64,000 bases of DNA from Euglena gracilis (taxonomy: Eukaryota): the NCBI GenBank assembly GCA_039621445.1, contig CP154954.1:28985837-29049836 (forward strand). The letters run 5' to 3'. A program made the translations under genes and the position numbers. Numbering within the stretch: the first letter of the stretch is position 1; each line of letters opens with the position of its first letter. Below, piece after piece: positions 1-64,000 of this stretch. The notes under the pieces were generated by a model. It was not told the DNA's origin, did not search any database, and worked only from the letters and a program-made list of their open reading frames with translations.

Positions 1-2231
1 GCAATTGGATTTCTCCAATGCCTTCAATTGCATGGTCAGGTCACACCTTTTGTTGGAGGCAACTACCAGGACACCCTGCCTCTTCAATTATCTCAACTTC
101 GCATACAAGAACCCCGCCCCCGTTTTCTGCGCTGGCAAAGTCCTCTGGTCCCGCTGCGGCACACACCAGGGATGCCCACTGGGCCCCGTCGGCTTCTGCA
201 TCGGCCTGCAACCCCTAGCCGAAACCATCACAAACAACGCAGAATTACTGTGGAGTTCCTGGTACCTGGATGATGGTATCATGGTGGGACAGCCTGACAA
301 ACTGCAGAAAGTCATCTCCTTCCTCCAGGGTGAGGCCACACGCTGCGAGTTACAATTGAACCTCCGGAAGTGTGTGGTCTGGGGGCCAGCCGGCAATTCA
401 ATCACTTCTGCACCAGAAATGACCCTGATTCCCTGGGAAAAAGATACAGGGATCACGGTATTGGGGGTACCCGTGGACTTCCCCACAAGCCACCACAAGA
501 CAGCAGAAGCATGGGACTGCGCCACAGAAAAAATCGAACACGCGGCAGACATTGTTACCAGAATGACGGATGCCCAAATCTCTCATCACCTCCTACGCTC
601 ATGTCTTGACGGATGCAAAGTCAACCACCTGCTTCGCGGCTCCAACAGCTACCTCTGCCAGGAGGCAGTCAATCGGTCCTCCGAAGTCATCTTACAAGCC
701 TTTGAGGACGTGGTGGGAGTCGCACTGAACACGACACAGAGATTGCAAGCAGCACTTCCACTCTCTAAAGGAGGATGCGGGCTGCGCGTCCCCTCACACA
801 ACCAAGCAGCGGCCCGCACAGCAGCGCTTTGTGGTTTCTACACCGAAGGGCATCGGAAAATTGGTCTGCCCCAGTATGCAGGAAGTCCTGTGGCAGATCT
901 CATTGAGCCACCACTGAGAGAACTGTGTGCTGCCCTACCCAACCACCCGACAGCCCCGAGACTGCTTGGAAACCTGGCAACAACTCAGACCGCAGGAAAA
1001 GATGAGCAGTCCCAAAAATGGTAGTCCAAAGAAATAGGCAAAAACACAATGGACAACCTGATTAATCAATGCAGGCCACGGGACCAAGCCCGCCTTCTGG
1101 AACAGTCCTCAGGAATTGGCCATGGTTGGATGGCCTCTCCCCCCTCACCGGCTCTACACACAGTCTTCTCAAGTGATGAGTACTGTCTTGGGCTCAAATG
1201 GTGGCTTGGGCTGCCCATCATTGACGATGAAACACAGAAATGCCAAGGCTGCTCAGCACCACTGGACATGGAAGGGGACCACCTCATCTGCTGCCCTCGA
1301 AACAACTTCACCGCCAGACACACGGCCGTTCAGGATGCAATTTTTACTCTTTTGTCCTCCACAGGCCAAGGTGTCCAAAAGGAAGTCACGATCCCCAATG
1401 CTCTAGATGCCAACCTGCGCCCCGCTGATCTCCTACTATCGTGTTGGCAGGATGGCAAACCCACAGCCCTGGACCTCACAATCTGGCATGGTTGGCAAGT
1501 CCAAGAACAAAACACCTCACGGGAACGATGGAGGTCCTTTTTACGGCGCAAAGAAACGGCCAAGCACTCCAAATATGACGTCACCTGTCAAAACGCCGGT
1601 TGGTCCTTCACAACCTTGGCAATGGGCACGTGGGGAGGCCTGGGCCCAGAGGCCGCCCGCCTGCTTGGCCGCATCATTAAAAGAGCCACTGCATGGCAAG
1701 AAGGTGAAATCAGGGACTTGAAACAGTCGGAATGCTATCAAGCCATTGCAGTCGCACTGACTCGCCAAATCTGGCAACTACTCAGCGTAAAGCATGCTGT
1801 TCGTTAAAAAGGATACCCAGAAGCCACCAAAAGCTGCGCAAACAGGAGGCAACCAGGAAAACCCCAAGCACCCAAGCACACCAAACACCAAAATCACAAG
1901 GAAGAGGCTCCTACGGCACCATAAGACCAAAAAGACAAATCGCACCAACAACCAGGGCAATACGACACAAACACGCCCCGCCAGGCAGGCACCTACCAAA
2001 CCCCCCCCCCCCCCGCACTATATATCCAAAGTGGGCTTTGCCCACTTTCGGCTAACCACTAACCACCAACAGGTTCCGTACGTTGTCATGTACACTACCA
2101 GCAGTATGCACACCCGCGACCTGTGGCGGCACAGGAAGTCACAAGGGGGTTCCTCTTGTGGCGAGGGCCAAAAGAAACGCTACCCTGGGCCCGGGGCACG
2201 GTCTGGGTGAAGCTGTGCTACCCGCCGTGAA
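1..2231 (+). mobile_element. CRE/SLACS-like (RLE-bearing) non-LTR retrotransposon, copy 1, 3' part (5' part outside window)
   Basis: RT motifs (DFSNAFN, GTHQGCPLGP, WYLDDG), CxxC..GDH..CC finger, RLE motifs (RHTAVQD, RPADL, ALDLTI, KHSKY). Near-identical to the reverse complement of 9741-11969. Similarity ends at ...GCCGTGAA 2231. Confidence 0.92.
5..1807 (+). pseudogene. RT-zinc finger-RLE endonuclease ORF with a premature stop
   Basis: ORFs 5-1024 and 1049-1807 are one frame broken by TAG at 1022-1024, where copy 2 has TGG (QKW*SKE vs QKWWSKE). Confidence 0.9.
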
Positions 2232-2276
2232 TGTTACCTGTGTCCCGGCGTCTTATGTTTATCCTTTTTCAGCACA

Positions 2277-2680
2277 ATGCCTGGTGGAAGACCGACAGAT
2301 GGTGTTTGGCATTACTTCGTGAACCATCAATTGTGCGATGGGCGCACTCGTGCTACTTGTAGAGATGGTCCCCCTCTTCCAGCGGATGTGGAGCCAAGCA
2401 CAACAGTGCAGGGGATTGCTACGTGCTGGGTTTACAGAAGAAGTATCACCTGATTGTGTCATCTGACGTTATGGGAAACACATTGACTGCATCAATGTTC
2501 AGCCTGCTGCAGGTGGCGTTAAAGAAAGTGCAGGAGAAATTGGTGAAAACTATGTGTTGGATTTGTATTGTCAAGCTCCCCATGACAAAGGTTTGCCAAA
2601 CAATTCTGCCAGTGAATGTTCATTTTCTTTTCTACAGTTGTCTGAAGGACAAGATGAGTCATGGATTGATGCGATGACAA
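2277..2680 (+). pseudogene. Possible internally deleted hAT-type transposase remnant (BED finger start)
   Basis: ATG 2277 reads MPGGRPTDGVWHYFVNHQLCDGRTRATCR, resembling the VWxYF...AxC start of a BED zinc finger. It then degenerates, with no catalytic core visible. Confidence 0.3.
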
Positions 2681-2810
2681 GAGAATCAAGATGAGATGGA
2701 AGGATTGATAATCTGGACCTGAGCATGTCCCTGCTAAACTGCTCCAATTGGTTATCGTTGCGGAGACAACTTGTGTATTTTTTGCTTCTTGTTGCTTGAA
2801 TACTTCTTGT

Positions 2811-3105
2811 CTCCCCCCCGCCCCCCGGGGGGGGGGGGGTGGGTGACTGGTTTTTTAAAAGTGACTGACTGGTTTTTGGCCCGGACCCCTCCCCCCGGGG
2901 GGGGGTCGCCCAGGAGTGGGCAAAAGTGGCTTGAGTGACCCCGGCGGAAAATGGCCTAAAGTGACTGGAAAGTGGCCGTTTTTCTGAGTGGCCGACCCCC
3001 TCCCCGGGGGGGGGGGGGTAGTGACTGGCTGGTTTTTTGAAAATGAGTGACTGACTGGTTTTTAAAAAAGTGGAGTGACCCCCCCCTCCCCCCCCCGGGG
3101 GTCGG
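2811..3105. repeat. Dispersed repeat family with (AAAAACCAGTCAGTCAC) core motifs
   Basis: GTGACTGACTGGTTTTT motifs here. The reverse complement recurs at ~38280-38420, ~46320-46410 and ~46510-46560. Confidence 0.7.
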
Positions 3106-3344
3106 TAAGCAATTGTATGACCGGAACCGGGAATTTTGCTTTTGGTCCATACACTTCATGCAGAAATTTTTGCCCTTCTCGTTCTTGCTCCTTCTCCTTT
3201 ATCGATGACTGACCTTCGGCAAGTTGATTGACTGTCATTTAAGACGTATGCCGGCGGTTTTATAATGCGCACGGGCTCGGTTGTTTTAAACTGATTTAAA
3301 CTCGTGTTTTAAACGACCGGTTTTTAACACGACCAACCCTGGTG

Positions 3345-4628
3345 GGGGACAAGGCAGTACAGTTGGCCAAACCTTGGGACCCCCCCCCCCCTGTACAGTT
3401 CCAACCCCCTGCCTCCTGGGACCCCCCCACCCCCCCCCACTTCCAACCCCCCCCCCGAGACAGATGAAAAAAAATTACAAAAGGCTTTTTTTGAAACAAA
3501 AAAACAATTTTTTTTAAGGGGGTGGTGCGGGTCGGGGGGGGGGGTCATGGGGGGCGCGGGGTGGGGGGGGTCATGGGGGAAGTGTGCCACTTTGCAGGTA
3601 GTCGGGAGGCGACATCCATGCCGTTGCATCGTGATAAAATTGGTCATTCTTTGAAAGGGAATTTTGTTAGGATTTTCTTGACCAACACGTTTTTGGGATG
3701 AAGTTTGGGCCATTTTTGACAAAATTCCGTTTTGGGTGTGGAAATGCACCAGTTTTTGGCACTTCTTTTAGGGGACAAGATTCTTGGGAGGTTAGGTAGG
3801 GGTGGGGGGGGCTGTGGACCCCCCCGGTGAAGTTTACCGGTGAACATTCACCGGGGGGGGGAGGGGGGGGTACATTCGGCGGTGAAGTTCACCGGTGAAG
3901 TTCACCGGTGAACTTCACCGTTTTGATGGTTGGGGGTGAAATTTTCATGGGTAAAATTTTGCTCCTTTCCTCTCAAAATGGTCATTTTGAGGTTGATGCT
4001 TCATGGAATTTTATCGAAATTTCCGAAAACTTGCCCAAAATGCCATTTTTGGCCATTTTTGGCAAAAAAAAGTACTCTCTTGGTGAACTTCACCGGTGAA
4101 GTTCACCGATGGGTTAGGCAGAGGGGGGGGGGAGGGGGTCCGGGACCCCCCGGTGAACTTTCAAACGGTGAACTTCACCATAGGGGGGGGGAGTCAAAAT
4201 GACCAAAGTCTACTGCCTGATCTCCTTGGCCATTTTTGGGTGTGAAGGTGCATTGGGTGGACAAGGGTACATAAAAGTTCGTTTTTTTAAAAAAATGCTT
4301 TTAAAAAAAGAATGGCGAAGGATCGATTCTCGGGTCACAGGGGGGGGTCACGGGGGTGTAACGGGGGGGGGGTCACGGGGGTAGCACCCCCCAAGAAAAA
4401 ATATGTTTTTTTAAAAAAAACCTCATGGAGGGTTTGGGGGAAAATTTTTTTGAAATGTTTTTTTATAGAAAAAAACGTATTTTTTAAACTCTGCAGCTTC
4501 GAAGGTTTTTTTCACACGTGCCATGAAAAGCATTTTCAAATGAAGGGTCTGGAAAAACCAAAAAAAAAACGTCACTTTTTTATGACCCAAAAAAATGACC
4601 TTAGAACCTTTTCCTCAAAAATGGCCAT
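3345..4628 (+). repeat. Dispersed composite repeat A (continues at 7690-~7870 after a nested insertion)
   Basis: Starts GGGGACAAGGCAGTACAGTTGG. A homologous copy lies at 4826-~5790. Sequence after 7697 continues the alignment with 5630 onward. Confidence 0.7.
3826..4180. repeat. Array of palindromic GGTGAA(G/C)TTCACC motifs
   Basis: Repeated GGTGAAGTTCACC/GGTGAACTTCACC at 3826-3920, 4082-4108 and 4151-4179. Confidence 0.75.
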
Positions 4629-7380
4629 TAAGGTTGCTCCGATTAGTCGATTAATCGATTAATCGATCGACACCCCCTGATTAATCATTCAAATCGTCAG
4701 GGGGGTCAATTAATCGAAAATAATCGCCTCCATTATAAATCACCCATAGCACAATGGAAAAAGTCCGCATGCTTGACTTCAAGACGTTGACAATGGCATA
4801 CAACAAACACAGAAGATGGATCATTGGGGACAAGGCAGTACAGTTGGTCAAACCTTGGGACCCCCCCCCTCCCCCCCCCTGTACAGTTCCAACCCCCCCT
4901 CCCGGGACCCCCCCCCTCCCCCCCCGAGACAGATGAAAATTTTTTTTAAAAAAACGGCTTGTTTTTTTTGGAAACAAAAAAACAAGCCTTTTTTTAAGAG
5001 GGTGGTGCGGGTCGCGTGGGGGTCATGGGGGGGGGTCACGGGGCGGGGGCCAAAAATATTTTCCCCTGAAAGAAGTGCCAAAAACTGGTGCATTTCCCCA
5101 CCCAAAACGGAATTTTGTCAAAAATGGCCCAAACCTCATCCCAAAAACGTGTTGGTCAAGAAAAACCTAAAAAAATTCCCTTTTCAAAAAATGACCAATT
5201 TTATCGCGATGCCACGTCATGGATGTTGCCTCCCGGCTACCTGCAAAGTGTCATACTTCCCCCGTGACCCCCCATTTTTGGGTGTGAAGGCGCATTGGGC
5301 GGAGAAGGATACATGAAAGTTCATTGTTTTTTTAAAAAAAAATGCTGAAAAAAAAAGAATGGCGAAGGATCGATTCTCAGGTCACGAGGGGGTCACGGGG
5401 GTGTAACTGGGGGGGGGGGGGCACGGGGGTAGTACACCCTAAGAAAAAATATGTTTTTTAAAAAAAAACAAAAAAAACCTCATGGGGGTTTGGGGGAATT
5501 TTTTTTAAACTTTTTTTTACTTTTTTTCATCTCTGCAGCTTCGTAGTCCATTAAAGGTGCCGGAAAAACTAAAAATACGTCACTTTTGATGACCAAAAAA
5601 ATGACCTTAAAACCTTTTCCTCAAAAAATGGGCATTTCGCAAGGAAAAAGGTCAAATCTTGCTTTTTTAAAAAAGAAAACATGTTTTTGTGTGTTTTTTT
5701 ATGGAAAAAAACATATTTTTTTGTTCTTTGTTGAAAAACAAAAAAACGTCAACCCTGGCTCAATTCCGCATGGTGTGCCAAGGGGGAGTGATTGGGGGTG
5801 GGCCGGGTCACGGGGGGGGGTCACGGGGGGGGGTCACGGGGGGGATATGGCCTCCTCTTCAATGTTTCCGGCTTCCGCGACATTTGAAAAAAAATACTGA
5901 AAGCAGTTGTGATTGAAGCACGTGCGTTTGCGGACCGCAAAATCAGGGGGTGTTCAAATCCGGGTCACGGGGGGGGTCACGGGGGGGGGGGGGTCACGGG
6001 GACGACACCCCCATTGAAGCTGCTTCCTGCGTTTCTACAATCCCTCTGCGCAAATTGTCCCCCCCCCGAAAAATCCCCCCCCCTGAAATTTGGGGATTTT
6101 CCTGGTTTTGCAAAAGGCTCCGAAACGGGCGAAAACTTCCCCCCCCCCCCTTCAGCCCCAGAGGAACAGCTAAGGCAGGTGGGTTGGGACTTTTTTTTTG
6201 TACATGGAAGGGCAGCACAGCTTCACCACTTGCATGGCCCCTGGGTCGAGGACTTGGCACCTTTTGGGTTTTTTGTCCATTGAACCATCCCCGGCATGTA
6301 TCTATCAATAAGACCCACCGCCCTGAACAGAGGTGTTCGGGAATATACCATAACAACCCCACAACATACGGCAAATGAATTCCGAATGCCGGTCGGCTTC
6401 ATGGCTTCAAATAATAGAAGGGACGGGACAAAGTGCCCGAAACGGCCGAAAATTCCCCCCCCCCTGGTCAAGAGCCCAAAAAACCCTCCCTAGGGGGGGG
6501 GGGGAATTTACGCCGAGGGACTGTACTACCAACCCCTCCCCCCCTATTTGGCCGCCCTCCGGGCGGCCCGGACCCCTCTTCTGGCCAATTGGGGGGGGAC
6601 AATTAGGGGGGGGGGGTTACCCCTAACCCCCCCCCCCAATTGGCCATCTGTACCCGTCCTTCATAATCGCGAACCCCCGAAAAACACCCGAATAAAGGCA
6701 TTTTCTCTTGAAATGAGAACCCCCCCCCTAATTGGCCTCCTGGGCTCTGGCCAATTAGGGGGGGGGGGACAAATAAGGGGGGGGGGTCACGTTAAGTGTT
6801 TAAAGTGGAAATACTGGCTACCACTCTTTTTACAAGACACAAATATTTTGCAAAATGCATCTGAATTTCGCAAAATCCATCATTGCCAACCTCAATTGGA
6901 CGAAAAATGTCGCAACTGTCTCGGGGGTAGGCAGTACAGTTGTGATTTTCTGGGGACCCCCCCCCCTCCCCCCCCCCCCGGTACAGCTTCCAACCCCCCC
7001 CCTCGGACCCCCCCCTCCCCCCCCTGTGCCTTGTCTCCATTTGCGAAACACTATTTCTTTCAACAGTCACTTGTCCACCTCCTCCTTCACAGGGGCAGAA
7101 AGGGTCAACAAACATGGGATACCATGTCCCCCCCTTACTATTCTCGTCCTGTGGCCCCCTTTTGGGTCCATGGGAACAGTAAGGGGGGGGGGGGTCGAGC
7201 TCCCTCCCCTTACTGTTCCCACATCAACTAACCAAGCAAGTTAGACCCCAAAAGCCACCCAAAATGCCAAAAACGGAACCTTTTTGATTCACATGCTTGA
7301 AAATTGCACCTCCCAAGCATCCACTTTGGTGTTGGAGTTTGATAGGAATGAGAGCAGCTGAAACCAACCCCCCCAAAATC

Positions 7381-7432
<52 letters not shown>

Positions 7433-7689
7433 AAGAATCCTTCACAAAACGTGCCTTGACATTGTGGGGGTGTATGGGTTGCGGGTGGGGGGGGGGGTTG
7501 TGGTGGGAATGTGGCAGTTTTGACAGGTCACATGTGACCAGCATGACCTAAATACAATGTCATGTGTGACCATTTTTAGAACTTTTGGGTCCAAAAATAG
7601 AGTTTATCACACATTTTTGGTATTTTGACTGAGGAGAGCATTAATCAATTAATCAATCAGCCTCAAGATTGATTAATTAGGCAACCTTA
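4629..7689. mobile_element. Non-autonomous hAT-like TIR element (3.06 kb, contains nested repeats)
   Basis: TIR TAAGGTTGC...GCAACCTTA. Perfect 8-bp TSD ATGGCCAT at 4621-4628 and 7690-7697. Subterminal (T)TAATCGA/TTAATCAA repeats at both ends. Confidence 0.8.
7385..7430. repeat. (CT)n microsatellite
   Basis: Direct reading. Confidence 0.97.
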
Positions 7690-8933
7690 ATGGCCATTTT
7701 GCAAGGGAAAAGGTCAATTTTTGCTTTTTCAGAAAGAAAACATGTTTTTTTGTGTTTTTTTTAAAAAAAATTGTTTTTTTAATAAAAAAAAAAACAAAAA
7801 AATGTCAACCTTGGCTCAATTCCGCATGGTGTGCCAAGGGGGAGTGATTGAAGCTGCTTCCTGCCTTTCTGCTAAGAGTTTAAAGTGGGGGGTCGGCACG
7901 CCGCGGCGAGGTTTCCGGCTAGGGGGGGGGGAGGGGGGTTTTTGGCGTGGCGAGGGGGTCCTGGCTGGGGGGGGGGAGGGGTGCGCGGGGGTTTGCCAAG
8001 AAAATTTCCTTTGGCGGGCCTGACATGGCGTGGCGAGGGGGTCTGAAAAGGGGGGGGGAGGGGGGGGTAAAATGGCGTGGCGAGGGGGTCGGTGAGGGGG
8101 GGGGGAGGGGTGTGCCGACCCCCCAGTGAAAACACTGGCTACCATTCTTTTTACAACAGACAGTTGCGACATTTTTCGTCCAATTGAGGTTGGCAATGAT
8201 GGATTTTGCGAAATTCAGATGCATTTTGCGAAATATTTGTCTCATGCTCGATGGCGGTCACCCCCAAAGGAGCCCCACACGCCGAGGATCAGCAGGGAGA
8301 ATCGGGCCCCTCGTGCCACGCACCGTGCCTCATATTTGGTGACCTTCCGATCGGCCCGGCTCCGAAGGAGGTCCCAGGACGGTAGATTCACGGAGACAAG
8401 GCATGGGGGGGGAGGGGGGGGTCTGAGGGGGGGGGTTGGAAGCTGTACAGGGGGGGGGTCCCTAGAAAAATGGGATGAACTGTCGTCGCCTGGGGGCTAC
8501 GGCCTCTCGTGGCGCACGTAGTTCCGATCCTTGCATAACTGCAACAAGGTCTCTCCCTTGCTCTTTTCTCAGGGATCGCCTCTCAGCTCAGCTCCCTCCT
8601 GATTACCAAGGAGCGCAGCCATTAAGCCCGTTTATATGACTTCCTCACAAAACTCTCCCCATAGACCTACCAGGGTAAATCCGTTCCCCTCCCCCCTCCC
8701 TCCCTCCTCTCCCTCCCTCCCTTCCGTTCCTACCCACCGCCTCCCCTACGGGTTCCATCGCCGAGTGCCTGTATAGCGCCCCCCCCCCCTCCCGACACAG
8801 CATGGTTCACACCCATCGTCCTTGACCGCCCACCTTACCTCCCCCCCCCCTTGTCTGTCCTCTCCGCCCTTCTTTTGCACCTACCGTGTCGCACACTCTG
8901 CCGTGTTGTACATAGCCTTACTCCCCCGAACAA

Positions 8934-9116
8934 GTCAAATCCAGTAGGCTGTGCTACTGGTCGGTGGATTCGGCTCGCCCCACCACCGGAGTTCTGCACG
9001 AAAATAGTTCACAATCATGCAGGTGAATAGATTTTTTTTTTACAGTTTCAGTTTGTAGGAACGGTGGTGGGGCGAGCCGAATCCACCGACCAGTGGCACA
9101 GCCTACTGGATTTGAC
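8934..9116. repeat. 55-bp inverted repeat (hairpin/MITE-like)
   Basis: 8934-8988 is the reverse complement of 9062-9116 with one mismatch (G-U compatible). Confidence 0.9.
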
Positions 9117-10162
9117 AGGTTCCGGGGTGAGGTGATGTACAGGTGGGCTGTGCCCATGGTTCAGGGGTAAGGTGGTCAGGTGAACCCGGAATCGGCCATG
9201 TAGGGGCCAGGGTCCGAGGGGTGAGGTGGCAGGGAGCAGGCGGGGTGGGGTGGCATTGATGGGGGCAGGCTGTTCCCCGGTGTGCTAAATGCAGGTTTCG
9301 GGTTCGTCCGACCTTTCGGCGTTCTCTCAGGTGTGTTTACCATGTTGTCTCTACGGGACAGAGCCAATAATACCGCCCTTGGTGGCCGGTGTATGCTGCC
9401 TTGGCTTGGCATCAGCGGCCACAGGTGTTTACATGGTGTTCGCCCTGACCCTATTTTACTCCGTGGCATATGGGGTGTGGGTAGTGAGATCCACGTCGCC
9501 TGATGGCTCCGCCACTGCCCCCCAAGCCAGCTGGCGAGCCAATTCTCTTGCCAACGTTAGACTCAGCGCTTGCCATACCGTGGCCTCTGACGATCGTCGT
9601 TGAGGAACATCGGTCTGCACACAGTGCGGAGGCACTTGGATATGAATCCTGCCGCTCGCTCCACCATCCCTCCGAAGCAATCAACCACAAACGGGATGAA
9701 CGTCCATCCCAACCAGCATGCAGGTGAGGGTTGCGCAGACTTCACGGCGGGCAGCACAGCTTCACCCAGACCGTGCCCCGGGCCCAGGGTAGCGTTTCTT
9801 TTGGCCCTCGCCACAAGAGGAACCCCCTTGTGACTTCCTGTGCCGCCACAGGTCGCGGGTGTGCATACTGCTGGTAGTGTACATGACAACGTACGGAACC
9901 TGTTGGTGGTTAGTGGTTAGCCGAAAGTGGGCAAAGCCCACTTTGGATATATAGTGCGGGGGGGGGGGGTTTGGTAGGTGCCTGCCTGGCGGGGCGTGTT
10001 TGTGTCGTATTGCCCTGGTTGTTGGTGCGATTTGTCTTTTTGGTCTTATGGTGCCGTAGGAGCCTCTTCCTTGTGATTTTGGTGTTTGGTGTGCTTGGGT
10101 GCTTGGGGTTTTCCTGGTTGCCTCCTGTTTGCGCAGCTTTTGGTGGCTTCTGGGTATCCTTT

Positions 10163-12160
10163 TTAACGAACAGCATGCTTTACTCTGAGTAGTTGCCAGA
10201 TTTGGCGAGTCAGTGCGACTGCAATGGCTTGATAGCATTCCGACTGTTTCAAGTCCCTGATTTCACCTTCTTGCCATGCAGTGGCTCTTTTAATGATGCG
10301 GCCAAGCAGGCGGGCGGCCTCTGGGCCCAGGCCTCCCCACGTGCCCATTGCCAAGGTTGTGAAGGACCAACCGGCGTTTTGACAGGTGACGTCATATTTG
10401 GAGTGCTTGGCCGTTTCTTTGCGCCGTAAAAAGGACCTCCATCGTTCCCGTGAGGTGTTCTGTTCTTGGACTTGCCAACCATGCCAGATTGTGATGTCCA
10501 GGGCTGTGGGTTTGCCATCCTGCCAACACGATAGTAGGAGATCAGCGGGGCGCAGGTTGGCATCTGGAGCATTGGGGATCGTGACTTCCTTTTGGACACC
10601 TTGGCCTGTGGAGGACAAAAGAGTAAAAATTGCATCCTGAACGGCCGTGTGTCTGGCGGTGAAGTTGTTTCGGGGGCAGCAGATGAGGTGGTCCCCTTCC
10701 CTGTCCAGTGGTGCTGAGCAGCCTTGGCATTTCTGTGTTTCATCATCAATGATGGGCAGCCCAAGCCACCATTTGAGCCCAAGACAGTACTCATCACTTG
10801 AGAAGACTGTGTGTAGAGCCGGTGAGGGGGGAGAGGCCATCCAACCATGGCCAATTCCTGAGGACTGTTCCAGAAGGCGGGCTTGGTCCCGTGGCCTGCA
10901 TTGATTAATCAGGTTGTCCATTGTGGTTTTGCCTATTTCTTTGGACCACCATTTTTGGGACTGCTCATCTTTTCCTGCGGTCTGAGTTGTTGCCAGGTTT
11001 CCAAGCAGTCTCGGGGCTGTCGGGTGGTTGGGTAGGGCAGCACACAGTTCTCTCAGTGGTGGCTCAATGAGATCTGCCACAGGACTTCCTGCATACTGGG
11101 GCAGACCAATTTTCCGATGCCCTTCAGTGTAGAAACCACAAAGCGCTGCTGTGCGGGCCGCTGCTTGGTTGTGTGAGGGGACGCGCAGCCCGCATCCTCT
11201 TTTAGAGAGTGGAAGTGCTGCTTGCAATCTCTGTGTCGTGTTCAGTGCGACTCCCACCACGTCCTCAAAGGCTTGTAAGATGACTTCGGAGGACCGATTG
11301 ACTGCCTCCTGGCAGAGGTAGCTGTTGGAGCCGCGAAGCAGGTGGTTGACTTTGCATCCGTCAAGACATGAGCGTAGGAGGTGATGAGAGATTTGGGCAT
11401 CCGTCATTCTGGTAACAATGTCTGCCGCGTGTTCGATTTTTTCTGTGGCGCAGTCCCATGCTTCTGCTGTCTTGTGGTGGCTTGTGGGGAAGTCCACGGG
11501 TACCCCCAATACCGTGATCCCTGTATCTTTTTCCCAGGGAATCAGGGTCATTTCTGGTGCAGAAGTGATTGAATTGCCGGCTGGCCCCCAGACCACACAC
11601 TTCCGGAGGTTCAATTGTAACTCGCAGCGTGTGGCCTCACCCTGGAGGAAGGAGATGACTTTCTGCAGTTTGTCAGGCTGTCCCACCATGATACCATCAT
11701 CCAGGTACCAGGAACTCCACAGTAATTCTGCGTTATTTGTGATGGTTTCGGCCAGGGGTTGCAGGCCGATGCAGAAGCCGACGGGGCCCAGTGGGCATCC
11801 CTGGTGTGTGCTGCAGCGGCCCCAGAGGACTTTGCCAGCGCAGAAAAGGGGGGCGGGGTTCTTGTATGCGAAGTTGAGATAATTGAAGAGGCAGGGTGTC
11901 CTGGTAGTTGCCTCCAACAAAAGGTGTGACCTGTCCATGCAATTGAAGGTATTGGAGAAATCCAATTGCAGGCTTGCCCAATTTCCGGATGGGTCGAGTT
12001 TGTGCACCAGGTGTTGGAAGCCAATCGCAACTGACTCTGCAGCGTTCGTGACCCCTACCCCGACTTGTGTGGGTTGGAGCTTGCTCACCTGGTCTTTAGC
12101 CGTGCCTGTCGCCAATAAGGCTTTGCCAATCAATCTCTGTATGGTTTCGCCTACTGCCAC
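10163..12160 (-). CDS. Reverse transcriptase + CCHC finger + restriction-like endonuclease (C-terminal part of the element polyprotein)
   Basis: 665-aa open frame: RPVAVGE, QVGVG, LDFSNTFN, QGCPLGP, YLDD, LPLSKRGCG, CQGC..GDHLICC, RH, RPAD, KHSKY. The same frame upstream gives SAPGPSGLRP. One frameshift (~12400-12450) and a TGA at 12734 separate it from the MTase ORF. Confidence 0.92.
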   Translation of the reverse strand: MAVGETIQRLIGKALLATGTAKDQVSKLQPTQVGVGVTNAAESVAIGFQHLVHKLDPSGNWASLQLDFSNTFNCMDRSHLLLEATTRTPCLFNYLNFAYKNPAPLFCAGKVLWGRCSTHQGCPLGPVGFCIGLQPLAETITNNAELLWSSWYLDDGIMVGQPDKLQKVISFLQGEATRCELQLNLRKCVVWGPAGNSITSAPEMTLIPWEKDTGITVLGVPVDFPTSHHKTAEAWDCATEKIEHAADIVTRMTDAQISHHLLRSCLDGCKVNHLLRGSNSYLCQEAVNRSSEVILQAFEDVVGVALNTTQRLQAALPLSKRGCGLRVPSHNQAAARTAALCGFYTEGHRKIGLPQYAGSPVADLIEPPLRELCAALPNHPTAPRLLGNLATTQTAGKDEQSQKWWSKEIGKTTMDNLINQCRPRDQARLLEQSSGIGHGWMASPPSPALHTVFSSDEYCLGLKWWLGLPIIDDETQKCQGCSAPLDREGDHLICCPRNNFTARHTAVQDAIFTLLSSTGQGVQKEVTIPNAPDANLRPADLLLSCWQDGKPTALDITIWHGWQVQEQNTSRERWRSFLRRKETAKHSKYDVTCQNAGWSFTTLAMGTWGGLGPEAARLLGRIIKRATAWQEGEIRDLKQSECYQAIAVALTRQIWQLLRVKHAVR

Positions 12161-12733
12161 CGGTCTGACCCCGTCATCCTTTTGCCGAAGGGGTGTGAGG
12201 TTGGCACCGCACCAGAACGGGGAGTCTGCTGAGGGGAGGTCCCCATTGACCCAGGTGTTGGTGAGCTTGGCGAGGGCTGAGATCAGGTGTGCCCCTCTAC
12301 CCGGGCGCTTGATTGCGTCTTGCAGGTGAATGGGACGAAGCCCAGAGGGTCCTGGGGCTGACGTTAGCGGGAATCTCAGGATGGCCTCGTGTAAGATGGG
12401 TTCCCATGTAATTGACTGTCCATCTTGGAACGGTGTGATTTTGGCGGGGAGGTTGTTCGGGTCTACCGGCTTTCCGTTCGGATGGAGGGCTTCCAGTTTG
12501 TTCCAAACCTGTGGATCCTGTTGCTGGTGACAGCCTTCCGATAGCAGCAGCTGAAGTGCTTTGGCTGGGGCACCTTCCCCTGTGAGGGTTCTGCCTCTCC
12601 GGAGGGTTCTGTCTGGGAGGGTTGAGGGCTCTGTTCTGGCCTTTTTCTCCGCTCTGGTTTCAATTACCCCTGCAGCGTTCGGATTTGCTAGCTTCTGTGC
12701 TGACCGGAGTTCAGTTAGCAGCGTTCCGTAATC

Positions 12734-14225
12734 TCATGAACGGAACAGGTTGTTTCGCCTCCCCAGTGCTGAAGCAAGTTCGTCTGAGGCGTGCGCTCCT
12801 CTTGCTGCTACTGTGCGTAGGACTAGTTTGGGGTAAGCCAAGACTGCAAAGAGGCCGTCATCAGTTGGGTTGCTGGTGTATGCTTCCAGGATTGCTCCCA
12901 ACGTTTCTGATATGGCGGGTTGGAGAGTAGCGGGGACGTGCAGTATGGTATTAACGCGGAGTTGCAGGATGTCCTCGATAGGACAGGGGCTGGGACTGAT
13001 GATTATCCCAGGTCTCGTGTTGTTTCTGAGGTTGCTTTCGTTGCCTGCTGTGTCTGCAATGGTTGCTGCGTCTCTGCCTTCCCAGGGGTGGGCTAGGTCG
13101 CGTAGGGTGTCAGCGTTGTGGTCTTGGTTGTCTGGTGTTCTGCGGGCGGGGGCCGAACTCGTGCGTTCCTTGCGTTTGCTTGATTTGGGGTGTGCTGTGG
13201 TGGGATTTGTGGGTCCTGGGTTTTCCTCAATGTCTCCACAGGTGAGCAGAGATCCCCTGCCTTTGCCCTTCAGGGTTTGTTGCTTTGGGGGTGTCTGGAG
13301 CGAGGCACGTCTCTTGATTTGAAGCGTCCGGGGTCTGTGAGGTGGAGGGGTGGTGGGCTGTAGCTGTAGCAGGGATGTGCATGCGGTCACCCAGTGATCA
13401 AGGCCACATTGGGGGCAGGGGACGGGGGGTGGGAATCGTGTGTCCCATAGTGAGTCTTCGAGACAGCCGAAAGTCCGGCCGGCAAAGAAGAGAAAGGACC
13501 AGGGTCCGTTGTACGTGGCCGGGCGGGACCAGGTCTCCCTGGGGGGTAGTTCGTCTTCAAAGACAAAGGGTGTTGTGTCAGGAGGTGTTTTGGCGGTTGG
13601 GCCTGCACATGGGGGCTTCCTATGGTAGGGGTGGTAGGAGTTGAAAGGGTTCGGTCGTCGAGGGGGAGGGGTATGATTGATATAGAGTGCCCAGGAGCGC
13701 CAGGTTGGGTGGGGGAATAGAGTAGCTCCCCTTGCCCGAAAGAGGGGTTGCTTTTGGAGGAGGAAGGACTTGACGCTTAGCTTTTTAAGCTGGCCGAAGT
13801 TCGGGTGGTTTTCTGGTGCTACAAGGATGATGTGTGCCCCTTCAGTGAGGATTTTTTTCTGGACTTCGGGGAGGAGGCCGAAAGGGGGGTTGGCCCAGAG
13901 TGGGGCGTGCTGTCTCCAGGAGTGGCTAAAGGCGTTGTCCTCGGATGACCAGAACATTGGGAACTGTGAGTTGTGTGGTGAGGCAAAGGCATCGATGGTC
14001 GGTGGTGTTGCCAGTTGAAGCTCTGCCATGATTCGTCTGAGCCAGGTTGGGTCCAGCATCCAGTCGGAGATTGGGCCGGGGTTGGGTTCAATGTCCCCAT
14101 CCGATAGGAGATCCTCTCCTCTCCCTGCAGGGCACTGATTTCCGTGTTCGATGAGTGGTTGCGGGTAAGGTGTGATGAACACCTGGCGACAGTTGATACA
14201 GCAAGTGTGCCACCAATCGCCGTTT
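12734..14225 (-). CDS. 2A - N6-adenine DNA methyltransferase-like domain - 2A - RT-proximal region (mid part of the non-LTR polyprotein)
   Basis: LLSDGDIEPNPGP, then DWMLDP..IDAFASPHNSQF..F..DNAFSHSW..LWANPPF..IILVAP, then LLTCGDIEENPGP. Confidence 0.85.
13211..13234 (-). other. 2A/StopGo ribosomal-skipping motif DIEENPGP
   Basis: Exact D(V/I)ExNPGP consensus, preceded by GRGSLLTCG, which resembles Thosea asigna virus T2A (GRGSLLTCGDVEENPGP). Confidence 0.9.
14072..14095 (-). other. 2A/StopGo motif DIEPNPGP
   Basis: Exact consensus, preceded by GRGEDLLSDG. Confidence 0.85.
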
Positions 14226-14229
14226 GATC

Positions 14230-15325
14230 TGTTTCACACCCGTGCTGCCATGTCCCCCGGCAGCACTGGGGTGAAGCGGAAACCCCCGCCCCGGGCCAGT
14301 TTCCGGCGTAGGATCGTGTTTTGGCTCCTCGAGCCGACTTGTGTCGGAAATGTTTTCCCATTCTGCATCCCCCTGTGGCCGAAACTGGGCCATCATTTCC
14401 AAGGAGAAACTTCCCAGTGGACCCTTCCCGACCCCTGAGGGGGGTGTCACTGGGATCTCCAAGGGGGGTGTCTTTGGGGTTTCAACCCCTCCCTGCTCAG
14501 TTGAACCAGTGAGAGCCAACACCCCCCCCTGGGTGTCATTTCTCACAGTTTCTGGGCCAAAAAGGGGGTTTTGGGGTGAAATTTGGCCAGTGGTTGCCTG
14601 AGTTGAAGAGTCCCACCCCCCTGCCCCTTTTGCCACAGATGAGGTGGGGGGGGGAAGACAAACCTCACCTTCTTCAAATGATTGATTGTTTTGTTGATCT
14701 TCCATTTGCAATTGAAATTCCAAATTCAATACTTGATTGTAATTGGATGCAATTGCCACAACAAGTACAATGGTGCAACAGGTAAAGAGGAAAACCCTGT
14801 GAAAAGAAAATGATTTTGATGCCCTTGATGGGCAGTTAAATTTAGGATTGAGTGCGCTGATTCCTAAGCGCTCTCAAATCCCAAATCTTAGCCCATTGCG
14901 TCAAAATCAACCAACCCAGGTCGAAATCAAGGTTTCCCCCCTTGATTTTGATAAATTATGCTGAATTCCATCATTATTGAGCTTTGCAAACCCCTGCAAA
15001 AACTCCAGGAACTCAGGCGCCAATCTCTTAAAATTCTGTTCCAAGCGTTTGCAAGCGCTCTCACCAAATCCAACATTTTCCCTTAAAACCAAAGGAAAAA
15101 TGCATAAAAAGCTTAAAATGTGCTAAATAAACCCAAAATCACCATTTGGGAATACCTAGCATCACTCAATCTCTCTCCTTGCACAACCAAACCATGGGCG
15201 CCCTAGGAGAGGGAATTTTAATGGAAATCTTTAGAAAGCCTTAAAATTAGAGCTAAACCGCCCTTAAAAGGCCTTCTAAAAGGGAAAAACTCCGCCGCCC
15301 GGCGGTCGACCTCAAACGGTCGTCA
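14230..15325 (-). repeat. 3' LTR
   Basis: Near-identical direct repeat of 26649-27744. Confidence 0.95.
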
Positions 15326-15336
15326 CTCCCCCCCTT
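15326..15336 (-). other. Polypurine tract
   Basis: AAGGGGGGGAG on the minus strand, immediately before the 3' LTR TG. Confidence 0.8.
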
Positions 15337-16296
15337 GCGACGAAAGTCGGGGGTTTCACCCCCCCTTCTCGCTTCCTTGGGATGGGAATGAAAGACACTT
15401 TGATTTTTTGTAACGCGCGATAACATTGTTCGGCAATGTGAATAAGTGGTGGCGTAGCGGTGAGGAGGAATCTATAACTCATAGATCCCATTCCACCACA
15501 CCGAGCCCCCCCCCCCCACGGTTCTCACCACCGCGGAAGGAAATGAGGGGCCGACACCACTCAAACAAAAATTCTTTTTGAATGGATAAGAGTCACCCCC
15601 CCCCACGGTATTCCCAACCGTGAAGGGAATGGAGAAGATTGCCCCCCCCCCCCCCCCCCCGGCGAGAGGTGGGCTTGACTTGCCCCCTCCCCCCCGAGGG
15701 GAAAGCCTTGGGTAACCGCCCCCCCCCCAAGCAAAGGGAGGGCTTCCCCCCCCCCCCCCCCCCCGGGGGGAAAGCCTTGGGCAACCCCCCCCCCCCCCCC
15801 GGGCAAAAGGGGGGCTTGCCTTGCCCCCCCCCCCCCCCCGGCGGGGAGGTTGAAGAAGACCACTCACTTCTTTTTTTTTGGAAGTAATAACACGCCCCCC
15901 CCCCGATCAAGCCGACCGGGGTTTCGGGCCTCACTTGCCCAAAGGTGGGGGTACGATAAAATAGCCAATCAAACCGATTGGAGAAAGGGACCCCCCACCA
16001 CGAGTGCCACCGACCCGTGAGAGGGGAGAAATGAAAAATCACAGATTCCTCTTTCATGACTGTGGGCGCAACGGGGCACAGTGTCGTTCGAGTGTGGTCA
16101 GGTTACACTTTCGGCCTGTCCACCGCTCGTGGAAGCTTGATATTCCAGACTTCGAATAATAATTGAGAATCCGTCTTCAACTCGTCCAACTCAGAGTCCC
16201 GGCTCTAGGTTCCGTCCTGAGTAAGTACGAGGAGGCAGGAGGCAGGCAGTTGTATATACATCCCATTCCCCATAAATCCAATGCCATGCAAAGATA

Positions 16297-17639
16297 TTAA
16301 TACCACCAGGGGTAGGGCTGCGGTGGGGGGTATGGGTACGGTTGGGGGGGGTACGGTGGTTGATGTGTGTGGCAGCAATGATTGCAGCTTGGGGGGTTTT
16401 GTTTCCACTGCCACTCCTCCGTGCCCTTGCCGATCCCCTTGTAAGGTATGGGCTTGGGAGCCCAGGGACGGCGGGGGGCCGGAGGGGCTGTGGACTTGGA
16501 GGCGGGCTGAGCTGGGGGCTTGGGTTCGGGGTTGCTTTTGGGCTTCTTTGCTGATGTCGGTGCATCTTCCGCCCTTCGTTTGGGAGGTGGGTGTGTGCGG
16601 TGGTACTGCCGCACAATTTCCTTCCCCATTTCCACCTGGATTCCCCGATTGGCCTTGCCCTTGACTGGGCGTATGGGGCAATCCATCTTACGGTGGCCCA
16701 GCTCGCCACAAAACCAGCAGGTGGCAGGGGGGAAATCCTCCCCCAACCGTCCTTTATTTACAAAAGGGTTCTTCTCGGCTGTACCGATGAGCAGACCGTG
16801 GCCCTTCCCTACCCTTCTCTCACTCCAAACCAGGAGTGAGATTAACAGATGTGCCCATTGAGGAAATCGGCCTCCTCCGACCACAGGAGGAGGTACCGTT
16901 CGCCTCGGAGTTCCTTCCATAATGCAACATGGACCCACACCATGTCCGCATTTGGGAAATGAACAAGCACATGGGACCTTTGTGCTTGCTCGAGGTAAAA
17001 TCCTCGGACCCACCTCCAGTGGTTTTGCCACCGAGAACTTTCCCCCATCACTTCAATCTAATCGGGTACACGGGATGGGAACCAAACCGGCACCCATCCA
17101 TTTATGGCCACATAAGCAAAACCATCCACATCGACAATTCGCTTGACGATGCGGGATTTGCCTTTTGATGTTGGCAAATTCATCTCGCCCCCATCCGGGG
17201 TTGGATGAAATGGTAATTGTCCTTCTCCACCCATCAAAACAATAAAATACGGATCCCCGGCTAGTTTCTCCCAAGCCGTTCGGATGTCCGGATATAAACT
17301 TTCGATAACCACCTGAACTTCCGTTCTCGGGGGTTCAGGGGCATATCGAAAAATAGCGTCCCAAGCATCCGAAAATCCTTCGGTTGCTTGAACCCCATCC
17401 AAACCCGGACAGGGTTGATGGATGAGTTCTGGAAATAAAAACTCAAAAAATGACGAAGAAGCACTGCCCCCATCATTTTTCTGAAGTGCCTTTTCCAGTT
17501 CGGGGGTGACCTCCTCCTCCTCCGAGGGGGCCGCCTCCTCCTCTGTGGGGTTTTCTGTTGGCACGTCCACCTGCATCTGTGAAGGGGCATGGAGTGGGAC
17601 CTCCCCCTCCCCAGGCAACCACTCCAGGCCCTTTTTCAC
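16297..17639 (-). CDS. Additional sense ORF(s) downstream of pol; acidic region followed by a CCHC zinc knuckle (possibly frameshifted)
   Basis: ORFs 17058-17639 (E-rich) and 16297-17031 (CWFCGELGHRKMDC, KGKG- and P/Y-rich tail). Confidence 0.5.
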
Positions 17640-17656
17640 CTCCCTTTCCCCCTTTT

Positions 17657-20600
17657 TCAGGTTGCCGTTGCCTTTAAATCCTTAGAGACATCTAACGGCA
17701 ACCCTTTTCCCAGGCAATACGCTATTACGTCGCTATTGTACTCCTGGAAAAAATGTTCCACCGGTTCCCAATTCGCCTCCTCAAACCCTTGCCACTTCGT
17801 TAAGAAAAACATTTTTCCCTTAACGAACTTGTGGTTTAGGATTTTATCCACAAACCAGGTATCTGGGGCACCTTCCGCCTCAGGTACCGTCCGCCGGTGG
17901 AAAAATATGGGGATAGGCTTATCAGATGTGGGATCCTCCACATACAGCTTCAAAGCCTTCCGATGGGCCTTCATAATATAGCCTGGTTTAACATCAATTA
18001 GGTAGGAGTGAATTGCCTCCCTCGCAGTAACCTTGCAAGGGCCCAACCAACGGGAATCCAATTTTGTGCCACTATCGGGGGGTCTCAGGTACCACACCAG
18101 ATTCCCCACCTCCAATGGCTCCCAACCGTCTAAACCACGGTTGGCCCGAGCACATTGCTTGGCATGCAAATTATTCATTTTGCCAGCCACTACCAAATCA
18201 ATTTCTCTTTGCCGAGAGAAAAATGATCTGGCATCTTCACAATCCCTTAACGGTTCATAAGGTAAACCACCCAATGAACGGTGTCGACCGAACAAGATTT
18301 GAAATGGGCTTAGGCCACTCTCCCCCGGCGTATCATGGATACGGTCTAGTGCTTGGGGGAGGGCTTCAACCCAATTCAACTTGTCCTCAACCTGAATTTT
18401 CTTAAGCCGTTCCATTATTTGTTGGCCAGCCCTCTCCGCCCTACCATTCGCCTGGTGATGGTAGGCCTGGGAGTAGGCTTGCCTAATTCCCATCAAGGCA
18501 CACATTGTCTGCCACCAACCGGCGACAAAATGTGAGCCTAGATCGGAAGTAATAATGGAAGGGACGCCAAAAGGTCTCCAAGCATGCAACAGCATTTGCT
18601 TGGCTGCCTTGGCTCCCGTAAATCCTTTTGCTAGGTGGGGGATCGCCACTATCCAACCGGAGTGACGATCCACACACACAAGCATGGAGTCGTAAGAATT
18701 CCCTTCCCACTCCACGAGAGGCATGCTAAACATGTCAAGGGCCACCGAATACATTACGGCTGGGGGTATGGGTGTAGATTCCACTAAACCCTTAAGACTC
18801 GCCGGCCTTCGGCACGCTTGGCAAGTCCCACAAAGGCCCATGACTCCTTTAGCAAAATCTCGAGCGAGTGAGGAATCAGCCCAATCATACCTAAGGGACA
18901 TGCATTCCCATAGCCTTGGGAATCCCACATGCCCTTGGTATGAGTGGTGATCCCGAATGAGTTTTTCTTGGAGAGATTTGGGCACACAAAGCCTCTCCTC
19001 GAAAAACATTTTGTCACCAAAAACCTTGACAATTTCAGGCCACGGCACCTTTGAATCCTGGGTAGCCTGAAAAATTGGTGACCAACGGGGACATTTTAAA
19101 TATTCCTCCTTCCACGATAAATCCCACACAGAACCAGGGGGGATGGGTGAGGAATCGGTTGTAGAAGTGGCTTCCCCCCCCTCACCACTCAAACCACCTG
19201 AAGACAACACAGGTGATTCTCGGTCTGCCCCAGGTACCTCAGTGGTAGCCGCGGCAGCAGGTTCAGGGGTTGGCATTGTTGGCGAAGCTGGTATAGAAGT
19301 GGGTGTCAATGGAAAATGCTCCCCCCTTGGCTCTTGGACCTCCTCCACAAGACTTGTCTCATTCCCAAACTCGTCAACCCGAGTTGAGAATGAAACATGT
19401 TTTCCTTTTTCTCCCTTGGGGGTGGAGGTTGAACCCAAACCCTGGGGTTTTGTTCCTCCAAGTGGTTCTGACTTCCTATCCCCCGGTCGTGTGCACCGTC
19501 CACCCGCGTCCCCGGACCCCGTGGTAGCACCACCCCGTGTGGTGACTCCACGAATGTATGTGTTGGCTGTGGTTGGTTGGTCCACCAACCGTAGCCACAT
19601 ACATTCGGCTTCCTCCATTTTTTCTGTTTGAATGATTTCCCTCATTTCCTCGGTGTCAAGGGCTGACCCATGCCTTGAAATGTCCTTCAAGGCTTGGGAG
19701 GCCGGGTAAGCCCATCTTGACAATAAATCGGCTATGGTATTCTCCCGCCCCGGGATATACCCAACCGATAGGTCAAATTTTGATAAGATTTGATGCCACC
19801 TAGCCCTTCTCCCAATGGGACCACTTGGTGTGTCTAGAACCTCTCTAGCCCAAGATTCTAGAGCCTTGTGGTCCGTGAGAACCAGGACGGGCTGCAGCCC
19901 AATCCATGATTCCCACTTTTGTAAGGCTAGGATTATGGCATAAGTCTCCTGTTCCCTAGGTACCCAGTTTCTTTGGCTGCCCGTTAGCTTCCTACTCATG
20001 AAGGCGACAGGCACAGTACGCTTGGCCCGTACGTCTTCAGGAGTAGGAGCCCTATCCTCCCCAACCAATTGTTCAAGGGTGGCACCAACCGCATACTGGC
20101 TGGCATCCACTCTTAAAACAAATGGTTTGTCTGGCTTAACGTGTTGTAAAATTAATTCACTGCACAACAGTGATTTAATTTTTTCAAATGCCTCAATGTC
20201 GGATGGTTCCCAAGAAATCCTTTTCTTGGAACCCTTCTTGCCGTCCACTCGAGAAACTTTGAGCTTATCTTGAAGGCAAGCGACAATGTGGGCGTAATCC
20301 TTCACATAGGAGCTGTAATAATTTGTGAACCCCAAAAAAGCACGTAGACCCGTGATTGTTTGGGGTAGCTCCCATTTTTCAATGGCCATCAGCTTTCCAG
20401 GGGATGGTTTTCTCACCCCACCACCCAGAACATGGCCACAAAACTCAACTTCTTTTACGAAAAGACGGCATTTTCTTTTGTCGGCTACAAATCTGTCTTT
20501 TCGTAAAACTTCAAGGACTCTTCGCAAATCCTTGTCATGTGCTGCGAGTAAATCCTCACCAGGACCCACTCGAGTTCCAACCAAAATGTCGTCGATGTAA

Positions 20601-21967
20601 GGATCAGCCACGTCCCCCACCGGGAAGAGGCGATCCTCCATCATTTGCTGAAACTGCTGGCTTGCGTTTGTTAGACCCATCACATTAACCCTCCACTGAA
20701 AAAGACCGAGGGGGGTACTGCAACATGTGATGGGCCGGCTTTCCGGGGCCAACGGCTGTTGGTGGAAAGCCTGCCGTAAATCCAAGATGGAAAACATCAC
20801 GTTTCCACCTTGTTTTACAAGGAGGTCTTCACTTACGGGAAGGGGGTAGGACACACACCTAGTTTGAATGTTAGGCCCCCGCATGTCTACCACTCCCCTC
20901 CATTCGCCTCCTTTTTTCGGCACAACAAATGTTACGGACAGCCATTCCGAAACTGTTCCCTTGGGCAATCGCTCAACAAATTTCAGGTCCCACCATTCCT
21001 GGGTGACCTTTTTGTGAGCTTCAAATCTTTCACCGTGTAACACAAAGGGTTTTTGCCTTGTGGGTACAGCCCCCTCCTTCAGAGGAATCTGGGCGTAACC
21101 ATAAGGTCCCCGAACAGGAGGGTCGGGGGGTACCTCCGTACCCAACACCTCCCCTTCAAAATCCTGAAAAATTCTGTTCCGAAATGCCACTACCCTTGGG
21201 TCCTCCTTCTCACCCAAGTCGCGAGCCTGGATTATGGCATTCACTGCCTTGTCCTCGGCTGGCGATTCGGTGAGATGCCTGGCTATGGTATGCAATTCCT
21301 TCTTGCCAAGGAATCTTGGTTGCATATCAAAGCCCTGCAAGGGCAGATGCAAATTCATTTTTTGCAAATCCAACCACACCTTTTCATTTTCAAGGGACTC
21401 CGTGGTTGGTGCGTTTTCAGGGGATTCTCCGAAGTCAGAAATCACAACCCCAATTCTTTTTTGTGAATTGTGTTTTTTCTTCCCCTTATGGGATTTCCTT
21501 TTCTGATTTCTTGTTTCCCACACGTACGAGAAAGTCAGATTAGGATTGTCAAAAACCAGGGCCTTATGGTGTGGAAACACACCCAAACCATGTTCGGCTA
21601 ACCATGGAAATGATAATATAGCATCTACCTCAATATCCGCGAGGTAGAATTCCCCTTCGAGGTACAAGGCCTGGGTGCCCCCCTGCCCCGTACCCCTGCG
21701 TTGAAAACCCAACTCCAACTTAATACACTGGTCACCCCCCAAAACACATTGGCCGTTGGCAGCCACCAGCCGAATTGGCATTCGCGGTGACCTGGCCAAA
21801 TGTTTTGGGACGATGGACCTTTTGACCAGGTTCACCTGGGCTCCCGTGTCCACCAAAACTTTGAGCTGCTTGGTATCTCCGTTAGGGAGATACGTCTGTG
21901 ATGACATCAAAAGCTGCAGCTCGTTTTCAATGGGCAACACCTGATTGACCTTCAAGGTGTTGGCCAA
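17657..21967 (-). CDS. pol: Gypsy pol polyprotein: aspartic protease, RT, RNase H, integrase, chromodomain
   Basis: 1436-aa open frame: LVDTGAQ, LDLRQAFHQ, YIDDIL, VDASQYAVGA, TDHKALE, H..GHVG..CGTCQ, ALDMF/TSDLG/AERAG, and C-terminal WFVDKILNHK..FLTKWQGF..WEP. Confidence 0.97.
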   Translation of the reverse strand: MANTLKVNQVLPIENELQLLMSSQTYLPNGDTKQLKVLVDTGAQVNLVKRSIVPKHLARSPRMPIRLVAANGQCVLGGDQCIKLELGFQRRGTGQGGTQALYLEGEFYLADIEVDAILSFPWLAEHGLGVFPHHKALVFDNPNLTFSYVWETRNQKRKSHKGKKKHNSQKRIGVVISDFGESPENAPTTESLENEKVWLDLQKMNLHLPLQGFDMQPRFLGKKELHTIARHLTESPAEDKAVNAIIQARDLGEKEDPRVVAFRNRIFQDFEGEVLGTEVPPDPPVRGPYGYAQIPLKEGAVPTRQKPFVLHGERFEAHKKVTQEWWDLKFVERLPKGTVSEWLSVTFVVPKKGGEWRGVVDMRGPNIQTRCVSYPLPVSEDLLVKQGGNVMFSILDLRQAFHQQPLAPESRPITCCSTPLGLFQWRVNVMGLTNASQQFQQMMEDRLFPVGDVADPYIDDILVGTRVGPGEDLLAAHDKDLRRVLEVLRKDRFVADKRKCRLFVKEVEFCGHVLGGGVRKPSPGKLMAIEKWELPQTITGLRAFLGFTNYYSSYVKDYAHIVACLQDKLKVSRVDGKKGSKKRISWEPSDIEAFEKIKSLLCSELILQHVKPDKPFVLRVDASQYAVGATLEQLVGEDRAPTPEDVRAKRTVPVAFMSRKLTGSQRNWVPREQETYAIILALQKWESWIGLQPVLVLTDHKALESWAREVLDTPSGPIGRRARWHQILSKFDLSVGYIPGRENTIADLLSRWAYPASQALKDISRHGSALDTEEMREIIQTEKMEEAECMWLRLVDQPTTANTYIRGVTTRGGATTGSGDAGGRCTRPGDRKSEPLGGTKPQGLGSTSTPKGEKGKHVSFSTRVDEFGNETSLVEEVQEPRGEHFPLTPTSIPASPTMPTPEPAAAATTEVPGADRESPVLSSGGLSGEGGEATSTTDSSPIPPGSVWDLSWKEEYLKCPRWSPIFQATQDSKVPWPEIVKVFGDKMFFEERLCVPKSLQEKLIRDHHSYQGHVGFPRLWECMSLRYDWADSSLARDFAKGVMGLCGTCQACRRPASLKGLVESTPIPPAVMYSVALDMFSMPLVEWEGNSYDSMLVCVDRHSGWIVAIPHLAKGFTGAKAAKQMLLHAWRPFGVPSIITSDLGSHFVAGWWQTMCALMGIRQAYSQAYHHQANGRAERAGQQIMERLKKIQVEDKLNWVEALPQALDRIHDTPGESGLSPFQILFGRHRSLGGLPYEPLRDCEDARSFFSRQREIDLVVAGKMNNLHAKQCARANRGLDGWEPLEVGNLVWYLRPPDSGTKLDSRWLGPCKVTAREAIHSYLIDVKPGYIMKAHRKALKLYVEDPTSDKPIPIFFHRRTVPEAEGAPDTWFVDKILNHKFVKGKMFFLTKWQGFEEANWEPVEHFFQEYNSDVIAYCLGKGLPLDVSKDLKATAT

Positions 21968-22039
21968 ATGACACCAACGGTCTGGAATTTCCCATTCCTA
22001 AAAATCCTGGGAACTTTGGGAAATTTCTTTGGGCTGGTC

Positions 22040-22700
22040 CCCCTGAAAATCCCCAGCACTTAGGAGATAATCAATCACCAGGGGGGGTATTCTTCCTTTT
22101 TGTCGGGGGGTAAACTTCATTTTTCTCCCCCCCAACAATTCACGGTGCCGGAGTTGCCCATTGTCCCCCATCACCAGGTTAGGACACGATCCGCCATCTC
22201 ACAACACCGACCGTAGTTGTGAAATGGCTGGGCAGCACCAGAAACGTGTGGGCTTTTTATAACCCCAATCCGAAAACTGACAATAATCAGTGTCGATATA
22301 GGGCAGGTTTTTCACCACCTCCCTATTTCGCAAAAGACCAGTGCGGGGGTTCTCCAACCACCACAACTTGGGCTGAAAATAATTTATAATTTCCAGGTTT
22401 TCTCCACCAGGGCATCCGCCTGGGAGAAATCCCTTGGCCTGGGGTTATAAGCCGTGGAATAAATATTACAGGGGGGACTAGCGGCAATAACCTCAAAAAA
22501 TCCAACCGGGTATCGCCTGTAGTCCCAGGTCAAAATGTGTGTGTGGGGGTGGAAGTCCGTCCAAGGAGCATTTTCAATTGACAAAACTTCATACCCCCGT
22601 TCTACCAACCGCCTCCCAACCGAACCTGTGCCAGCGAATAAATCTAATGCCTGAGGTCGCTGAGCTGGTGGCAGGGGGTTGGGTTGTGGCAGATTTGAAT
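22040..22700 (-). pseudogene. Cytosine-5 DNA methyltransferase domain (frameshifted)
   Basis: LDLFAGTGS (motif I) and ASPPC (IV). After a 1-nt shift near 22395: WWLENP (VI), DYCQFSDWGYKKPTRFW (VIII-like). Then RIPPLVIDYLL (X-like) in the pol frame. Confidence 0.88.
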
Positions 22701-22926
22701 GCAAAACGGGAACCCTTGAACATTTTCCTTCCCTCCAGGAGTAACGAGTCCGATTCAAAAATCTGGGGGGCTGATCCATAGAATGTTTTCCCCCACACCC
22801 TGAATCAGCCATAAAATCCTGTACAGCCCAGTTTTTTGAATCAGAAGTATTTACACCGTTTTCCTCACAGGGGGGAGAGACACGGCCATGGGCAGCCACC
22901 CCCTTCTCAAACTGCCCCTGGCCCCC

Positions 22927-25288
22927 CTATTGGGCCCCTGGGGGAGAAGAGGTGGGCCCACCCCCCTTTGACCATGCACCCCCCTTGCCCGAGGAATTTC
23001 GCTGAGTGGCTGGCTGCCCTTTACCCTTGGGCTGCCCCTTGCCTTTTCCATTATTTTGCCAAAATTCCTTAGATTTAGCAAGGGCCTCACTCAGCGGCTT
23101 GTTACACTCATAAAAATAATGCCCGCACTCCCCACAGTTGAAGCATGGATATGGGGACCTGCCCCTACCCGATGCCTGCGGGGTCCAGGTCTGCCCCCCC
23201 TTGCCTTGCCGGGCTGGGGGTGCTGGACTTTGGGTTCGCGACCATGAAGCTGCACCTGGCCGCGAAGACGAAAAAGGGGACCTGCCCCGCTGGGCTGGCT
23301 GGGCTGGCCCCTTATCTCCCTTTGGAGCTGGCTGTGGGGCAGATTTTAAGGTGTGACCCTGCCCCCCGGCTGCTGGTGTTGACACAGAGGTTGGGGACAC
23401 CGGGGGGGTTTGGCCTTTTTCCAACACCTGTATTTTCCCTGAGCCTTTTGTTGTCGATTTGCTGAATAATCTGGGAAAATGGTGCTGATTCAAAGCCAAA
23501 TCCTGCTTCTCCCGAAGAGCTAACTTGCCCTCGGCAAAAGCAAACATTTCCTCAACGGTCATTAGTTGTTCCACCAATTCAGCGTTGAGGAAATTTTCCA
23601 TTCCCTGCAATTTCCTTCGATTTACGGCTGTTAATTTCAGTGCCTCCTCCGAAGAACTGAAATAAATAAGGCAAAAGGCACCAGGGTTTTTGATAACCAC
23701 CTTCCGTGGATCAATCCCCCCAGTGATCTGGCTCACACTCCTTTTAATCCCATCCACCGTGGGATTTGGTATCCCTGTGAGCCTGACAATGGGTTGTTTA
23801 CGGGCTCGGTTATCCTCCTCTTCTATGCAAAACTTGCTTAAAAAAGGAGGAATTCTTTCCAAAAATAATCTCCGAGCCTCCCCAGCTGTGGCATCCTTAA
23901 CATGGTGCCAGGCACTGCAAAATTTAATCCAAAATTCTTGCAGATCAGCCCGGGTAATTTTTCCTTCGTTTACCATAGTTACCTCCTGCCATATTTTCCG
24001 AGCCGTTAGCCCCTTACTCGAGGCATAACGGTTCTGGAACTGAGCCAATATGGTGGGGTAACTTAATTTAGCTCCATTCAACCGATAGAGCCTGATTTCC
24101 TCCCTTAATCTGGGTCCTAAACATGCCTCAAAAACCTGCAGCTTTTGCAAATCAGAATACGGTTTCCCTGATGTCAACCAGTAAAGATGTCAACCAGTAA
24201 AGATTCCAATCTACTTCAAAATCTTGCCAGGAAATGCTGCCCGATTCATCAAAATAGGGCTTAGCACCTCCCTGCAAAATTTCAAAAGCTACTGGGTCAC
24301 CGATAAAAGGAAAACCCAACCCGTGTCCTGGGTTGGCTGCAGCCCCCCCTGTCCCGATAGGCCTAATCGAGAAAGCAGGGGCTGCAGAAATATGTGGAGG
24401 GACACACAATGACACAGAAGAAACCACTGCTGTGTCTTGCGTGTCCTCCAAAACAAATCCCCCCTCAATCACTAAGGGAGGGGAAATGTTTGAAACTGCA
24501 GATTTATTATGAGAAAAAATCTGATCTGAAAAAGCTGGGTCAGCACTGGGCACCGTGCTGGCCAGTGAGCTGGACTGAGGCTGCCCCAGGGGCTGCTGCT
24601 GTCCAGCCGACGGCAGGCTCAGCCCCATTGGCAGCCTGTGAGCAGGCTGCGGCTGGCCTGCTGGCTGGCCAGGCTGCTGGGCTAGCTGGACGACGGGCTG
24701 CTGGGCCAGCTGCTGCCCAGGCTGTGGCAGCCCCGCTGGGTGTAGGGGCTGCTGGCTGCCCTGCCGCAGCCACCACATGTCAGATTTTTTTTGCAAAACC
24801 CCTCTCGGTTCTGCAATTGGGTGTACGGGTCCATTTTTTTGTAAATCCTGCAGCACTTTCTGTAACTCGAAAGTGTTCCCCCCAACTTTTGCAAGTCCCT
24901 GCCTTAATTCCTCCACCAGCCCACCAAATTTTTTCTCCTGGGAAAAAATCAGCTGATAAACACTCTGAAAATTCTGCTCACAATCCGTCAGCAGTTCTTG
25001 TATTTCTGAGTGTCGTTTCCCTACTTCATCTGAAATATTCTGGTGCAGTTTTTGAATACCCCCACCAAAACCATGGAGGGCTGTATTCATCGCTGAATTT
25101 TGTTCACCCAGCTGGCGAACATAATCAGCGAACTGCTGGAGCTGCTGAGCCTGGCCCTGTACCGTACTACGCAGCGATACCAGGTCAGCCTGAACTTCAA
25201 TGATTTTGGCAGCGACAACGGCCAGCTCCTGGAGAGTTTCTGCCTCCCCCCCCCTGAGCTGGCTGGGCGGCTTTAAAATTCTCAGCAA
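22927..25288 (-). pseudogene. gag: gag (coiled-coil N-part, capsid-like region, CCHC knuckle), split by a 16-bp tandem duplication
   Basis: CFNCGECGHYFYEC. Duplication GATGTCAACCAGTAAA at 24170-24185/24186-24201 explains the frameshift between ORFs 24152-25288 and 22927-24177. Overlapping ORFs up to ~26600 may be further frameshifted N-terminal parts. Confidence 0.85.
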
Positions 25289-26635
25289 ACCGCTGAAAAT
25301 TTTTAAGCACGAGATCCTTAATTGGTAAGGCAGCCACCTGATTTTGCACTTGTTTCAAACTTTCCTGTGGCAGGCTGTCCAAAATTCGTAAAAATTCCTG
25401 CCTCAGGGCCAAAAACTGATCACATCTCGAAGAAAACTGCGGGGCCAGTTTTTCCTCAAAACTTTTTTCCTGCCCGACAAAAAGGTCAAGTGCCTGTGCG
25501 TCAATTTTTTGCACTGAAATTTTCACCTGGGCCTCACATTTTTTCTCAAAAAGTTCAAAAACCTGCAGGCAGTCAGCCCTGGCCGTTTCTTCGATTCATG
25601 CAGCCATGTGCTCCACCAGGTGGATGTCGACAGCGGGGGGTTGTTGTTGCTGCTGCGGCAGAACCCACTCTTCGTTGGCTTTTTCCAAAGCCAAAACCCG
25701 AAAAGTCAGCTGCTGCACTGTCCACTGGAGGTCTCTGTTACTTTGTAAAAATTGCCCCCAGGGGTCTTCAAATCCCTGATTTTGTGAACCCCCCCTGGGG
25801 GTGGCTTCAGAACTTTCATAGGCTGGGGGTTGGACCTCCTCCTCACCCCCCTCGATGAAAATATGAGGAGGCTGGGGGGCTGCAGCAGCTGCTGGCTGAC
25901 CGTGATCAACCTCACGGTGCAGCCGTTTTTGCTGAACTTCATCACTACCTGGTGATGAAGCTGGTGTTCGGGGTGTCCGAGTAGAAGTAGAGCTGGGATG
26001 GTCCTTCGGGTTTTCCTCTGCCCCTCGACTTCTGCTATGACCCGCTCGTTGCTGTCCCAATTATTATTGTTTAAGCCCAGCACATGGCCCTGTGCTTGCT
26101 TTTCAAAGAAAACTGGGCTGGGGTTATCACCCCCCTGCCCTGACGAGGCACTTGCCGTTTCCTTCGCCAGCCCATCTACCTGGGATGGTTGGGAAAACTG
26201 CAAAAGTGCCACCGGCTCTTGGGCTGGTGTTGAAGAAACTGGTTGAGCTGGAGGCAAAGGCAATGCAAAAGCGGGTAATGATGGCAGATTCCCTAAATTT
26301 TGCACCCATGAAAAGTCTGGGAGAGGTTGCAACTCAGGCAGCACAAAACCGTACCCCATATTTTGCAAAGGCAAAACCCCTGAAAAAGGCTCTGGAAAAC
26401 ACGGTTGGTTGGAAATGACAACCTGGCCATCCCCACCCTGAAATTCCAACATCTGTCCCATATTTGTGGGGGTTCTGAGTTCAGCCAAACTGGTTTCGGG
26501 TCCCAACTCCCTGTTCCCCGAAATTCCAATCGTCAGATTTGCCATCTGAGATTGGGCCATTGGCTGATCGTCAAAGAAAACATTCTGAGCAGGGATTTCC
26601 AACCCACAATTTCCGACAGAAGGCTGAAGGATCAA

Positions 26636-26648
26636 CCTCTGCTTACCA
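26636..26648 (-). other. Primer-binding site (initiator-Met tRNA-like)
   Basis: TGGTAAGCAGAGG directly after the 5' LTR, similar to the complement of tRNAiMet 3' ends (TGGTAGCAGAGG). Confidence 0.75.
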
Positions 26649-27744
26649 TATTTCACACCCGTGCTGCCATGTCCCCCGGCAGCACTGGGGTGAAGCGGAA
26701 ACCCCCGCCCCGGGCCAGTTTCCGGCGTAGGATCGTTTTTTTGGCTCCTGGAGCCGACTTGTGTCGGAAATTTTTTCCTATTCTGCTCCCCCCTGTGGCC
26801 GAAACTGGGCCATTATTTCCAAGGAGAAACTTCCCAGTGGACCCTCCCCGACCCCTGAGGGGGGTGTCACTGGGATCTCCAAGGGGGGTGTCTTTGGGGT
26901 TTCAACCCCTCCCTGCTCAGTTGAACCAGTGAGAGCCAACACCCCCCCCTGGGTGTCATTTCTCACAGTTTCTGGGCCAAAAAGGGGGTTTTGGGGTGAA
27001 ATTTGGCCAGTGGTTGCCTGAGTTGAAGAGTCCCACCCCCCTGCCCCTTTTCCCACAGATGAGGTGGGGGGGGAAGACAAACCTCACCTTCTTCAAATGA
27101 TTGATTGTTTTGTTGATCTTCCATTTGCAATTGAAATTCCAAATTCAACACTTGATTGTAATTGGATGCAATTGCCACAACAAGTACAATGGTGCAACAG
27201 GTAAAGAGGAAAACCCTGTGAAAAGAAAATGATTTTGATGCCCCTGATGGGCAGTTAAATTTAGGATTGAGTGCGCTGATTCCTAAGCACTTTCAAATCC
27301 CAAATCTTAGCCCATTGCATCAAAATCAACCAACCCAGGTCAAAATCAAGGTTTCCCCCCTTGATTTTGATAAATTATGCTGAATTCCATCATTATTGAG
27401 CTTTGCAAACCCCTGCAAAAACTCCAGGAACTCAGGCGCCAATCTCTTAAAATTCTGTTCCAAGCGTTTGCAAGCGCTCTCACCAAATCCAACATTTTCC
27501 CTTAAAACCAAAGGAAAAATGCATAAAAAGCTTAAAATGTGCTAAATAAACCCAAAATCACCATTTGGGAATACCTAGCATCACTCAATCTCTCTCCTTG
27601 CACAACCAAACCATGGGCGCCCTAGGAGAGGGAATTTTAATGGAAATCTTTAGAAAGTCTTAAAATTAGAGCTAAACCGCCCTTAAAAGGCCTTCTAAAA
27701 GGGAAAAACTCCGCCGCCCGGCGGTCGACCTCAAACGGTCGTCA
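26649..27744 (-). repeat. 5' LTR
   Basis: Direct repeat of 14230-15325. Its inner end reads TA instead of CA. Confidence 0.95.
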
Positions 27745-28058
27745 GATCGTGTTTCCAGAAAATCCATTATCCAGTCCCAGCGTCTTTGTAGGAAGGTGGG
27801 GTTTTGAAAGATATTGCCCAGGGGTCGTCCAAGTTGACAGTCATGTGTTTCGATTCGCCAACGAGCCCAGAGGGGGAAGTTTTCCTGGCAGAGGTAGCAC
27901 GTTACAAAGGGGAGCGTTGGTTGGATCTGTTGGTTGACTGACGTGCTTGGCCCTGAGGCTGCCGGCCTGGTGCGGGTCCAACGCCAACTTTGTCCATTTA
28001 GGCAAATGTCTTCCTAGACTTCCTCGGGGTTTTCTTGGGGGCGGGACCGGCCTGCCGG

Positions 28059-28082
28059 GGGACCAGGGTTTTGTTCAATGTC
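28059..28082 (-). other. 2A/StopGo motif DIEQNPGP
   Basis: Exact consensus (LVRQAHDIEQNPGP), in the same reconstructed frame as the other two 2A motifs, with one TAG at 28014-28016. Confidence 0.78.
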
Positions 28083-28571
28083 ATGCGCCTGGCGGACCAG
28101 TTGTTTAGTCAGGTTGAAGGATTGAGGGGTGGCGGGTGGCGGGGGTTCCGAGTGAGGGGGGTTTGTTTGGACTAGGCTGTGGGGGGTGGTGCTGAGTTCC
28201 TTCGGGTTTGGTGATTTCCGGTCGATGCATGAGCAAGCCGAAGTGGTTTTTGGTTGGGCAGGGGTGGAAATGACGTTTTGGGAAAAGTACGGAGAGAGTG
28301 CTGGAATTGGGGGTCCAGTCCTGAGGGAATCCCGGGTCAGATTTTTTTGGGTATCGGTGTTTTTTAAGGCCACAGGTTGGGGTGGACAGATTTTCCGCTG
28401 GTTCAGCTGAGTCAACTCCTGTTTTTGGGAATGGGGGGGGAAAAGGTCCACTGGGTGGGAAAAGTGGGGGGGAACTGGGGGGTGGGAAGTGAACTCCAGT
28501 TTAGTGTTGGCTGTCTCCCGAACTGTAACACAGGCTTCGACTGCAAAAGGAGGGCCAACCAACCAAGGTGA

Positions 28572-28732
28572 GCACGGCACGGCACGGCACGGCACGGCAC
28601 GGCACAGCACGGCACGGCACGGCACGGCACGGCACGGCACGGCACGGCACGGCACGGCACGGCACGGCACGGCACGGCACGGCACGGCACGGCACGGCAC
28701 GGCACGGCACGGCACGGCACGGCACGGCACGG
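28572..28732. repeat. (GGCAC)n pentanucleotide microsatellite
   Basis: About 32 units, one variant. Confidence 0.97.
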
Positions 28733-29189
28733 CGCGCGTCTCGCGTCTCGCGCGGCTCCCGTGCTCGCGCGTCGCCCGTGCGGGCGCGTCGCCTGTGTCG
28801 GCGTGCTGTTCTTTTGCCGTCGGGACGGCTCACCGCGTGCTGTTGCACCCGCCTGTCACTTGGGCGGTTTCACTTCGATTTCCGTTGGCCTGACCCTGAG
28901 GGGCGTGGGCCCTTTCTTTTTTTTTTGTGGGGGGGGGGTGGTGCTACCATCTGCGAGGTTTCTCACCTCGGCCGTGTGCATTGGATGCGGATGGGGCCCA
29001 CATTCATTCCATCTTCGGTCATGGATGCTCTTTGCCATCCTTGCATATCCACCGCCGCCACGGAGGTTCCTCGTTGTGGGCCTGGTGCTGTCCTGGGCGG
29101 TGGTGCATCCCGCGGCGCTGATGTTAGCGGGAGCTCCTCCTGCCCTCGTGCTGCCAACACAGCAGAGAGTTGCTCAGCCACAAACGCCA

Positions 29190-30485
29190 TCAATGCCGAG
29201 GAGATACGGAAATGTCTTGGGCCAAGTGTTGCCTTGCCCAGCCTTGTTTGTCGCCTAGTGCTTGCTTCACCAGCCGGCCAAGTAGCCCTGAGCCCAGGGG
29301 GCCCAGACCTGACCATGGGTGGAATGACAGTGGACTGAACAGCCATCCGGCCGACTCGCATATTGGCTGGTTTTTGGTGATCTTCTTGTGTTCTGCCATG
29401 GCCATGTTCTTCACTGCTAGGTCTTCTTCCCAGGACAACCCTTTTCGGAGCGGGTGAAAGACGACAAGGTCCACCGCCAAGGGCCCCGCAGGATCAACTC
29501 CATCAAATGCCACATCGGCTGGGCGCTTCTTTCCACCGACGGCCATCTCTGTCCTTGTGTGGACACCAGTCTCCCGGAGGACCATTGCCAGCGCATCTCG
29601 TACTGCATTGTGGCGCAAGACGAGTTTTTTTTTTTTGCAGCATAGCAAATGGTCCCCGAAGGGATCCAGGGAATCACCACACATGGGGCATGGGGCTCCG
29701 GATGCCCATGGAGAGATCTTGGCTCCAAGCCACCACCGTAGCAGCAGGCGGTACTTTGTTGCTTGTATGCGCGTCCCCATTCCTTTGTTTGGGACCGTCT
29801 GCACCCAGGCTGTGGTGTGCGGCATGGATTGCAGGCGCAGCCGGCACTTGTCCCGGAGTGGGAGGACCTTCTTCAGGGCATCTTTTCGTGCTAGATGGAC
29901 CTTATCTGACCACCAACGCTGACTTCTGTGGTCATCCTCGACGTTCACCGGTTGCTTCCTCTCTACCCACTCTGGTAGTGGAGAGAACTGTACGCCCAAG
30001 GTGCATTGCAGCTCCTTTGTGACCTCGATGAAATCCGATGGCGTTGTGCATGCTTGGGGTGGGAATTGGAGCAGTTGGAACTGTTTTAGTGCACACAAAA
30101 TGCCTGCCATCCGTTCTGGTGCTTGGAGGACGGTGGGGACCTTGATTCCCAGCCCTGCCATGCGGAGTGGCAAGCTGCATTGGGCCCACTGGGATTCACT
30201 TGTCGATGGCTGGCCGATGGTGTCGTCCCATGCTCTGCGGATGACCCGATCTGCTGCTTGAAGAGGGCCCTGCAAGGCGTCTGACCGCAAAGCGCGAAGG
30301 AAATGCATGACCTTGCAAGCATCCAGACAGTACCGGAGCAAAATGTGCTGGCACTGTGGGTCGCCCAGGTTGCTCAAGACGTGGCACGATTCTTCAAGTT
30401 TGTCCACTACTGCTTGCATCTCCTTCTGGCGAAACGTCGTCGTGGTTGGGTGCTCCACTGGAAAGCCGAGGACTCACAAGCCTTG
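29190..30485 (-). mobile_element. 5'-truncated CRE-like non-LTR element of a second, divergent family (RT thumb, zinc finger, RLE)
   Basis: GL*VLGFPVEHP, LLRYCLDACKV, LPLRMAGLG, CPMCGDSLDPFGDHLLCC, RHNAVRD, RPADV, AVDL, HPWSGLGP. Colinear with the 10163-12160 protein. Confidence 0.88.
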
Positions 30486-31023
30486 TCGGGGTGGGGGAAA
30501 GGCCGGCAGAGGGGACTGCGGCAGCACCCAGGGGAGGGACAGGCCCGCCCGGGCTCACCGAGGGAGAGATCCTTGGTGGCGTCTCCCTGGGATCACAGCC
30601 CATCGTAAACCCCGATAAGGTGTGGGCCAGCCTGTTGGTGCTTGGGGGAGTCGGGGTGGGGGAAAGGCCGGCAGAGGGGACTGCGGCAGCACCCAGGGGA
30701 GGGACAGGCCCGCCCGGGCTCACCGAGGGAGAGATCCTTGGTGGCGTCTCCCTGGGATCACAGCCCATCGTAAACCCCGATAAGGTGTGGGCCAGCCTGT
30801 TGGTGCTCGGGGGAGTCGGGGTGGGGGAAAGGCCGGCAGTGGGGACTGCGGCAGCACCCAGGGGAGGGACAGCCCGCCCGGGCTCACCGAGGGAGAGATC
30901 CTTGGTGGCGTCTCCCTGGGATCACAGCCCATCGTAAACCCCGATAAGGTGTGGGCCAGCCTGTTGGTGCTCGGGGGAGTCGGGGTGGGGGAAAGCTCGG
31001 CAGTGGGGACTGCGGCAGCACCC
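30485..31023. repeat. Tandem repeat, 165-bp unit, ~3.2 copies
   Basis: Units start at 30485, 30650, 30815 and 30979 (GTCGGGGTGGGGGAAAG...). Confidence 0.92.
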
Positions 31024-31194
31024 CGGCTGGTGCAGAAGGTGTTGCCTTTGCAGGGGTAACAGGGGTAACAGAAAGACTGAGGGGCGGGGTGGGGGGGGAA
31101 CGGGAGGAGCAGTGAATAGCTGGTGAATTGGGCGGTGGAAAAAGGAGAAATTGTGATTTAAACAAGCAGGAGTGGCGGCTGCCGTCCTGTCCCC

Positions 31195-31489
31195 GACTGC
31201 TCTGCAGTCTCTCTTTGAGGGGTTCGGCACCATCTCCAAGGTGCAGCTGACCCGAGGCTCCAGTCAGGTTGGGCGTTTGCTGTGCATTTTTGGTCGGTTC
31301 GGCCCGCCGATGGTGCCCGTCAGGCCTCGCCGACCCCAACCTGGTTCCAACCCGGTGGGCAATATTGCCTTCATTCACTTCACCTCCCCGGAGGAGGCCC
31401 AAGGGGCCATCCAGAGCATGAACAACTACCCCTTGGACGAGACCCGGCACCTTGTGGTTCGGGCAAACACCAGCGCGAAGGGCCTTTAG
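31195..31489 (+). pseudogene. Inverted partial duplicate of the last two exons of the RRM gene
   Basis: [22 protein letters not shown] / 87-nt intron 31262-31348 / [38 protein letters not shown]. It lacks the RNP2 exon. Confidence 0.8.
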
Positions 31490-33180
31490 GCATGCACCCA
31501 ATCCGTGTCATTTGTTTGGCCATTCTCAAAGCTACAGGGAAGTAGTTATCGTTTTTAAGTGGCCATTTTGAGACTGTACGGCTGACAGGTCATGTTGGAG
31601 TCATGCCCCCCCAGAAAGCTTACCATGAGGGGAGTGTGTCAAATTTTGATTTTCAAAAGCACAACCCAGGAATGAGGGGGATAATGTAGCGCAAAATCCT
31701 GAATGAATCCAACCCACACTTGCTGTTAACATCACAGAAAAAAATCTTTCTTTGTGCCGTAACCAATATGGAAAGTTTTTTTTGTAACCATCTGCTCTGC
31801 AACGTTCTTTCCGATACTGCCTTGCCAACTTGAAAGTCTGTGTTGCAACAGCTGCGCCATTGTTATCCTGTTCATTTTTTTGATTGAAAAAATGTGCTGG
31901 GGCAAAAAGCTGCGACCACCGTGGACTTTTTTTCTGCACGGTGGCACCGGCGACCCGGCACGCTGTCCAAAAGTCGCCAACAACACTTGCACTGGGTTCC
32001 TGGTTTTTTCTTTTTTAATTCAAAATGATGTGTCTTCAGATAATTTTTTTTGCGTGCAAATAAATTGTCAACTCTTTGCAAGTGATTGAAAAAGAGCTTA
32101 AATTGCACAAAAAACCATGTTTTTGTTGGTTGGAGGCAAAATTGCACCACACAACACTTTTATTGGTCCTGCAGGTGAGAATCAATCATTTTTCAATTCG
32201 ATTTTACGTTAAGGGGGCGAAAATGGCCAAATGGCTTTTTTTGAGGACCCCCCCCCTGTCGAGGGTTGACATAAGGGGGGCACGTACAATCACCCCCCCC
32301 CCCTGTTGGTGGCTTTGAGAATCGGGTTGTTTTTGGCCTAGTCGTGCGACCACCCCCTGATTGGGGTTGTAGGTTGGGGGGTGCGCATGGCCACCCCCGT
32401 GGTCGGGGTTATAGGAACCCAGTTGGTTGACAGGGGGGGGGGCGGGTAGCAGGGAATTTCTTAAGCCGGAGGGTACCCTACCCCCGGGGGGAGGGGTCCA
32501 GCCAGCCAGCAGCTCAAATCCAGCCAGCAGCCCAAATTCGGGGGGGGGGCCCCCCCCCCCCCCCCCCGGGGTCGAGTGAAGTAAAGTTGGGTCCAGCCCG
32601 GCCGCAGGCCGGGCCAGCCGGCCGCAGGCTGGCCAGCCAACTGGGCTGCCCAACTCATTTATCCTTGCATTTTTTCCCCTCATCACAGCCCCTCCATCAC
32701 AGCCCCCCAGCCTTGATCTAGCTCCACCCATCAAAATGTCGAAAATGGCAAAAATGTGTTAGAAAATTTTGTTTTTCACCGACCCAGCCCAGCCCAGCCC
32801 CCTCCAGCCCCAGACCCCCCCCCCCCCCCCCCCCCCCCGGGGGGGGGGGGAGCCAGCAGCCTTTTTGCAAACTTTTGGGAACTGTTTGGGCAAAAACTTG
32901 AAAAAAAATGCAAAAAAAATCGGCGCAAAGCTCCAAAAAAAAATTGACCTTTTGGGGGGTTGCCGGGTGACCCCCCTGCTGGGGTCGGTCTGGACGTCCC
33001 TTGGCACGTAGGGGTGGGGGTGGTCCGGACAAGAACCTTGGGGGGGGGGTGGGGAAAAAAGGGGGGGGGGGGGGGGGGGGGGGGGTGCCCGGCAGCACCT
33101 TCAGAACAGGCAAAAAAAAAACCCAAATCCAGCCAGGCTGTCATTTTTATCCAAAATTGGAGGCCCCAAGCTCCACCCGC

Positions 33181-33643
33181 CAGGGAATTTCTTAAGGACC
33201 CCGGGGGGGGGGGGCCAGCCTCCGGCTTGCAAAAAGGCTGCTGGCTCCCCCCCCCCGGGGGTGGGGGGGGAGGGGGGGGGTCTGGGGCTGGAGGGGGCTG
33301 GGCTGGGCTGGGTCGGTGAAAAACAAAATTTTCTAACACATTTTTGCCATTTTCGACATTTTGATGGGTGGAGCTAGATCAAGGCTGGGGGGCTGTGATG
33401 GAGGGGCTGTGATGAGGGGAAAAAATGCAAGGATAAATGAGTTGGGCAGCCCAGTTGGCTGGCCAGCCTGCGGCCGGCTGGCCCGGCCTGCGGCCGGGCT
33501 GGACCCAACTTTACTTCACTCGACCCCGGGGGGGGGGGGTGGGCTCCCACCCCGAATTTGGGCTGCTGGCTGGATTTGAGCTGCTGGCTGGCTGGACCCC
33601 TCCCCCCGGGGGTAGGGTACCCTCCGGCTTAAGAAATTCCCTG
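33181..33643. mobile_element. hAT-like MITE
   Basis: TIR CAGGGAATTTCTTAAG...CTTAAGAAATTCCCTG. Flanks CCACCCGC / CTACCCGC (7/8 TSD). Confidence 0.8.
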
Positions 33644-34604
33644 CTACCCGCCCCCCCCCCCTGTCAACCAACTGGGTTCCTATAACCCCGACCACGGGGG
33701 TGGCCATGCGCACCCCCCAACCTACAACCCCAATCAGGGGGTGGTCGCACGACTAGGCCAAAAACAACCCGATTCTCAAAGCCACCAACAGGGGGGGGGG
33801 GTGATTGTACGTGCCCCCCTTATGTCAACCCTCGACAGGGGGGGGGTCCTCAAAAAAAGCCATTTGGCCATTTTCGCCCCCTTAACGTAAAATCGAATTG
33901 AAAAATGATTGATTCTCACCTGCAGGACCAATAAAAGTGTTGTGTGGTGCAATTTTGCCTCCAACCAACAAAAACATGGTTTTTTGTGCAATTTAAGCTC
34001 TTTTTCAATCACTTGCAAAGAGTTGACAATTTATTTGCACGCAAAAAAAATTATCTGAAGACACATCATTTTGAATTAAAAAAGAAAAAACCAGGAACCC
34101 AGTGCAAGTGTTGTTGGCGACTTTTGGACAGCGTGCCGGGTCGCCGGTGCCACCGTGCAGAAAAAAAGTCCACGGTGGTCGCAGCTTTTTGCCCCAGCAC
34201 ATTTTTTCAATCAAAAAAATGAACAGGATAACAATGGCGCAGCTGTTGCAACACAGACTTTCAAGTTGGCAAGGCAGTATCGGAAAGAACGTTGCAGAGC
34301 AGATGGTTACAAAAAAAACTTTCCATATTGGTTACGGCACAAAGAAAGATTTTTTTCTGTGATGTTAACAGCAAGTGTGGGTTGGATTCATTCAGGATTT
34401 TGCGCTACATTATCCCCCTCATTCCTGGGTTGTGCTTTTGAAAATCAAAATTTGACACACTCCCCTCATGGTAAGCTTTCTGGGGGGGCATGACTCCAAC
34501 ATGACCTGTCAGCCGTACAGTCTCAAAATGGCCACTTAAAAACGATAACTACTTCCCTGTAGCTTTGAGAATGGCCAAACAAATGACACGGATTGGGTGC
34601 ATGC

Positions 34605-36740
34605 CTAAAGGCCCTTCGCGCTGGTGTTTGCCCGAACCACAAGGTGCCGGGTCTCGTCCAAGGGGTAGTTGTTCATGCTCTGGATGGCCCCTTGGGCCTC
34701 CTCCGGGGAGGTGAAGTGAATGAAGGCAATATTGCCCACCGGGTTGGAACCAGGTTGGGGTCGGCGAGGCCTGACGGGCACCATCGGCGGGCCGAACCGA
34801 CCAAAAATGCACAGCAAACGCCCAACCTGACTGGAGCCTCGGGTCAGCTGCACCTTGGAGATGGTGCCGAACCCCTCAAAGAGAGACTGCAGAGCAGTCG
34901 GGGACAGGACGGCAGCCGCCAATTGTGATGGGCGAAATGGGAACCGGGGACCAACGGGGCACCTTCACGGGACTCATTATTTGGACGGAAGACGGCCCCT
35001 CACTTGGGCCTATAGAAAACCGTGATTTGGCCCCAAAACAGGAAACCGATTGGGGGTTCCCATTGGGATCCCCGGGATAACTATTCCGATGTGCCGGCCA
35101 GATCAGGGCCCACGGGTGTGAAAAAGATGCGGATATCAAAAAACTAGCCAGATATCGACAGTTTTGAAAATCTTCTGCTGAGCTAACGGATGGGGGGAAA
35201 CAACAGCAAAACGACAGCGCTGCAGGACACGCGGACTGATTCCTCGGAGTCACCCCCCCGGGAATGGGAATGGCGCGACCGTCCTGCTCTCATCCCAATC
35301 ATGGGGCACCCCGCCGACGTAGACAGACGTCGGGCTCGCCACTGCACCACCCTTGCCCCGGCCCCGGCCCTTGCCCAGCCCGCGGCCGCCGGGGAAGCCC
35401 GCCGGGGCCCCGTAGGCAAAGCCGCCCCCAAAGCCACCAAAGGCACCGCCACGGGGAATCTTGAACGCCGGGCCACCGAATCCATTGTCCGCGGAAGGCT
35501 TTTTTCAAGCACGCGGCAATGCAAAACAGAATCACACAGAACGATTTTGGTGAACCACTCTGTTTTTCTTCGAGGACAATGCCACCCGTTCAGGATTCTC
35601 ACAAGGGCACCTTCCAATACGAGGGGGGATTGGTGGTAAAAAAAAAATGGCCAAAAAATGGTGCAAAAAGAAAAAAATTTTTAGCGATCAATCAAGACAA
35701 GGGAAAACTCCGGACATTTCCCAAAAATTTTCTGTCGTGGCCAAAATGGAACAAAAATATTTGACCAATTTTTGGTCATTGAAAAGAATTTTACTGCCGC
35801 CAGCGAACTCCCCGCAGGGTCAGTGTTGGGTCCTGGTGCCTGACAGGGGGAAGAAAGATGAAGCCCCCCGAACGGTCGGCCCCCACAAAGGATTCGGCCC
35901 TCCCGGCTGTTGGGGTGACCCAAAAGGGCCGGTGTTGGGATTCGCCCGGCGGTCAGCCCAGGTGGAGGGGTGCTGCTGCGGCTGATTTTGGCCCAGCTGC
36001 AGCAGCCCCCCCCCCCGGGTCTGCAAAACCCGACAGACATGAATAATATTTTTCTGCCCCGAAAAGACTGAAGAAGATGAGGGGTTTAAAAGAAGCCTGC
36101 CCAAGGGGCCGCTTCATCCCAGTGCCCGGCAGAGCATCCCGCAGCTGCGTGGAGGACATGAAGACCTTCAGCGTTTGGGGGAAATCCTCATCGAGAGGGT
36201 AGCCGTGAGAGGCAGGGGCATGCTCGCATTGCTGCCCGAAACCTCGGAGGAATTCCGTCCCATCCAAACGATGCAGAAACTCACATTCAAATGATGCGAG
36301 GACCAGCTCACCAGAGGGGAGTCCTCCTGGAGTTCCAAAGCTTCATTTCAGGTCACCGACAATTCCTTTGGCTTTGCTCATTTCCGCGATATGTTGACAT
36401 CGGTTCTCCGACCCCAAGAACAGCCCAAAATAAAGGGGCCGGATTGGCTGGAAAATGGCCTGAGAAAAATAGGGATGAACCGGAAAACCTGGTGAGACAA
36501 AAAAAAGTAATCACTCTTGAGGGGGTTTTCTTGAATTGAGAGAGAGGACGTCGTGGGCTGAACCAAACATGCGCCTCTGGCTTTGAACCTGTGTTTGGTC
36601 GGTTGGAAGGTGAGGATGACCCTGGCAGAGCCACTCAATTGCTGCCTGTGCCTCTTGCGGTGTGCCAAACCTTGCATAACCGACCTGGTGCCCTGACTTG
36701 GTGGTGCCAGGGGACTCAGCAAGCGCCCTGTGGACGCTGT
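34605..36740 (-). CDS. Multi-RRM RNA-binding protein with Gly/Arg-rich linker, paralog 1 (3' exons: ~36740-36628, 36207-36103, 35489-35290, 34899-34833, 34745-34605; 5' exons not resolved)
   Basis: Joined exons read ..[112 protein letters not shown], in frame with RNP2/RNP1 motifs. Confidence 0.85.
34746..34832 (-). other. Nonconventional (euglenid-type) intron, 87 nt
   Basis: C|AGTCAGGTTGGG...CCCAACCTGGTTCC|A: CAG at +4..6, CTG at -8..-6, 9-bp terminal stem. Absent in paralog 2. Confidence 0.85.
34900..35289 (-). other. Nonconventional intron, 390 nt
   Basis: GAGCAGGACGG...CCGTCCTGTCCCC: 8-bp perfect stem. Splicing gives DWDE-TALQ. Confidence 0.85.
35490..36102 (-). other. Nonconventional intron, 613 nt
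   Basis: GGGCAGGCTTCTTTT...AAAAAAGCCTTCCGCG. Terminal pairing in the same register (CTT instead of CTG); the frame is preserved. Confidence 0.7.
36208..36627 (-). other. Nonconventional intron, 420 nt
   Basis: TGCCAGGGTCATCCTC...GAGCATGCCCCTGCCTCT. Splicing gives AIEWL-HGYPL, parallel to [10 protein letters not shown]. Confidence 0.8.
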
Positions 36741-38425
36741 GTGCAGGGATGCCGAAGCGCAACCCCCCCCCCCAAATGGGCCATCTGAGGGCATTTCCCC
36801 CCAAAATTTTTGGCAATGGCGAAACCTCCCAGGGAGTTCCGGGGGGGGGGGGGTCTTCCAAATTAAAAAGCCTGAGCACCCCTGAGAAACCCGCCTAAGA
36901 AAAATCGCTGGGCCCACCAATCCTGGGATGCGGGAGGGTCCAGCTTGTCCCCCAAAACCTAATGCTAACCAATCCAGCTTGGTTAGCATTCTTGAGCCAA
37001 AATCTGGAGGTGAAAATCCAAAAGACCCCCATCACTTGGTGACCGACCCCCAGGGGGGTCCAGCTCAGAGGCTGAAAAATTTGGGCTGGCTGGAAAAAGG
37101 CTGACCCCCCCAATAGGCCAATAGGGGGGGTTAGGGGGGGGGTCCCTGGCTGGAACTGGGCCGACCTGGGGTCGAACCTGGGAAAGGCCAAAAATGCCCA
37201 AAAAACTGCCAATTATGCAAAAAAAATAAACTTTTCGATCCAAAATTTGCCTGGCCAGCCCAAAGCCGACCCGTTATTTGCCCATTTTGGTCAATTTTGC
37301 ACCCCCGAAAGCCAAAAATCCGTCACCGTCCAGCCGCCCAAAGGGCGGCTGGAAAACGACAACTCGTCGATGGGGGGAGGGGGGTCTGGGGGCTGCTGGC
37401 TGGCTGGATCCCGTCAGGCATGGGGTCCACTTCGGCTCAAATGATGTGAATGTCTCCAGCCAAGGTGCCAAAAGCCCACATCAGAAGAATTGCTGTGGTC
37501 CCCTGCATATGATTGATGATGCATCGTTGCACTCCGGCAGCAAATTTGAACATCAAGCGGAATTCACGCGGTGTTGCGGGCAATGGTCACCCAACTGTCA
37601 CATCAGCCTGAAGGAAAGCAAAAGGTTTCCTTTCACAAATGGGGGGCCATTGGATATGTGGTCTGGGAGGTTTCCGACGCAGATGGTGGTCGATGCTTCA
37701 ACCAATGCCATAATATTGTTGCGTACCTGTGAGAGCAAATGCGGGTGGAAATGCAACTGAAACCGTGTTGAATAAAAGCTTTTGAAGTGTGCTAATCAGG
37801 GCGTTTTTTGACGACCCAGTGGAAAGGATGAACAGGGGGGGAGTTCTCCAGTCAAACGAGGAGAGCGGGACAGGGCTGTGGGGGGAAGGCTGGGGAGGAG
37901 GGGATTGGACCACGGGGCGGGGGGGGGATATGCAACAAGGGCTCACTAAATATGAAAGGCAAAAAAAGCAAAAGTGCAAAAAAATGCAAAAATATGCAAG
38001 TTTTGCATAAATCCCATCAGGAGCTCCCCGGGGCTGTACACTTTTTCACTGGAGAGGACTTCAGTGGTTCCTAAAATCTGTTTTAAATCTTCCAAGGCAA
38101 ATTTTTGAAAGCTTTTTAAAGTGCCTGGGCCAGACCCCCCCAGGGGGGGTTCTCGGACAGAATATTGGTTTTGGCGCGAGGCAGCCAATTTTTGGGGGGG
38201 AAATGCCCTATTTGCTATTTTTGGAACCTGCCGAGGAGGGGGGTGGGGGGAGGTCCACACCATACCATTGGTTGCCGACCCCCAAGGGGGGGGGGTCACT
38301 TTCTACTTTCAAAAAGCCAGTCATTCACTTTTCAAAAAAGGATTTTGGCCAAACCCCACCTCCGGGGGGGGGGTCTAGAGCCAAAAAACCAGTCAGTCAC
38401 TTCGAAAAAACTAGTCAGCCACTCC

Positions 38426-38806
38426 CAGGGCAGAACGGGAAGGCCTGGTGGGGGGGGGGGGGGTCCACCCCCCCCACCCACCACAGCATCTTCGATTTCG
38501 GGAAAATAGGGATTTTGGCCGGAAAATTTTTTGATTTTTTTTGAAAAATGAACCCAAAACACATGATTTTTTGATGGAAAACCACATTTTTTCACAAAAG
38601 ATCTCAAAATATTCAGGGTTAAAAATTGGTATTCTTAGGGGGGGTGAAAAAAACGAAGGTCCAAAAAAGTGGACCAAATTTTGGCACAGTCAAATTTTAC
38701 TGACATTTTTTCTCTGGGAAATTTTTTGGATTTTCAATGGCATTTTTTTGCTTCAAACCCCCCCACCCACCACCCTGGCTGTTTGGCCGTTTCCCGTTCT
38801 GCCCTG
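38426..38806. mobile_element. hAT-like MITE nested in the CAGTCAGTCAC repeat family
   Basis: 16-bp TIR CAGGGCAGAACGGGAA...TTCCCGTTCTGCCCTG. Perfect 8-bp TSD GCCACTCC. Confidence 0.88.
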
Positions 38807-40668
38807 GCCACTCCCCTGGGGTGGTGTGGTCCTGAAACAATGGGATACACCAGACCCCCCTACTGCTCACCTAATACCCGGGGGGGGGGGTTCAGACCCC
38901 TCCGGTCAAAGGGGTTGTGGTTGGACTACCCCCCGAAAGCCCGGATGCCTGGTGAAAGCCCGCCAACCTGCCAACCATGGGAAACCTGTTCATCCCTGGA
39001 CCTCACGCGAAGCAATGCGAACTGCACAAAACAAAGGGGTGAGAGGATCGACGGTGGTGCCTGTGAGCCGTCGCCTTCATCAGTGATGGTGCGTCCGAAC
39101 AGTGAGGCCTTCTTCAGGCATCAGGCGATAATTGTGGCCAAAAACGCACAGCAAACGAACGGAGGAAAGAGGGAGTTCAGAAAGGTTCGGGATGGCGTGC
39201 AGCACCAGTTGCGGCAAGTGGTGACTGCAGCCATTGAAAAGATACATCTCAAAAAAAATGGATGGATGGAGAACTTAACAACAGCGTTTTAAACCAAAAA
39301 ACCACTGTCCCCCAACGAAGCCTTCTCTTTCTTTTTGGCTGGAGATAATGTTTTCACTTCCTACTCCCATTGATGAAATTTGAACAATGCTTTCCGCGAG
39401 AAAAAGACATCATGCAGAGGAAATCAAATGGGTTTGAGAGTGACCCTTTTGCCATCAACGTGCGTCAAATCCCACATGGTTTTTAAGTGCTTTGGGCTTC
39501 CCAGACGAGGAAGGAAACTGAAAACAAAAGTAACATCACGGTCTCGATTGTGTTTCAGAGGTATCTTTGGCAGAATACAACCTCCGTCGCTTGCATACGT
39601 GAAATACCTTGATCATAATTCTTGGCTTTGTGCTATGGCGTCTCAATTTGAGTGCTTTACAATGCAGAGGAGAGGAGCAGGCTTCTTTTTAAAATACGAG
39701 GGGGAACAGAGGAAGGGAACTGTCCATCCATTTTCCAAAGTACCTTGGGAGGTGCCCTGCTTCCGGCCAGGGGGTTTTTTTAACACTGGGGGGAGGGGTC
39801 CCCTCCACCCACCCCCTTGGGGGGGCGCCCCGGAGGGGGTCTGGGGGACCACTCACTTTTCCCCGAGGTTGGTCCAACCTGCCAAAAAGGCCAAAATGTC
39901 GTATATTTCCTTCAGATTTGGTGTCTCCTCAAAGTTCAAATATCCATGCCTTTTTCTGGGTATGCCCCCCAAGCAGTGACCTATGCCGGCTTGCAGATAA
40001 AGCTTTCAAAATGGACCAAAAAGACTTTTTCAGGGTGCCTGGGGGGGCACATATCTGAAATTGTGCGCCTGGTGCAAAGTGCCGGAAGCAGTGGTTTTTT
40101 TTAGTCTTGGACCCCCCGGGGGGCAGGCAGGGCAGGCGGGTCTGGCTGAGCCCCCCCCCCCCAGGTCCTTCAAGGGGGGTGGGATATAAACCCCCCTCCC
40201 ACTTATAAACCCCCCGGGGTTTAATGGATCCGGTTTGGTTGGTCGGCCGAAGGGTGGGTTGGTAAGTGGGGGGAGGTTATAAGTCCCGGAATTGTTGGTG
40301 AAAATCCGACCCCCAAAAATAACCCCGAAACCCCCCAAATTGGCAATTTTGTCAAATTTGGACAAAAATGCATTTTTGACGATGGTCGGTCTCAAAAAAA
40401 ACTGCCAAAAAATCAACTTTTGGTGGTTTACGGCCGAAAAAATTTGTCCCCGGTGGCTTTCGTTTTTCTTCCCCAGGGAGGGGGGGGTTATAAGTCCCGG
40501 TTTGGTTGGTCGGCCCGAGGGGGGGTTTATAAGTAGGGGGGGGTTTATAAGTGGGGGGGGGGGTTATAAGTGGGGGGGGGTTACTTTTTGGTGCTGAAGG
40601 CGACAAATTTTTTTAAAAGGGTGCTACTTTTGGCATTTTCGCGATTTTTTGGCGCATATCCCCCATGA

Positions 40669-41101
40669 CAGGCATTTGCTTAAGGACCCCGGGGGGGGGG
40701 TACTGGCTAGCCAATCGGCTAGACACTGGAAAAAGTGGACTAGCTTAGACCCCCCCCTCCCCCCGGGGGGGTCCGGGGGTCCCCCGGACTGGAAAAAAAT
40801 TTTTCCTCCGGCGCTGCGCGCCAGAGGAAAAATGAGGTTTTTAACAGGTTTTTGGCTGATTTTGTTCCAAAAATTCCCAAAAATGGCCAAAAACGGGCAT
40901 TTTTGGCCATTTTTGGGAGTCCCAAAAAAAATTTTCGGCGCTTCGCGCCGGTCACTGGAAAATATTTTTCCACTAGCTAGCCCTGCTAGCAGACCCCCCC
41001 CGGGGGGGGGGGTCTGCTAGAAAACCCACTAGCCAAATTTGGACTAGCTGCAGTCCAGCCCCCCCCCCCGGGGGTACTGCAATCCCTTAAGCAAATGCCT
41101 G
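40669..41101. mobile_element. TIR MITE related to 33181-33643
   Basis: 17-bp TIR CAGGCATTTGCTTAAGG...CCTTAAGCAAATGCCTG. 7-bp TSD CCCATGA. Confidence 0.85.
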
Positions 41102-41369
41102 CCCATGACCCCTGACCCTCAAGGGAGGTTTCGGTTTAAAAAATGGTGCTTTTTTCACTGGCTGTCCAGGGGTTCACAAGAAAGTCCACTGGCCAATTTT
41201 TGCCGGTAGCAGTCCAGCCCCCTCCCTCAAAGGGGGTCTGCTAGGATGCAGTGAAATCTTTTATGTGGGCTGAAAAAAATTGTCTTTTGGGCAAACAGAT
41301 ATCCACAAATTGAGTTTCTTTATGCTCCCTCCACCATTCAAGAGAAGCAAGCCAAAAACAAGCTGGTGC

Positions 41370-44300
41370 CTAGATACGTGGGCTGCTGGTGTTGCCCCGC
41401 ACCACGAGGTGACGGGTTTCATCCAGCGGGTAGTTGTTCATGCTCTGGATGGCGCCTTGGGCCTCCTCTGGGGTTGTGAAGTGGATGAATGCAATGACAT
41501 CAGAGATGCAGGCTTCAGTGTCCAGGTGCCTGATTCTGAACAAAAATCAACTGACAGTGACAAATTCGGCAGGTAAAGCAAGCAGCAGGTATTGTGGTTT
41601 TTGGCCAGTAAACCATCATGGAAATGTCGCCTATTGTGAACAGGCCATTGCTTGAGGAACTCAGCGGATCCACTGGCTAGCCATTTTGCTGGACACTGGA
41701 AAAAATGGACTAGTTAGACCCCGGGGGACCCCCAGACTGGGAAAAAATTTCCTCCAGCGCTGTGAGCCGAGGTGGAAATGAGGTTTCTTTTGCATTTCTC
41801 TTCGGCACTTCGCACTGAAAACCGAAACCCAGGCCTCCAGCCCATCTGTGTCAGAGGGTCTGGACCAAAACACTCGGCTTCCGGGGGGGGGGGGGGCCCC
41901 TTTGGGGGTCAATTTTGGGGTCCGAAAAAAACTTCGGCGCGAATAGAAGAAAACCCTGCCTCCAGCGGGGCACCATACTCCCCCGAGCTATTCCAAATGG
42001 TCAATATTGAGCACTTTTGACAAAAAGTGCTTTTGAAAACGTCCAAAAAAACGTCAATTTTGGACTGTACTTTTTTGGACTGCACTTTTTGGACTTTCTT
42101 CATAAAAAGTGCTATGACAGTGACCTAATCCCGCCCCCCCCCCATGGGAATAGCTCGGGGGGGCATGGTTCCCACTCGCCCTACCCCCACCCCCCCAGGG
42201 GGTTCGGCCGGGACCCATCCACCGGGTCATGAAACTTAAAAAAATTTCTGGTCTGTGACCCCGCCGGGGGGGGGGTCTTCTGAGTTTAGAAAAGCCTTCA
42301 CTGGATAGCACACTTTTGCATTGCTGCGGCAGGTTCCTCCTTGGAATGTCACAACGACATTTTCAGTCAACCACATCTTTCATTTGTGATGATTGTGACC
42401 AACAACTTGAAAAACCTCAATCGTCATCGAGGTCTCTTGAGCAGTGCAAGCGTATAACGCTCAGTTGTTACAGAATGGGTCATTACCTTTTCCCTATCAA
42501 TGGATTCGATGAGAAACAGCCTCCACTGCAAACATCCCTAGGTGTTCCCAACTGGGTTGCTTCCACGAGTGAGCTGCACTTTGGTGATTGTTCCAAATCC
42601 TTCAAACAGGGACTGGAGGGCAGTCAATTGAAGAGAAGAGCCACTTTGAATCTCGCTTGGGTGTTGGAAATGGGTGTCCAGTGCCATGTGTCCATCACAC
42701 CTGCCAGCCTTCCGTTGACATTGTTTTATAATGAAACAATTTGGAAATTCCCAAATATCACAAGGAGCACCATTGCGACATTAATCAAATTTCCAAACCT
42801 TGTAAATGCCTTTGATAAATAATCGGCAACAAGATTCTACTTGCCCCAGCCCGGCGGGTCAAAAACATTTTTGCGTTATTGATGGAGTAGGGTTAGGGTT
42901 AGGAGTTCGGCCTAACTTTAGGCCTGACTTGTACACCTAACCCTCTTTGAGTAAGGCCTAAAGTTGGGCCGAACTCCAAACACCCAAAATTTTTGCGGAG
43001 CCCCCTGGACATTCTACTTGCCCCCCCCTTGGGATGCCAAGTAGAAACTTGATGAATATTATCATCCAAAACAACGAAAATTTTTTTACATATAAAGCCA
43101 GGGGGACTTTGGGGGGTTTAAGGATAGTTTTGCCATTTGCATTTCACAACCAAACATACAAATACGAAAATTTTCGCCAAATACTCCCCCCCCCCTTCCC
43201 CCTTCGGGAGGACTTTGGTGGACCAAAATATTCTGGGAGTATTATTTGGGGAATTCTGTTTTGGCAAAGTTGCCAAAAATGCCAAAAAAAAGTTGGTGCA
43301 AGGCGCCGGAAAGGAAAATTTGACCATTTGGGGGGTCCCAGAAACCCGGAAAGTCGGTCCTAAGGGGGGTCAGTGGTACTTGTTCGGCATGGGGCCGCCA
43401 TCTGAATTTTTTTATATTTTCCAAGTCGGAAATTTTAGGGTTATCAGGGTTGCCAGGCCTAAATTTGATTCAAATTAGGACCAAAGTCAGGCCCCATTTT
43501 AGGTCTGACTTCTTAACCTAATTCCCTTCGGGGGCCCCCTGGCTGAACACGTTTTCAGGCTGAAATCTGGGCTCAGCCACAATTTGTGTGTGGAAAAAAT
43601 TTTCCCCGGGGCATTTGGTCAATTGGGGGGGTTCAATTAGGGGGGAGGGAGGTGGTAGCCAATGAACCGCATTACCCCCCCCCCCTTTTCAAAGGACTTT
43701 TGACAATAGGTCGGGCCGACCATGGTCGGCCGGACCATATGGTCGGTGGAAACGACCTCCATGGTTTTCCATTTCAGAAGCATAAAAACCCTTGGCCAAA
43801 CCCTGTGGAACATACAGAGGGGCTATTTTACCTACCAGACACCTTCATTAAGTTCATCTGGGTGCACACACAAAGGGATTTTGTTAGGGTGCGCGTTTTG
43901 GCCATCCTTGCCTTGCACACCCAAGGGGGTTTTGTTATTTTGGGCGGGGGGGTCCGGGGGGGGGGGTGGCAGGCCCCCCCGGAGGAGGCCGTAGGCTGAC
44001 TAAGTTAGCACAAAGGGATTTTGTTGGGGGGGGCGCGTTTGGCCATCCTTGCCTTGCACACACAAGGGGATTTTGTTATTTTGGGCGGGGGGTCCCGGGG
44101 GCCGACTAAGTTCGCGTTTTGGCAATCACTTTTCCTTTTTGGAGGGATATGGGACGTTTTTTGACAGTTTCAAGGCCATTCCAATGTGTTTCCGTGCATT
44201 TTGAGTCAAATTTACTGACTCAAATTTTCGGGGGGGGGGGGGGCTTAAATTCAAAAAAAAAATCGGGAGGTAATGCGGTTGATTGGAGGTCGGGCCGACC

Positions 44301-45538
44301 TGGTCGGCCTGACCTCCAATGGTCGATAAGCCATAGCCAATGGTCGGCCCGACTTCCGGGATCGTCATAGCCAATCATCCGCACGGAGCCCTGTTTTGGA
44401 AATAGAGTACCGTGCAGCGTGGAATAATCTGATGACACCGCTGGTCATCTGGTGAAAAGAGCTTTCAATCGAGGGGTAACTTGGCACCCTAACGTTGTAC
44501 GCAGCCCGAGATACACTCGCGATCGTCGGATCAGCCAGAATCTCAATCGAAATTTGTCGTGATTTTTGGTGTTCCTTACTTTAAGATGCTTAATGAACCA
44601 CACAGAAGCGATTTTTCTCTTCGAATCGACGGCCTGAGGGGTCCAGGGGGGCACAAGGATTGTGAAATTAGGATTTCCCAGTCAGGATACAGAGTACTGT
44701 GCAGCGTGGCTGAATTTGGTGGTGATTACTGGTTGTCTGATGAAAAGAGCTTTCGATTGAGGGGTGAGTTTGTACCTGAGCGATCGACACAGCCAGAGAT
44801 ACGCTCACGACCGTCGGAATTTGGCGATCAGATCAGTGGTGAATGATTGGTCCTGGGAGTGTCCTTACACCGAAGGTTGGGAACGCCGGTTTCCCCAAAA
44901 ACGCCGCTTTAAAGAGGGGGGTGGGTAAAAATTGTATGATCCAGGCCCACACGCACATAGAGGGCAAGAGCCAGGCCAGAAGAGGGGATAAGGACCAGCC
45001 AGCCAGAAGAAACAAATACCGTCCGAAAAATGGCCGGACGGCATTTGGCTTTCGGAGGTGCAAAAATGGGCGGAAAACGCCTGGCCGGGAAAGTTTTTGG
45101 GTCGGAAAATTGATTTTTTGGTTCCTGTTCGCTGCACGACCACCACCCCCAAACGGCAGGTAAAAACCCCCCAAATAACGGGGCAGGGTGCCCCGTTACT
45201 GGCACCATCATTTTGGCCCCGATTTTTACTAAAAATGGACCGAACCCACAGCGGGTAGGTAAAGACACCCATATAGATAGAGATATAGAGAGAGAGATAT
45301 AGATAGAGAGAGAGATATGAGAGAGATAGAGAGAGAGAGGAGATAGGAGATATAAGAGAGTAGTAGATAGTAGAGATAGAGAGTAGATAGAGAGAGATAT
45401 AGAGTATATATAGATATATATATATATATATCTAGATATATAGAGATATATATATATATATATATATAGATAGATATATATATATATATATATAGATCTC
45501 TCTCTATAGTATCTCTATATATATATATATATATATCT

Positions 45539-45577
<39 letters not shown>

Positions 45578-46895
45578 CTAATATAGATATATTATAATAT
45601 ATTCATATATATATATCTCTGGCCACATATATCACAACACCCCCCTCGCATGCCACATAATAGACCATCGCCCAACATAAACCTGCCCATGCAGAGTTTG
45701 CTCATTTTCCCGTTGACCTTCTCTCACCCCGGCACAAACTTCCCTCAGTTTTTGTTTTACACCGCACATGACATTTGTACGGTCTGCTTCTCCATCACCG
45801 TACATGTTGTACATTGCGCCGCGCTGAGTCCCCTTACCCCCCTGGGGGGATAACTGGTAAATGCCTGCCATACACACAAATATGCATGCATGTTTGTATA
45901 CATATGTACATGTATGTACTCGCAGCACGCAAGAATTGTGGAATATTTTCGTCCTCACTAACCTCTTGGACCCAAAAAACTGAGGGTGCCCCGTTATTGG
46001 AACCATCTTTTTCGGCCTTCCCCCCGCCCCATTATTCGGGCACTGCCAACTCAAAGGGCACTGCCTCGTTATTTGGGGGGGGGGTCGCTGAGCTCTTTTT
46101 ACTTGTTCGCTACTCGACCCCCACCTCCAAAATGACAAGTCGGTTCCCTTGAGTTCCAACATGTGGTATTATGACGTTATTTGAAGGAGCAGGGTTAGGT
46201 TTAAGATTCTCATGCCCCACTACAAAAAGGAGGGGGGGGACGCCAGTTCTGTCCTGAGCCCGGCGTCCTGAACCCGGCGTCCGGGGACGCCGGGTTCAGG
46301 GCAGAACCGGCGTGGGGAGGGGGGTCACTCCACTTTTCAAAAAACCAGTCAGTCACTTTTTTCGGGAAGCCAGTCAGCCACGACCCCCCCCCCGGGGGGG
46401 GGGGTCGGTCACTCTGGAATCCAAGGGAAACTTGGCCCAAAACATGAAAAAAAGGCCAAATTTTTTTTCCGGCTAGGTCGCTGGGTCAGTTTTGTGGTTT
46501 TTTTTGCCAACCCCCCCCGGGGAGGGGGTCCGGGCCAAAAACCAGTCAGTCACTCTGAAAACCCCAGCACCCACCCCCCAGGGCCTGGATGGGGTGTCAC
46601 TCTCTCTTAAGCGGGGGTGTCACTCTCCGGGACTGGAGGGGTGCGGACCCCCCCTTTTGGGTGGGTTGGTTTCTCCGGGCAATTGGGCTTGGCTCAAAAG
46701 GCAGGTTGGGACCGAAGATTTTTGCTTTGCATGAGAAGATCTTGATCGGCCTGACCCCCCAAGTAACGGATGGTGGGGTGTGTTGGAAGCATGCTGCGTC
46801 TGTGCTCTGGAAACACTTGGCACTTCCCTGGGCTCATCCCAGTCATGGGGTACACCTCCAACATAAACGGATGAGGGGCTGGAGGCTACACCACC
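41370..46895 (-). CDS. RRM RNA-binding protein, paralog 2 (exons ~46895-46834, 42625-42544, 41495-41370; upstream exons not found in window)
   Basis: [84 protein letters not shown]. Protein is nearly identical to paralog 1, with many synonymous changes. Confidence 0.85.
41496..42543 (-). other. Nonconventional intron, 1048 nt
   Basis: C|ACCTAGGGATG...CATCTCTGATGTC|A. 8-bp stem with G-U pairs. Splicing gives GN-IAFIH, which is uninterrupted in paralog 1. Confidence 0.82.
42626..46833 (-). other. Nonconventional intron, 4208 nt
   Basis: GCCCAGGGAAGTGCCA...TGGCTCTTCTCTTCAATT. Terminal pairing, and the same position (GA|G of Glu) as the 390-nt intron in paralog 1. Confidence 0.78.
45272..45632. 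repeat. Degenerate (GA)n/(TA)n microsatellite
   Basis: Direct reading. Confidence 0.95.
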
Positions 46896-47514
46896 AGGCT
46901 GAAATTGAAATTGGGGGAGGGGGGTCTGGGAGTGCCTCAGGCAGGTGCTGCACCCCACCCCAGGGGGGGGGGGTAGTGCTGCCAGGTCGTGGGCCAAAAA
47001 GTGCCCAAAATGCTGTTTTTTTTACCAACCCCGTGGGGGGGAGAGGGGGTCCAGAGTGCCTGCTCAGGCAGGCACTACCAGGGTTGATATAAGGACGGTG
47101 GGGGGGGGGGTCCGGACCCCCCTGCGGGCCAGGGGGGGGGGGACACCCCCCCACCTAAACAGTGGCGCGGTCTGGGTGACCGAAAATTTTTGACCCCCCA
47201 AAACGACCGAAAGTGCCATTTTGGGCACTCTTTGGGCAAAAATTTGCCAAAAATGCAAAAATTTTCGACGCAAAGTGCCGGAGGAAAAAATGACCCTTTT
47301 TGGGGGTCCCGGGTGCCCCCCCAGGGTCGGTCCGGACCCCCCTGGCAGGTGGGGTGGTCCGGCCCCCCCTGCGGGCCAGGAGGGGGGGACACCCCCCCAC
47401 CTAAACCATGTACGCCCTCGGCTCCGAGCGGGAGATTGGCCATGGGACTTTTGGTGGTCGCTAGCGACCGGTCGCTAGCGACCATGGTCGCTAGCGACCG
47501 AATTCTGGCATTGT

Positions 47515-50500
47515 ACCAAATTGGGCCTTACTCCGAGTAACCAAATGGGTGTTCCAGGAGGCCTCCAAAGTCAGGGGACCCGTTGGTTTCATGATTGTCG
47601 TGGTTTAATGGTAAGAAAAACATGCAGCGGGAAGGTTGGTTGCAAGAAATGAGCACATTTAGATGGGTGCATTCGACCATTCCGGGGGACATTTACCAGG
47701 TCAGCCCAGGTTACCATGTAAAAATGGACCAAATTGGGCCTTACTCCGAGTAACCGAATGGGTGTTCCAGGAGGCCTCCAAAGTCAGGGGACCCGTTGGT
47801 TTCATGATTGTCGTGGTATAATGGTAAGAAAAACATGCAGCCGGAAGGTTGGTTGCAGAAAATGAGCACATTTAGATGGGTGCATTCGACCATTCCGGGG
47901 GACATTTACCAGGTCAGCCCAGGTTACCATGTAAAAATGGACCAAATTGGGCCTTACTCCGAGTAACCGAATGGGTGTTCCAGGAGGCCTCCAAAGTCAG
48001 GGGACCCGTTGGTTTCATGATTGTCGTGGTTTAATGGTAAGAAAAACATGCAGCGGGAATGTTGGTTGCAAGAAATGAGCAGATTTAGATGGGTGCATTC
48101 GACCATTCCGGGGGACATTTACCAGGTCAGCCCAGGTTACCATGTAAAAATGGACCAAATTGGGCCTTACTCCGAGTAACCGAATGGGTGTTCCAGGAGG
48201 CCTCCAAAGTCAGGGGACCCGTTGGTTTCATGATTGTCGTGGTTTAATGGTAAGAAAAACATGCAGCGGGAATGTTGGTTGCAAGAAATGAGCAGATTTA
48301 GATGGGTGCATTCGACCATTCCGGGGGACATTTACCAGGTCAGCCCAGGTTACCATGTAAAAATGGACCAAATTGGGCCTTACTCCGAGTAACCGAATGG
48401 GTGTTCCAGGAGGCCTCCAAAGTCAGGGGACCCGTTGGTTTCATGATTGTCGTGGTTTAATGGTAAGAAAACATGCAGCCGGAAGGTTGGTTGCAAGAAA
48501 TGAGCAGATTTAGATGGGTGCATTCGACCATTCCGGGGGACATTTACCAGGTCAGCCCAGGTTACCATGTAAAAATGGACCAAATTGGGCCTTACTCCGA
48601 GTAACCGAATGGGTGTTCCAGGAGGCCTCCAAAGTCAGGGGACCCGTTGGTTTCATGATTGTCGTGGTTTAATGGTAAGAAAAACATGCAGCGGGAATGT
48701 TGGTTGCAAGAAATGAGCAGATTTAGATGGGTGCATTCGACCATTCCGGGGACATTTACCAGGTCAGCCCAGGTTACCATGTAAAAATGGACCAAATTGG
48801 GCCTTACTCCGAGTAACCGAATGGGTGTTCCAGGAGGCCTCCAAAGTCAGGGGACCCGTTGGTTTCATGATTGTCGTGGTTTAATGGTAAGAAAAACATG
48901 CAGCCGGAAGGTTGGTTGCAAGAAATGAGCAGATTTAGATGGGTGCATTCGACCATTCCGGGGGACATTTACCAGGTCAGCCCAGGTTACCATGTAAAAA
49001 TGGACCAAATTGGGCCTTACTCCGAGTAACCGAATGGGTGTTCCAGGAGGCCTCCAAAGTCAGGGGACCCGTTGGTTTCATGATTGTCGTGGTTTAATGG
49101 TAAGAAAAACATGCAGCCGGAAGGTTGGTTGCAAGAAATGAGCAGAAAATTAATTGGGTGCATTCGACCATTCCGGGGGACATTTACCAGGTCAGCCCAG
49201 GTTACCATGTAAAAATGGACCAAATTGGGCCTTACTCCGAGTAACCGAATGGGTGTTCCAGGAGGCCTCCAAAGTCAGGGGACCCGTTGGTTTCATGATT
49301 GTCGTGGTTTAATGGTAAAAAAAACATGCAGCGGGAAGGTTGGTTGCAAGAAATGAGCAGATTTAGATGGGTGCATTCGACCATTCCGGGGGACATTTAC
49401 CAGGTCAGCCCAGGTTACCATGTAAAAATGGACCAAATTGGGCCTTACTCCGAGTAACCGAATGGGTGTTCCAGGAGGCCTCCAAAGTCAGGGGACCCGT
49501 TGGTTTCATGATTGTCGTGGTTTAATGGTAAGAAAAACATGCAGCCGGAAGGTTGGTTGCAAGAAATGAGCAGATTTAGATGGGTGCATTCGACCATTCC
49601 GGGGGACATTTACCAGGTCAGCCCAGGTTACCATGTAAAAATGGACCAAATTGGGCCTTACTCCGAGTAACCGAATGGGTGTTCCAGGAGGCCTCCAAAG
49701 TCAGGGGACCCGTTGGTTTCATGATTGTCGTGGTTTAATGGTAAGAAAAACATGCAGCCGGAAGGTTGGTTGCAAGAAATGAGCAGATTTAGATGGGTGC
49801 ATTCGACCATTCCGGGGGACATTTACCAGGTCAGCCCAGGTTACCATGTAAAAATGGACCAAATTGGGCCTTACTCCGAGTAACCGAATGGGTGTTCCAG
49901 GAGGCCTCCAAAGTCAGGGGACCCGTTGGTTTCATGATTGTCGTGGTTTAATGGTAAAAAAAACATGCAGCGGGAAGTTTGGTTGCAAGAAATGAGCACA
50001 TTTAGATGGGTGCATTCGACCATTCCGGGGGACATTTACCAGGTCAGCCCAGGTTACCATGTAAAAATGGACCAAATTGGGCCTTACTCCGAGTAACCGA
50101 ATGGGTGTTCCAGGAGGCCTCCAAAGTCAGGGGACCCGTTGGTTTCATGATTGTCGTGGTTTAATGGTAAGAAAAACATGCAGCCGGAAGGTTGGTTGCA
50201 AGAAATGAGCACATTTAGATGGGTGCATTCGACCATTCCGGGGGACATTTACCAGGTCAGCCCAGGTTACCATGTAAAAATGGACCAAATTGGGCCTTAC
50301 TCCGAGTAACCGAATGGGTGTTCCAGGAGGCCTCCAAAGTCAGGGGACCCGTTGGTTTCATGATTGTCGTGGTTTAATGGTAAGAAAAACATGCAGCGGG
50401 AAGTTGGTTGCAAGAAATGAGCAGATTTAGATGGGTGCATTCGACCATTCCGGGGGACATTTACCAGGTCAGCCCAGGTTACCATGTAAAAATGGACCAA

Positions 50501-53500
50501 ATTGGGCCTTACTCCGAGATACCGAATGGGTGTTCCAGGAGGCCTCCAAAGTCAGGGGACCCGTTGGTTTCATGATTGTCGTGGTTTAATGGTAAGAAAA
50601 ACATGCAGCCGGAAGGTTGGTTGCAAGAAATGAGCAGATTTAGATGGGTGCATTCGACCATTCCGGGGGACATTTACCAGGTCAGCCCAGGTTACCATGT
50701 AAAAATGGACCAAATTGGGCCTTACTCCGAGTAACCGAATGGGTGTTCCAGGAGGCCTCCAAAGTCAGGGGACCCGTTGGTTTCATGATTGTCGTGGTTT
50801 AATGGTAAGAAAAACATGCAGCGGGAATGTTGGTTGCAAGAAATGAGCACATTTAGATGGGTGCATTCGACCATTCCGGGGGACATTTACCAGGTCAGCC
50901 CAGGTTACCATGTAAAAATGGACCAAATTGGGCCTTACTCCGAGTAACCGAATGGGTGTTCCAGGAGGCCTCCAAAGTCAGGGGACCCGTTGGTTTCATG
51001 ATTGTCGTGGTTTAATGGTAAGAAAAACATGCAGCCGGAAGGTTGGTTGCAAGAAATGAGCACATTTAGATGGGTGCATTCGACCATTCCGGGGGACATT
51101 TACCAGGTCAGCCCAGGTTACCATGTAAAAATGGACCAAATTGGGCCTTACTCCGAGTAACCGAATGGGTGTTCCAGGAGGCCTCCAAAGTCAGGGGACC
51201 CGTTGGTTTCATGATTGTCGTGGTTTAATGGTAAGAAAAACATGCAGCGGGAAGGTTGGTTGCAAGAAATGAGCACATTTAGATGGGTGCATTCGACCAT
51301 TCCGGGGGACATTTACCAGGTCAGCCCAGGTTACCATGTAAAAATGGACCAAATTGGGCCTTACTCCGAGTAACCGAATGGGTGTTCCAGGAGGCCTCCA
51401 AAGTCAGGGGACCCGTTGGTTTCATGATTGTCGTGGTTTAATGGTAAGAAAAACATGCAGCCGGAAGGTTGGTTGCAAGAAATGAGCAGATTTAGATGGG
51501 TGCATTCGACCATTCCGGGGGACATTTACCAGGTCAGCCCAGGTTACCATGTAAAAATGGACCAAATTGGGCCTTACTCCGAGTAACCGAATGGGTGTTC
51601 CAGGAGGCCTCCAAAGTCAGGGGACCCGTTGGTTTCATGATTGTCGTGGTTTAATGGTAAGAAAAACATGCAGCCGGAAGGTTGGTTGCAAGAAATGAGC
51701 ACATTTAGATGGGTGCATTCGACCATTCCGGGGGACATTTACCAGGTCAGCCCAGGTTACCATGTAAAAATGGACCAAATTGGGCCTTACTCCGAGTAAC
51801 CGAATGGGTGTTCCAGGAGGCCTCCAAAGTCAGGGGACCCGTTGGTTTCATGATTGTCGTGGTTTAATGGTAAGAAAACATGCAGCCGGAAGGTTGGTTG
51901 CAAGAAATGAGCACATTTAGATGGGTGCATTCGACCATTCCGGGGGACATTTACCAGGTCAGCCCAGGTTACCATGTAAAAATGGACCAAATTGGGCCTT
52001 ACTCCGAGTAACCGAATGGGTGTTCCAGGAGGCCTCCAAAGTCAGGGGACCCGTTGGTTTCATGATTGTCGTGGTTTAATGGTAAGAAAAACATGCAGCC
52101 GGAAGGTTGGTTGCAAGAAATGAGCACATTTAGATGGGTGCATTCGACCATTCCGGGGGACATTTACCAGGTCAGCCCAGGTTACCATGTAAAAATGGAC
52201 CAAATTGGGCCTTACTCCGAGTAACCGAATGGGTGTTCCAGGAGGCCTCCAAAGTCAGGGGACCCGTTGGTTTCATGATTGTCGTGGTTTAATGGTAAGA
52301 AAAACATGCAGCCGGAATGTTGGTTGCAAGAAATGAGCAGATTTAGATGGGTGCATTCGACCATTCCGGGGGACATTTACCAGGTCAGCCCAGGTTACCA
52401 TGTAAAAATGGACCAAATTGGGCCTTACTCCGAGTAACCGAATGGGTGTTCCAGGAGGCCTCCAAAGTCAGGGGACCCGTTGGTTTCATGATTGTCGTGG
52501 TTTAATGGTAAGAAAAACATGCAGCCGGAAGGTTGGTTGCAAGAAATGAGCACATTTAGATGGGTGCATTCGACCATTCCGGGGGACATTTACCAGGTCA
52601 GCCCAGGTTACCATGTAAAAATGGACCAAATTGGGCCTTACTCCGAGTAACCGAATGGGTGTTCCAGGAGGCCTCCAAAGTCAGGGGACCCGTTGGTTTC
52701 ATGATTGTCGTGGTTTAATGGTAAGAAAAACATGCAGCCGGAAGGTTGGTTGCAAGAAATGAGCAGATTTAGATGGGTGCATTCGACCATTCCGGGGGAC
52801 ATTTACCAGGTCAGCCCAGGTTACCATGTAAAAATGGACCAAATTGGGCCTTACTCCGAGTAACCGAATGGGTGTTCCAGGAGGCCTCCAAAGTCAGGGG
52901 ACCCGTTGGTTTCATGATTGTCGTGGTTTAATGGTAAGAAAAACATGCAGCCGGAAGGTTGGTTGCAAGAAATGAGCATATTTAGATGGGTGCATTCGAC
53001 CATTCCGGGGGACATTTACCAGGTCAGCCCAGGTTACCATGTAAAAATGGACCAAATTGGGCCTTACTCCGAGTAACCGAATGGGTGTTCCAGGAGGCCT
53101 CCAAAGTCAGGGGACCCGTTGGTTTCATGATTGTCGTGGTTTAATGGTAAGAAAAAATGCAGCCGGAAGGTTGGTTGCAAGAAATGAGCAGATTTAGATG
53201 GGTGCATTCGACCATTCCGGGGGACATTTACCAGGTCAGCCCAGGTTACCATGTAAAAATGGACCAAATTGGGCCTTACTCCGAGTAACCGAATGGGTGT
53301 TCCAGGAGGCCTCCAAAGTCAGGGGACCCGTTGGTTTCATGATTGTCGTGGTTTAATGGTAAGAAAAACATGCAGCGGGAATGTTGGTTGCAAGAAATGA
53401 GCACATTTAGATGGGTGCATTCGACCATTCCGGGGGACATTTACCAGGTCAGCCCAGGTTACCATGTAAAAATGGACCAAATTGGGCCTTACTCCGAGTA

Positions 53501-56500
53501 ACCGAATGGGTGTTCCAGGAGGCCTCCAAAGTCAGGGGACCCGTTGGTTTCATGATTGTCGTGGTTTAATGGTAAGAAAAACATGCAGCCCGAAGGTTGG
53601 TTGCAAGAAATGAGAGCATTTAGATGGGTGCATTCGACCATTCCGGGGGACACTTACCAGGTCAGCCCAGGTTACCATGTAAAAATGGACCAAATTGGGC
53701 CTTACTCCGAGTAACCGAATGGGTGTTCCAGGAGGCCTCCAAAGTCAGGGGACCCGTTGGTTTCATGATTGTCGTGGTTTAATGGTAAGAAAAACATGCA
53801 GCGGGAAGGTTGGTTGCAAGAAATGAGCACATTTAGATGGGTGCATTCGACCATTCCGGGGGACATTTACCAGGTCAGCCCAGGTTACCATGTAAAAATG
53901 GACCAAATTGGGCCTTACTCCGAGTAACCGAATGGGTGTTCCAGGAGGCCTCCAAAGTCAGGGGACCCGTTGGTTTCATGATTGTCGTGGTTTAATGGTA
54001 AGAAAAAACATGCAGCGGGAATGTTGGTTGCAAGAAATGAGCACATTTAGATGGGTGCATTCGACCATTCCGGGGGACATTTACCAGGTCAGCCCAGGTT
54101 ACCATGTAAAAATGGACCAAATTGGGCCTTACTCCCCTTACTCCGAGTAACCGAATGGGTGTTCCAGGAGGCCTCCAAAGTCAGGGGACCCGTTGGTTTC
54201 ATGATTGTCGTGGTTTAATGGTAAGAAAAAACATGCAGCGGGAAGGTTGGTTGCCAGAAATGAGCACATTTAGATGGGTGCATTCGACCATTCCGGGGAC
54301 ATTTACCAGGTCAGCCCAGGTTACCATGTAAAAATGGACCAAATTGGGCCTTACTCCGAGTAACCGAATGGGTGTTCCAGGAGGCCTCCAAAGTCAGGGG
54401 ACCCGTTGGTTTCATGATTGTCGTGGTTTAATGGTAAGAAAAACATGCAGCGGGAATGTTGGTTGCAAGAAATGAGCACATTTAGATGGGTGCATTCGAC
54501 CATTCCGGGGGACATTTACCAGGTCAGCCCAGGTTACCATGTAAAAATGGACCAAATTGGGCCTTACTCCGAGTAACCGAATGGGTGTTCCAGGAGGCCT
54601 CCAAAGTCAGGGGACCCGTTGGTTTCATGATTGTCGTGGTTTAATGGTAAGAAAAACATGCAGCCGGAAGGTTGGTTGCAAGAAATGAGCAGATTTAGAT
54701 GGGTGCATTCGACCATTCCGGGGGACATTTACCAGGTCAGCCCAGGTTACCATGTAAAAATGGACCAAATTGGGCCTTACTCCGAGTAACCGAATGGGTG
54801 TTCCAGGAGGCCTCCAAAGTCAGGGGACCCGTTGGTTTCATGATTGTCGTGGTTTAATGGTAAGAAAAACATGCAGCCGGAAGGTTGGTTGCAAGAAATG
54901 AGCAGATTTAGATGGGTGCATTCGACCATTCCGGGGGACATTTACCAGGTCAGCCCAGGTTACCATGTAAAAATGGACCAAATTGGGCCTTACTCCGAGT
55001 AACCGAATGGGTGTTCCAGGAGGCCTCCAAAGTCAGGGGACCCGTTGGTTTCATGATTGTCGTGATTTAATGGTAATATAAACATGCAGCCCGAAGGTTT
55101 ATTGCAGGAAATGAGCACATTTAGATGGGTGCATTCGACCATTCCGGGGGACATTTACCAGGTCAGCCCAGGTTACCATGTAAAAATGGACCAAATTGGG
55201 CCTTACTCCGAGTAACCGAATGGGTGTTCCAGGAGGCCTCCAAAGTCAGGGGACCCGTTGGTTTCATGATTGTCGTGGTTTAATGGTAAGAAAAACATGC
55301 AGCCGGAAGGTTGGTTGCAAGAAATGAGCACATTTAGATGGGTGCATTCGACCATTCCGGGGGACATTTACCAGGTCAGCCCAGGTTACCATGTAAAAAT
55401 GGACCAAATTGGGCCTTACTCCGAGTAACCGAATGGGTGTTCCAGGAGGCCTCCAAAGTCAGGGGACCCGTTGGTTTCATGATTGTCGTGGTTTAATGGT
55501 AAGAAAAACATGCAGCGAGAATGCTGGTTGCCAGAAATGAGCACATTTAGATGGGTGCATTCGACCATTCCGGGGGACACTTACCAGGCCAGCCCAGGTT
55601 ACCATGTAAAAATGGACCAAATTGGGCCTTACTCCGAGTAACCGAATGGGTGTTCCAGGAGGCCTCCAAAGTCAGGGGACCCGTTGGTTTCATGATTGTC
55701 GTGGTTTAATGGTAAGAAAAACGTGCAGCCGGCAGGTTGGTTGAGAGACATGAGCACATTTAGATGGGTGCATTCGACCATTCCGGGGGACATTTACCAG
55801 GTCAGCCCAGGTTACCATGTAAAAATGGACCAAATTGGGCCTTACTCCGAGTAACCGAATGGGTGTTCCAGGAGGCCTCCAAAGTCAGGGGACCCGTTGG
55901 TTTCATGATTGTCGTGGTTTAATGGTAAGAAAAACATGCAGCCGGAAGGTTGGTTGCAAGAAATGAGCACATTTAGATGGGTGCATTCGACCATTCCGGG
56001 GGACATTTACCAGGTCAGCCCAGGTTACCATGTAAAAATGGACCAAATTGGGCCTTACTCCGAGTAACCGAATGGGTGTTCCAGGAGGCCTCCAAAGTCA
56101 GGGGACCCGTTGGTTTCATGATTGTCGTGGTTTAATGGTAAGAAAAACATGCAGCCGGAAGGTTGGTTGCAAGAAATGAGCACATTTAGATGGGTGCATT
56201 CGACCATTCCGGGGGACATTTACCAGGTCAGCCCAGGTTACCATGTAAAAATGGACCAAATTGGGCCTTACTCCGAGTAACCGAATGGGTGTTCCAGGAG
56301 GCCTCCAAAGTCAGGGGACCCGTTGGTTTCATGATTGTCGTGGTTTAATGGTAAGAAAAACATGCAGCCGGAAGGTTGGTTGCAAGAAATGAGCAGATTT
56401 AGATGGGTGCATTCGACCATTCCGGGGGACATTTACCAGGTCAGCCCAGGTTACCATGTAAAAATGGACCAAATTGGGCCTTACTCCGAGTAACCGAATG

Positions 56501-59500
56501 GGTGTTCCAGGAGGCCTCCAAAGTCAGGGGACCCGTTGGTTTCATGATTGTCGTGGTTTAATGGTAAGAAAAACGTGCAGCTGGAAGGTTGGTTGCAAGA
56601 AATGAGCACATTTAGATGGGTGCATTCGACCATTCCGGGGGACATTTACCAGGTCAGCCCAGGTTACCATGTAAAAATGGACCAAATTGGGCCTTACTCC
56701 GAGTAACCGAATGGGTGTTCCAGGAGGCCTCCAAAGTCAGGGGACCCGTTGGTTTCATGATTGTCGTGGTTTAATGGTAAGAAAAACATGCAGCCGGAAG
56801 GTTGGTTGCAAGAAATGAGCACATTTAGATGGGTGCATTCGACCATTCCGGGGGACATTTACCAGGTCAGCCCAGGTTACCATGTAAAAATGGACCAAAT
56901 TGGGCCTTACTCCGAGTAACCGAATGGGTGTTCCAGGAGGCCTCCAAAGTCAGGGGACCCGTTGGTTTCATGATTGTCGTGGTTTAATGGTAAGAAAAAC
57001 ATGCAGCCGGAAGGTTGGTTGCAAGAAATGAGCACATTTAGATGGGTGCATTCGACCATTCCGGGGGACATTTACCAGGTCAGCCCAGGTTACCATGTAA
57101 AAATGGACCAAATTGGGCCTTACTCCGAGTAACCGAATGGGTGTTCCAGGAGGCCTCCAAAGTCAGGGGACCCGTTGGTTTCATGATTGTCGTGGTTTAA
57201 TGGTAAGAAAAACATGCAGCGGGAATGTTGGTTGCAAGAAATGAGCAGATTTAGATGGGTGCATTCGACCATTCCGGGGGACATTTACCAGGTCAGCCCA
57301 GGTTACCATGTAAAAATGGACCAAATTGGGCCTTACTCCGAGTAACCGAATGGGTGTTCCAGGAGGCCTCCAAAGTCAGGGGACCCGTTGGTTTCATGAT
57401 TGTCGTGGTTTAATGGTAAGAAAAACATGCAGCGGGAATGTTGGTTGCAAGAAATGAGCACATTTAGATGGGTGCATTCGACCATTCCGGGGGACATTTA
57501 CCAGGTCAGCCCAGGTTACCATGTAAAATGGACCAAATTGGGCCTTACTCCGAGTAACCGAATGGGTGTTCCAGGAGGCCTCCAAAGTCAGGGGACCCGT
57601 TGGTTTCATGATTGTCGTGGTTTAATGGTAAAAAAAATAGGCAGCCGGAAGGTTGGTTGCAAGAAATGAGCAGATTTAGATGGGTGCATTCGACCATTCC
57701 GGGGGACATTTACCAGGTCAGCCCAGGTTACATGTAAAAATGGACCAAATTGGGCCTTACTCCGAGTAACCGAATGGGTGTTCCAGGAGGCCTCCAAAGT
57801 CAGGGGACCCGTTGGTTTCATGATTGTCGTGGTTTAATGGTAAGAAAAACATGCAGCAGGAAGGTTGGTTGCAAGAAATGAGCAGATTTAGATGGGTGCA
57901 TTCGACCATTCCGGGGGACATTTACCAGGTCAGCCCAGGTTACCATGTAAAAATGGACCAAATTGGGCCTTACTCCGAGTAACCGAATGGGTGTTCCAGG
58001 AGGCCTCCAAAGTCAGGGGACCCGTTGGTTTCATGATTGTCGTGGTTTAATGGTAAGAAAAACATGCAGCGGGAATGTTGGTTGCAAGAAATGAGCAGAT
58101 TTAGATGGGTGCATTCGACCATTCCGGGGGACATTTACCAGGTCAGCCCAGGTTACCATGTAAAAATGGACCAAATTGGGCCTTACTCCGAGTAACCGAA
58201 TGGGTGTTCCAGGAGGCCTCCAAAGTCAGGGGACCCGTTGGTTTCATGATTGTCGTGGTTTAATGGTAAGAAAAACATGCAGCGGGAATGTTGGTTGGAA
58301 GAAATGAGCAGATTTAGATGGGTGCATTCGACCATTCCGGGGGACATTTACCAGGTCAGCCCAGGTTACCATGTAAAAATGGACCAAATTGGGCCTTACT
58401 CCGAGTAACCGAATGGGTGTTCCAGGAGGCCTCCAAAGTCAGGGGACCCGTTGGTTTCATGATTGTCGTGGTTTAATGGTAAGAAAAACATGCAGCCGGA
58501 AGGTTGGTTGCAAGAAATGAGCAGATTTAGATGGGTGCATTCGACCATTCCGGGGGACATTTACCAGGTCAGCCCAGGTTACCATGTAAAAATGGACCAA
58601 ATTGGGCCTTACTCCGAGTAACCAATTTGGGTGTTCCAGGACGCCTCCAAAGTCAGGGTACCCGTTGGTTTCATGATTGTCGTGGTTTAATGGTAAGAAA
58701 AACATGCAGCCGGAAGGTTGGTTGCAAGAAATGAGCACATTTAGATGGGTGCATTCGACCATTCCGGGGGACATTTACCAGGTCAGCCCAGGTTACCATG
58801 TAAAAATGGACCAAATTGGGCCTTACTCCGAGTAACCGAATGGGTGTTCCAGGAGGCCTCCAAAGTCAGGGGACCCGTTGGTTTCATGATTGTCGTGGTT
58901 TAATGGTAAGAAAAACATGCAGCGGGAATGTTGGTTGCAAGAAATGAGCAGATTTAGATGGGTGCATTCGACCATTCCGGGGGACATTTACCAGGTCAGC
59001 CCAGGTTACCATGTAAAAATGGACCAAATTGGGCCTTACTCCGAGTAACCGAATGGGTGTTCCAGGAGGCCTCCAAAGTCAGGGGACCCGTTGGTTTCAT
59101 GATTGTCGTGGTTTAATGGTAAGAAAAAAATGCAGCGGGAACGTTGGTTGCAAGAAATGAGCAGATTTAGATGGGTGCATTCGACCATTCCGGGGGACAT
59201 TTACCAGGTCAGCCCAGGTTACCATGTAAAAATGGACCAAATTGGGCCTTACTCCGAGTAACCGAATGGGTGTTCCAGGAGGCCTCCAAAGTCAGGGGAC
59301 CCGTTGGTTTCATGATTGTCGTGGTTTAATGGTAAGAAAAACATGCAGCCGGAAGGTTGGTTGCAAGAAATAAGCACACATAGATGGGTGCATTCGACCA
59401 TTCTGGGGGAAATTTACCAGGTCAGCCCAGGTTACCATGTAAAAATGGACCAAATTGGGCCTTACTCCGAGTAACCGAATGGGTGTTCCAGGAGGCCTCC

Positions 59501-62500
59501 AAAGTCAGGGGACCCGTTGGTTTCATGATTGTCGTGGTTTAATGGTAAGAAAAACATGCAGCGGGAATGTTGGTTGCAAGAAATGAGCACATTTAGATGG
59601 GTGCATTCGACCATTCCGGGGGACATTTACCAGGTCAGCCCAGGTTACCATGTAAAAATGGACCAAATTGGGCCTTACTCCGAGTAACCGAATGGGTGTT
59701 CCAGGAGGCCTCCAAAGTCAGGGGACCCGTTGGTTTCATGATTGTCGTGGTTTAATGGTAAGAAAAACATGCAGCCGGAATGTTGGTTGCAAGAAATGAG
59801 CACACTTAGATGGGTGCATTCGACCATTCCGGGGGACATTTACCAGGTCAGCCCAGGTTACCATGTAAAAATGGACCAAATTGGGCCTTACTCCGAGTAA
59901 CCGAATGGGTGTTCCAGGAGGCCTCCAAAGTCAGGGGACCCGTTGGTTTCATGATTGTCGTGGTTTAATGGTAAGAAAAACATGCAGCGGGAATGTTGGT
60001 TGCAAGAAATGAGCATATTTAGATGGGTGCATTCGACCATTCCGGGGGACATTTACCAGGTCAGCCCAGGTTACCATGTAAAATGGACCAAATTGGGCCT
60101 TACTCCGAGTAACCGAATGGGTGTTCCAGGAGGCCTCCAAAGTCAGGGGACCCGTTGGTTTCATGATTGTCGTGGTTTAATGGTAAGAAAAACATGCAGC
60201 GGGAATGTTGGTTGCAAGAAATGAGCAGATTTAGATGGGTGCATTCGACCATTCCGGGGGACATTTACCAGGTCAGCCCAGGTTACCATGTAAAAATGGA
60301 CCAAATTGGGCCTTACTCCGAGTAACCGAATGGGTGTTCCAGGAGGCCTCCAAAGTCAGGGGACCCGTTGGTTTCATGATTGTCGTGGTTTAATGGTAAG
60401 AAAAAAATGAGCGGGAACGTTGGTTGCAAGAAATAAGCACACATAGATGGGTGCATTCGACCATTCCGGGGGAAATTTACCAGGTCAGCCCAGGTTACCA
60501 TGTAAAAATGGACCAAATTGGGCCTTACTCCGAGTAACCGAATGGGTGTTCCAGGAGGCCTCCAAAGTCAGGGGACCCGTTGGTTTCATGATTGTTGTGG
60601 TTTAATGGTAAGAAAAAACATGCAGCGGGAATGTTGGTTGCAAGAAATGAGCACATTTAGATGGGTGCATTCGACCATTCCGGGGGACATTTACCAGGTC
60701 AGCCCAGGTTACCATGTAAAAATGGACCAAATTGGGCCTTACTCCGAGTAACCGAATGGGTGTTCCAGGAGGCCTCCAAAGTCAGGGGACCCGTTGGTTT
60801 CATGATTGTCGTGGTTTAATGGTAAGAAAAACATGCAGCGGAAATGCTGGTTGCAAGAAATGAGCACATTTAGATGGGTGCATTCGACCATTCCGGGGGA
60901 CATTTACCAGGTCAGCCCAGGTTACCATGTAAAAATGGACCAAATTGGGCCTTACTCCGAGTAACCGAATGGGTGTTCCAGGAGGCCTCCAAAGTCAGGG
61001 GACCCGTTGGTTTCATGATTGTCGTGGTTTAATGGTAAGAAAAACATGCAGCGGGAATGTTGGTTGCAAGAAATGAGCAGATTTAGATGGGTGCATTCGA
61101 CCATTCCGGGGGACATTTACCAGGTCAGCCCAGGTTACCATGTAAAAATGGACCAAATTGGGCCTTACTCCGAGTAACCGAATGGGTGTTCCAGGAGGCC
61201 TCCAAAGTCAGGGGACCCGTTGGTTTCATGATTGTCGTGGTTTAATGGTAAGAAAAACATGCAGCGGGAATGTTGGTTGCAAGAAATGAGCACATTTAGA
61301 TGGGTGCATTCGACCATTCCGGGGGACATTTACCAGGTCAGCCCAGGTTACCATGTAAAAAATGGACCAAATTGGGCCTTACTCCGAGTAACCGAATGGG
61401 TGTTCCAGGAGGCCTCCAAAGTCAGGGGACCCGTTGGTTTCATGATTGTCGTGGTTTAATGGTAAGAAAAACATGCAGCCGGAAGGTTGGTTTCAAGAAA
61501 TAAGCACACTTAGATGGGTGCATTCGACCATTCCGGGGGAAATTTACCAGGTCAGCCCAGGTTACCATGTAAAATGGACCAAATTGGGCCTTACTCCGAG
61601 TAACCGAATGGGTGTTCCAGGAGGCCTCCAAAGTCAGGGGACCCGTTGGTTTCATGATTGTCGTGGTTTATTGGTAAGAAAAACATGCAGCGGGAATGTT
61701 GGTTGCAAGAAATGAGCACATTTAGATGGGTGCATTCGACCATTCCGGGGGACATTTACCAGGTCAGCCCAGGTTACCATGTAAAAATGGACCAAATTGG
61801 GCCTTACTCCGAGTAACCGAATGGGTGTTCCAGGAGGCCTCCAAAGTCAGGGGACCCGTTGGTTTCATGATTGTCGTGGTTTAATGGTAAGAAAAAAATG
61901 CAGCCGGAAGGTTGGTTGCAAGAAATGAGCACATTTAGATGGGTGCATTCGACCATTCCGGGGGACATTTACCAGGTCAGCCCAGGTTACCATGTAAAAA
62001 TGGACCAAATTGGGCCTTACTCCGAGTAACCGAATGGGTGTTCCAGGAGGCCTCCAAAGTCAGGGGACCCGTTGGTTTCATGATTGTCGTGGTTTAATGG
62101 TAAGAAAAACATGCAGCCCGAATGTTGGTTGCAAGAAATGAGCACATTTAGATGGGTGCATTCGACCATTTCGAAGGACACTTACCAGGTCAGCCCAGGT
62201 TACCATGTAAAAATGGACCAAATTGGGCCTTACTCCGAGTAACCGAATGGGTGTTCCAGGAGGCCTCCAAAGTCAGGGGACCCGTTGGTTTCATGATTGT
62301 CGTGGTTTAATGGTAAGAAAAACATGCAGCGGGAATGTTGGTTGCAAGAAATGAGCAGATTTAGATGGGTGCATTCGACCATTCCGGGGGACATTTACCA
62401 GGTCAGCCCAGGTTACCATGTAAAAATGGACCAAATTGGGCCTTACTCCGAGTAACCGAATGGGTGTTCCAGGAGGCCTCCAAAGTCAGGGGACCCGTTG

Positions 62501-64000
62501 GTTTCATGATTGTCGTGGTTTAATGGTAAGAAAAACATGCAGCCGGAAGGTTGGTTGCAAGAAATGAGCACACTTAGATGGGTGCATTCGACCATTCCGG
62601 GGGACATTTACCAGGTCAGCCCAGGTTACCATGTAAAAATGGACCAAATTGGGCCTTACTCCGAGTAACCGAATGGGTGTTCCAGGAGGCCTCCAAAGTC
62701 AGGGGACCCGTTGGTTTCATGATTGTCGTGGTTTAATGGTAAGAAAAACATGCAGCCGGAAGGTTGGTTGCAAGAAGTAGCACATTTAGATGGGTGCATT
62801 CGACCATTCCGGGGGACATTTACCAGGTCAGCCCAGGTTACCATGTAAAAATGGACCAAATTGGGCCTTACTCCGAGTAACCGAATGGGTGTTCCAGGAG
62901 GCCTCCAAAGTCAGGGGACCCGTTGGTTTCATGATTGTTGTGGTTTAATGGTAAGAAAAACATGCAGCGGGAATGTTGGTTGCAAGAAATGAGCACACTT
63001 AGATGGGTGCATTCGACCATTCCGGGGGACATTTACCAGGTCAGCCCAGGTTACCATGTAAAAATGGACCAAATTGGGCCTTACTCCGAGTAACCGAATG
63101 GGTGTTCCAGGAGGCCTCCAAAGTCAGGGGACCCGTTGGTTTCATGATTGTCGTGGTTTAATGGTAAGAAAAACATGCAGCGGGAATGTTGGTTGCAAGA
63201 AATGAGCAGATTTAGATGGGTGCATTCGACCATTCCGGGGGACATTTACCAGGTCAGCCCAGGTTACCATGAAAAAATGGACCAAATTGGGCCTTACTTC
63301 GAGTAACCGAATGGGTGTTCCAGGAGGCCTCCAAAGTCAGGGGACCCGTTGGTTTCATGATTGTCGTGGTTTAATGGTAAGAAAAACATGCAGCCGGAAG
63401 GTTGGTTTCAAGAAATAAGCACACTTAGATGGGTGCATTCGACCATTCCGGGGGAAATTTACCAGGTCAGCCCAGGTTACCATGTAAAACCGGACCAAAT
63501 TGGGCCTTACTCCGAGTAACCGAATGGGTGTTCCAGGAGGCCTCCAAAGTCAGGGGACCCGTTGGTTTCATGATTGTCGTGGTTTAATGGTAAGAAAAAC
63601 ATGCAGCGGGAATGTTGGTTGCAAGAAATGAGCACACTTAGATGGGTGCATTCAACCATTCCGGGGGACGTTTACCAGGTCAGCCCAGGTTACCATGCAA
63701 AAATGGACCAAATTGGGCCTTACTCCGAGTAACCGAATGGGTGTTCCAGGAGGCCTCCAAAGTCAGGGGACCCGTTGGTTTCATGATTGTCGTGGTTTAA
63801 TGGTAAGAAAAACATGCAGCCGGAAGGTTGGTTGCAAGAAATGAGCACATTTAGTTGGGTGCATTCGACCATTCCGGGGGACATTTACCAGGTCAGCCCA
63901 GGTTACCATGCAAAAATGGACCAAATTGGGCCTTACTCCGAGTAACCGAATGGGTGTTCCAGGAGGCCTCCAAAGCCAGGGGACCCGTTGGTTTCATGAT
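47515..64000. repeat. Satellite DNA array, 213-bp monomer, ~77 copies, runs off the window
   Basis: ACCAAATTGGGCCTTACTCCGAG recurs at 47515, 47728, 47941 and so on. Highly homogeneous. Confidence 0.98.

What the first reader, a model, noticed from the sequence alone, without database searches (positions are those of the whole stretch)
13211..14095. CRE-like non-LTR retrotransposon carrying a Dam-like N6-adenine methyltransferase bracketed by two 2A/StopGo peptides
Seen: in the element's own frame, LLSDGDIEPNPGP is followed immediately by a ~135-aa domain with IDAFAS and LWANPPF, a Pro/Cys-rich tail, then GRGSLLTCGDIEENPGP, and only then the RT-RLE region. Established: FA(S)-type SAM-binding plus NPPF catalytic motifs define amino-(N6A/N4C) MTases such as the MT domain of DIRS-type retrotransposons. 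DxExNPGP causes ribosomal skipping and is known in some non-LTR elements (e.g. trypanosome L1Tc/ingi). Inference: the element releases a free-standing DNA MTase co-translationally from its RT/endonuclease. Paired with a restriction-like endonuclease, this resembles a restriction-modification arrangement that could mark or protect new copies or target sites. I do not know of this architecture in RLE-clade LINEs.
Basis: partly seen in the sequence, partly recalled or inferred. Interest (0 to 1): 0.92.

Follow-up and report, generated by a model that had tools for sequence, protein, structure and literature searches.

The report
Retrotransposon polyprotein carrying a Dam methyltransferase
A jumping gene of the LINE type encodes one long protein that looks built to split itself, at three virus-like "2A" skip sites, into a zinc-finger protein, a phage-type DNA adenine methyltransferase and the copying enzyme, a layout I did not find described for this kind of element.

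Summary
DIEPNPGP (14072-14095) is followed by a 137-aa domain with IDAFAS and LWANPPF. Then come a Pro-rich tail, GRGSLLTCGDIEENPGP (13211-13261), RT and a restriction-like endonuclease (RLE).

The domain is a true homologue of small phage Dam enzymes. It passes Pfam PF05869, and hhalign against four phage Dams gives 98.8% over 136 columns.

It is not a private insertion. Relatives at 30-50% identity carry MT-2A-RT-RLE in one open frame, and the catalytic residues are kept in about 98% of 152 relatives.

- A third 2A (28059-28118) lies upstream.
- A cassette with two C2HC modules lies between that 2A and the MT.
- A 13.5-kb Ty3/gypsy element (14230-27744) is inserted into the LINE.
- This copy is dead, with two in-frame stops.

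Cassette order varies among relatives, and one relative has five 2As.

"CRE-like" could not be tested; the best solved relatives are R2 proteins. The restriction-modification idea has no support.

Dam domains are known in DIRS and, since a 2026 preprint, in LTR elements. 2A is known in APE-type LINEs. The combination in an RLE LINE appears undescribed.

The parts
9741..14229 (-). 3' segment of the LINE copy, from the end of zinc module 2 to the 3' end (no poly-A; it ends ...CCGCCGTGAA)
   Evidence: Copy 2 (window 1-2231, + strand) is 99% identical and stops matching at the same base. DNA contigs of other copies have loose ends at 9741-9743 that agree poorly (0.36-0.38), so the flanks differ.
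27745..28571 (-). 5' segment of the same LINE copy, separated from the 3' segment by the nested LTR element. The 5' limit is uncertain: the frame stays open to 28829 through a (GCACG)32 microsatellite at 28572-28733.
   Evidence: The frame is in phase across the insertion (...FLETRS | NGDWW...), from codon positions read. The relative L001 reads ...FLETLGNGDWW... without interruption.
28059..28118 (-). 2A-0: FNLTKQLVRQAHDIEQNPGP
   Evidence: DIEQNPGP is the canonical L1Tc octet according to Odon 2013 (passage read).
28014..28016 (-). In-frame TAG, 12 codons after 2A-0
   Evidence: Adjacent same-frame ORFs 28014..28829 and 27672..28013.
27837..27902 (-). C2HC zinc-like module 1: TCYLCQENFPLWARWRIETHDC
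   Evidence: The same C-x2-C-x12-15-H-x1-4-C module is seen in L001 and in P0001, P0008, P0021, P0022, P0045, P0046 and P0090. No Pfam family matches.
14132..14206 (-). C2HC zinc-like module 2: TCCINCRQVFITPYPQPLIEHGNQC
   Evidence: P0003 residues 278-334 align here by tblastn.
14072..14113 (-). 2A-1: DLLSDGDIEPNPGP
   Evidence: GDIEPNPGP is listed as a natural viral 2A motif (Lesavirus 2) in PMC8623073 (tables read).
13661..14071 (-). Dam-like N6-adenine methyltransferase domain (137 aa), starting at the residue after the 2A-1 proline
   Evidence: PF05869 at 31.6 bits against a cut-off of 28.1. TIGR01712 at 33.7 bits, far below its equivalog cut-off of 97. phrog_111 'DNA methyltransferase' at E 1.2e-7. 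hhalign against 4 phage Dams: 98.8%, E 6.4e-17, 136 columns; the control gave 0.4%.
13262..13660 (-). Pro-rich tail of the MT product, with the conserved motif LWD.R..P.P..CP.C....W.W.C.SLL (CPQCGLDHWVTAC at 13379-13417)
   Evidence: Conserved in P0002, P0006, P0010, P0012 and P0015. No Pfam family matches.
13211..13261 (-). 2A-2: GRGSLLTCGDIEENPGP
   Evidence: It fits the family consensus GRG..LL.CGD(V/I)E.NPGP built from 99 distinct sites. GDIEENPGP is listed as a viral 2A motif.
12734..12736 (-). In-frame TGA (codon 500), private to this copy
   Evidence: It aligns with Gly in P0001 and P0002. All other DNA contigs that cover it (X1: 6, X10: 5) read a glycine codon there.
11498..12181 (-). 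Reverse transcriptase domain
   Evidence: Pfam RVT_1 at 33 bits against a cut-off of 29.6. By profile the best PDB matches are R2 proteins: 9nl3_A at E 1.6e-13 and 9dou_A at 2.7e-13.
10391..10729 (-). Restriction-like endonuclease region: CQGC..GDH..CC, RH, E, RPAD, ALDITI, K..KY
   Evidence: Motifs. They align to the R2 endonuclease (KPDLI / VVDVTV) in the second stretch of the 9nl3_A match. That stretch is weak on its own (i-Evalue 11).
9741..10162 (-). 3' UTR. The last ~120 nt (9741-9860) are about 30 times deeper in DNA contigs than the body.
   Evidence: No Rfam match. The fold is no better than shuffles, z -1.22.
14230..27744 (-). Context, not part of the LINE: a nested Ty3/gypsy chromovirus. 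5' LTR 27744-26649; PBS starting at 26648; PPT ending at 15326; 3' LTR 15325-14230; target duplication GATC at 27748-27745 and 14229-14226.
   Evidence: The LTRs are 98.4% identical over 1095 bp. TG..CA ends, PBS and PPT were read. pol domains are.
1..2231 (+). Second copy of the same LINE family (RT C-terminal part, RLE, 3' UTR), cut by the window start
   Evidence: 99.0% identical to 11969-9741. It has its own stop codon where copy 1 has Trp.

Best explanation
This is a dead copy of a high-copy LINE with a restriction-like endonuclease (R2 supergroup). Its single long ORF is laid out like a small RNA-virus polyprotein.

**Predicted products.** Three StopGo/2A sites would cut the nascent chain during translation into four pieces:
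1. a variable leader;
2. a ~156-aa protein with two C2HC zinc-like modules, perhaps the nucleic-acid-binding partner that ORF1 supplies in other LINEs;
3. a ~287-aa protein made of a complete small Dam-type N6-adenine methyltransferase core plus a conserved Cys/Trp tail;
4. a ~1016-aa RT-RLE enzyme.

**Shown here**
- The architecture and its conservation across relatives.
- Homology of the MT to phage Dam over the whole core, with the phage-invariant residues retained.
- Placement of 2A-1 exactly at the N-terminal edge of the MT core.

**Inferred**
- The 2A sites skip.
- The freed MT is catalytically active.
- Following the hypothesis published for DAM-bearing LTR elements, it methylates adenines on the element's new cDNA or insertion, or on a DNA-RNA hybrid. 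That would place new copies in, or shield them with, a 6mA mark.

The MT was most likely captured from another retrotransposon rather than directly from a phage.
For: **Architecture.**

**Nested insertion.** The gypsy insertion is resolved with LTRs, PBS, PPT and a GATC duplication. The LINE frame is in phase across it and is matched by the uninterrupted relative L001.

**MT homology**
- PF05869 matches 45 of 57 aligned relatives (best E 1.5e-12) and the window domain at 31.6 bits against a cut-off of 28.1.
- tblastn finds annotated phage N6-adenine MTases, best E 3e-4.
- hhalign gives 98.8%, E 6.4e-17, over 136 columns covering phage positions 29-169 of 201. An RT-RLE profile used as control gives 0.4%.

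**Residue conservation in 152 relatives**
- D of DAFAS 145/147; F 146/147; W 149/150
- N-P-P-aromatic 149/152, 143/152, 147/152 and 151/152

**One ORF in relatives.** P0010 (1294 aa) aligns to codons 59-1355 at 44%. P0018 and P0013 also carry Dam plus RVT_1.

**Upstream regions of RT relatives**
- All 10 relatives at >=44% identity with >=170 aa upstream carry NPGP.
- All 4 with >=450 aa upstream carry the MT, as does P0018 (405 aa upstream).

**2A next to the MT**
- 30 of 91 relatives with enough upstream sequence have NPGP ending within -8..25 aa of the MT start.
- 24 of 37 with >120 aa downstream have a later NPGP.

**Tree.** The window falls in a clade of 39 rows (SH-aLRT 98), 30 of which carry NPGP. 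All 7 RLE-LINE-linked relatives included in the tree fall in it. The clade nests inside other retroelement DAMs, with the phages outside.

**2A consensus over 99 distinct sites.** G 87, D 87, V/I 93, E 87.

**Match to working viral 2As.** The three 9-mers equal or closely match viral 2A motifs, and the related GDVEENPGP motifs are tabulated at ~94-99% cleavage (PMC8623073 tables).

**Copy number and the stop codon.** In run X1, 3492 contig pieces were laid. Depth falls gradually towards the 5' end with no step at the MT. Other copies read a glycine codon at the window's TGA.
Against: - No experiment shows skipping, methylation or mobility.
- Representative eukaryotic retroelement DAMs expressed in dam-deficient E. 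coli did not raise 6mA (bioRxiv 10.64898/2026.05.21.726589, section read).
- Iyer et al. 2016 judged the DIRS1 MT domains inactive and PCIF1-derived (passage read).
- A 2026 preprint reports that most retrotransposon 2A-like peptides it tested lowered protein abundance rather than skipping cleanly.
- The window copy has two in-frame stops, a nested insertion, and no in-frame ATG upstream of 2A-0.
- The NCBIfam equivalog cut-off for phage_N6A_met is far from met: 33.7 against 97 bits.
- A profile of the domain finds no solved structure.
- RNA evidence is only a few contigs from libraries that may hold DNA.
Confidence: 0.6

Rival explanations
1. The MT-like domain is kept, but not as a DNA adenine methylase. 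It would be either a non-catalytic nucleic-acid-binding or RNA-polymerase-mimicking module, or an RNA m6A/m6Am methylase acting on the element's own transcript.
For: - Iyer et al. 2016 argue that the DIRS1 MT domains are inactive and related to PCIF1, and might merely bind the template transcript.
- Heterologous expression of eukaryotic retroelement DAMs in E. coli gave no 6mA.
- The MT product sits where LINEs usually encode an RNA-binding ORF1 protein. de Mendoza 2018 raised the same idea for the LINE-encoded DNMT.
Against: - The residues that are invariant in the four phage Dams (D, N, W, NPP-aromatic) are kept in 93-99% of 152 relatives, which is hard to explain for a mere binding module.
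- The profile of the domain finds no PDB chain, PCIF1 included if it is present there, at E up to 10. It does find phage Dam at 98.8%.
Confidence: 0.25
2. The NPGP motifs do not separate the products efficiently. The element makes mainly one fused polyprotein, or uses the motifs chiefly to throttle translation.
For: The 2026 high-throughput preprint reports reduced abundance for 59-70% of the retrotransposon ORF1p and ORF2p 2A-like peptides it tested.
Against: - All three sites have the full D-I-E-x-NPGP motif.
- 83 of 99 family sites keep [DG]-[VI]-E-x-NPGP, and the upstream LL.CGD is also conserved.
- Sites sit precisely at domain borders, and tandem duplicated 2As occur (P0002, P0018, P0045).
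- Cassette order changes while the 2A borders are retained.
- StopGo works in all tested eukaryotic systems (PMC12846837 passage).
Confidence: 0.15
3. One reading: MT and RLE form a restriction-modification-like pair, with the MT protecting or marking the sites that the endonuclease cuts.
For: - Both activities are encoded by one element.
- GATC is the most under-represented 4-bp palindrome in the copy, 12 seen against 19.6 expected. The same holds in the surrounding 47.5 kb, 89 against 121.7, so the signal is not specific to the element.
Against: - The same DAM family occurs in a Ty3/gypsy chromovirus (L002), with a copia-type RT (P0104), with a C5 methylase (P0114), and in DIRS and LTR elements in the literature. 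None of these has an RLE.
- Nothing links the specificity of the MT to that of the RLE.
- The 3' flanks of copies are diverse.
Confidence: 0.05
4. The MT cassette is an artefact: a nested insertion of a DIRS/LTR fragment into a LINE, or a chimeric assembly.
For: - The window does hold a real nested insertion, the gypsy element.
- The 2026 preprint offered nesting or assembly artefact as an explanation for Euglena DAM elements that branch with LINE-like RTs.
Against: - MT, 2A, RT and RLE are in one uninterrupted frame in independent relatives at 30-48% identity: P0010, P0013, P0018 and P0166, P0178.
- Depth in DNA contigs shows no step at the MT borders.
- The LINE-linked MTs form their own supported clade.
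Confidence: 0.02

Closest known systems
DAM-bearing retrotransposons: DIRS1-group elements, and the DAM-LTR / EpiLTR elements of bioRxiv 10.64898/2026.05.21.726589
   Same: The same eukaryotic retroelement branch of the PF05869 Dam family, with the NPP-aromatic pocket conserved. L002, found here, is such a DAM chromovirus.
   Different: - Those elements use a tyrosine recombinase or an integrase and carry the MT inside pol.
- Here the carrier is a non-LTR element with RT and RLE, and the MT is a separate cassette fenced by 2A sites.
- The preprint's main text names no DAM-LINE class. [quoted passage not shown]
- Its supplements could not be seen.
SymbioLINE-Dnmt (de Mendoza et al. 2018, PMC5890265)
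   Same: A LINE that has taken up a DNA methyltransferase upstream of its RT (passages read).
   Different: - That MT is a C5 cytosine DNMT in a separate ORF1 of an APE-type (Exo_endo_phos) LINE.
- The 12 passages shown by the term search contain no mention of 2A, and 'self-cleaving' occurs 0 times in the main text; '2A' itself was too short to search.
- Here the MT is an adenine MTase of the Dam family, in the same ORF as an RLE-type RT.
L1Tc / ingi and other APE-type LINEs with 2A (Heras 2006; Odon 2013, PMC3708506)
   Same: A D(V/I)ExNPGP site near the N-terminus of a LINE ORF. The octet DIEQNPGP of 2A-0 is the canonical L1Tc form.
   Different: - Those are APE-type elements, usually with one 2A ahead of ORF1p or ORF2p.
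- Here an RLE-type element has three 2A sites, and relatives have up to five (P0045).
- The sites fence distinct functional cassettes whose order varies.
R2 retrotransposons
   Same: Single-ORF RT followed by a CCHC and PD-(D/E)xK-like endonuclease. R2 proteins are the best solved relatives by profile, E 1.6e-13 and 3.9e-10.
   Different: - No N-terminal zinc-finger/Myb region was recognised in the RT product.
- No rDNA target; flanks are diverse.
- No HDV-like ribozyme was found.
- Extra cassettes and 2A sites are present.
Small phage Dam methyltransferases (PF05869 / TIGR01712, e.g. those of Vibrio phage Pm34, Xanthomonas phage DIBBI, Gordonia phage GAL1, Edwardsiella phage eiAU)
   Same: Homologous over the whole catalytic core, with matching DxW..P, D-x-F/A-A, HN, DNA-L/F, W and NPP-Y/F-S/G positions.
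   Different: - Identity is only 25-33%.
- The score is far below the equivalog cut-off.
- The gene is eukaryotic and retroelement-borne, and the domain is fused to a Pro-rich tail with a Cys/Trp motif.
Picornavirus-like polyproteins with several 2A(NPGP) sites
   Same: One ORF punctuated by repeated StopGo sites that release separate proteins. The 9-mers are identical to viral ones (GDIEENPGP, GDIEPNPGP).
   Different: This is a cellular retrotransposon with no capsid or RNA polymerase. Whether the 2As share ancestry with viral ones is unknown.

Membership tests
Dam family PF05869 (eukaryotic retroelement branch) | Score above Pfam's curated gathering cut-off | tested here: met
   31.6 bits (domain alone) and 29.8 bits (inter-2A protein) against a cut-off of 28.1. 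The match covers only profile positions 30-81 of 169. 45 of 57 aligned relatives match at E<=0.001.
Dam family PF05869 (eukaryotic retroelement branch) | Homology to bona fide phage Dam over the whole catalytic core | tested here: met
   hhalign of 57 relatives against 4 annotated phage Dams: 98.8%, E 6.4e-17, 136 columns. Negative control 0.4%.
Dam family PF05869 (eukaryotic retroelement branch) | Catalytic (N/D)PP(Y/F/W) motif and the conserved upstream Asp | tested here: met
   NPPF and the D of IDAFAS are present in the window copy. They are kept in 149/152, 143/152, 147/152, 151/152 and 145/147 relatives.
Dam family PF05869 (eukaryotic retroelement branch) | Equivalog-level identity with phage N6-adenine methyltransferase (TIGR01712) | tested here: not met
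   33.7 bits against a cut-off of 97.05. It is a homologue, not an equivalog.
Dam family PF05869 (eukaryotic retroelement branch) | Class I methyltransferase fold | not tested
Profiles of the domain and of phage Dam find no solved structure by sequence.
Dam family PF05869 (eukaryotic retroelement branch) | SAM-dependent N6-adenine methylation of DNA | not testable with these tools
   Needs biochemistry. Published E. coli tests of other eukaryotic members were negative.
StopGo / 2A peptides | C-terminal D(V/I)ExNPG|P motif | tested here: met
   Three sites, all D-I-E-x-NPGP. 0.005 expected per shuffled window.
StopGo / 2A peptides | Conserved upstream stretch of the ~18-22 aa peptide | tested here: met
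   Family consensus GRG..LL.CGD(V/I)E.NPGP: L-12 in 70/99 and L-11 in 57/99 sites. 2A-1 and 2A-2 fit it. 2A-0 has a different upstream part (LTKQLVRQAH).
StopGo / 2A peptides | Co-translational separation of the flanking proteins | not testable with these tools
   Needs a reporter assay or proteomics.
RLE-type non-LTR retrotransposon (R2 supergroup) | LINE-type RT followed by a C-terminal CCHC and PD-(D/E)xK-like endonuclease in one ORF | tested here: met
   RVT_1 at 33 bits. R2 proteins are the top PDB matches, ahead of L1 ORF2p. CCHC, RH, RPAD, D and K..KY motifs align to the R2 endonuclease.
RLE-type non-LTR retrotransposon (R2 supergroup) | Non-LTR copy pattern: common 3' end, 5' truncation, no terminal repeats | tested here: met
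   Two copies share the 3' end at 9741 / 2231. Depth falls gradually towards the 5' end in DNA contigs. The only LTRs belong to the nested gypsy element.
CRE clade | Insertion into spliced-leader RNA genes | tested here: not met
   The 3' flanks of copies agree poorly, 0.36-0.38 over 21-29 contigs. The two window copies have different flanks. No Rfam family, spliced-leader RNAs included, was found in the window.
CRE clade | RT branches with CRE1/CRE2/SLACS/CZAR in a phylogeny | not tested
   No reference sequences of the RLE clades were available. The only named RT relatives are hypothetical proteins labelled Diplonema papillatum (31%) and Closterium (28%).
DIRS retrotransposons | Tyrosine recombinase and split/inverted repeats, with the MT downstream of RT-RNase H | tested here: not met
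   No recombinase or RNase H domain was found in the ORF by Pfam. The MT lies upstream of the RT, and an RLE is present.
Restriction-modification system | Methylase and nuclease share a recognition site, and methylation blocks cleavage | not testable with these tools
   No specificity data exist. The occurrence of the MT family in RLE-less elements argues against a dependence.

The most novel reading that the evidence does not exclude
A widespread clade of restriction-like-endonuclease LINEs has evolved a virus-style, 2A-punctuated polyprotein. Its cassettes are a zinc-finger protein, a catalytically active Dam-type adenine methyltransferase and RT-RLE. They are released co-translationally and have been reshuffled during evolution. 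The free methylase writes 6mA on the nascent cDNA or the new insertion, so that new copies enter or mimic the host's 6mA-marked permissive chromatin, or escape a host defence. It would be the first adenine methyltransferase known in a non-LTR element, and a natural example of multi-cistronic expression by StopGo in a cellular gene.
Probability: 0.35. Interest if true: 0.8.

Novelty: new variant of a known kind. Interest (0 to 1): 0.66.

Why it matters
- **Extends DAM capture to non-LTR elements.** Retrotransposon-borne Dam methylases were known in DIRS elements and, since a 2026 preprint, in LTR elements. Finding one in RLE LINEs would extend the capture to the third major retrotransposon class. 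It would also support the view that the module gives retroelements a general advantage.
- **A stand-alone MT product.** Here the MT is fenced by 2A sites, so it is predicted to act as a free protein. That makes its activity easy to test in isolation and may explain why fusions tested so far were inactive.
- **A one-ORF LINE with several proteins.** The family shows how a single-ORF LINE can make several proteins without a second ORF, and how such cassettes can be shuffled.
- **A source of natural 2A variants.** The relatives collected here hold 99 distinct 2A sites.
- **A possible explanation for orphan DAMs.** It may account for some of the 'orphan' or 'chimeric' DAM sequences reported in protist genomes.

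Tried and rejected

**Searches against solved structures**
- PDB by sequence found nothing for the MT profile at E<=10.
- It found nothing for the phage Dam profile.
- It found nothing for the RT-RLE as a single sequence.

**RNA features**
- Rfam found nothing in the whole window at gathering score.
- No HDV-like ribozyme or any other family was found in the 5' region 27745-29300, nor in the 3' UTR.
- The 3'-terminal 120 nt fold no better than shuffles: z -1.22, with 22 of 200 shuffles as good.

**Host lineage**
- Spliced-leader patterns of dinoflagellates and of Euglena, both recalled from memory, are absent from the window.
- The host lineage was left open.

**Uncharacterised cassettes**
- Pfam gives no family for the zinc modules or the MT tail.

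**Related loci**
- The search for related loci with the broad alignment had no conserved stretch to search with.
- With a narrower alignment it returned 13 loci, of which only L001 is a close LINE-type relative.

**Selection from copy differences**
- Of the 28 listed coding differences between this copy and the other copies, 16 are synonymous overall. Within the MT itself the split is 4 synonymous to 4 non-synonymous, too few to test.

**GATC depletion**
- GATC is under-represented in the LINE copy (12 against 19.6 expected) and equally in the neighbourhood. It is therefore not evidence about this MT.

**RNA contigs**
- RNA-labelled contigs cover parts of the element (X15: 25 pieces; X17: 20 pieces). 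The libraries may hold DNA, so transcription is not shown.
Full report
**1. The observation.**
The feature lies on the minus strand. One frame runs from 14233 to 10163, 1357 codons with a single internal TGA at codon 500. In that frame the motifs are:

| Feature | Window coordinates |
|---|---|
| DLLSDGDIEPNPGP | 14113-14072 |
| IDAFAS | 13996-13979 |
| LWANPPF | 13900-13880 |
| CPQCGLDHWVTAC, in a Pro-rich tail | 13417-13379 |
| GRGSLLTCGDIEENPGP | 13261-13211 |
| YLDDG (RT) | 11707-11693 |
| CCHC / RH / RPAD / D / K..KY endonuclease region | 10729-10391 |

All three NPGP tetrapeptides in the six-frame translation of the whole 64 kb lie in this one ORF, and all three are D-I-E-x-NPGP. Shuffled windows give 0.005 such octets on average.

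**2. The true extent of the element.**
Similarity between 14232-15325 and 26651-27744 (98.4% over 1095 bp) first looked like an upstream repeat. It is in fact the pair of LTRs of a 13.5-kb Ty3/gypsy chromovirus:
- TG..CA ends;
- a primer-binding site TGGTAAGCAGAGG right after the 5' LTR;
- a polypurine tract right before the 3' LTR;
- a GATC duplication at 27748-27745 and 14229-14226;
- pol with RT, RNase H, integrase and a weak chromodomain match at 17657-21997.

This element inserted into the LINE. The LINE frame is in phase across the insertion (...FLETRS | NGDWW...). An unrelated metagenome contig, L001, reads ...FLETLGNGDWW... without interruption.

The 5' part of the LINE (27745 up to about 28571) holds three further features:
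- a third 2A, FNLTKQLVRQAHDIEQNPGP (28118-28059);
- an in-frame TAG (28016-28014);
- a first C2HC zinc-like module (27902-27837).

A second such module lies at 14206-14132. No in-frame ATG precedes 2A-0. The frame runs on through a (GCACG)32 microsatellite, so the 5' end is not defined.

The 3' end is at 9741. It is shared with a second copy (window 1-2231, 99% identical) and has no poly-A.

**3. State of this copy.**
It is dead:
- It carries the nested gypsy element.
- It has a TAG after 2A-0.
- It has a TGA at codon 500.

The TGA aligns with glycine in relatives. Every other DNA contig that covers the place reads a glycine codon (6 contigs in run X1, 5 in X10), so that stop is private to this copy. 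Copy 2 has its own stop where copy 1 has Trp.

The family itself is high-copy. In X1, 3492 contig pieces were laid, 1017 of them at 99% identity or more. Depth falls gradually towards the 5' end with no step at the MT borders. The 3' flanks are diverse.

**4. What the MT domain is.**
Sequence evidence for the Dam family:
- Pfam PF05869 is passed: 31.6 bits against a cut-off of 28.1. The match covers only profile positions 30-81 of 169.
- 45 of 57 aligned relatives match it, best E 1.5e-12.
- NCBIfam's phage_N6A_met matches at E 2.5e-8, but at 33.7 bits it is far below the equivalog cut-off of 97.
- phrog_111 'DNA methyltransferase' matches at E 1.2e-7.
- tblastn against phage genomes finds annotated N6-adenine methyltransferase genes at 25-33% identity, best E 3e-4.

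I fetched four of those phage genes and aligned them. A profile-profile comparison with the 57 relatives gives 98.8% probability, E 6.4e-17, over 136 columns, covering phage positions 29-169 of 201. A control with an RT-RLE profile gives 0.4%.

The alignment pairs DW..DP with D.W.TP, IDAFAS with (L/I)DAAA, HN with HN, DNAF with DNAL, W with W, and NPPFG with NPPYS. So the domain is a complete small Dam core, and 2A-1 sits exactly at its N-terminal edge.

Conservation across 152 relatives:

| Residue | Kept in |
|---|---|
| D of DAFAS | 145/147 |
| F of DAFAS | 146/147 |
| W | 149/150 |
| N of NPPF | 149/152 |
| first P | 143/152 |
| second P | 147/152 |
| aromatic | 151/152 |

No solved structure is detectable by sequence.

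**5. Not a private insertion: the family.**
A full scan of 1.84 billion representatives with the 137-aa domain gave 704 hits at E<=0.001, 106 at <=1e-10 and 5 at <=1e-30.

Relatives with the whole architecture in one ORF:
- P0010 (1294 aa) aligns to codons 59-1355 of the window ORF at 44%.
- P0018 (1273 aa) and P0013 (1805 aa, ~30%) also carry Dam, 2A, RVT_1 and the endonuclease region.

Of the 152 proteins held at that point, 54 contain NPGP.

Position of NPGP relative to the MT:
- Of 91 proteins with at least 25 residues upstream of the MT start, 30 have NPGP ending within -8..25 residues of it.
- Of 37 with more than 120 residues downstream, 24 have a later NPGP.

From the RT side, there are 88 relatives. 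Analysed:
- All 10 with >=44% identity and >=170 residues upstream carry NPGP.
- Of the 23 more distant ones, 4 do.
- All 4 with >=450 residues upstream carry the MT, as does P0018 (405 upstream).
- P0217 (427 upstream, 27% identity) does not.

A quick maximum-likelihood tree used 107 of the 152 MT domains (those with at least 105 match columns) plus the window and four phage Dams. It puts the window in a clade of 39 rows (SH-aLRT 98), of which 30 carry NPGP. All 7 RLE-LINE-linked relatives included in the tree fall in it. The clade is nested among other retroelement DAMs, with the phages outside. The careful tree search did not finish, so deeper branching is unsure.

**6. Cassettes.**
Splitting relatives at NPG|P shows a modular layout.
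- Order leader / 2A / zinc module / 2A / DAM / 2A / RT-RLE: the window, P0001, P0008 and L001.
- Order leader / 2A / DAM / 2A / zinc module / 2A / RT-RLE: P0003, and P0021, P0022, P0024, P0045, P0046 and P0090.
- Tandem 2As occur in P0002, P0018 and P0045. P0045 has five 2A sites.

Over 99 distinct sites the consensus is GRG..LL.CGD(V/I)E.NPGP, with G 87, D 87, V/I 93 and E 87 of 99.

How the three window sites compare with known 2As:
- GDIEENPGP and GDIEPNPGP are listed as natural viral 2A motifs.
- TaV and PTV-1, with GDVEENPGP, are tabulated at ~99% and ~94% cleavage (PMC8623073, tables read).
- DIEQNPGP is the canonical L1Tc octet (PMC3708506, passage read).
- 2A-2 differs by one residue from the T2A peptide used in biotechnology. 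That comparison is recalled and comes from no call.

The predicted products of the undisrupted ORF are a leader, about 156 aa (two zinc modules), about 287 aa (MT plus tail) and about 1016 aa (RT-RLE). These sizes are computed from the coordinates.

**7. Which LINE.**
Profiles of the RT-RLE find R2 proteins first in the PDB: 9nl3_A at E 1.6e-13 and 9dou_A at 2.7e-13, and again at 3.9e-10 with an MT-free profile. L1 ORF2p follows at about 1e-4 to 1e-5. The endonuclease motifs align with those of R2, although that stretch is weak on its own.

The element is thus an RLE-type LINE. 'CRE-like' could not be tested for lack of reference sequences. The CRE hallmark of spliced-leader targeting is not seen. 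The only named RT relatives are hypothetical proteins labelled Diplonema papillatum and Closterium.

**8. How it probably works.**
- *Shown:* the architecture, the homology and the conservation.
- *Inferred, from established knowledge of StopGo:* it works in all tested eukaryotic systems (PMC12846837, passage read). The ribosome would release each cassette as it finishes NPG, giving a free zinc-finger protein, a free Dam-type enzyme and the RT-RLE.
- *Inferred from residue conservation:* the MT is catalytic.
- *Substrate and purpose are open.* The most economical reading follows the hypothesis offered for DAM-LTR elements: methylation of the element's own new DNA, or of a DNA-RNA hybrid, to exploit 6mA-marked permissive chromatin (bioRxiv 10.64898/2026.05.21.726589; Results part 1 of 3, sections 9 and 13, and term-search passages including the Discussion read).

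Evidence against:
- That preprint's E. coli assays were negative.
- Iyer et al. 2016 hold the DIRS1 MT to be inactive and PCIF1-derived (PMC4738411, passage read).
- A 2026 preprint finds that most retrotransposon 2A-like peptides lower protein abundance.

The restriction-modification analogy has no support. The same MT family sits in a gypsy chromovirus (L002), next to a copia-type RT (P0104), next to a C5 methylase (P0114), and upstream of other RTs. None of these has an RLE.

**9. Novelty.**
What is already known:
- Dam-like MT in DIRS elements.
- DAM in LTR elements (2026 preprint).
- A C5 DNMT in an APE-type LINE (PMC5890265, passages read).
- 2A in APE-type LINEs (PMC3708506).
- 2A in Dualen/RandI, and a dinoflagellate ORF2p with an OTU domain (bioRxiv 10.64898/2026.06.17.732966, passages read).
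- 2A peptides in dinoflagellates (PMC12338488, passage read).

Eight full-text searches found no paper that joins an adenine methyltransferase with a non-LTR element, or 2A with an RLE-only LINE. [quoted passage not shown] Its supplements, and journals outside the library, could not be checked.

I rate the finding a new variant of a known kind.

**10. Verdict.**
- The architecture is near certain.
- Function is inferred.
- Interest 0.66.

Noticed in passing
window 14230-27744 (-): A 13.5-kb Ty3/gypsy chromovirus is nested inside the LINE. Its LTRs are 1096 bp and 98.4% alike, with a PBS, a PPT and a GATC target duplication. pol is an open 1446-codon frame at 17657-21997.
   Followed up: yes
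window 47515-64000: A satellite array with a 213-bp unit: 77 copies, 97% matches, running to the end of the window. Its base skew is constant.
   Followed up: no
window 28572-31023 (-): A second, distant RLE-LINE family (29190-30473, about 30% identical to the first). It is followed by a (GCACG)32 microsatellite (28572-28733) that abuts the 5' part of the studied LINE. It is preceded by a 165-bp tandem repeat (30485-31023). Whether the microsatellite is this element's tail or the target of the studied LINE is open.
   Followed up: partly
window 9741-9860: The last ~120 nt of the LINE are about 30 times deeper in DNA contigs than the body, with loose ends at 9789 and 9860. This suggests a SINE-like family, or many tail-only copies, that share the LINE's 3' end.
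   Followed up: partly
window 1-47514: GATC is the most under-represented 4-bp palindrome: 89 seen against 121.7 expected in the non-satellite part, and 12 against 19.6 in the LINE copy.
   Followed up: no
P0114, P0104, L002:847-5172: Other contexts of the same DAM family turned up among the hits. P0114 has Dam plus a C5 DNA methylase in one protein (source label Genlisea aurea). P0104 has Dam upstream of a copia-type RVT_2. L002 is a chromovirus with the order protease / DAM / RT / RNase H / integrase / chromodomain.
   Followed up: partly
window 13379-13500 (-): The motif LWD.R..P.P..CP.C....W.W.C.SLL in the tail of the MT product is conserved in five relatives and matches no Pfam family. 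The fourth ligand position (His in the window) is not conserved, so zinc binding is doubtful.
   Followed up: no
window 31157-31489 (+): An ORF fragment with an RRM_1 match (E 2.2e-7). It is the only sign of a host gene among the nine ORFs scanned in 31-47 kb.
   Followed up: no
window 1-2231 (+): The second LINE copy has its own nonsense codon (QKW*SKE against QKWWSKE in copy 1).
   Followed up: yes

What the first reader, a model, noticed from the sequence alone, without database searches (positions are those of the whole stretch)
21998..22899. Chromovirus with a cytosine-5 DNA methyltransferase fused ahead of pol
Seen: between gag and protease lie motifs LDLFAGTGS, ASPPC, WWLENP, DYCQF..GYKKPTRFW and RIPPLVIDYLL. 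The last block is in frame with the 1436-aa pol, separated only by one TAG (21998-22000). Established: these are C5-MTase motifs I, IV, VI, VIII, X; DNMT-carrying retrotransposons are known from Symbiodinium dinoflagellates and a charophyte alga. Inference: the ancestral polyprotein was DNMT-PR-RT-RH-IN-chromodomain, combining a methylation writer with a chromatin reader. This is probably an independent or undescribed instance in a euglenid-like host. The DNMT has frameshifts and a stop in this copy while pol is open.
Basis: partly seen in the sequence, partly recalled or inferred. Interest (0 to 1): 0.85.

Follow-up and report, generated by a model that had tools for sequence, protein, structure and literature searches.

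The report
Retrotransposon carrying a cytosine DNA methylase
This is a recently inserted but damaged copy of a high-copy LTR retrotransposon whose polymerase protein begins with a small cytosine DNA methyltransferase and ends with a chromatin-reading domain, a design already reported in 2018 and in a 2026 preprint, here without the adenine methylase of the published form.

Summary
On the minus strand lies a 13.5-kb Ty3/gypsy chromovirus (LTRs 14230-15325 and 26649-27744, 98.4% identical, TSD GATC). Between gag and protease sits a compact C5-DNMT of about 200 aa (22049-22650).

The window pieces miss Pfam PF00145. Relatives at 52-84% identity pass it. A model of a 52%-identical relative (P0002) matches DNMT3, M.HhaI and DNMT1 folds. 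Its best viral match is a 218-aa Tetraselmis virus 1 methylase.

This copy is broken by one missing base (~22395), a TGA (22199-22201) and a TAG (21998-22000). Contigs from public runs show other copies reading GAG and TGT at the two stops, and some carry the extra base. Relative P0009 (80-86% identical) reads DNMT-PR-RT-RH as one ORF. The inferred DNMT-PR-RT-RH-IN-chromodomain polyprotein is therefore supported.

It is not undescribed. A May 2026 preprint names DNMT+DAM+chromodomain elements of Euglena and Cymbomonas "EpiLTRs". The window's RT branches among such polyproteins, but the element has no DAM.

A DAM does lie just outside the 3' LTR, in another retroelement's ORF that this element split.

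The host could not be named. Verdict: a DAM-less variant of a known kind, of moderate interest.

The parts
27745..27748 (-). Target-site duplication GATC, upstream copy
   Evidence: GATC flanks both ends of the element
26649..27744 (-). 5' LTR (TG...TA here, TG...CA in the 3' copy)
   Evidence: 1095 bp at 98.356% identity to 14232-15325; 19 differences in 1097 columns
26629..26648 (-). Putative primer-binding site, starts TGG directly after the 5' LTR
   Evidence: sequence read directly; the matching tRNA was not identified
25706..26648 (-). First internal ORF (the open frame runs up into the LTR); no family match
24152..25354 (-). 400-codon ORF; only sub-threshold Pfam hits to coiled-coil-type families
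22930..24189 (-). gag-like ORF with CCHC zinc knuckle (23104-23145)
   Evidence: no Pfam family at E<=0.1
22927..22929 (-). TAG ending gag, in frame with the linker and the DNMT N-half
   Evidence: no well-supported alternative letter listed here in other copies (23 weaker differences not shown)
22651..22926 (-). 92-codon linker between the gag stop and the DNMT
   Evidence: 7 of 14 listed copy differences are synonymous
22400..22650 (-). DNMT N-half: motif I (LDLFAGTGS), motif IV (ASPPC), in the gag frame
22395..22399 (-). Frameshift: the window copy is one base short in a C run on the minus strand
   Evidence: an extra G behind 22395 in 11, 6 and 5 contigs of X1, X3 and X10
22202..22394 (-). 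DNMT middle: motif VI (ENP) and the DYCQFSDWGYKKPTRFW block, in the pol frame
22199..22201 (-). In-frame TGA at a nearly invariant Cys column
   Evidence: other copies read TGT in about 75-81% of DNA-run depth
22049..22198 (-). DNMT C-terminal part: short Cys/His-containing stretch in the usual position of a target-recognition region, then RIPPLVIDYLL (motif X-like)
21998..22000 (-). In-frame TAG between DNMT and pol, private to this copy or rare
   Evidence: other copies read GAG in 113342 of 113442 depth units in X1, and likewise in X3, X10, X15; Glu in P0009
17657..21997 (-). Open pol frame, 1446 codons. Protease DTG at 21850; RT 20429-20923 (YIDD at 20599); RNase H 19775-20212; integrase 18458-18985; chromodomain 17756-17851
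16297..17681 (-). Two ORFs after pol (207 and 251 codons); the second carries a CCHC knuckle (16678-16719)
15326..15338 (-). Polypurine tract (AAGGGGGGGAG) abutting the 3' LTR
14230..15325 (-). 3' LTR
14226..14229 (-). Target-site duplication GATC, downstream copy

Best explanation
The locus is one copy of a high-copy Ty3/gypsy chromovirus family. Its Pol polyprotein starts with a compact C5 cytosine DNA methyltransferase of about 200 aa, placed upstream of the protease, and ends with a chromodomain.

Shown:
- The element is complete: LTRs, TSD, a PBS-like site and a PPT.
- The methylase belongs to the C5-MTase fold. Its catalytic Pro-Cys and Glu-Asn-Pro are kept.
- In relatives, and in most other copies in public runs, DNMT and pol form one open frame.
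- This copy's DNMT is disabled by one missing base, a TGA and a TAG, while its pol stays open.
- The element carries no DAM.

Inferred (about 40% for the whole chain):
- DNMT-Pol is made by read-through of the in-frame gag TAG.
- The protease releases the DNMT inside the particle.
- The enzyme methylates the element's own cDNA or the new integrant.
- The chromodomain steers integration to marked chromatin.
- New copies would therefore arrive already carrying the host's 5mC mark.
- The window copy, having lost the enzyme, could only move with proteins supplied by intact copies.
For: Element anatomy: LTR pair 1095 bp at 98.4%; TSD GATC, with an empty-site ORF restored on removal; PR-RT-RH-IN plus a weak Chromo hit by Pfam.

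Methylase membership:
- P0002 (52% identical) scores 24.8 bits on PF00145 against a cut-off of 22. P0124 scores 33.0 and P0024 28.2 bits.
- The AF2 model of P0002 has pLDDT 85.1 and pTM 0.82.
- All listed top Foldseek PDB matches are C5-MTases: DNMT3B/3A, M.HhaI, M.HaeIII, DNMT1 and Dnmt2, at E about 1e-8 to 4e-7.
- The family profile hits DNMT1 chains at E 2e-5.
- P97, C98, E137, N138 and P139 are invariant in 31 of 31 sequences. The window keeps 29 of 32 conserved columns.

Single ORF in the family:
- P0009 aligns to the window at 83% over 979 aa, from the DNMT into RNase H, without a stop.
- 10 stored proteins read DNMT-RT-IN-CHR.
- Other copies read GAG at 22000 (about 100% of depth) and TGT at 22199 (about 75-81% in the three DNA runs). 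11, 6 and 5 contigs in X1, X3 and X10 carry the extra base.

Constraint: 10 of 17 listed copy differences inside the DNMT are synonymous against 23% expected (p 0.0015; p 0.025 if 33% is expected).

No DAM: none by Pfam, none by motif scan, and none by tblastn with 7 DAM-bearing polyproteins at E<=1e-4 inside the LTR pair.
Against: - The window's own three pieces give no PF00145 hit at E<=0.1. The only hit is a sub-threshold D12 N6-MTase match over motif I.
- P0001 (20.6 bits) and P0003 (21.4 bits) fall just under the PF00145 cut-off.
- TM-scores to solved DNMTs are only about 0.45-0.56.
- No activity or target sequence was tested.
- Everything laid is Logan contigs, not reads. Depth is not copy number, rare variants are dropped, and 23 weaker differences were not shown.
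- The extra base is seen in only 17-51% of the local depth in the DNA runs.
- About 19-25% of DNA-run depth shares the TGA, and one contig per run skips 522 bases of the DNMT. Part of the family therefore does without the enzyme.
- Read-through of the gag TAG is inferred only. The RNA fold downstream is no better than shuffles (z 0.23).
- Transcription rests on runs whose RNA label is a guess.
Confidence: 0.8

Rival explanations
1. The methylase is a decaying passenger. The family captured it once, retrotransposition does not need it, and copies such as this one, with open pol and broken DNMT, show it is being lost.
For: The window copy is young (LTRs 98.4% identical). Its pol is open over 1446 codons, yet its 0.6-kb DNMT has three lesions. 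About 19-25% of DNA-run depth shares the TGA, and one contig per run lacks 522 bases of the DNMT.
Against: Catalytic columns are invariant across 31 sequences at 30-55% identity. 10 of 17 listed differences in the DNMT are synonymous. The TAG at the DNMT/pol junction is absent from about 100% of other depth. Dozens of diverged polyproteins keep the domain in frame.
Confidence: 0.15
2. The domain is not a DNA cytosine methylase in function. It would be an RNA m5C enzyme (Dnmt2-like), or would act on the RNA-DNA hybrid or single-stranded cDNA, or be a catalytically silent DNA-binding module.
For: The stretch in the usual position of a target-recognition region is very short, about 50 aa between the PTRFW block and motif X. 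S. pombe Dnmt2 is among the fold matches (rank 37). The preprint reports that TE-borne DAMs gave no 6mA in E. coli and raises hybrid substrates.
Against: The top fold matches are DNA enzymes. The best viral match is a 218-aa giant-virus 'putative cytosine DNA methyltransferase' of the same compact size. Retrotransposon DNMTs of other classes methylate CG de novo (PMC5890265, abstract).
Confidence: 0.1
3. The DNMT segment is foreign to the element: a nested fragment or an assembly chimera sitting between gag and pol in this copy only.
For: The window does contain nesting, since the element itself sits inside another retroelement's ORF. The preprint warns of nested insertions and assembly artefacts in Euglena.
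Against: The segment shares frames with gag on one side and pol on the other. P0009 and at least 10 full-length proteins from other sources carry it in one ORF with pol. Contigs of four runs cover all 30 bins of the segment, at summed depths like those of the flanking gag and pol ends in the three DNA runs.
Confidence: 0.02

Closest known systems
EpiLTRs of Euglena gracilis and Cymbomonas tetramitiformis (bioRxiv 10.64898/2026.05.21.726589, May 2026; Results parts 1-2 and found passages read, supplements closed)
   Same: Ty3/gypsy-type LTR element with a chromodomain and a C5-DNMT in the polyprotein. The window's RT-RH falls in a 17-row clade (100/100 support) with four polyproteins that carry DNMT and DAM: P0024, P0025, P0031, P0041.
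   Different: There is no DAM anywhere inside the LTR pair. EpiLTRs are defined by having both methylases. Whether the stored DNMT+DAM proteins are the published Euglena elements cannot be checked, because sources are unnamed and the figures and supplements were not visible.
KnitGypsy-Dnmt3 of Klebsormidium nitens (PMC5890265, section 9 read)
   Same: A Gypsy-type retrotransposon with a DNMT inside the Pol ORF, conserved key residues, and purifying selection on the DNMT.
   Different: That DNMT is of the Dnmt3 class, and the section read mentions no chromodomain. The preprint places the EpiLTR DNMT as sister to DNMT4, apart from DNMT3. The domain here is about 200 aa, and its best viral structural match is a giant-virus enzyme. 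I ran no DNMT-class phylogeny.
SymbioLINE-Dnmt and SymbioDIRS-Dnmt3 of Symbiodinium (PMC5890265, section 6 read)
   Same: Retroelements that encode a C5-DNMT.
   Different: Those are LINE and DIRS backbones (endonuclease or tyrosine recombinase). This element has an LTR/DDE-integrase/chromodomain backbone.
Putative cytosine DNA methyltransferase of Tetraselmis virus 1 (BFVD A0A2P0VN45, 218 aa)
   Same: Best structural match of the family model: E 1.2e-17, TM 0.70/0.80, rmsd 2.4, 31% identity over 224 columns. It has the same compact size.
   Different: It is a free-standing giant-virus gene, not part of a retroelement. No tree was built, so neither the direction of transfer nor any transfer at all is shown.

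Membership tests
C5 cytosine DNA methyltransferase (Pfam PF00145 fold) | Motif I, the FxGxG AdoMet-binding loop | tested here: met
   LDLFAGTGS in the window. L38, F39, G41, T42 and S44 are at least 90% conserved in the family and kept here. Motif numbering is recalled.
C5 cytosine DNA methyltransferase (Pfam PF00145 fold) | Motif IV Pro-Cys with the catalytic cysteine | tested here: met
   ASPPC in the window. P97 and C98 are invariant in 31 of 31 sequences.
C5 cytosine DNA methyltransferase (Pfam PF00145 fold) | Motif VI Glu-Asn-Val | tested here: met
   Present as ENP. E137, N138 and P139 are invariant in 31 of 31 sequences and kept in the window.
C5 cytosine DNA methyltransferase (Pfam PF00145 fold) | Score at or above Pfam's gathering cut-off (22 bits) | tested here: inconclusive
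   The window pieces give no PF00145 hit. Relatives pass: P0002 24.8, P0024 28.2, P0124 33.0 bits. P0001 (20.6) and P0003 (21.4) fall just below.
C5 cytosine DNA methyltransferase (Pfam PF00145 fold) | Three-dimensional fold of solved C5-MTases | tested here: met
   Tested on relative P0002, not on the broken window copy. The model has pLDDT 85.1. All listed Foldseek PDB matches are DNMT3A/B/C, M.HhaI, M.HaeIII, DNMT1, MET1 or Dnmt2, with probability 1.00.
C5 cytosine DNA methyltransferase (Pfam PF00145 fold) | Intact reading frame and catalytic activity | tested here: not met
   The frame is broken in this copy by one missing base, a TGA and a TAG. Activity cannot be tested with these tools.
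Chromovirus (Ty3/gypsy LTR retrotransposon with chromodomain) | LTR pair, target-site duplication, PBS/PPT, and domain order PR-RT-RH-IN | tested here: met
Chromovirus (Ty3/gypsy LTR retrotransposon with chromodomain) | Chromodomain at the C-terminus of the integrase | tested here: inconclusive
   The window scores 17.4 bits on PF00385 against a cut-off of 25.1. Relatives aligned to the very end of pol pass: P0024 35.4, P0041 37.5, P0034 27.1 bits.
EpiLTR (DAM + DNMT + chromodomain LTR element) | A DNA adenine methyltransferase (DAM) domain encoded by the element | tested here: not met
   No Dam or D12 family above threshold in any element ORF. No N/D-PP-Y/F/W motif in the sense-strand frames of the element other than chance SPP strings. 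tblastn with 7 DAM-bearing polyproteins hits only 13676-14095, outside the 3' LTR.
EpiLTR (DAM + DNMT + chromodomain LTR element) | Shared descent of the RT backbone with DNMT+DAM elements | tested here: met
   RT-RH tree of 36 rows. The window plus P0009 (100/100) lies inside a 17-row clade (100/100) holding 6 DAM-bearing rows.
EpiLTR (DAM + DNMT + chromodomain LTR element) | Host is Euglena gracilis or Cymbomonas tetramitiformis | not testable with these tools
   Organism names are coded, clusters carry no names, and no genome is held.
Dnmt3-class retrotransposon DNMTs (KnitGypsy-Dnmt3, SymbioDIRS-Dnmt3) | DNMT domain branching within the Dnmt3 clade | not tested
   No reference DNMT sequences were available to build the tree. 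DNMT3 chains top the PDB fold list, but at 13-19% identity. The preprint places EpiLTR DNMTs as sister to DNMT4.

The most novel reading that the evidence does not exclude
DAM-less DNMT-chromoviruses like this one may be the backbone from which the dual-methylase EpiLTRs arose, more than once, by capture of a DAM.

The window would then show the physical route. A DNMT-chromovirus has landed, in the same orientation, inside the DAM-encoding ORF of a separate DAM-RT retroelement. Its 3' LTR lies about 130 bp upstream of the nearest DAM-homologous stretch (230 bp from the Pfam-matched core). Read-through transcripts and template switching could join the two.

The compact DNMT itself may have come from a giant virus of algae.
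Probability: 0.2. Interest if true: 0.6.

Novelty: new variant of a known kind. Interest (0 to 1): 0.4.

Why it matters
Retrotransposons that carry their own DNA methylase invert the usual picture of methylation as a host weapon against them.

This locus adds three points to what is in print:
- The DNMT-chromodomain design exists without the adenine methylase. By RT phylogeny it is interleaved with the dual-methylase form, so the DAM has been gained or lost repeatedly.
- The methylase is a very small enzyme of about 200 aa whose nearest viral structural match is a giant-virus protein. That bears on where the module came from.
- A DAM can lie within about 130 bp of such an element simply through nesting. 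This is a practical warning for screens that assign domains to transposons by proximity.

None of this overturns current views. The central claim of the finding was published in 2018 and extended in 2026.

Tried and rejected
- Pfam on the three window DNMT pieces gave no PF00145 hit. The only hit was a sub-threshold D12 match on motif I, so membership had to be shown through relatives.
- Host identity could not be settled. Rfam found 0 families and ARAGORN 0 tRNAs. Pfam on 13 plus 56 ORFs outside the element found only RT and Dam of other retroelements. Cluster look-up of 10 relatives gave no organism names, and run organisms are coded. The 'euglenid' host is left open.
- The RNA fold of 100 nt after the gag TAG is no more stable than shuffles (z 0.23; 116 of 200 shuffles fold as well). 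Pseudoknots cannot be predicted with this tool, so read-through remains an inference.
- blastp of gag, the two upstream ORFs, the two post-pol ORFs and the linker against all 269 stored proteins gave no hit at E<=1e-3. These parts stay unexplained.
- The idea that the DAM next to the element belongs to it was rejected. It lies outside the LTR and TSD, and removing the element restores a 586-codon ORF.
- A DNMT-class phylogeny against DNMT1/3/4/5/6 was not attempted for lack of reference sequences.
- Supplements of both papers were not visible. They may list DNMT-only elements.
Full report
THE ELEMENT

The finding lies on the minus strand of a complete LTR retrotransposon. Two direct repeats of 1095 bp, at 14232-15325 and 26651-27744, are 98.356% identical. 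Read on the minus strand they start TG. The 3' copy ends CA, which extends the LTRs to 14230 and 26649. Over 1097 aligned columns they differ at 19 positions: 17 substitutions and 2 indels.

GATC flanks both ends (14226-14229 and 27745-27748). A TGG-initiated primer-binding-like site follows the 5' LTR, and a purine tract (AAGGGGGGGAG) abuts the 3' LTR. The element is 13,515 bp, and it is the only copy in the window.

Internal layout, 5' to 3' on the minus strand:
- Two ORFs without family matches (to 25706, and 25354-24152).
- A gag-like ORF with a CCHC knuckle (24189-22930), ending in TAG (22927-22929).
- A 92-codon linker, in the same frame as gag.
- The methylase segment (22650-22049).
- A 16-codon linker, then TAG (21998-22000).
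- A 1446-codon open pol, with protease DTG, RT (PF00078, E 1.4e-16), RNase H (E 4.8e-24), integrase (PF00665, E 6.9e-9) and a weak chromodomain hit (17.4 bits against a cut-off of 25.1).
- Two further ORFs, one with a second CCHC knuckle, and C-rich 69-bp repeats before the 3' LTR.

THE OBSERVATION

The damage is more specific than 'frameshifts and a stop'.
- The N-half (motifs I and IV) is in the gag frame. The rest is in the pol frame.
- The switch needs one base that is missing in a C run near 22395-22399.
- A TGA at 22199-22201 replaces a nearly invariant Cys.
- The TAG at 21998-22000 separates the domain from pol.

IS IT A C5-MTASE?

Taken alone, the window pieces fail Pfam PF00145. The only hit is a sub-threshold D12 N6-MTase match over the AdoMet loop.

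Sequence evidence:
- A word-indexed search with the N-half found 3 proteins at E<=0.001 among 66 candidates. One was P0002, a whole 254-aa protein, 52% identical, that covers all three window pieces.
- P0002 scores 24.8 bits on PF00145 against a cut-off of 22. P0001 and P0003 score 20.6 and 21.4 bits. Other relatives score 28.2 bits (P0024) and 33.0 bits (P0124).
- In an alignment of 31 family members at 30-55% identity to P0002, the Pro-Cys of motif IV and the Glu-Asn-Pro of motif VI are invariant.
- The window keeps 29 of the 32 columns that are at least 90% conserved. The exceptions are D60E, D75H and the TGA at C188.
- The family profile hits DNMT1 chains at E 2e-5.

Structural evidence:
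- An AlphaFold2 model of P0002 built on that alignment has mean pLDDT 85.1 and pTM 0.82.
- Foldseek against the PDB returns only C5-MTases among the listed matches: DNMT3B/3A/3C, M.HhaI, M.HaeIII, DNMT1, MET1 and Dnmt2. E-values run from 1.8e-8 to 4.4e-7 and TM-scores from about 0.4 to 0.56.

The fold criterion is therefore met for the family. The window copy is a recently broken member.

Size and relatives of the domain:
- It is unusually small. Only about 50 residues lie between the PTRFW block and motif X, with conserved Cys and His.
- Against predicted viral structures, the best match by a wide margin is the 218-aa 'putative cytosine DNA methyltransferase' of Tetraselmis virus 1: E 1.2e-17, TM 0.70/0.80, 31% identity.
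- The family is large. An exhaustive HMMER scan with P0002 finds 2674 cluster representatives at E<=0.001, 1245 at E<=1e-10 and 177 at E<=1e-30.
- More distant members are fused to an N6/N4 MTase or to DUF5872, DUF5754 or DUF5824. I recall these DUFs as giant-virus families but did not test that.

IS DNMT-POL ONE ORF IN THE FAMILY?

Two independent lines say yes.

Line 1, database proteins:
- A search for longer proteins with P0002 gave 124 hits at E<=0.001 among 2073 candidates, of which 120 were listed.
- All 266 stored proteins match the DNMT. Among them, 49 also match the window's RT-RH segment, 21 its integrase, 16 its chromodomain and 41 a DAM domain.
- Ten read DNMT-RT-IN-CHR in one chain. 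Three read DNMT-DAM-RT-IN-CHR and one reads DAM-DNMT-RT-IN-CHR (Pfam coordinates for 12 of them).
- The nearest relative, P0009 (1035 aa, JGI), aligns to the window at 79.7% over 79 aa and 83.35% over 979 aa, running from the DNMT through RNase H without a stop. It has Cys at the TGA position and Glu at the TAG position.

Line 2, other copies in public runs:
- Twenty runs from 17 studies hold part of the stretch, under coded organism names A, B and C.
- I laid Logan contigs of four runs (X1, X3, X10, X15) on 21900-23000 at 85% likeness or more. 990, 1154, 446 and 28 contigs aligned, covering all 30 bins.
- At 22000 the other letter turns TAG into GAG. It holds 113342 of 113442 depth units in X1, 126009 of 126131 in X3, 14699.5 of 14699.5 in X10 and 27.1 of 27.1 in X15.
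- At 22199 the other letter turns TGA into TGT. It holds 40091 of 53139 (X1), 99064 of 123776 (X3), 15314 of 18913 (X10) and 11.8 of 34.2 (X15).
- An extra G behind 22395 appears in 11, 6 and 5 contigs of X1, X3 and X10. That is 28%, 17% and 51% of local depth. X15 has an extra base behind 22398 instead.
- No well-supported alternative was listed at the gag TAG (22927-22929), but 23 weaker differences were not shown.
- One contig per run in X1 and X3 skips 522 bases (21998 to 22521). This is a rare derivative lacking most of the DNMT.

Caveats for line 2: these are contigs, not reads. Depth is not copy number, and rare variants are dropped.

CONSTRAINT ON THE DNMT

I classified 39 of the 40 listed differences; a second, minor alternative at 22398 was left out. 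Inside the DNMT, 10 of 17 are synonymous, against 23% expected for random single-base changes. This gives p 0.0015, or p 0.025 if 33% is assumed to allow for transition bias.

The window's H at the conserved D75 column is D in other copies. This is a rough test on a truncated list. It agrees with the invariance of catalytic residues across diverged proteins.

RELATION TO WHAT IS PUBLISHED

De Mendoza et al. 2018 (PMC5890265; abstract and sections 6 and 9 read) describe three element types: SymbioLINE-Dnmt, SymbioDIRS-Dnmt3 and KnitGypsy-Dnmt3. The last carries a Dnmt3 in the Pol ORF of a Gypsy element with Ka/Ks below 0.2. There is no 'SymbioLTR' in those sections.

A May 2026 preprint (bioRxiv 10.64898/2026.05.21.726589; abstract, Results parts 1-2 and found passages read) reports 'EpiLTRs' in Cymbomonas tetramitiformis and Euglena gracilis.
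- These are LTR elements with a chromodomain, a DAM and a DNMT.
- Their DNMTs form one group, sister to DNMT4 and distinct from the Dnmt3 captures.
- The preprint notes that Euglena DNA is heavily 5mC-methylated.
- It also notes that nested insertions may create chimeric calls.

A full-text search for Euglena + retrotransposon + DNA methyltransferase + chromodomain returned only this preprint: 1 paper of 1.

POSITION OF THE WINDOW ELEMENT

I built an RT-RH tree of 36 rows. Of the 50 RT matches, only those covering at least 330 of 420 query residues were kept. 'noDAM' rows include some truncated ORFs.
- The window pairs with P0009 (100/100).
- The pair sits in a 17-row clade (100/100) with DAM-less full-length proteins (P0006, P0007, P0020) and a DAM-bearing subclade (P0024, P0025, P0031, P0041; 100/99).
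- Over the whole tree, starred branches force at least 6 changes of the DAM label.

The window element itself has no DAM. Pfam finds none in any element ORF. No N/D-PP-aromatic motif occurs apart from chance strings. tblastn with 7 DAM-bearing polyproteins hits nothing inside the LTR pair at E<=1e-4.

It therefore fails the defining feature of an EpiLTR while sharing the EpiLTR backbone and DNMT. It is a DAM-less variant. The preprint's screen started from DAM domains, so such elements may not have been reported. I could not see the supplements.

THE DAM NEXT DOOR

The same tblastn hits a DAM-like stretch at 13676-14095, just outside the 3' LTR, at about 26-32% identity to the DAMs of the query polyproteins. 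Pfam Dam (PF05869) scores 28.9 bits there, against a cut-off of 28.1.

Removing the element and one GATC copy joins 88 codons upstream of 27748 to 498 codons downstream of 14230, giving one 586-codon ORF. That ORF is followed, in frame after one stop, by an 856-codon ORF with RVT_1. Relatives of this DAM ORF are 1601-2053-aa proteins with RVT_1, and one of them carries Dam.

The DNMT-chromovirus thus inserted, in the same orientation, into the DAM-encoding ORF of a different retroelement.

HOW IT LIKELY WORKS

Shown: the enzyme domain sits at the N-terminus of Pol, upstream of the protease. It is conserved, and it is in one frame with pol in the family.

Inferred:
- gag ends in TAG, and the following 92-codon linker is in the same frame.
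- The linker's first ATG is TTG in essentially all other depth (22779), and 7 of 14 listed linker differences are synonymous.
- I therefore favour read-through of the gag stop as the way DNMT-Pol is made. This would resemble the in-frame read-through recalled for gammaretroviruses. It is not supported by the fold test.
- Once made, the protease would free the DNMT in the particle.
- Retrotransposon DNMTs of other classes methylate CG de novo, and self-methylation of cDNA has been proposed for them (PMC5890265, abstract).
- CpG is depleted throughout the window (observed/expected 0.50-0.57, against 0.64-0.87 for GpC). This fits a methylated genome.
- I put about 40% on the full chain: read-through, then release, then methylation of the element's own cDNA or new integrant, with chromodomain-guided integration.
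- The window copy, young by its LTRs but with a dead DNMT and an open pol, could only move with proteins supplied by intact copies, if the enzyme matters at all.

VERDICT

The claim of an undescribed kind is not supported.

What is new here is modest:
- A DAM-less variant interleaved with EpiLTR-type elements.
- The giant-virus-like compactness of the DNMT.
- A documented nesting that places a foreign DAM about 130 bp from the element.

Noticed in passing
window 12734-14229 plus 27749-28013 (minus strand): The DNMT element split a DAM-encoding ORF of another retroelement. Removing it and one GATC copy restores a 586-codon ORF with a Pfam Dam hit (28.9 bits). Proximity-based domain assignment would wrongly give this DAM to the chromovirus.
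   Followed up: yes
window 10163-12733 (minus strand): An 856-codon ORF with RVT_1 follows the DAM ORF in frame after one stop. Relatives P0267-P0269 are 1601-2053-aa RT proteins, one with Dam and one with an SLBP RNA-binding domain. No integrase type was found, so the class (DIRS-like or other) is open.
   Followed up: partly
window 22830-22929 (minus strand): The gag TAG is in frame with the DNMT-pol frame and is followed by codons for GGQGQ. The first ATG of the linker (22777-22779) is TTG in other copies. This suggests stop-codon read-through, but the local RNA fold is no better than shuffles.
   Followed up: partly
window 21998-22521: One contig each in runs X1 and X3 joins 21998 to 22521, skipping 522 bases. 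This is a rare derivative of the family that lacks most of the DNMT.
   Followed up: no
window 16297-17681 and 15646-15836 (minus strand): Two ORFs lie after pol. The second is proline-rich and has a second CCHC zinc knuckle. C-rich 69-bp tandem repeats (2.7 copies) follow, before the 3' LTR. There are no relatives among the 269 stored proteins.
   Followed up: partly
window 47515-64000: A 213-bp satellite, 77.4 copies at 97% match, runs to the end of the window with a constant GC skew of about 0.18.
   Followed up: no
window 28572-28733 and 30485-31023: A (GCACG)n microsatellite of 32 copies, and a 165-bp tandem repeat of 3.3 copies at 98% match.
   Followed up: no
window 2-1024 (plus strand): Another reverse-transcriptase fragment (RVT_1, E 8.8e-8) at the window's left end, on the opposite strand. 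The whole window looks repeat-derived, and no host gene was recognised.
   Followed up: partly
whole window: CpG observed/expected is 0.50-0.57 in the main compartments tested (element as a whole, its internal region, flanks, satellite; 0.41 for the 5' LTR alone), against 0.64-0.87 for GpC. This fits a CpG-methylated genome. 3 of the 17 LTR substitutions are CG-to-CA changes.
   Followed up: partly
proteins P0086 and P0092: Two DNMT(+DAM) family members are filed at NCBI under the carnivorous plant Genlisea aurea. They may come from organisms in its traps rather than from the plant. Not examined.
   Followed up: no
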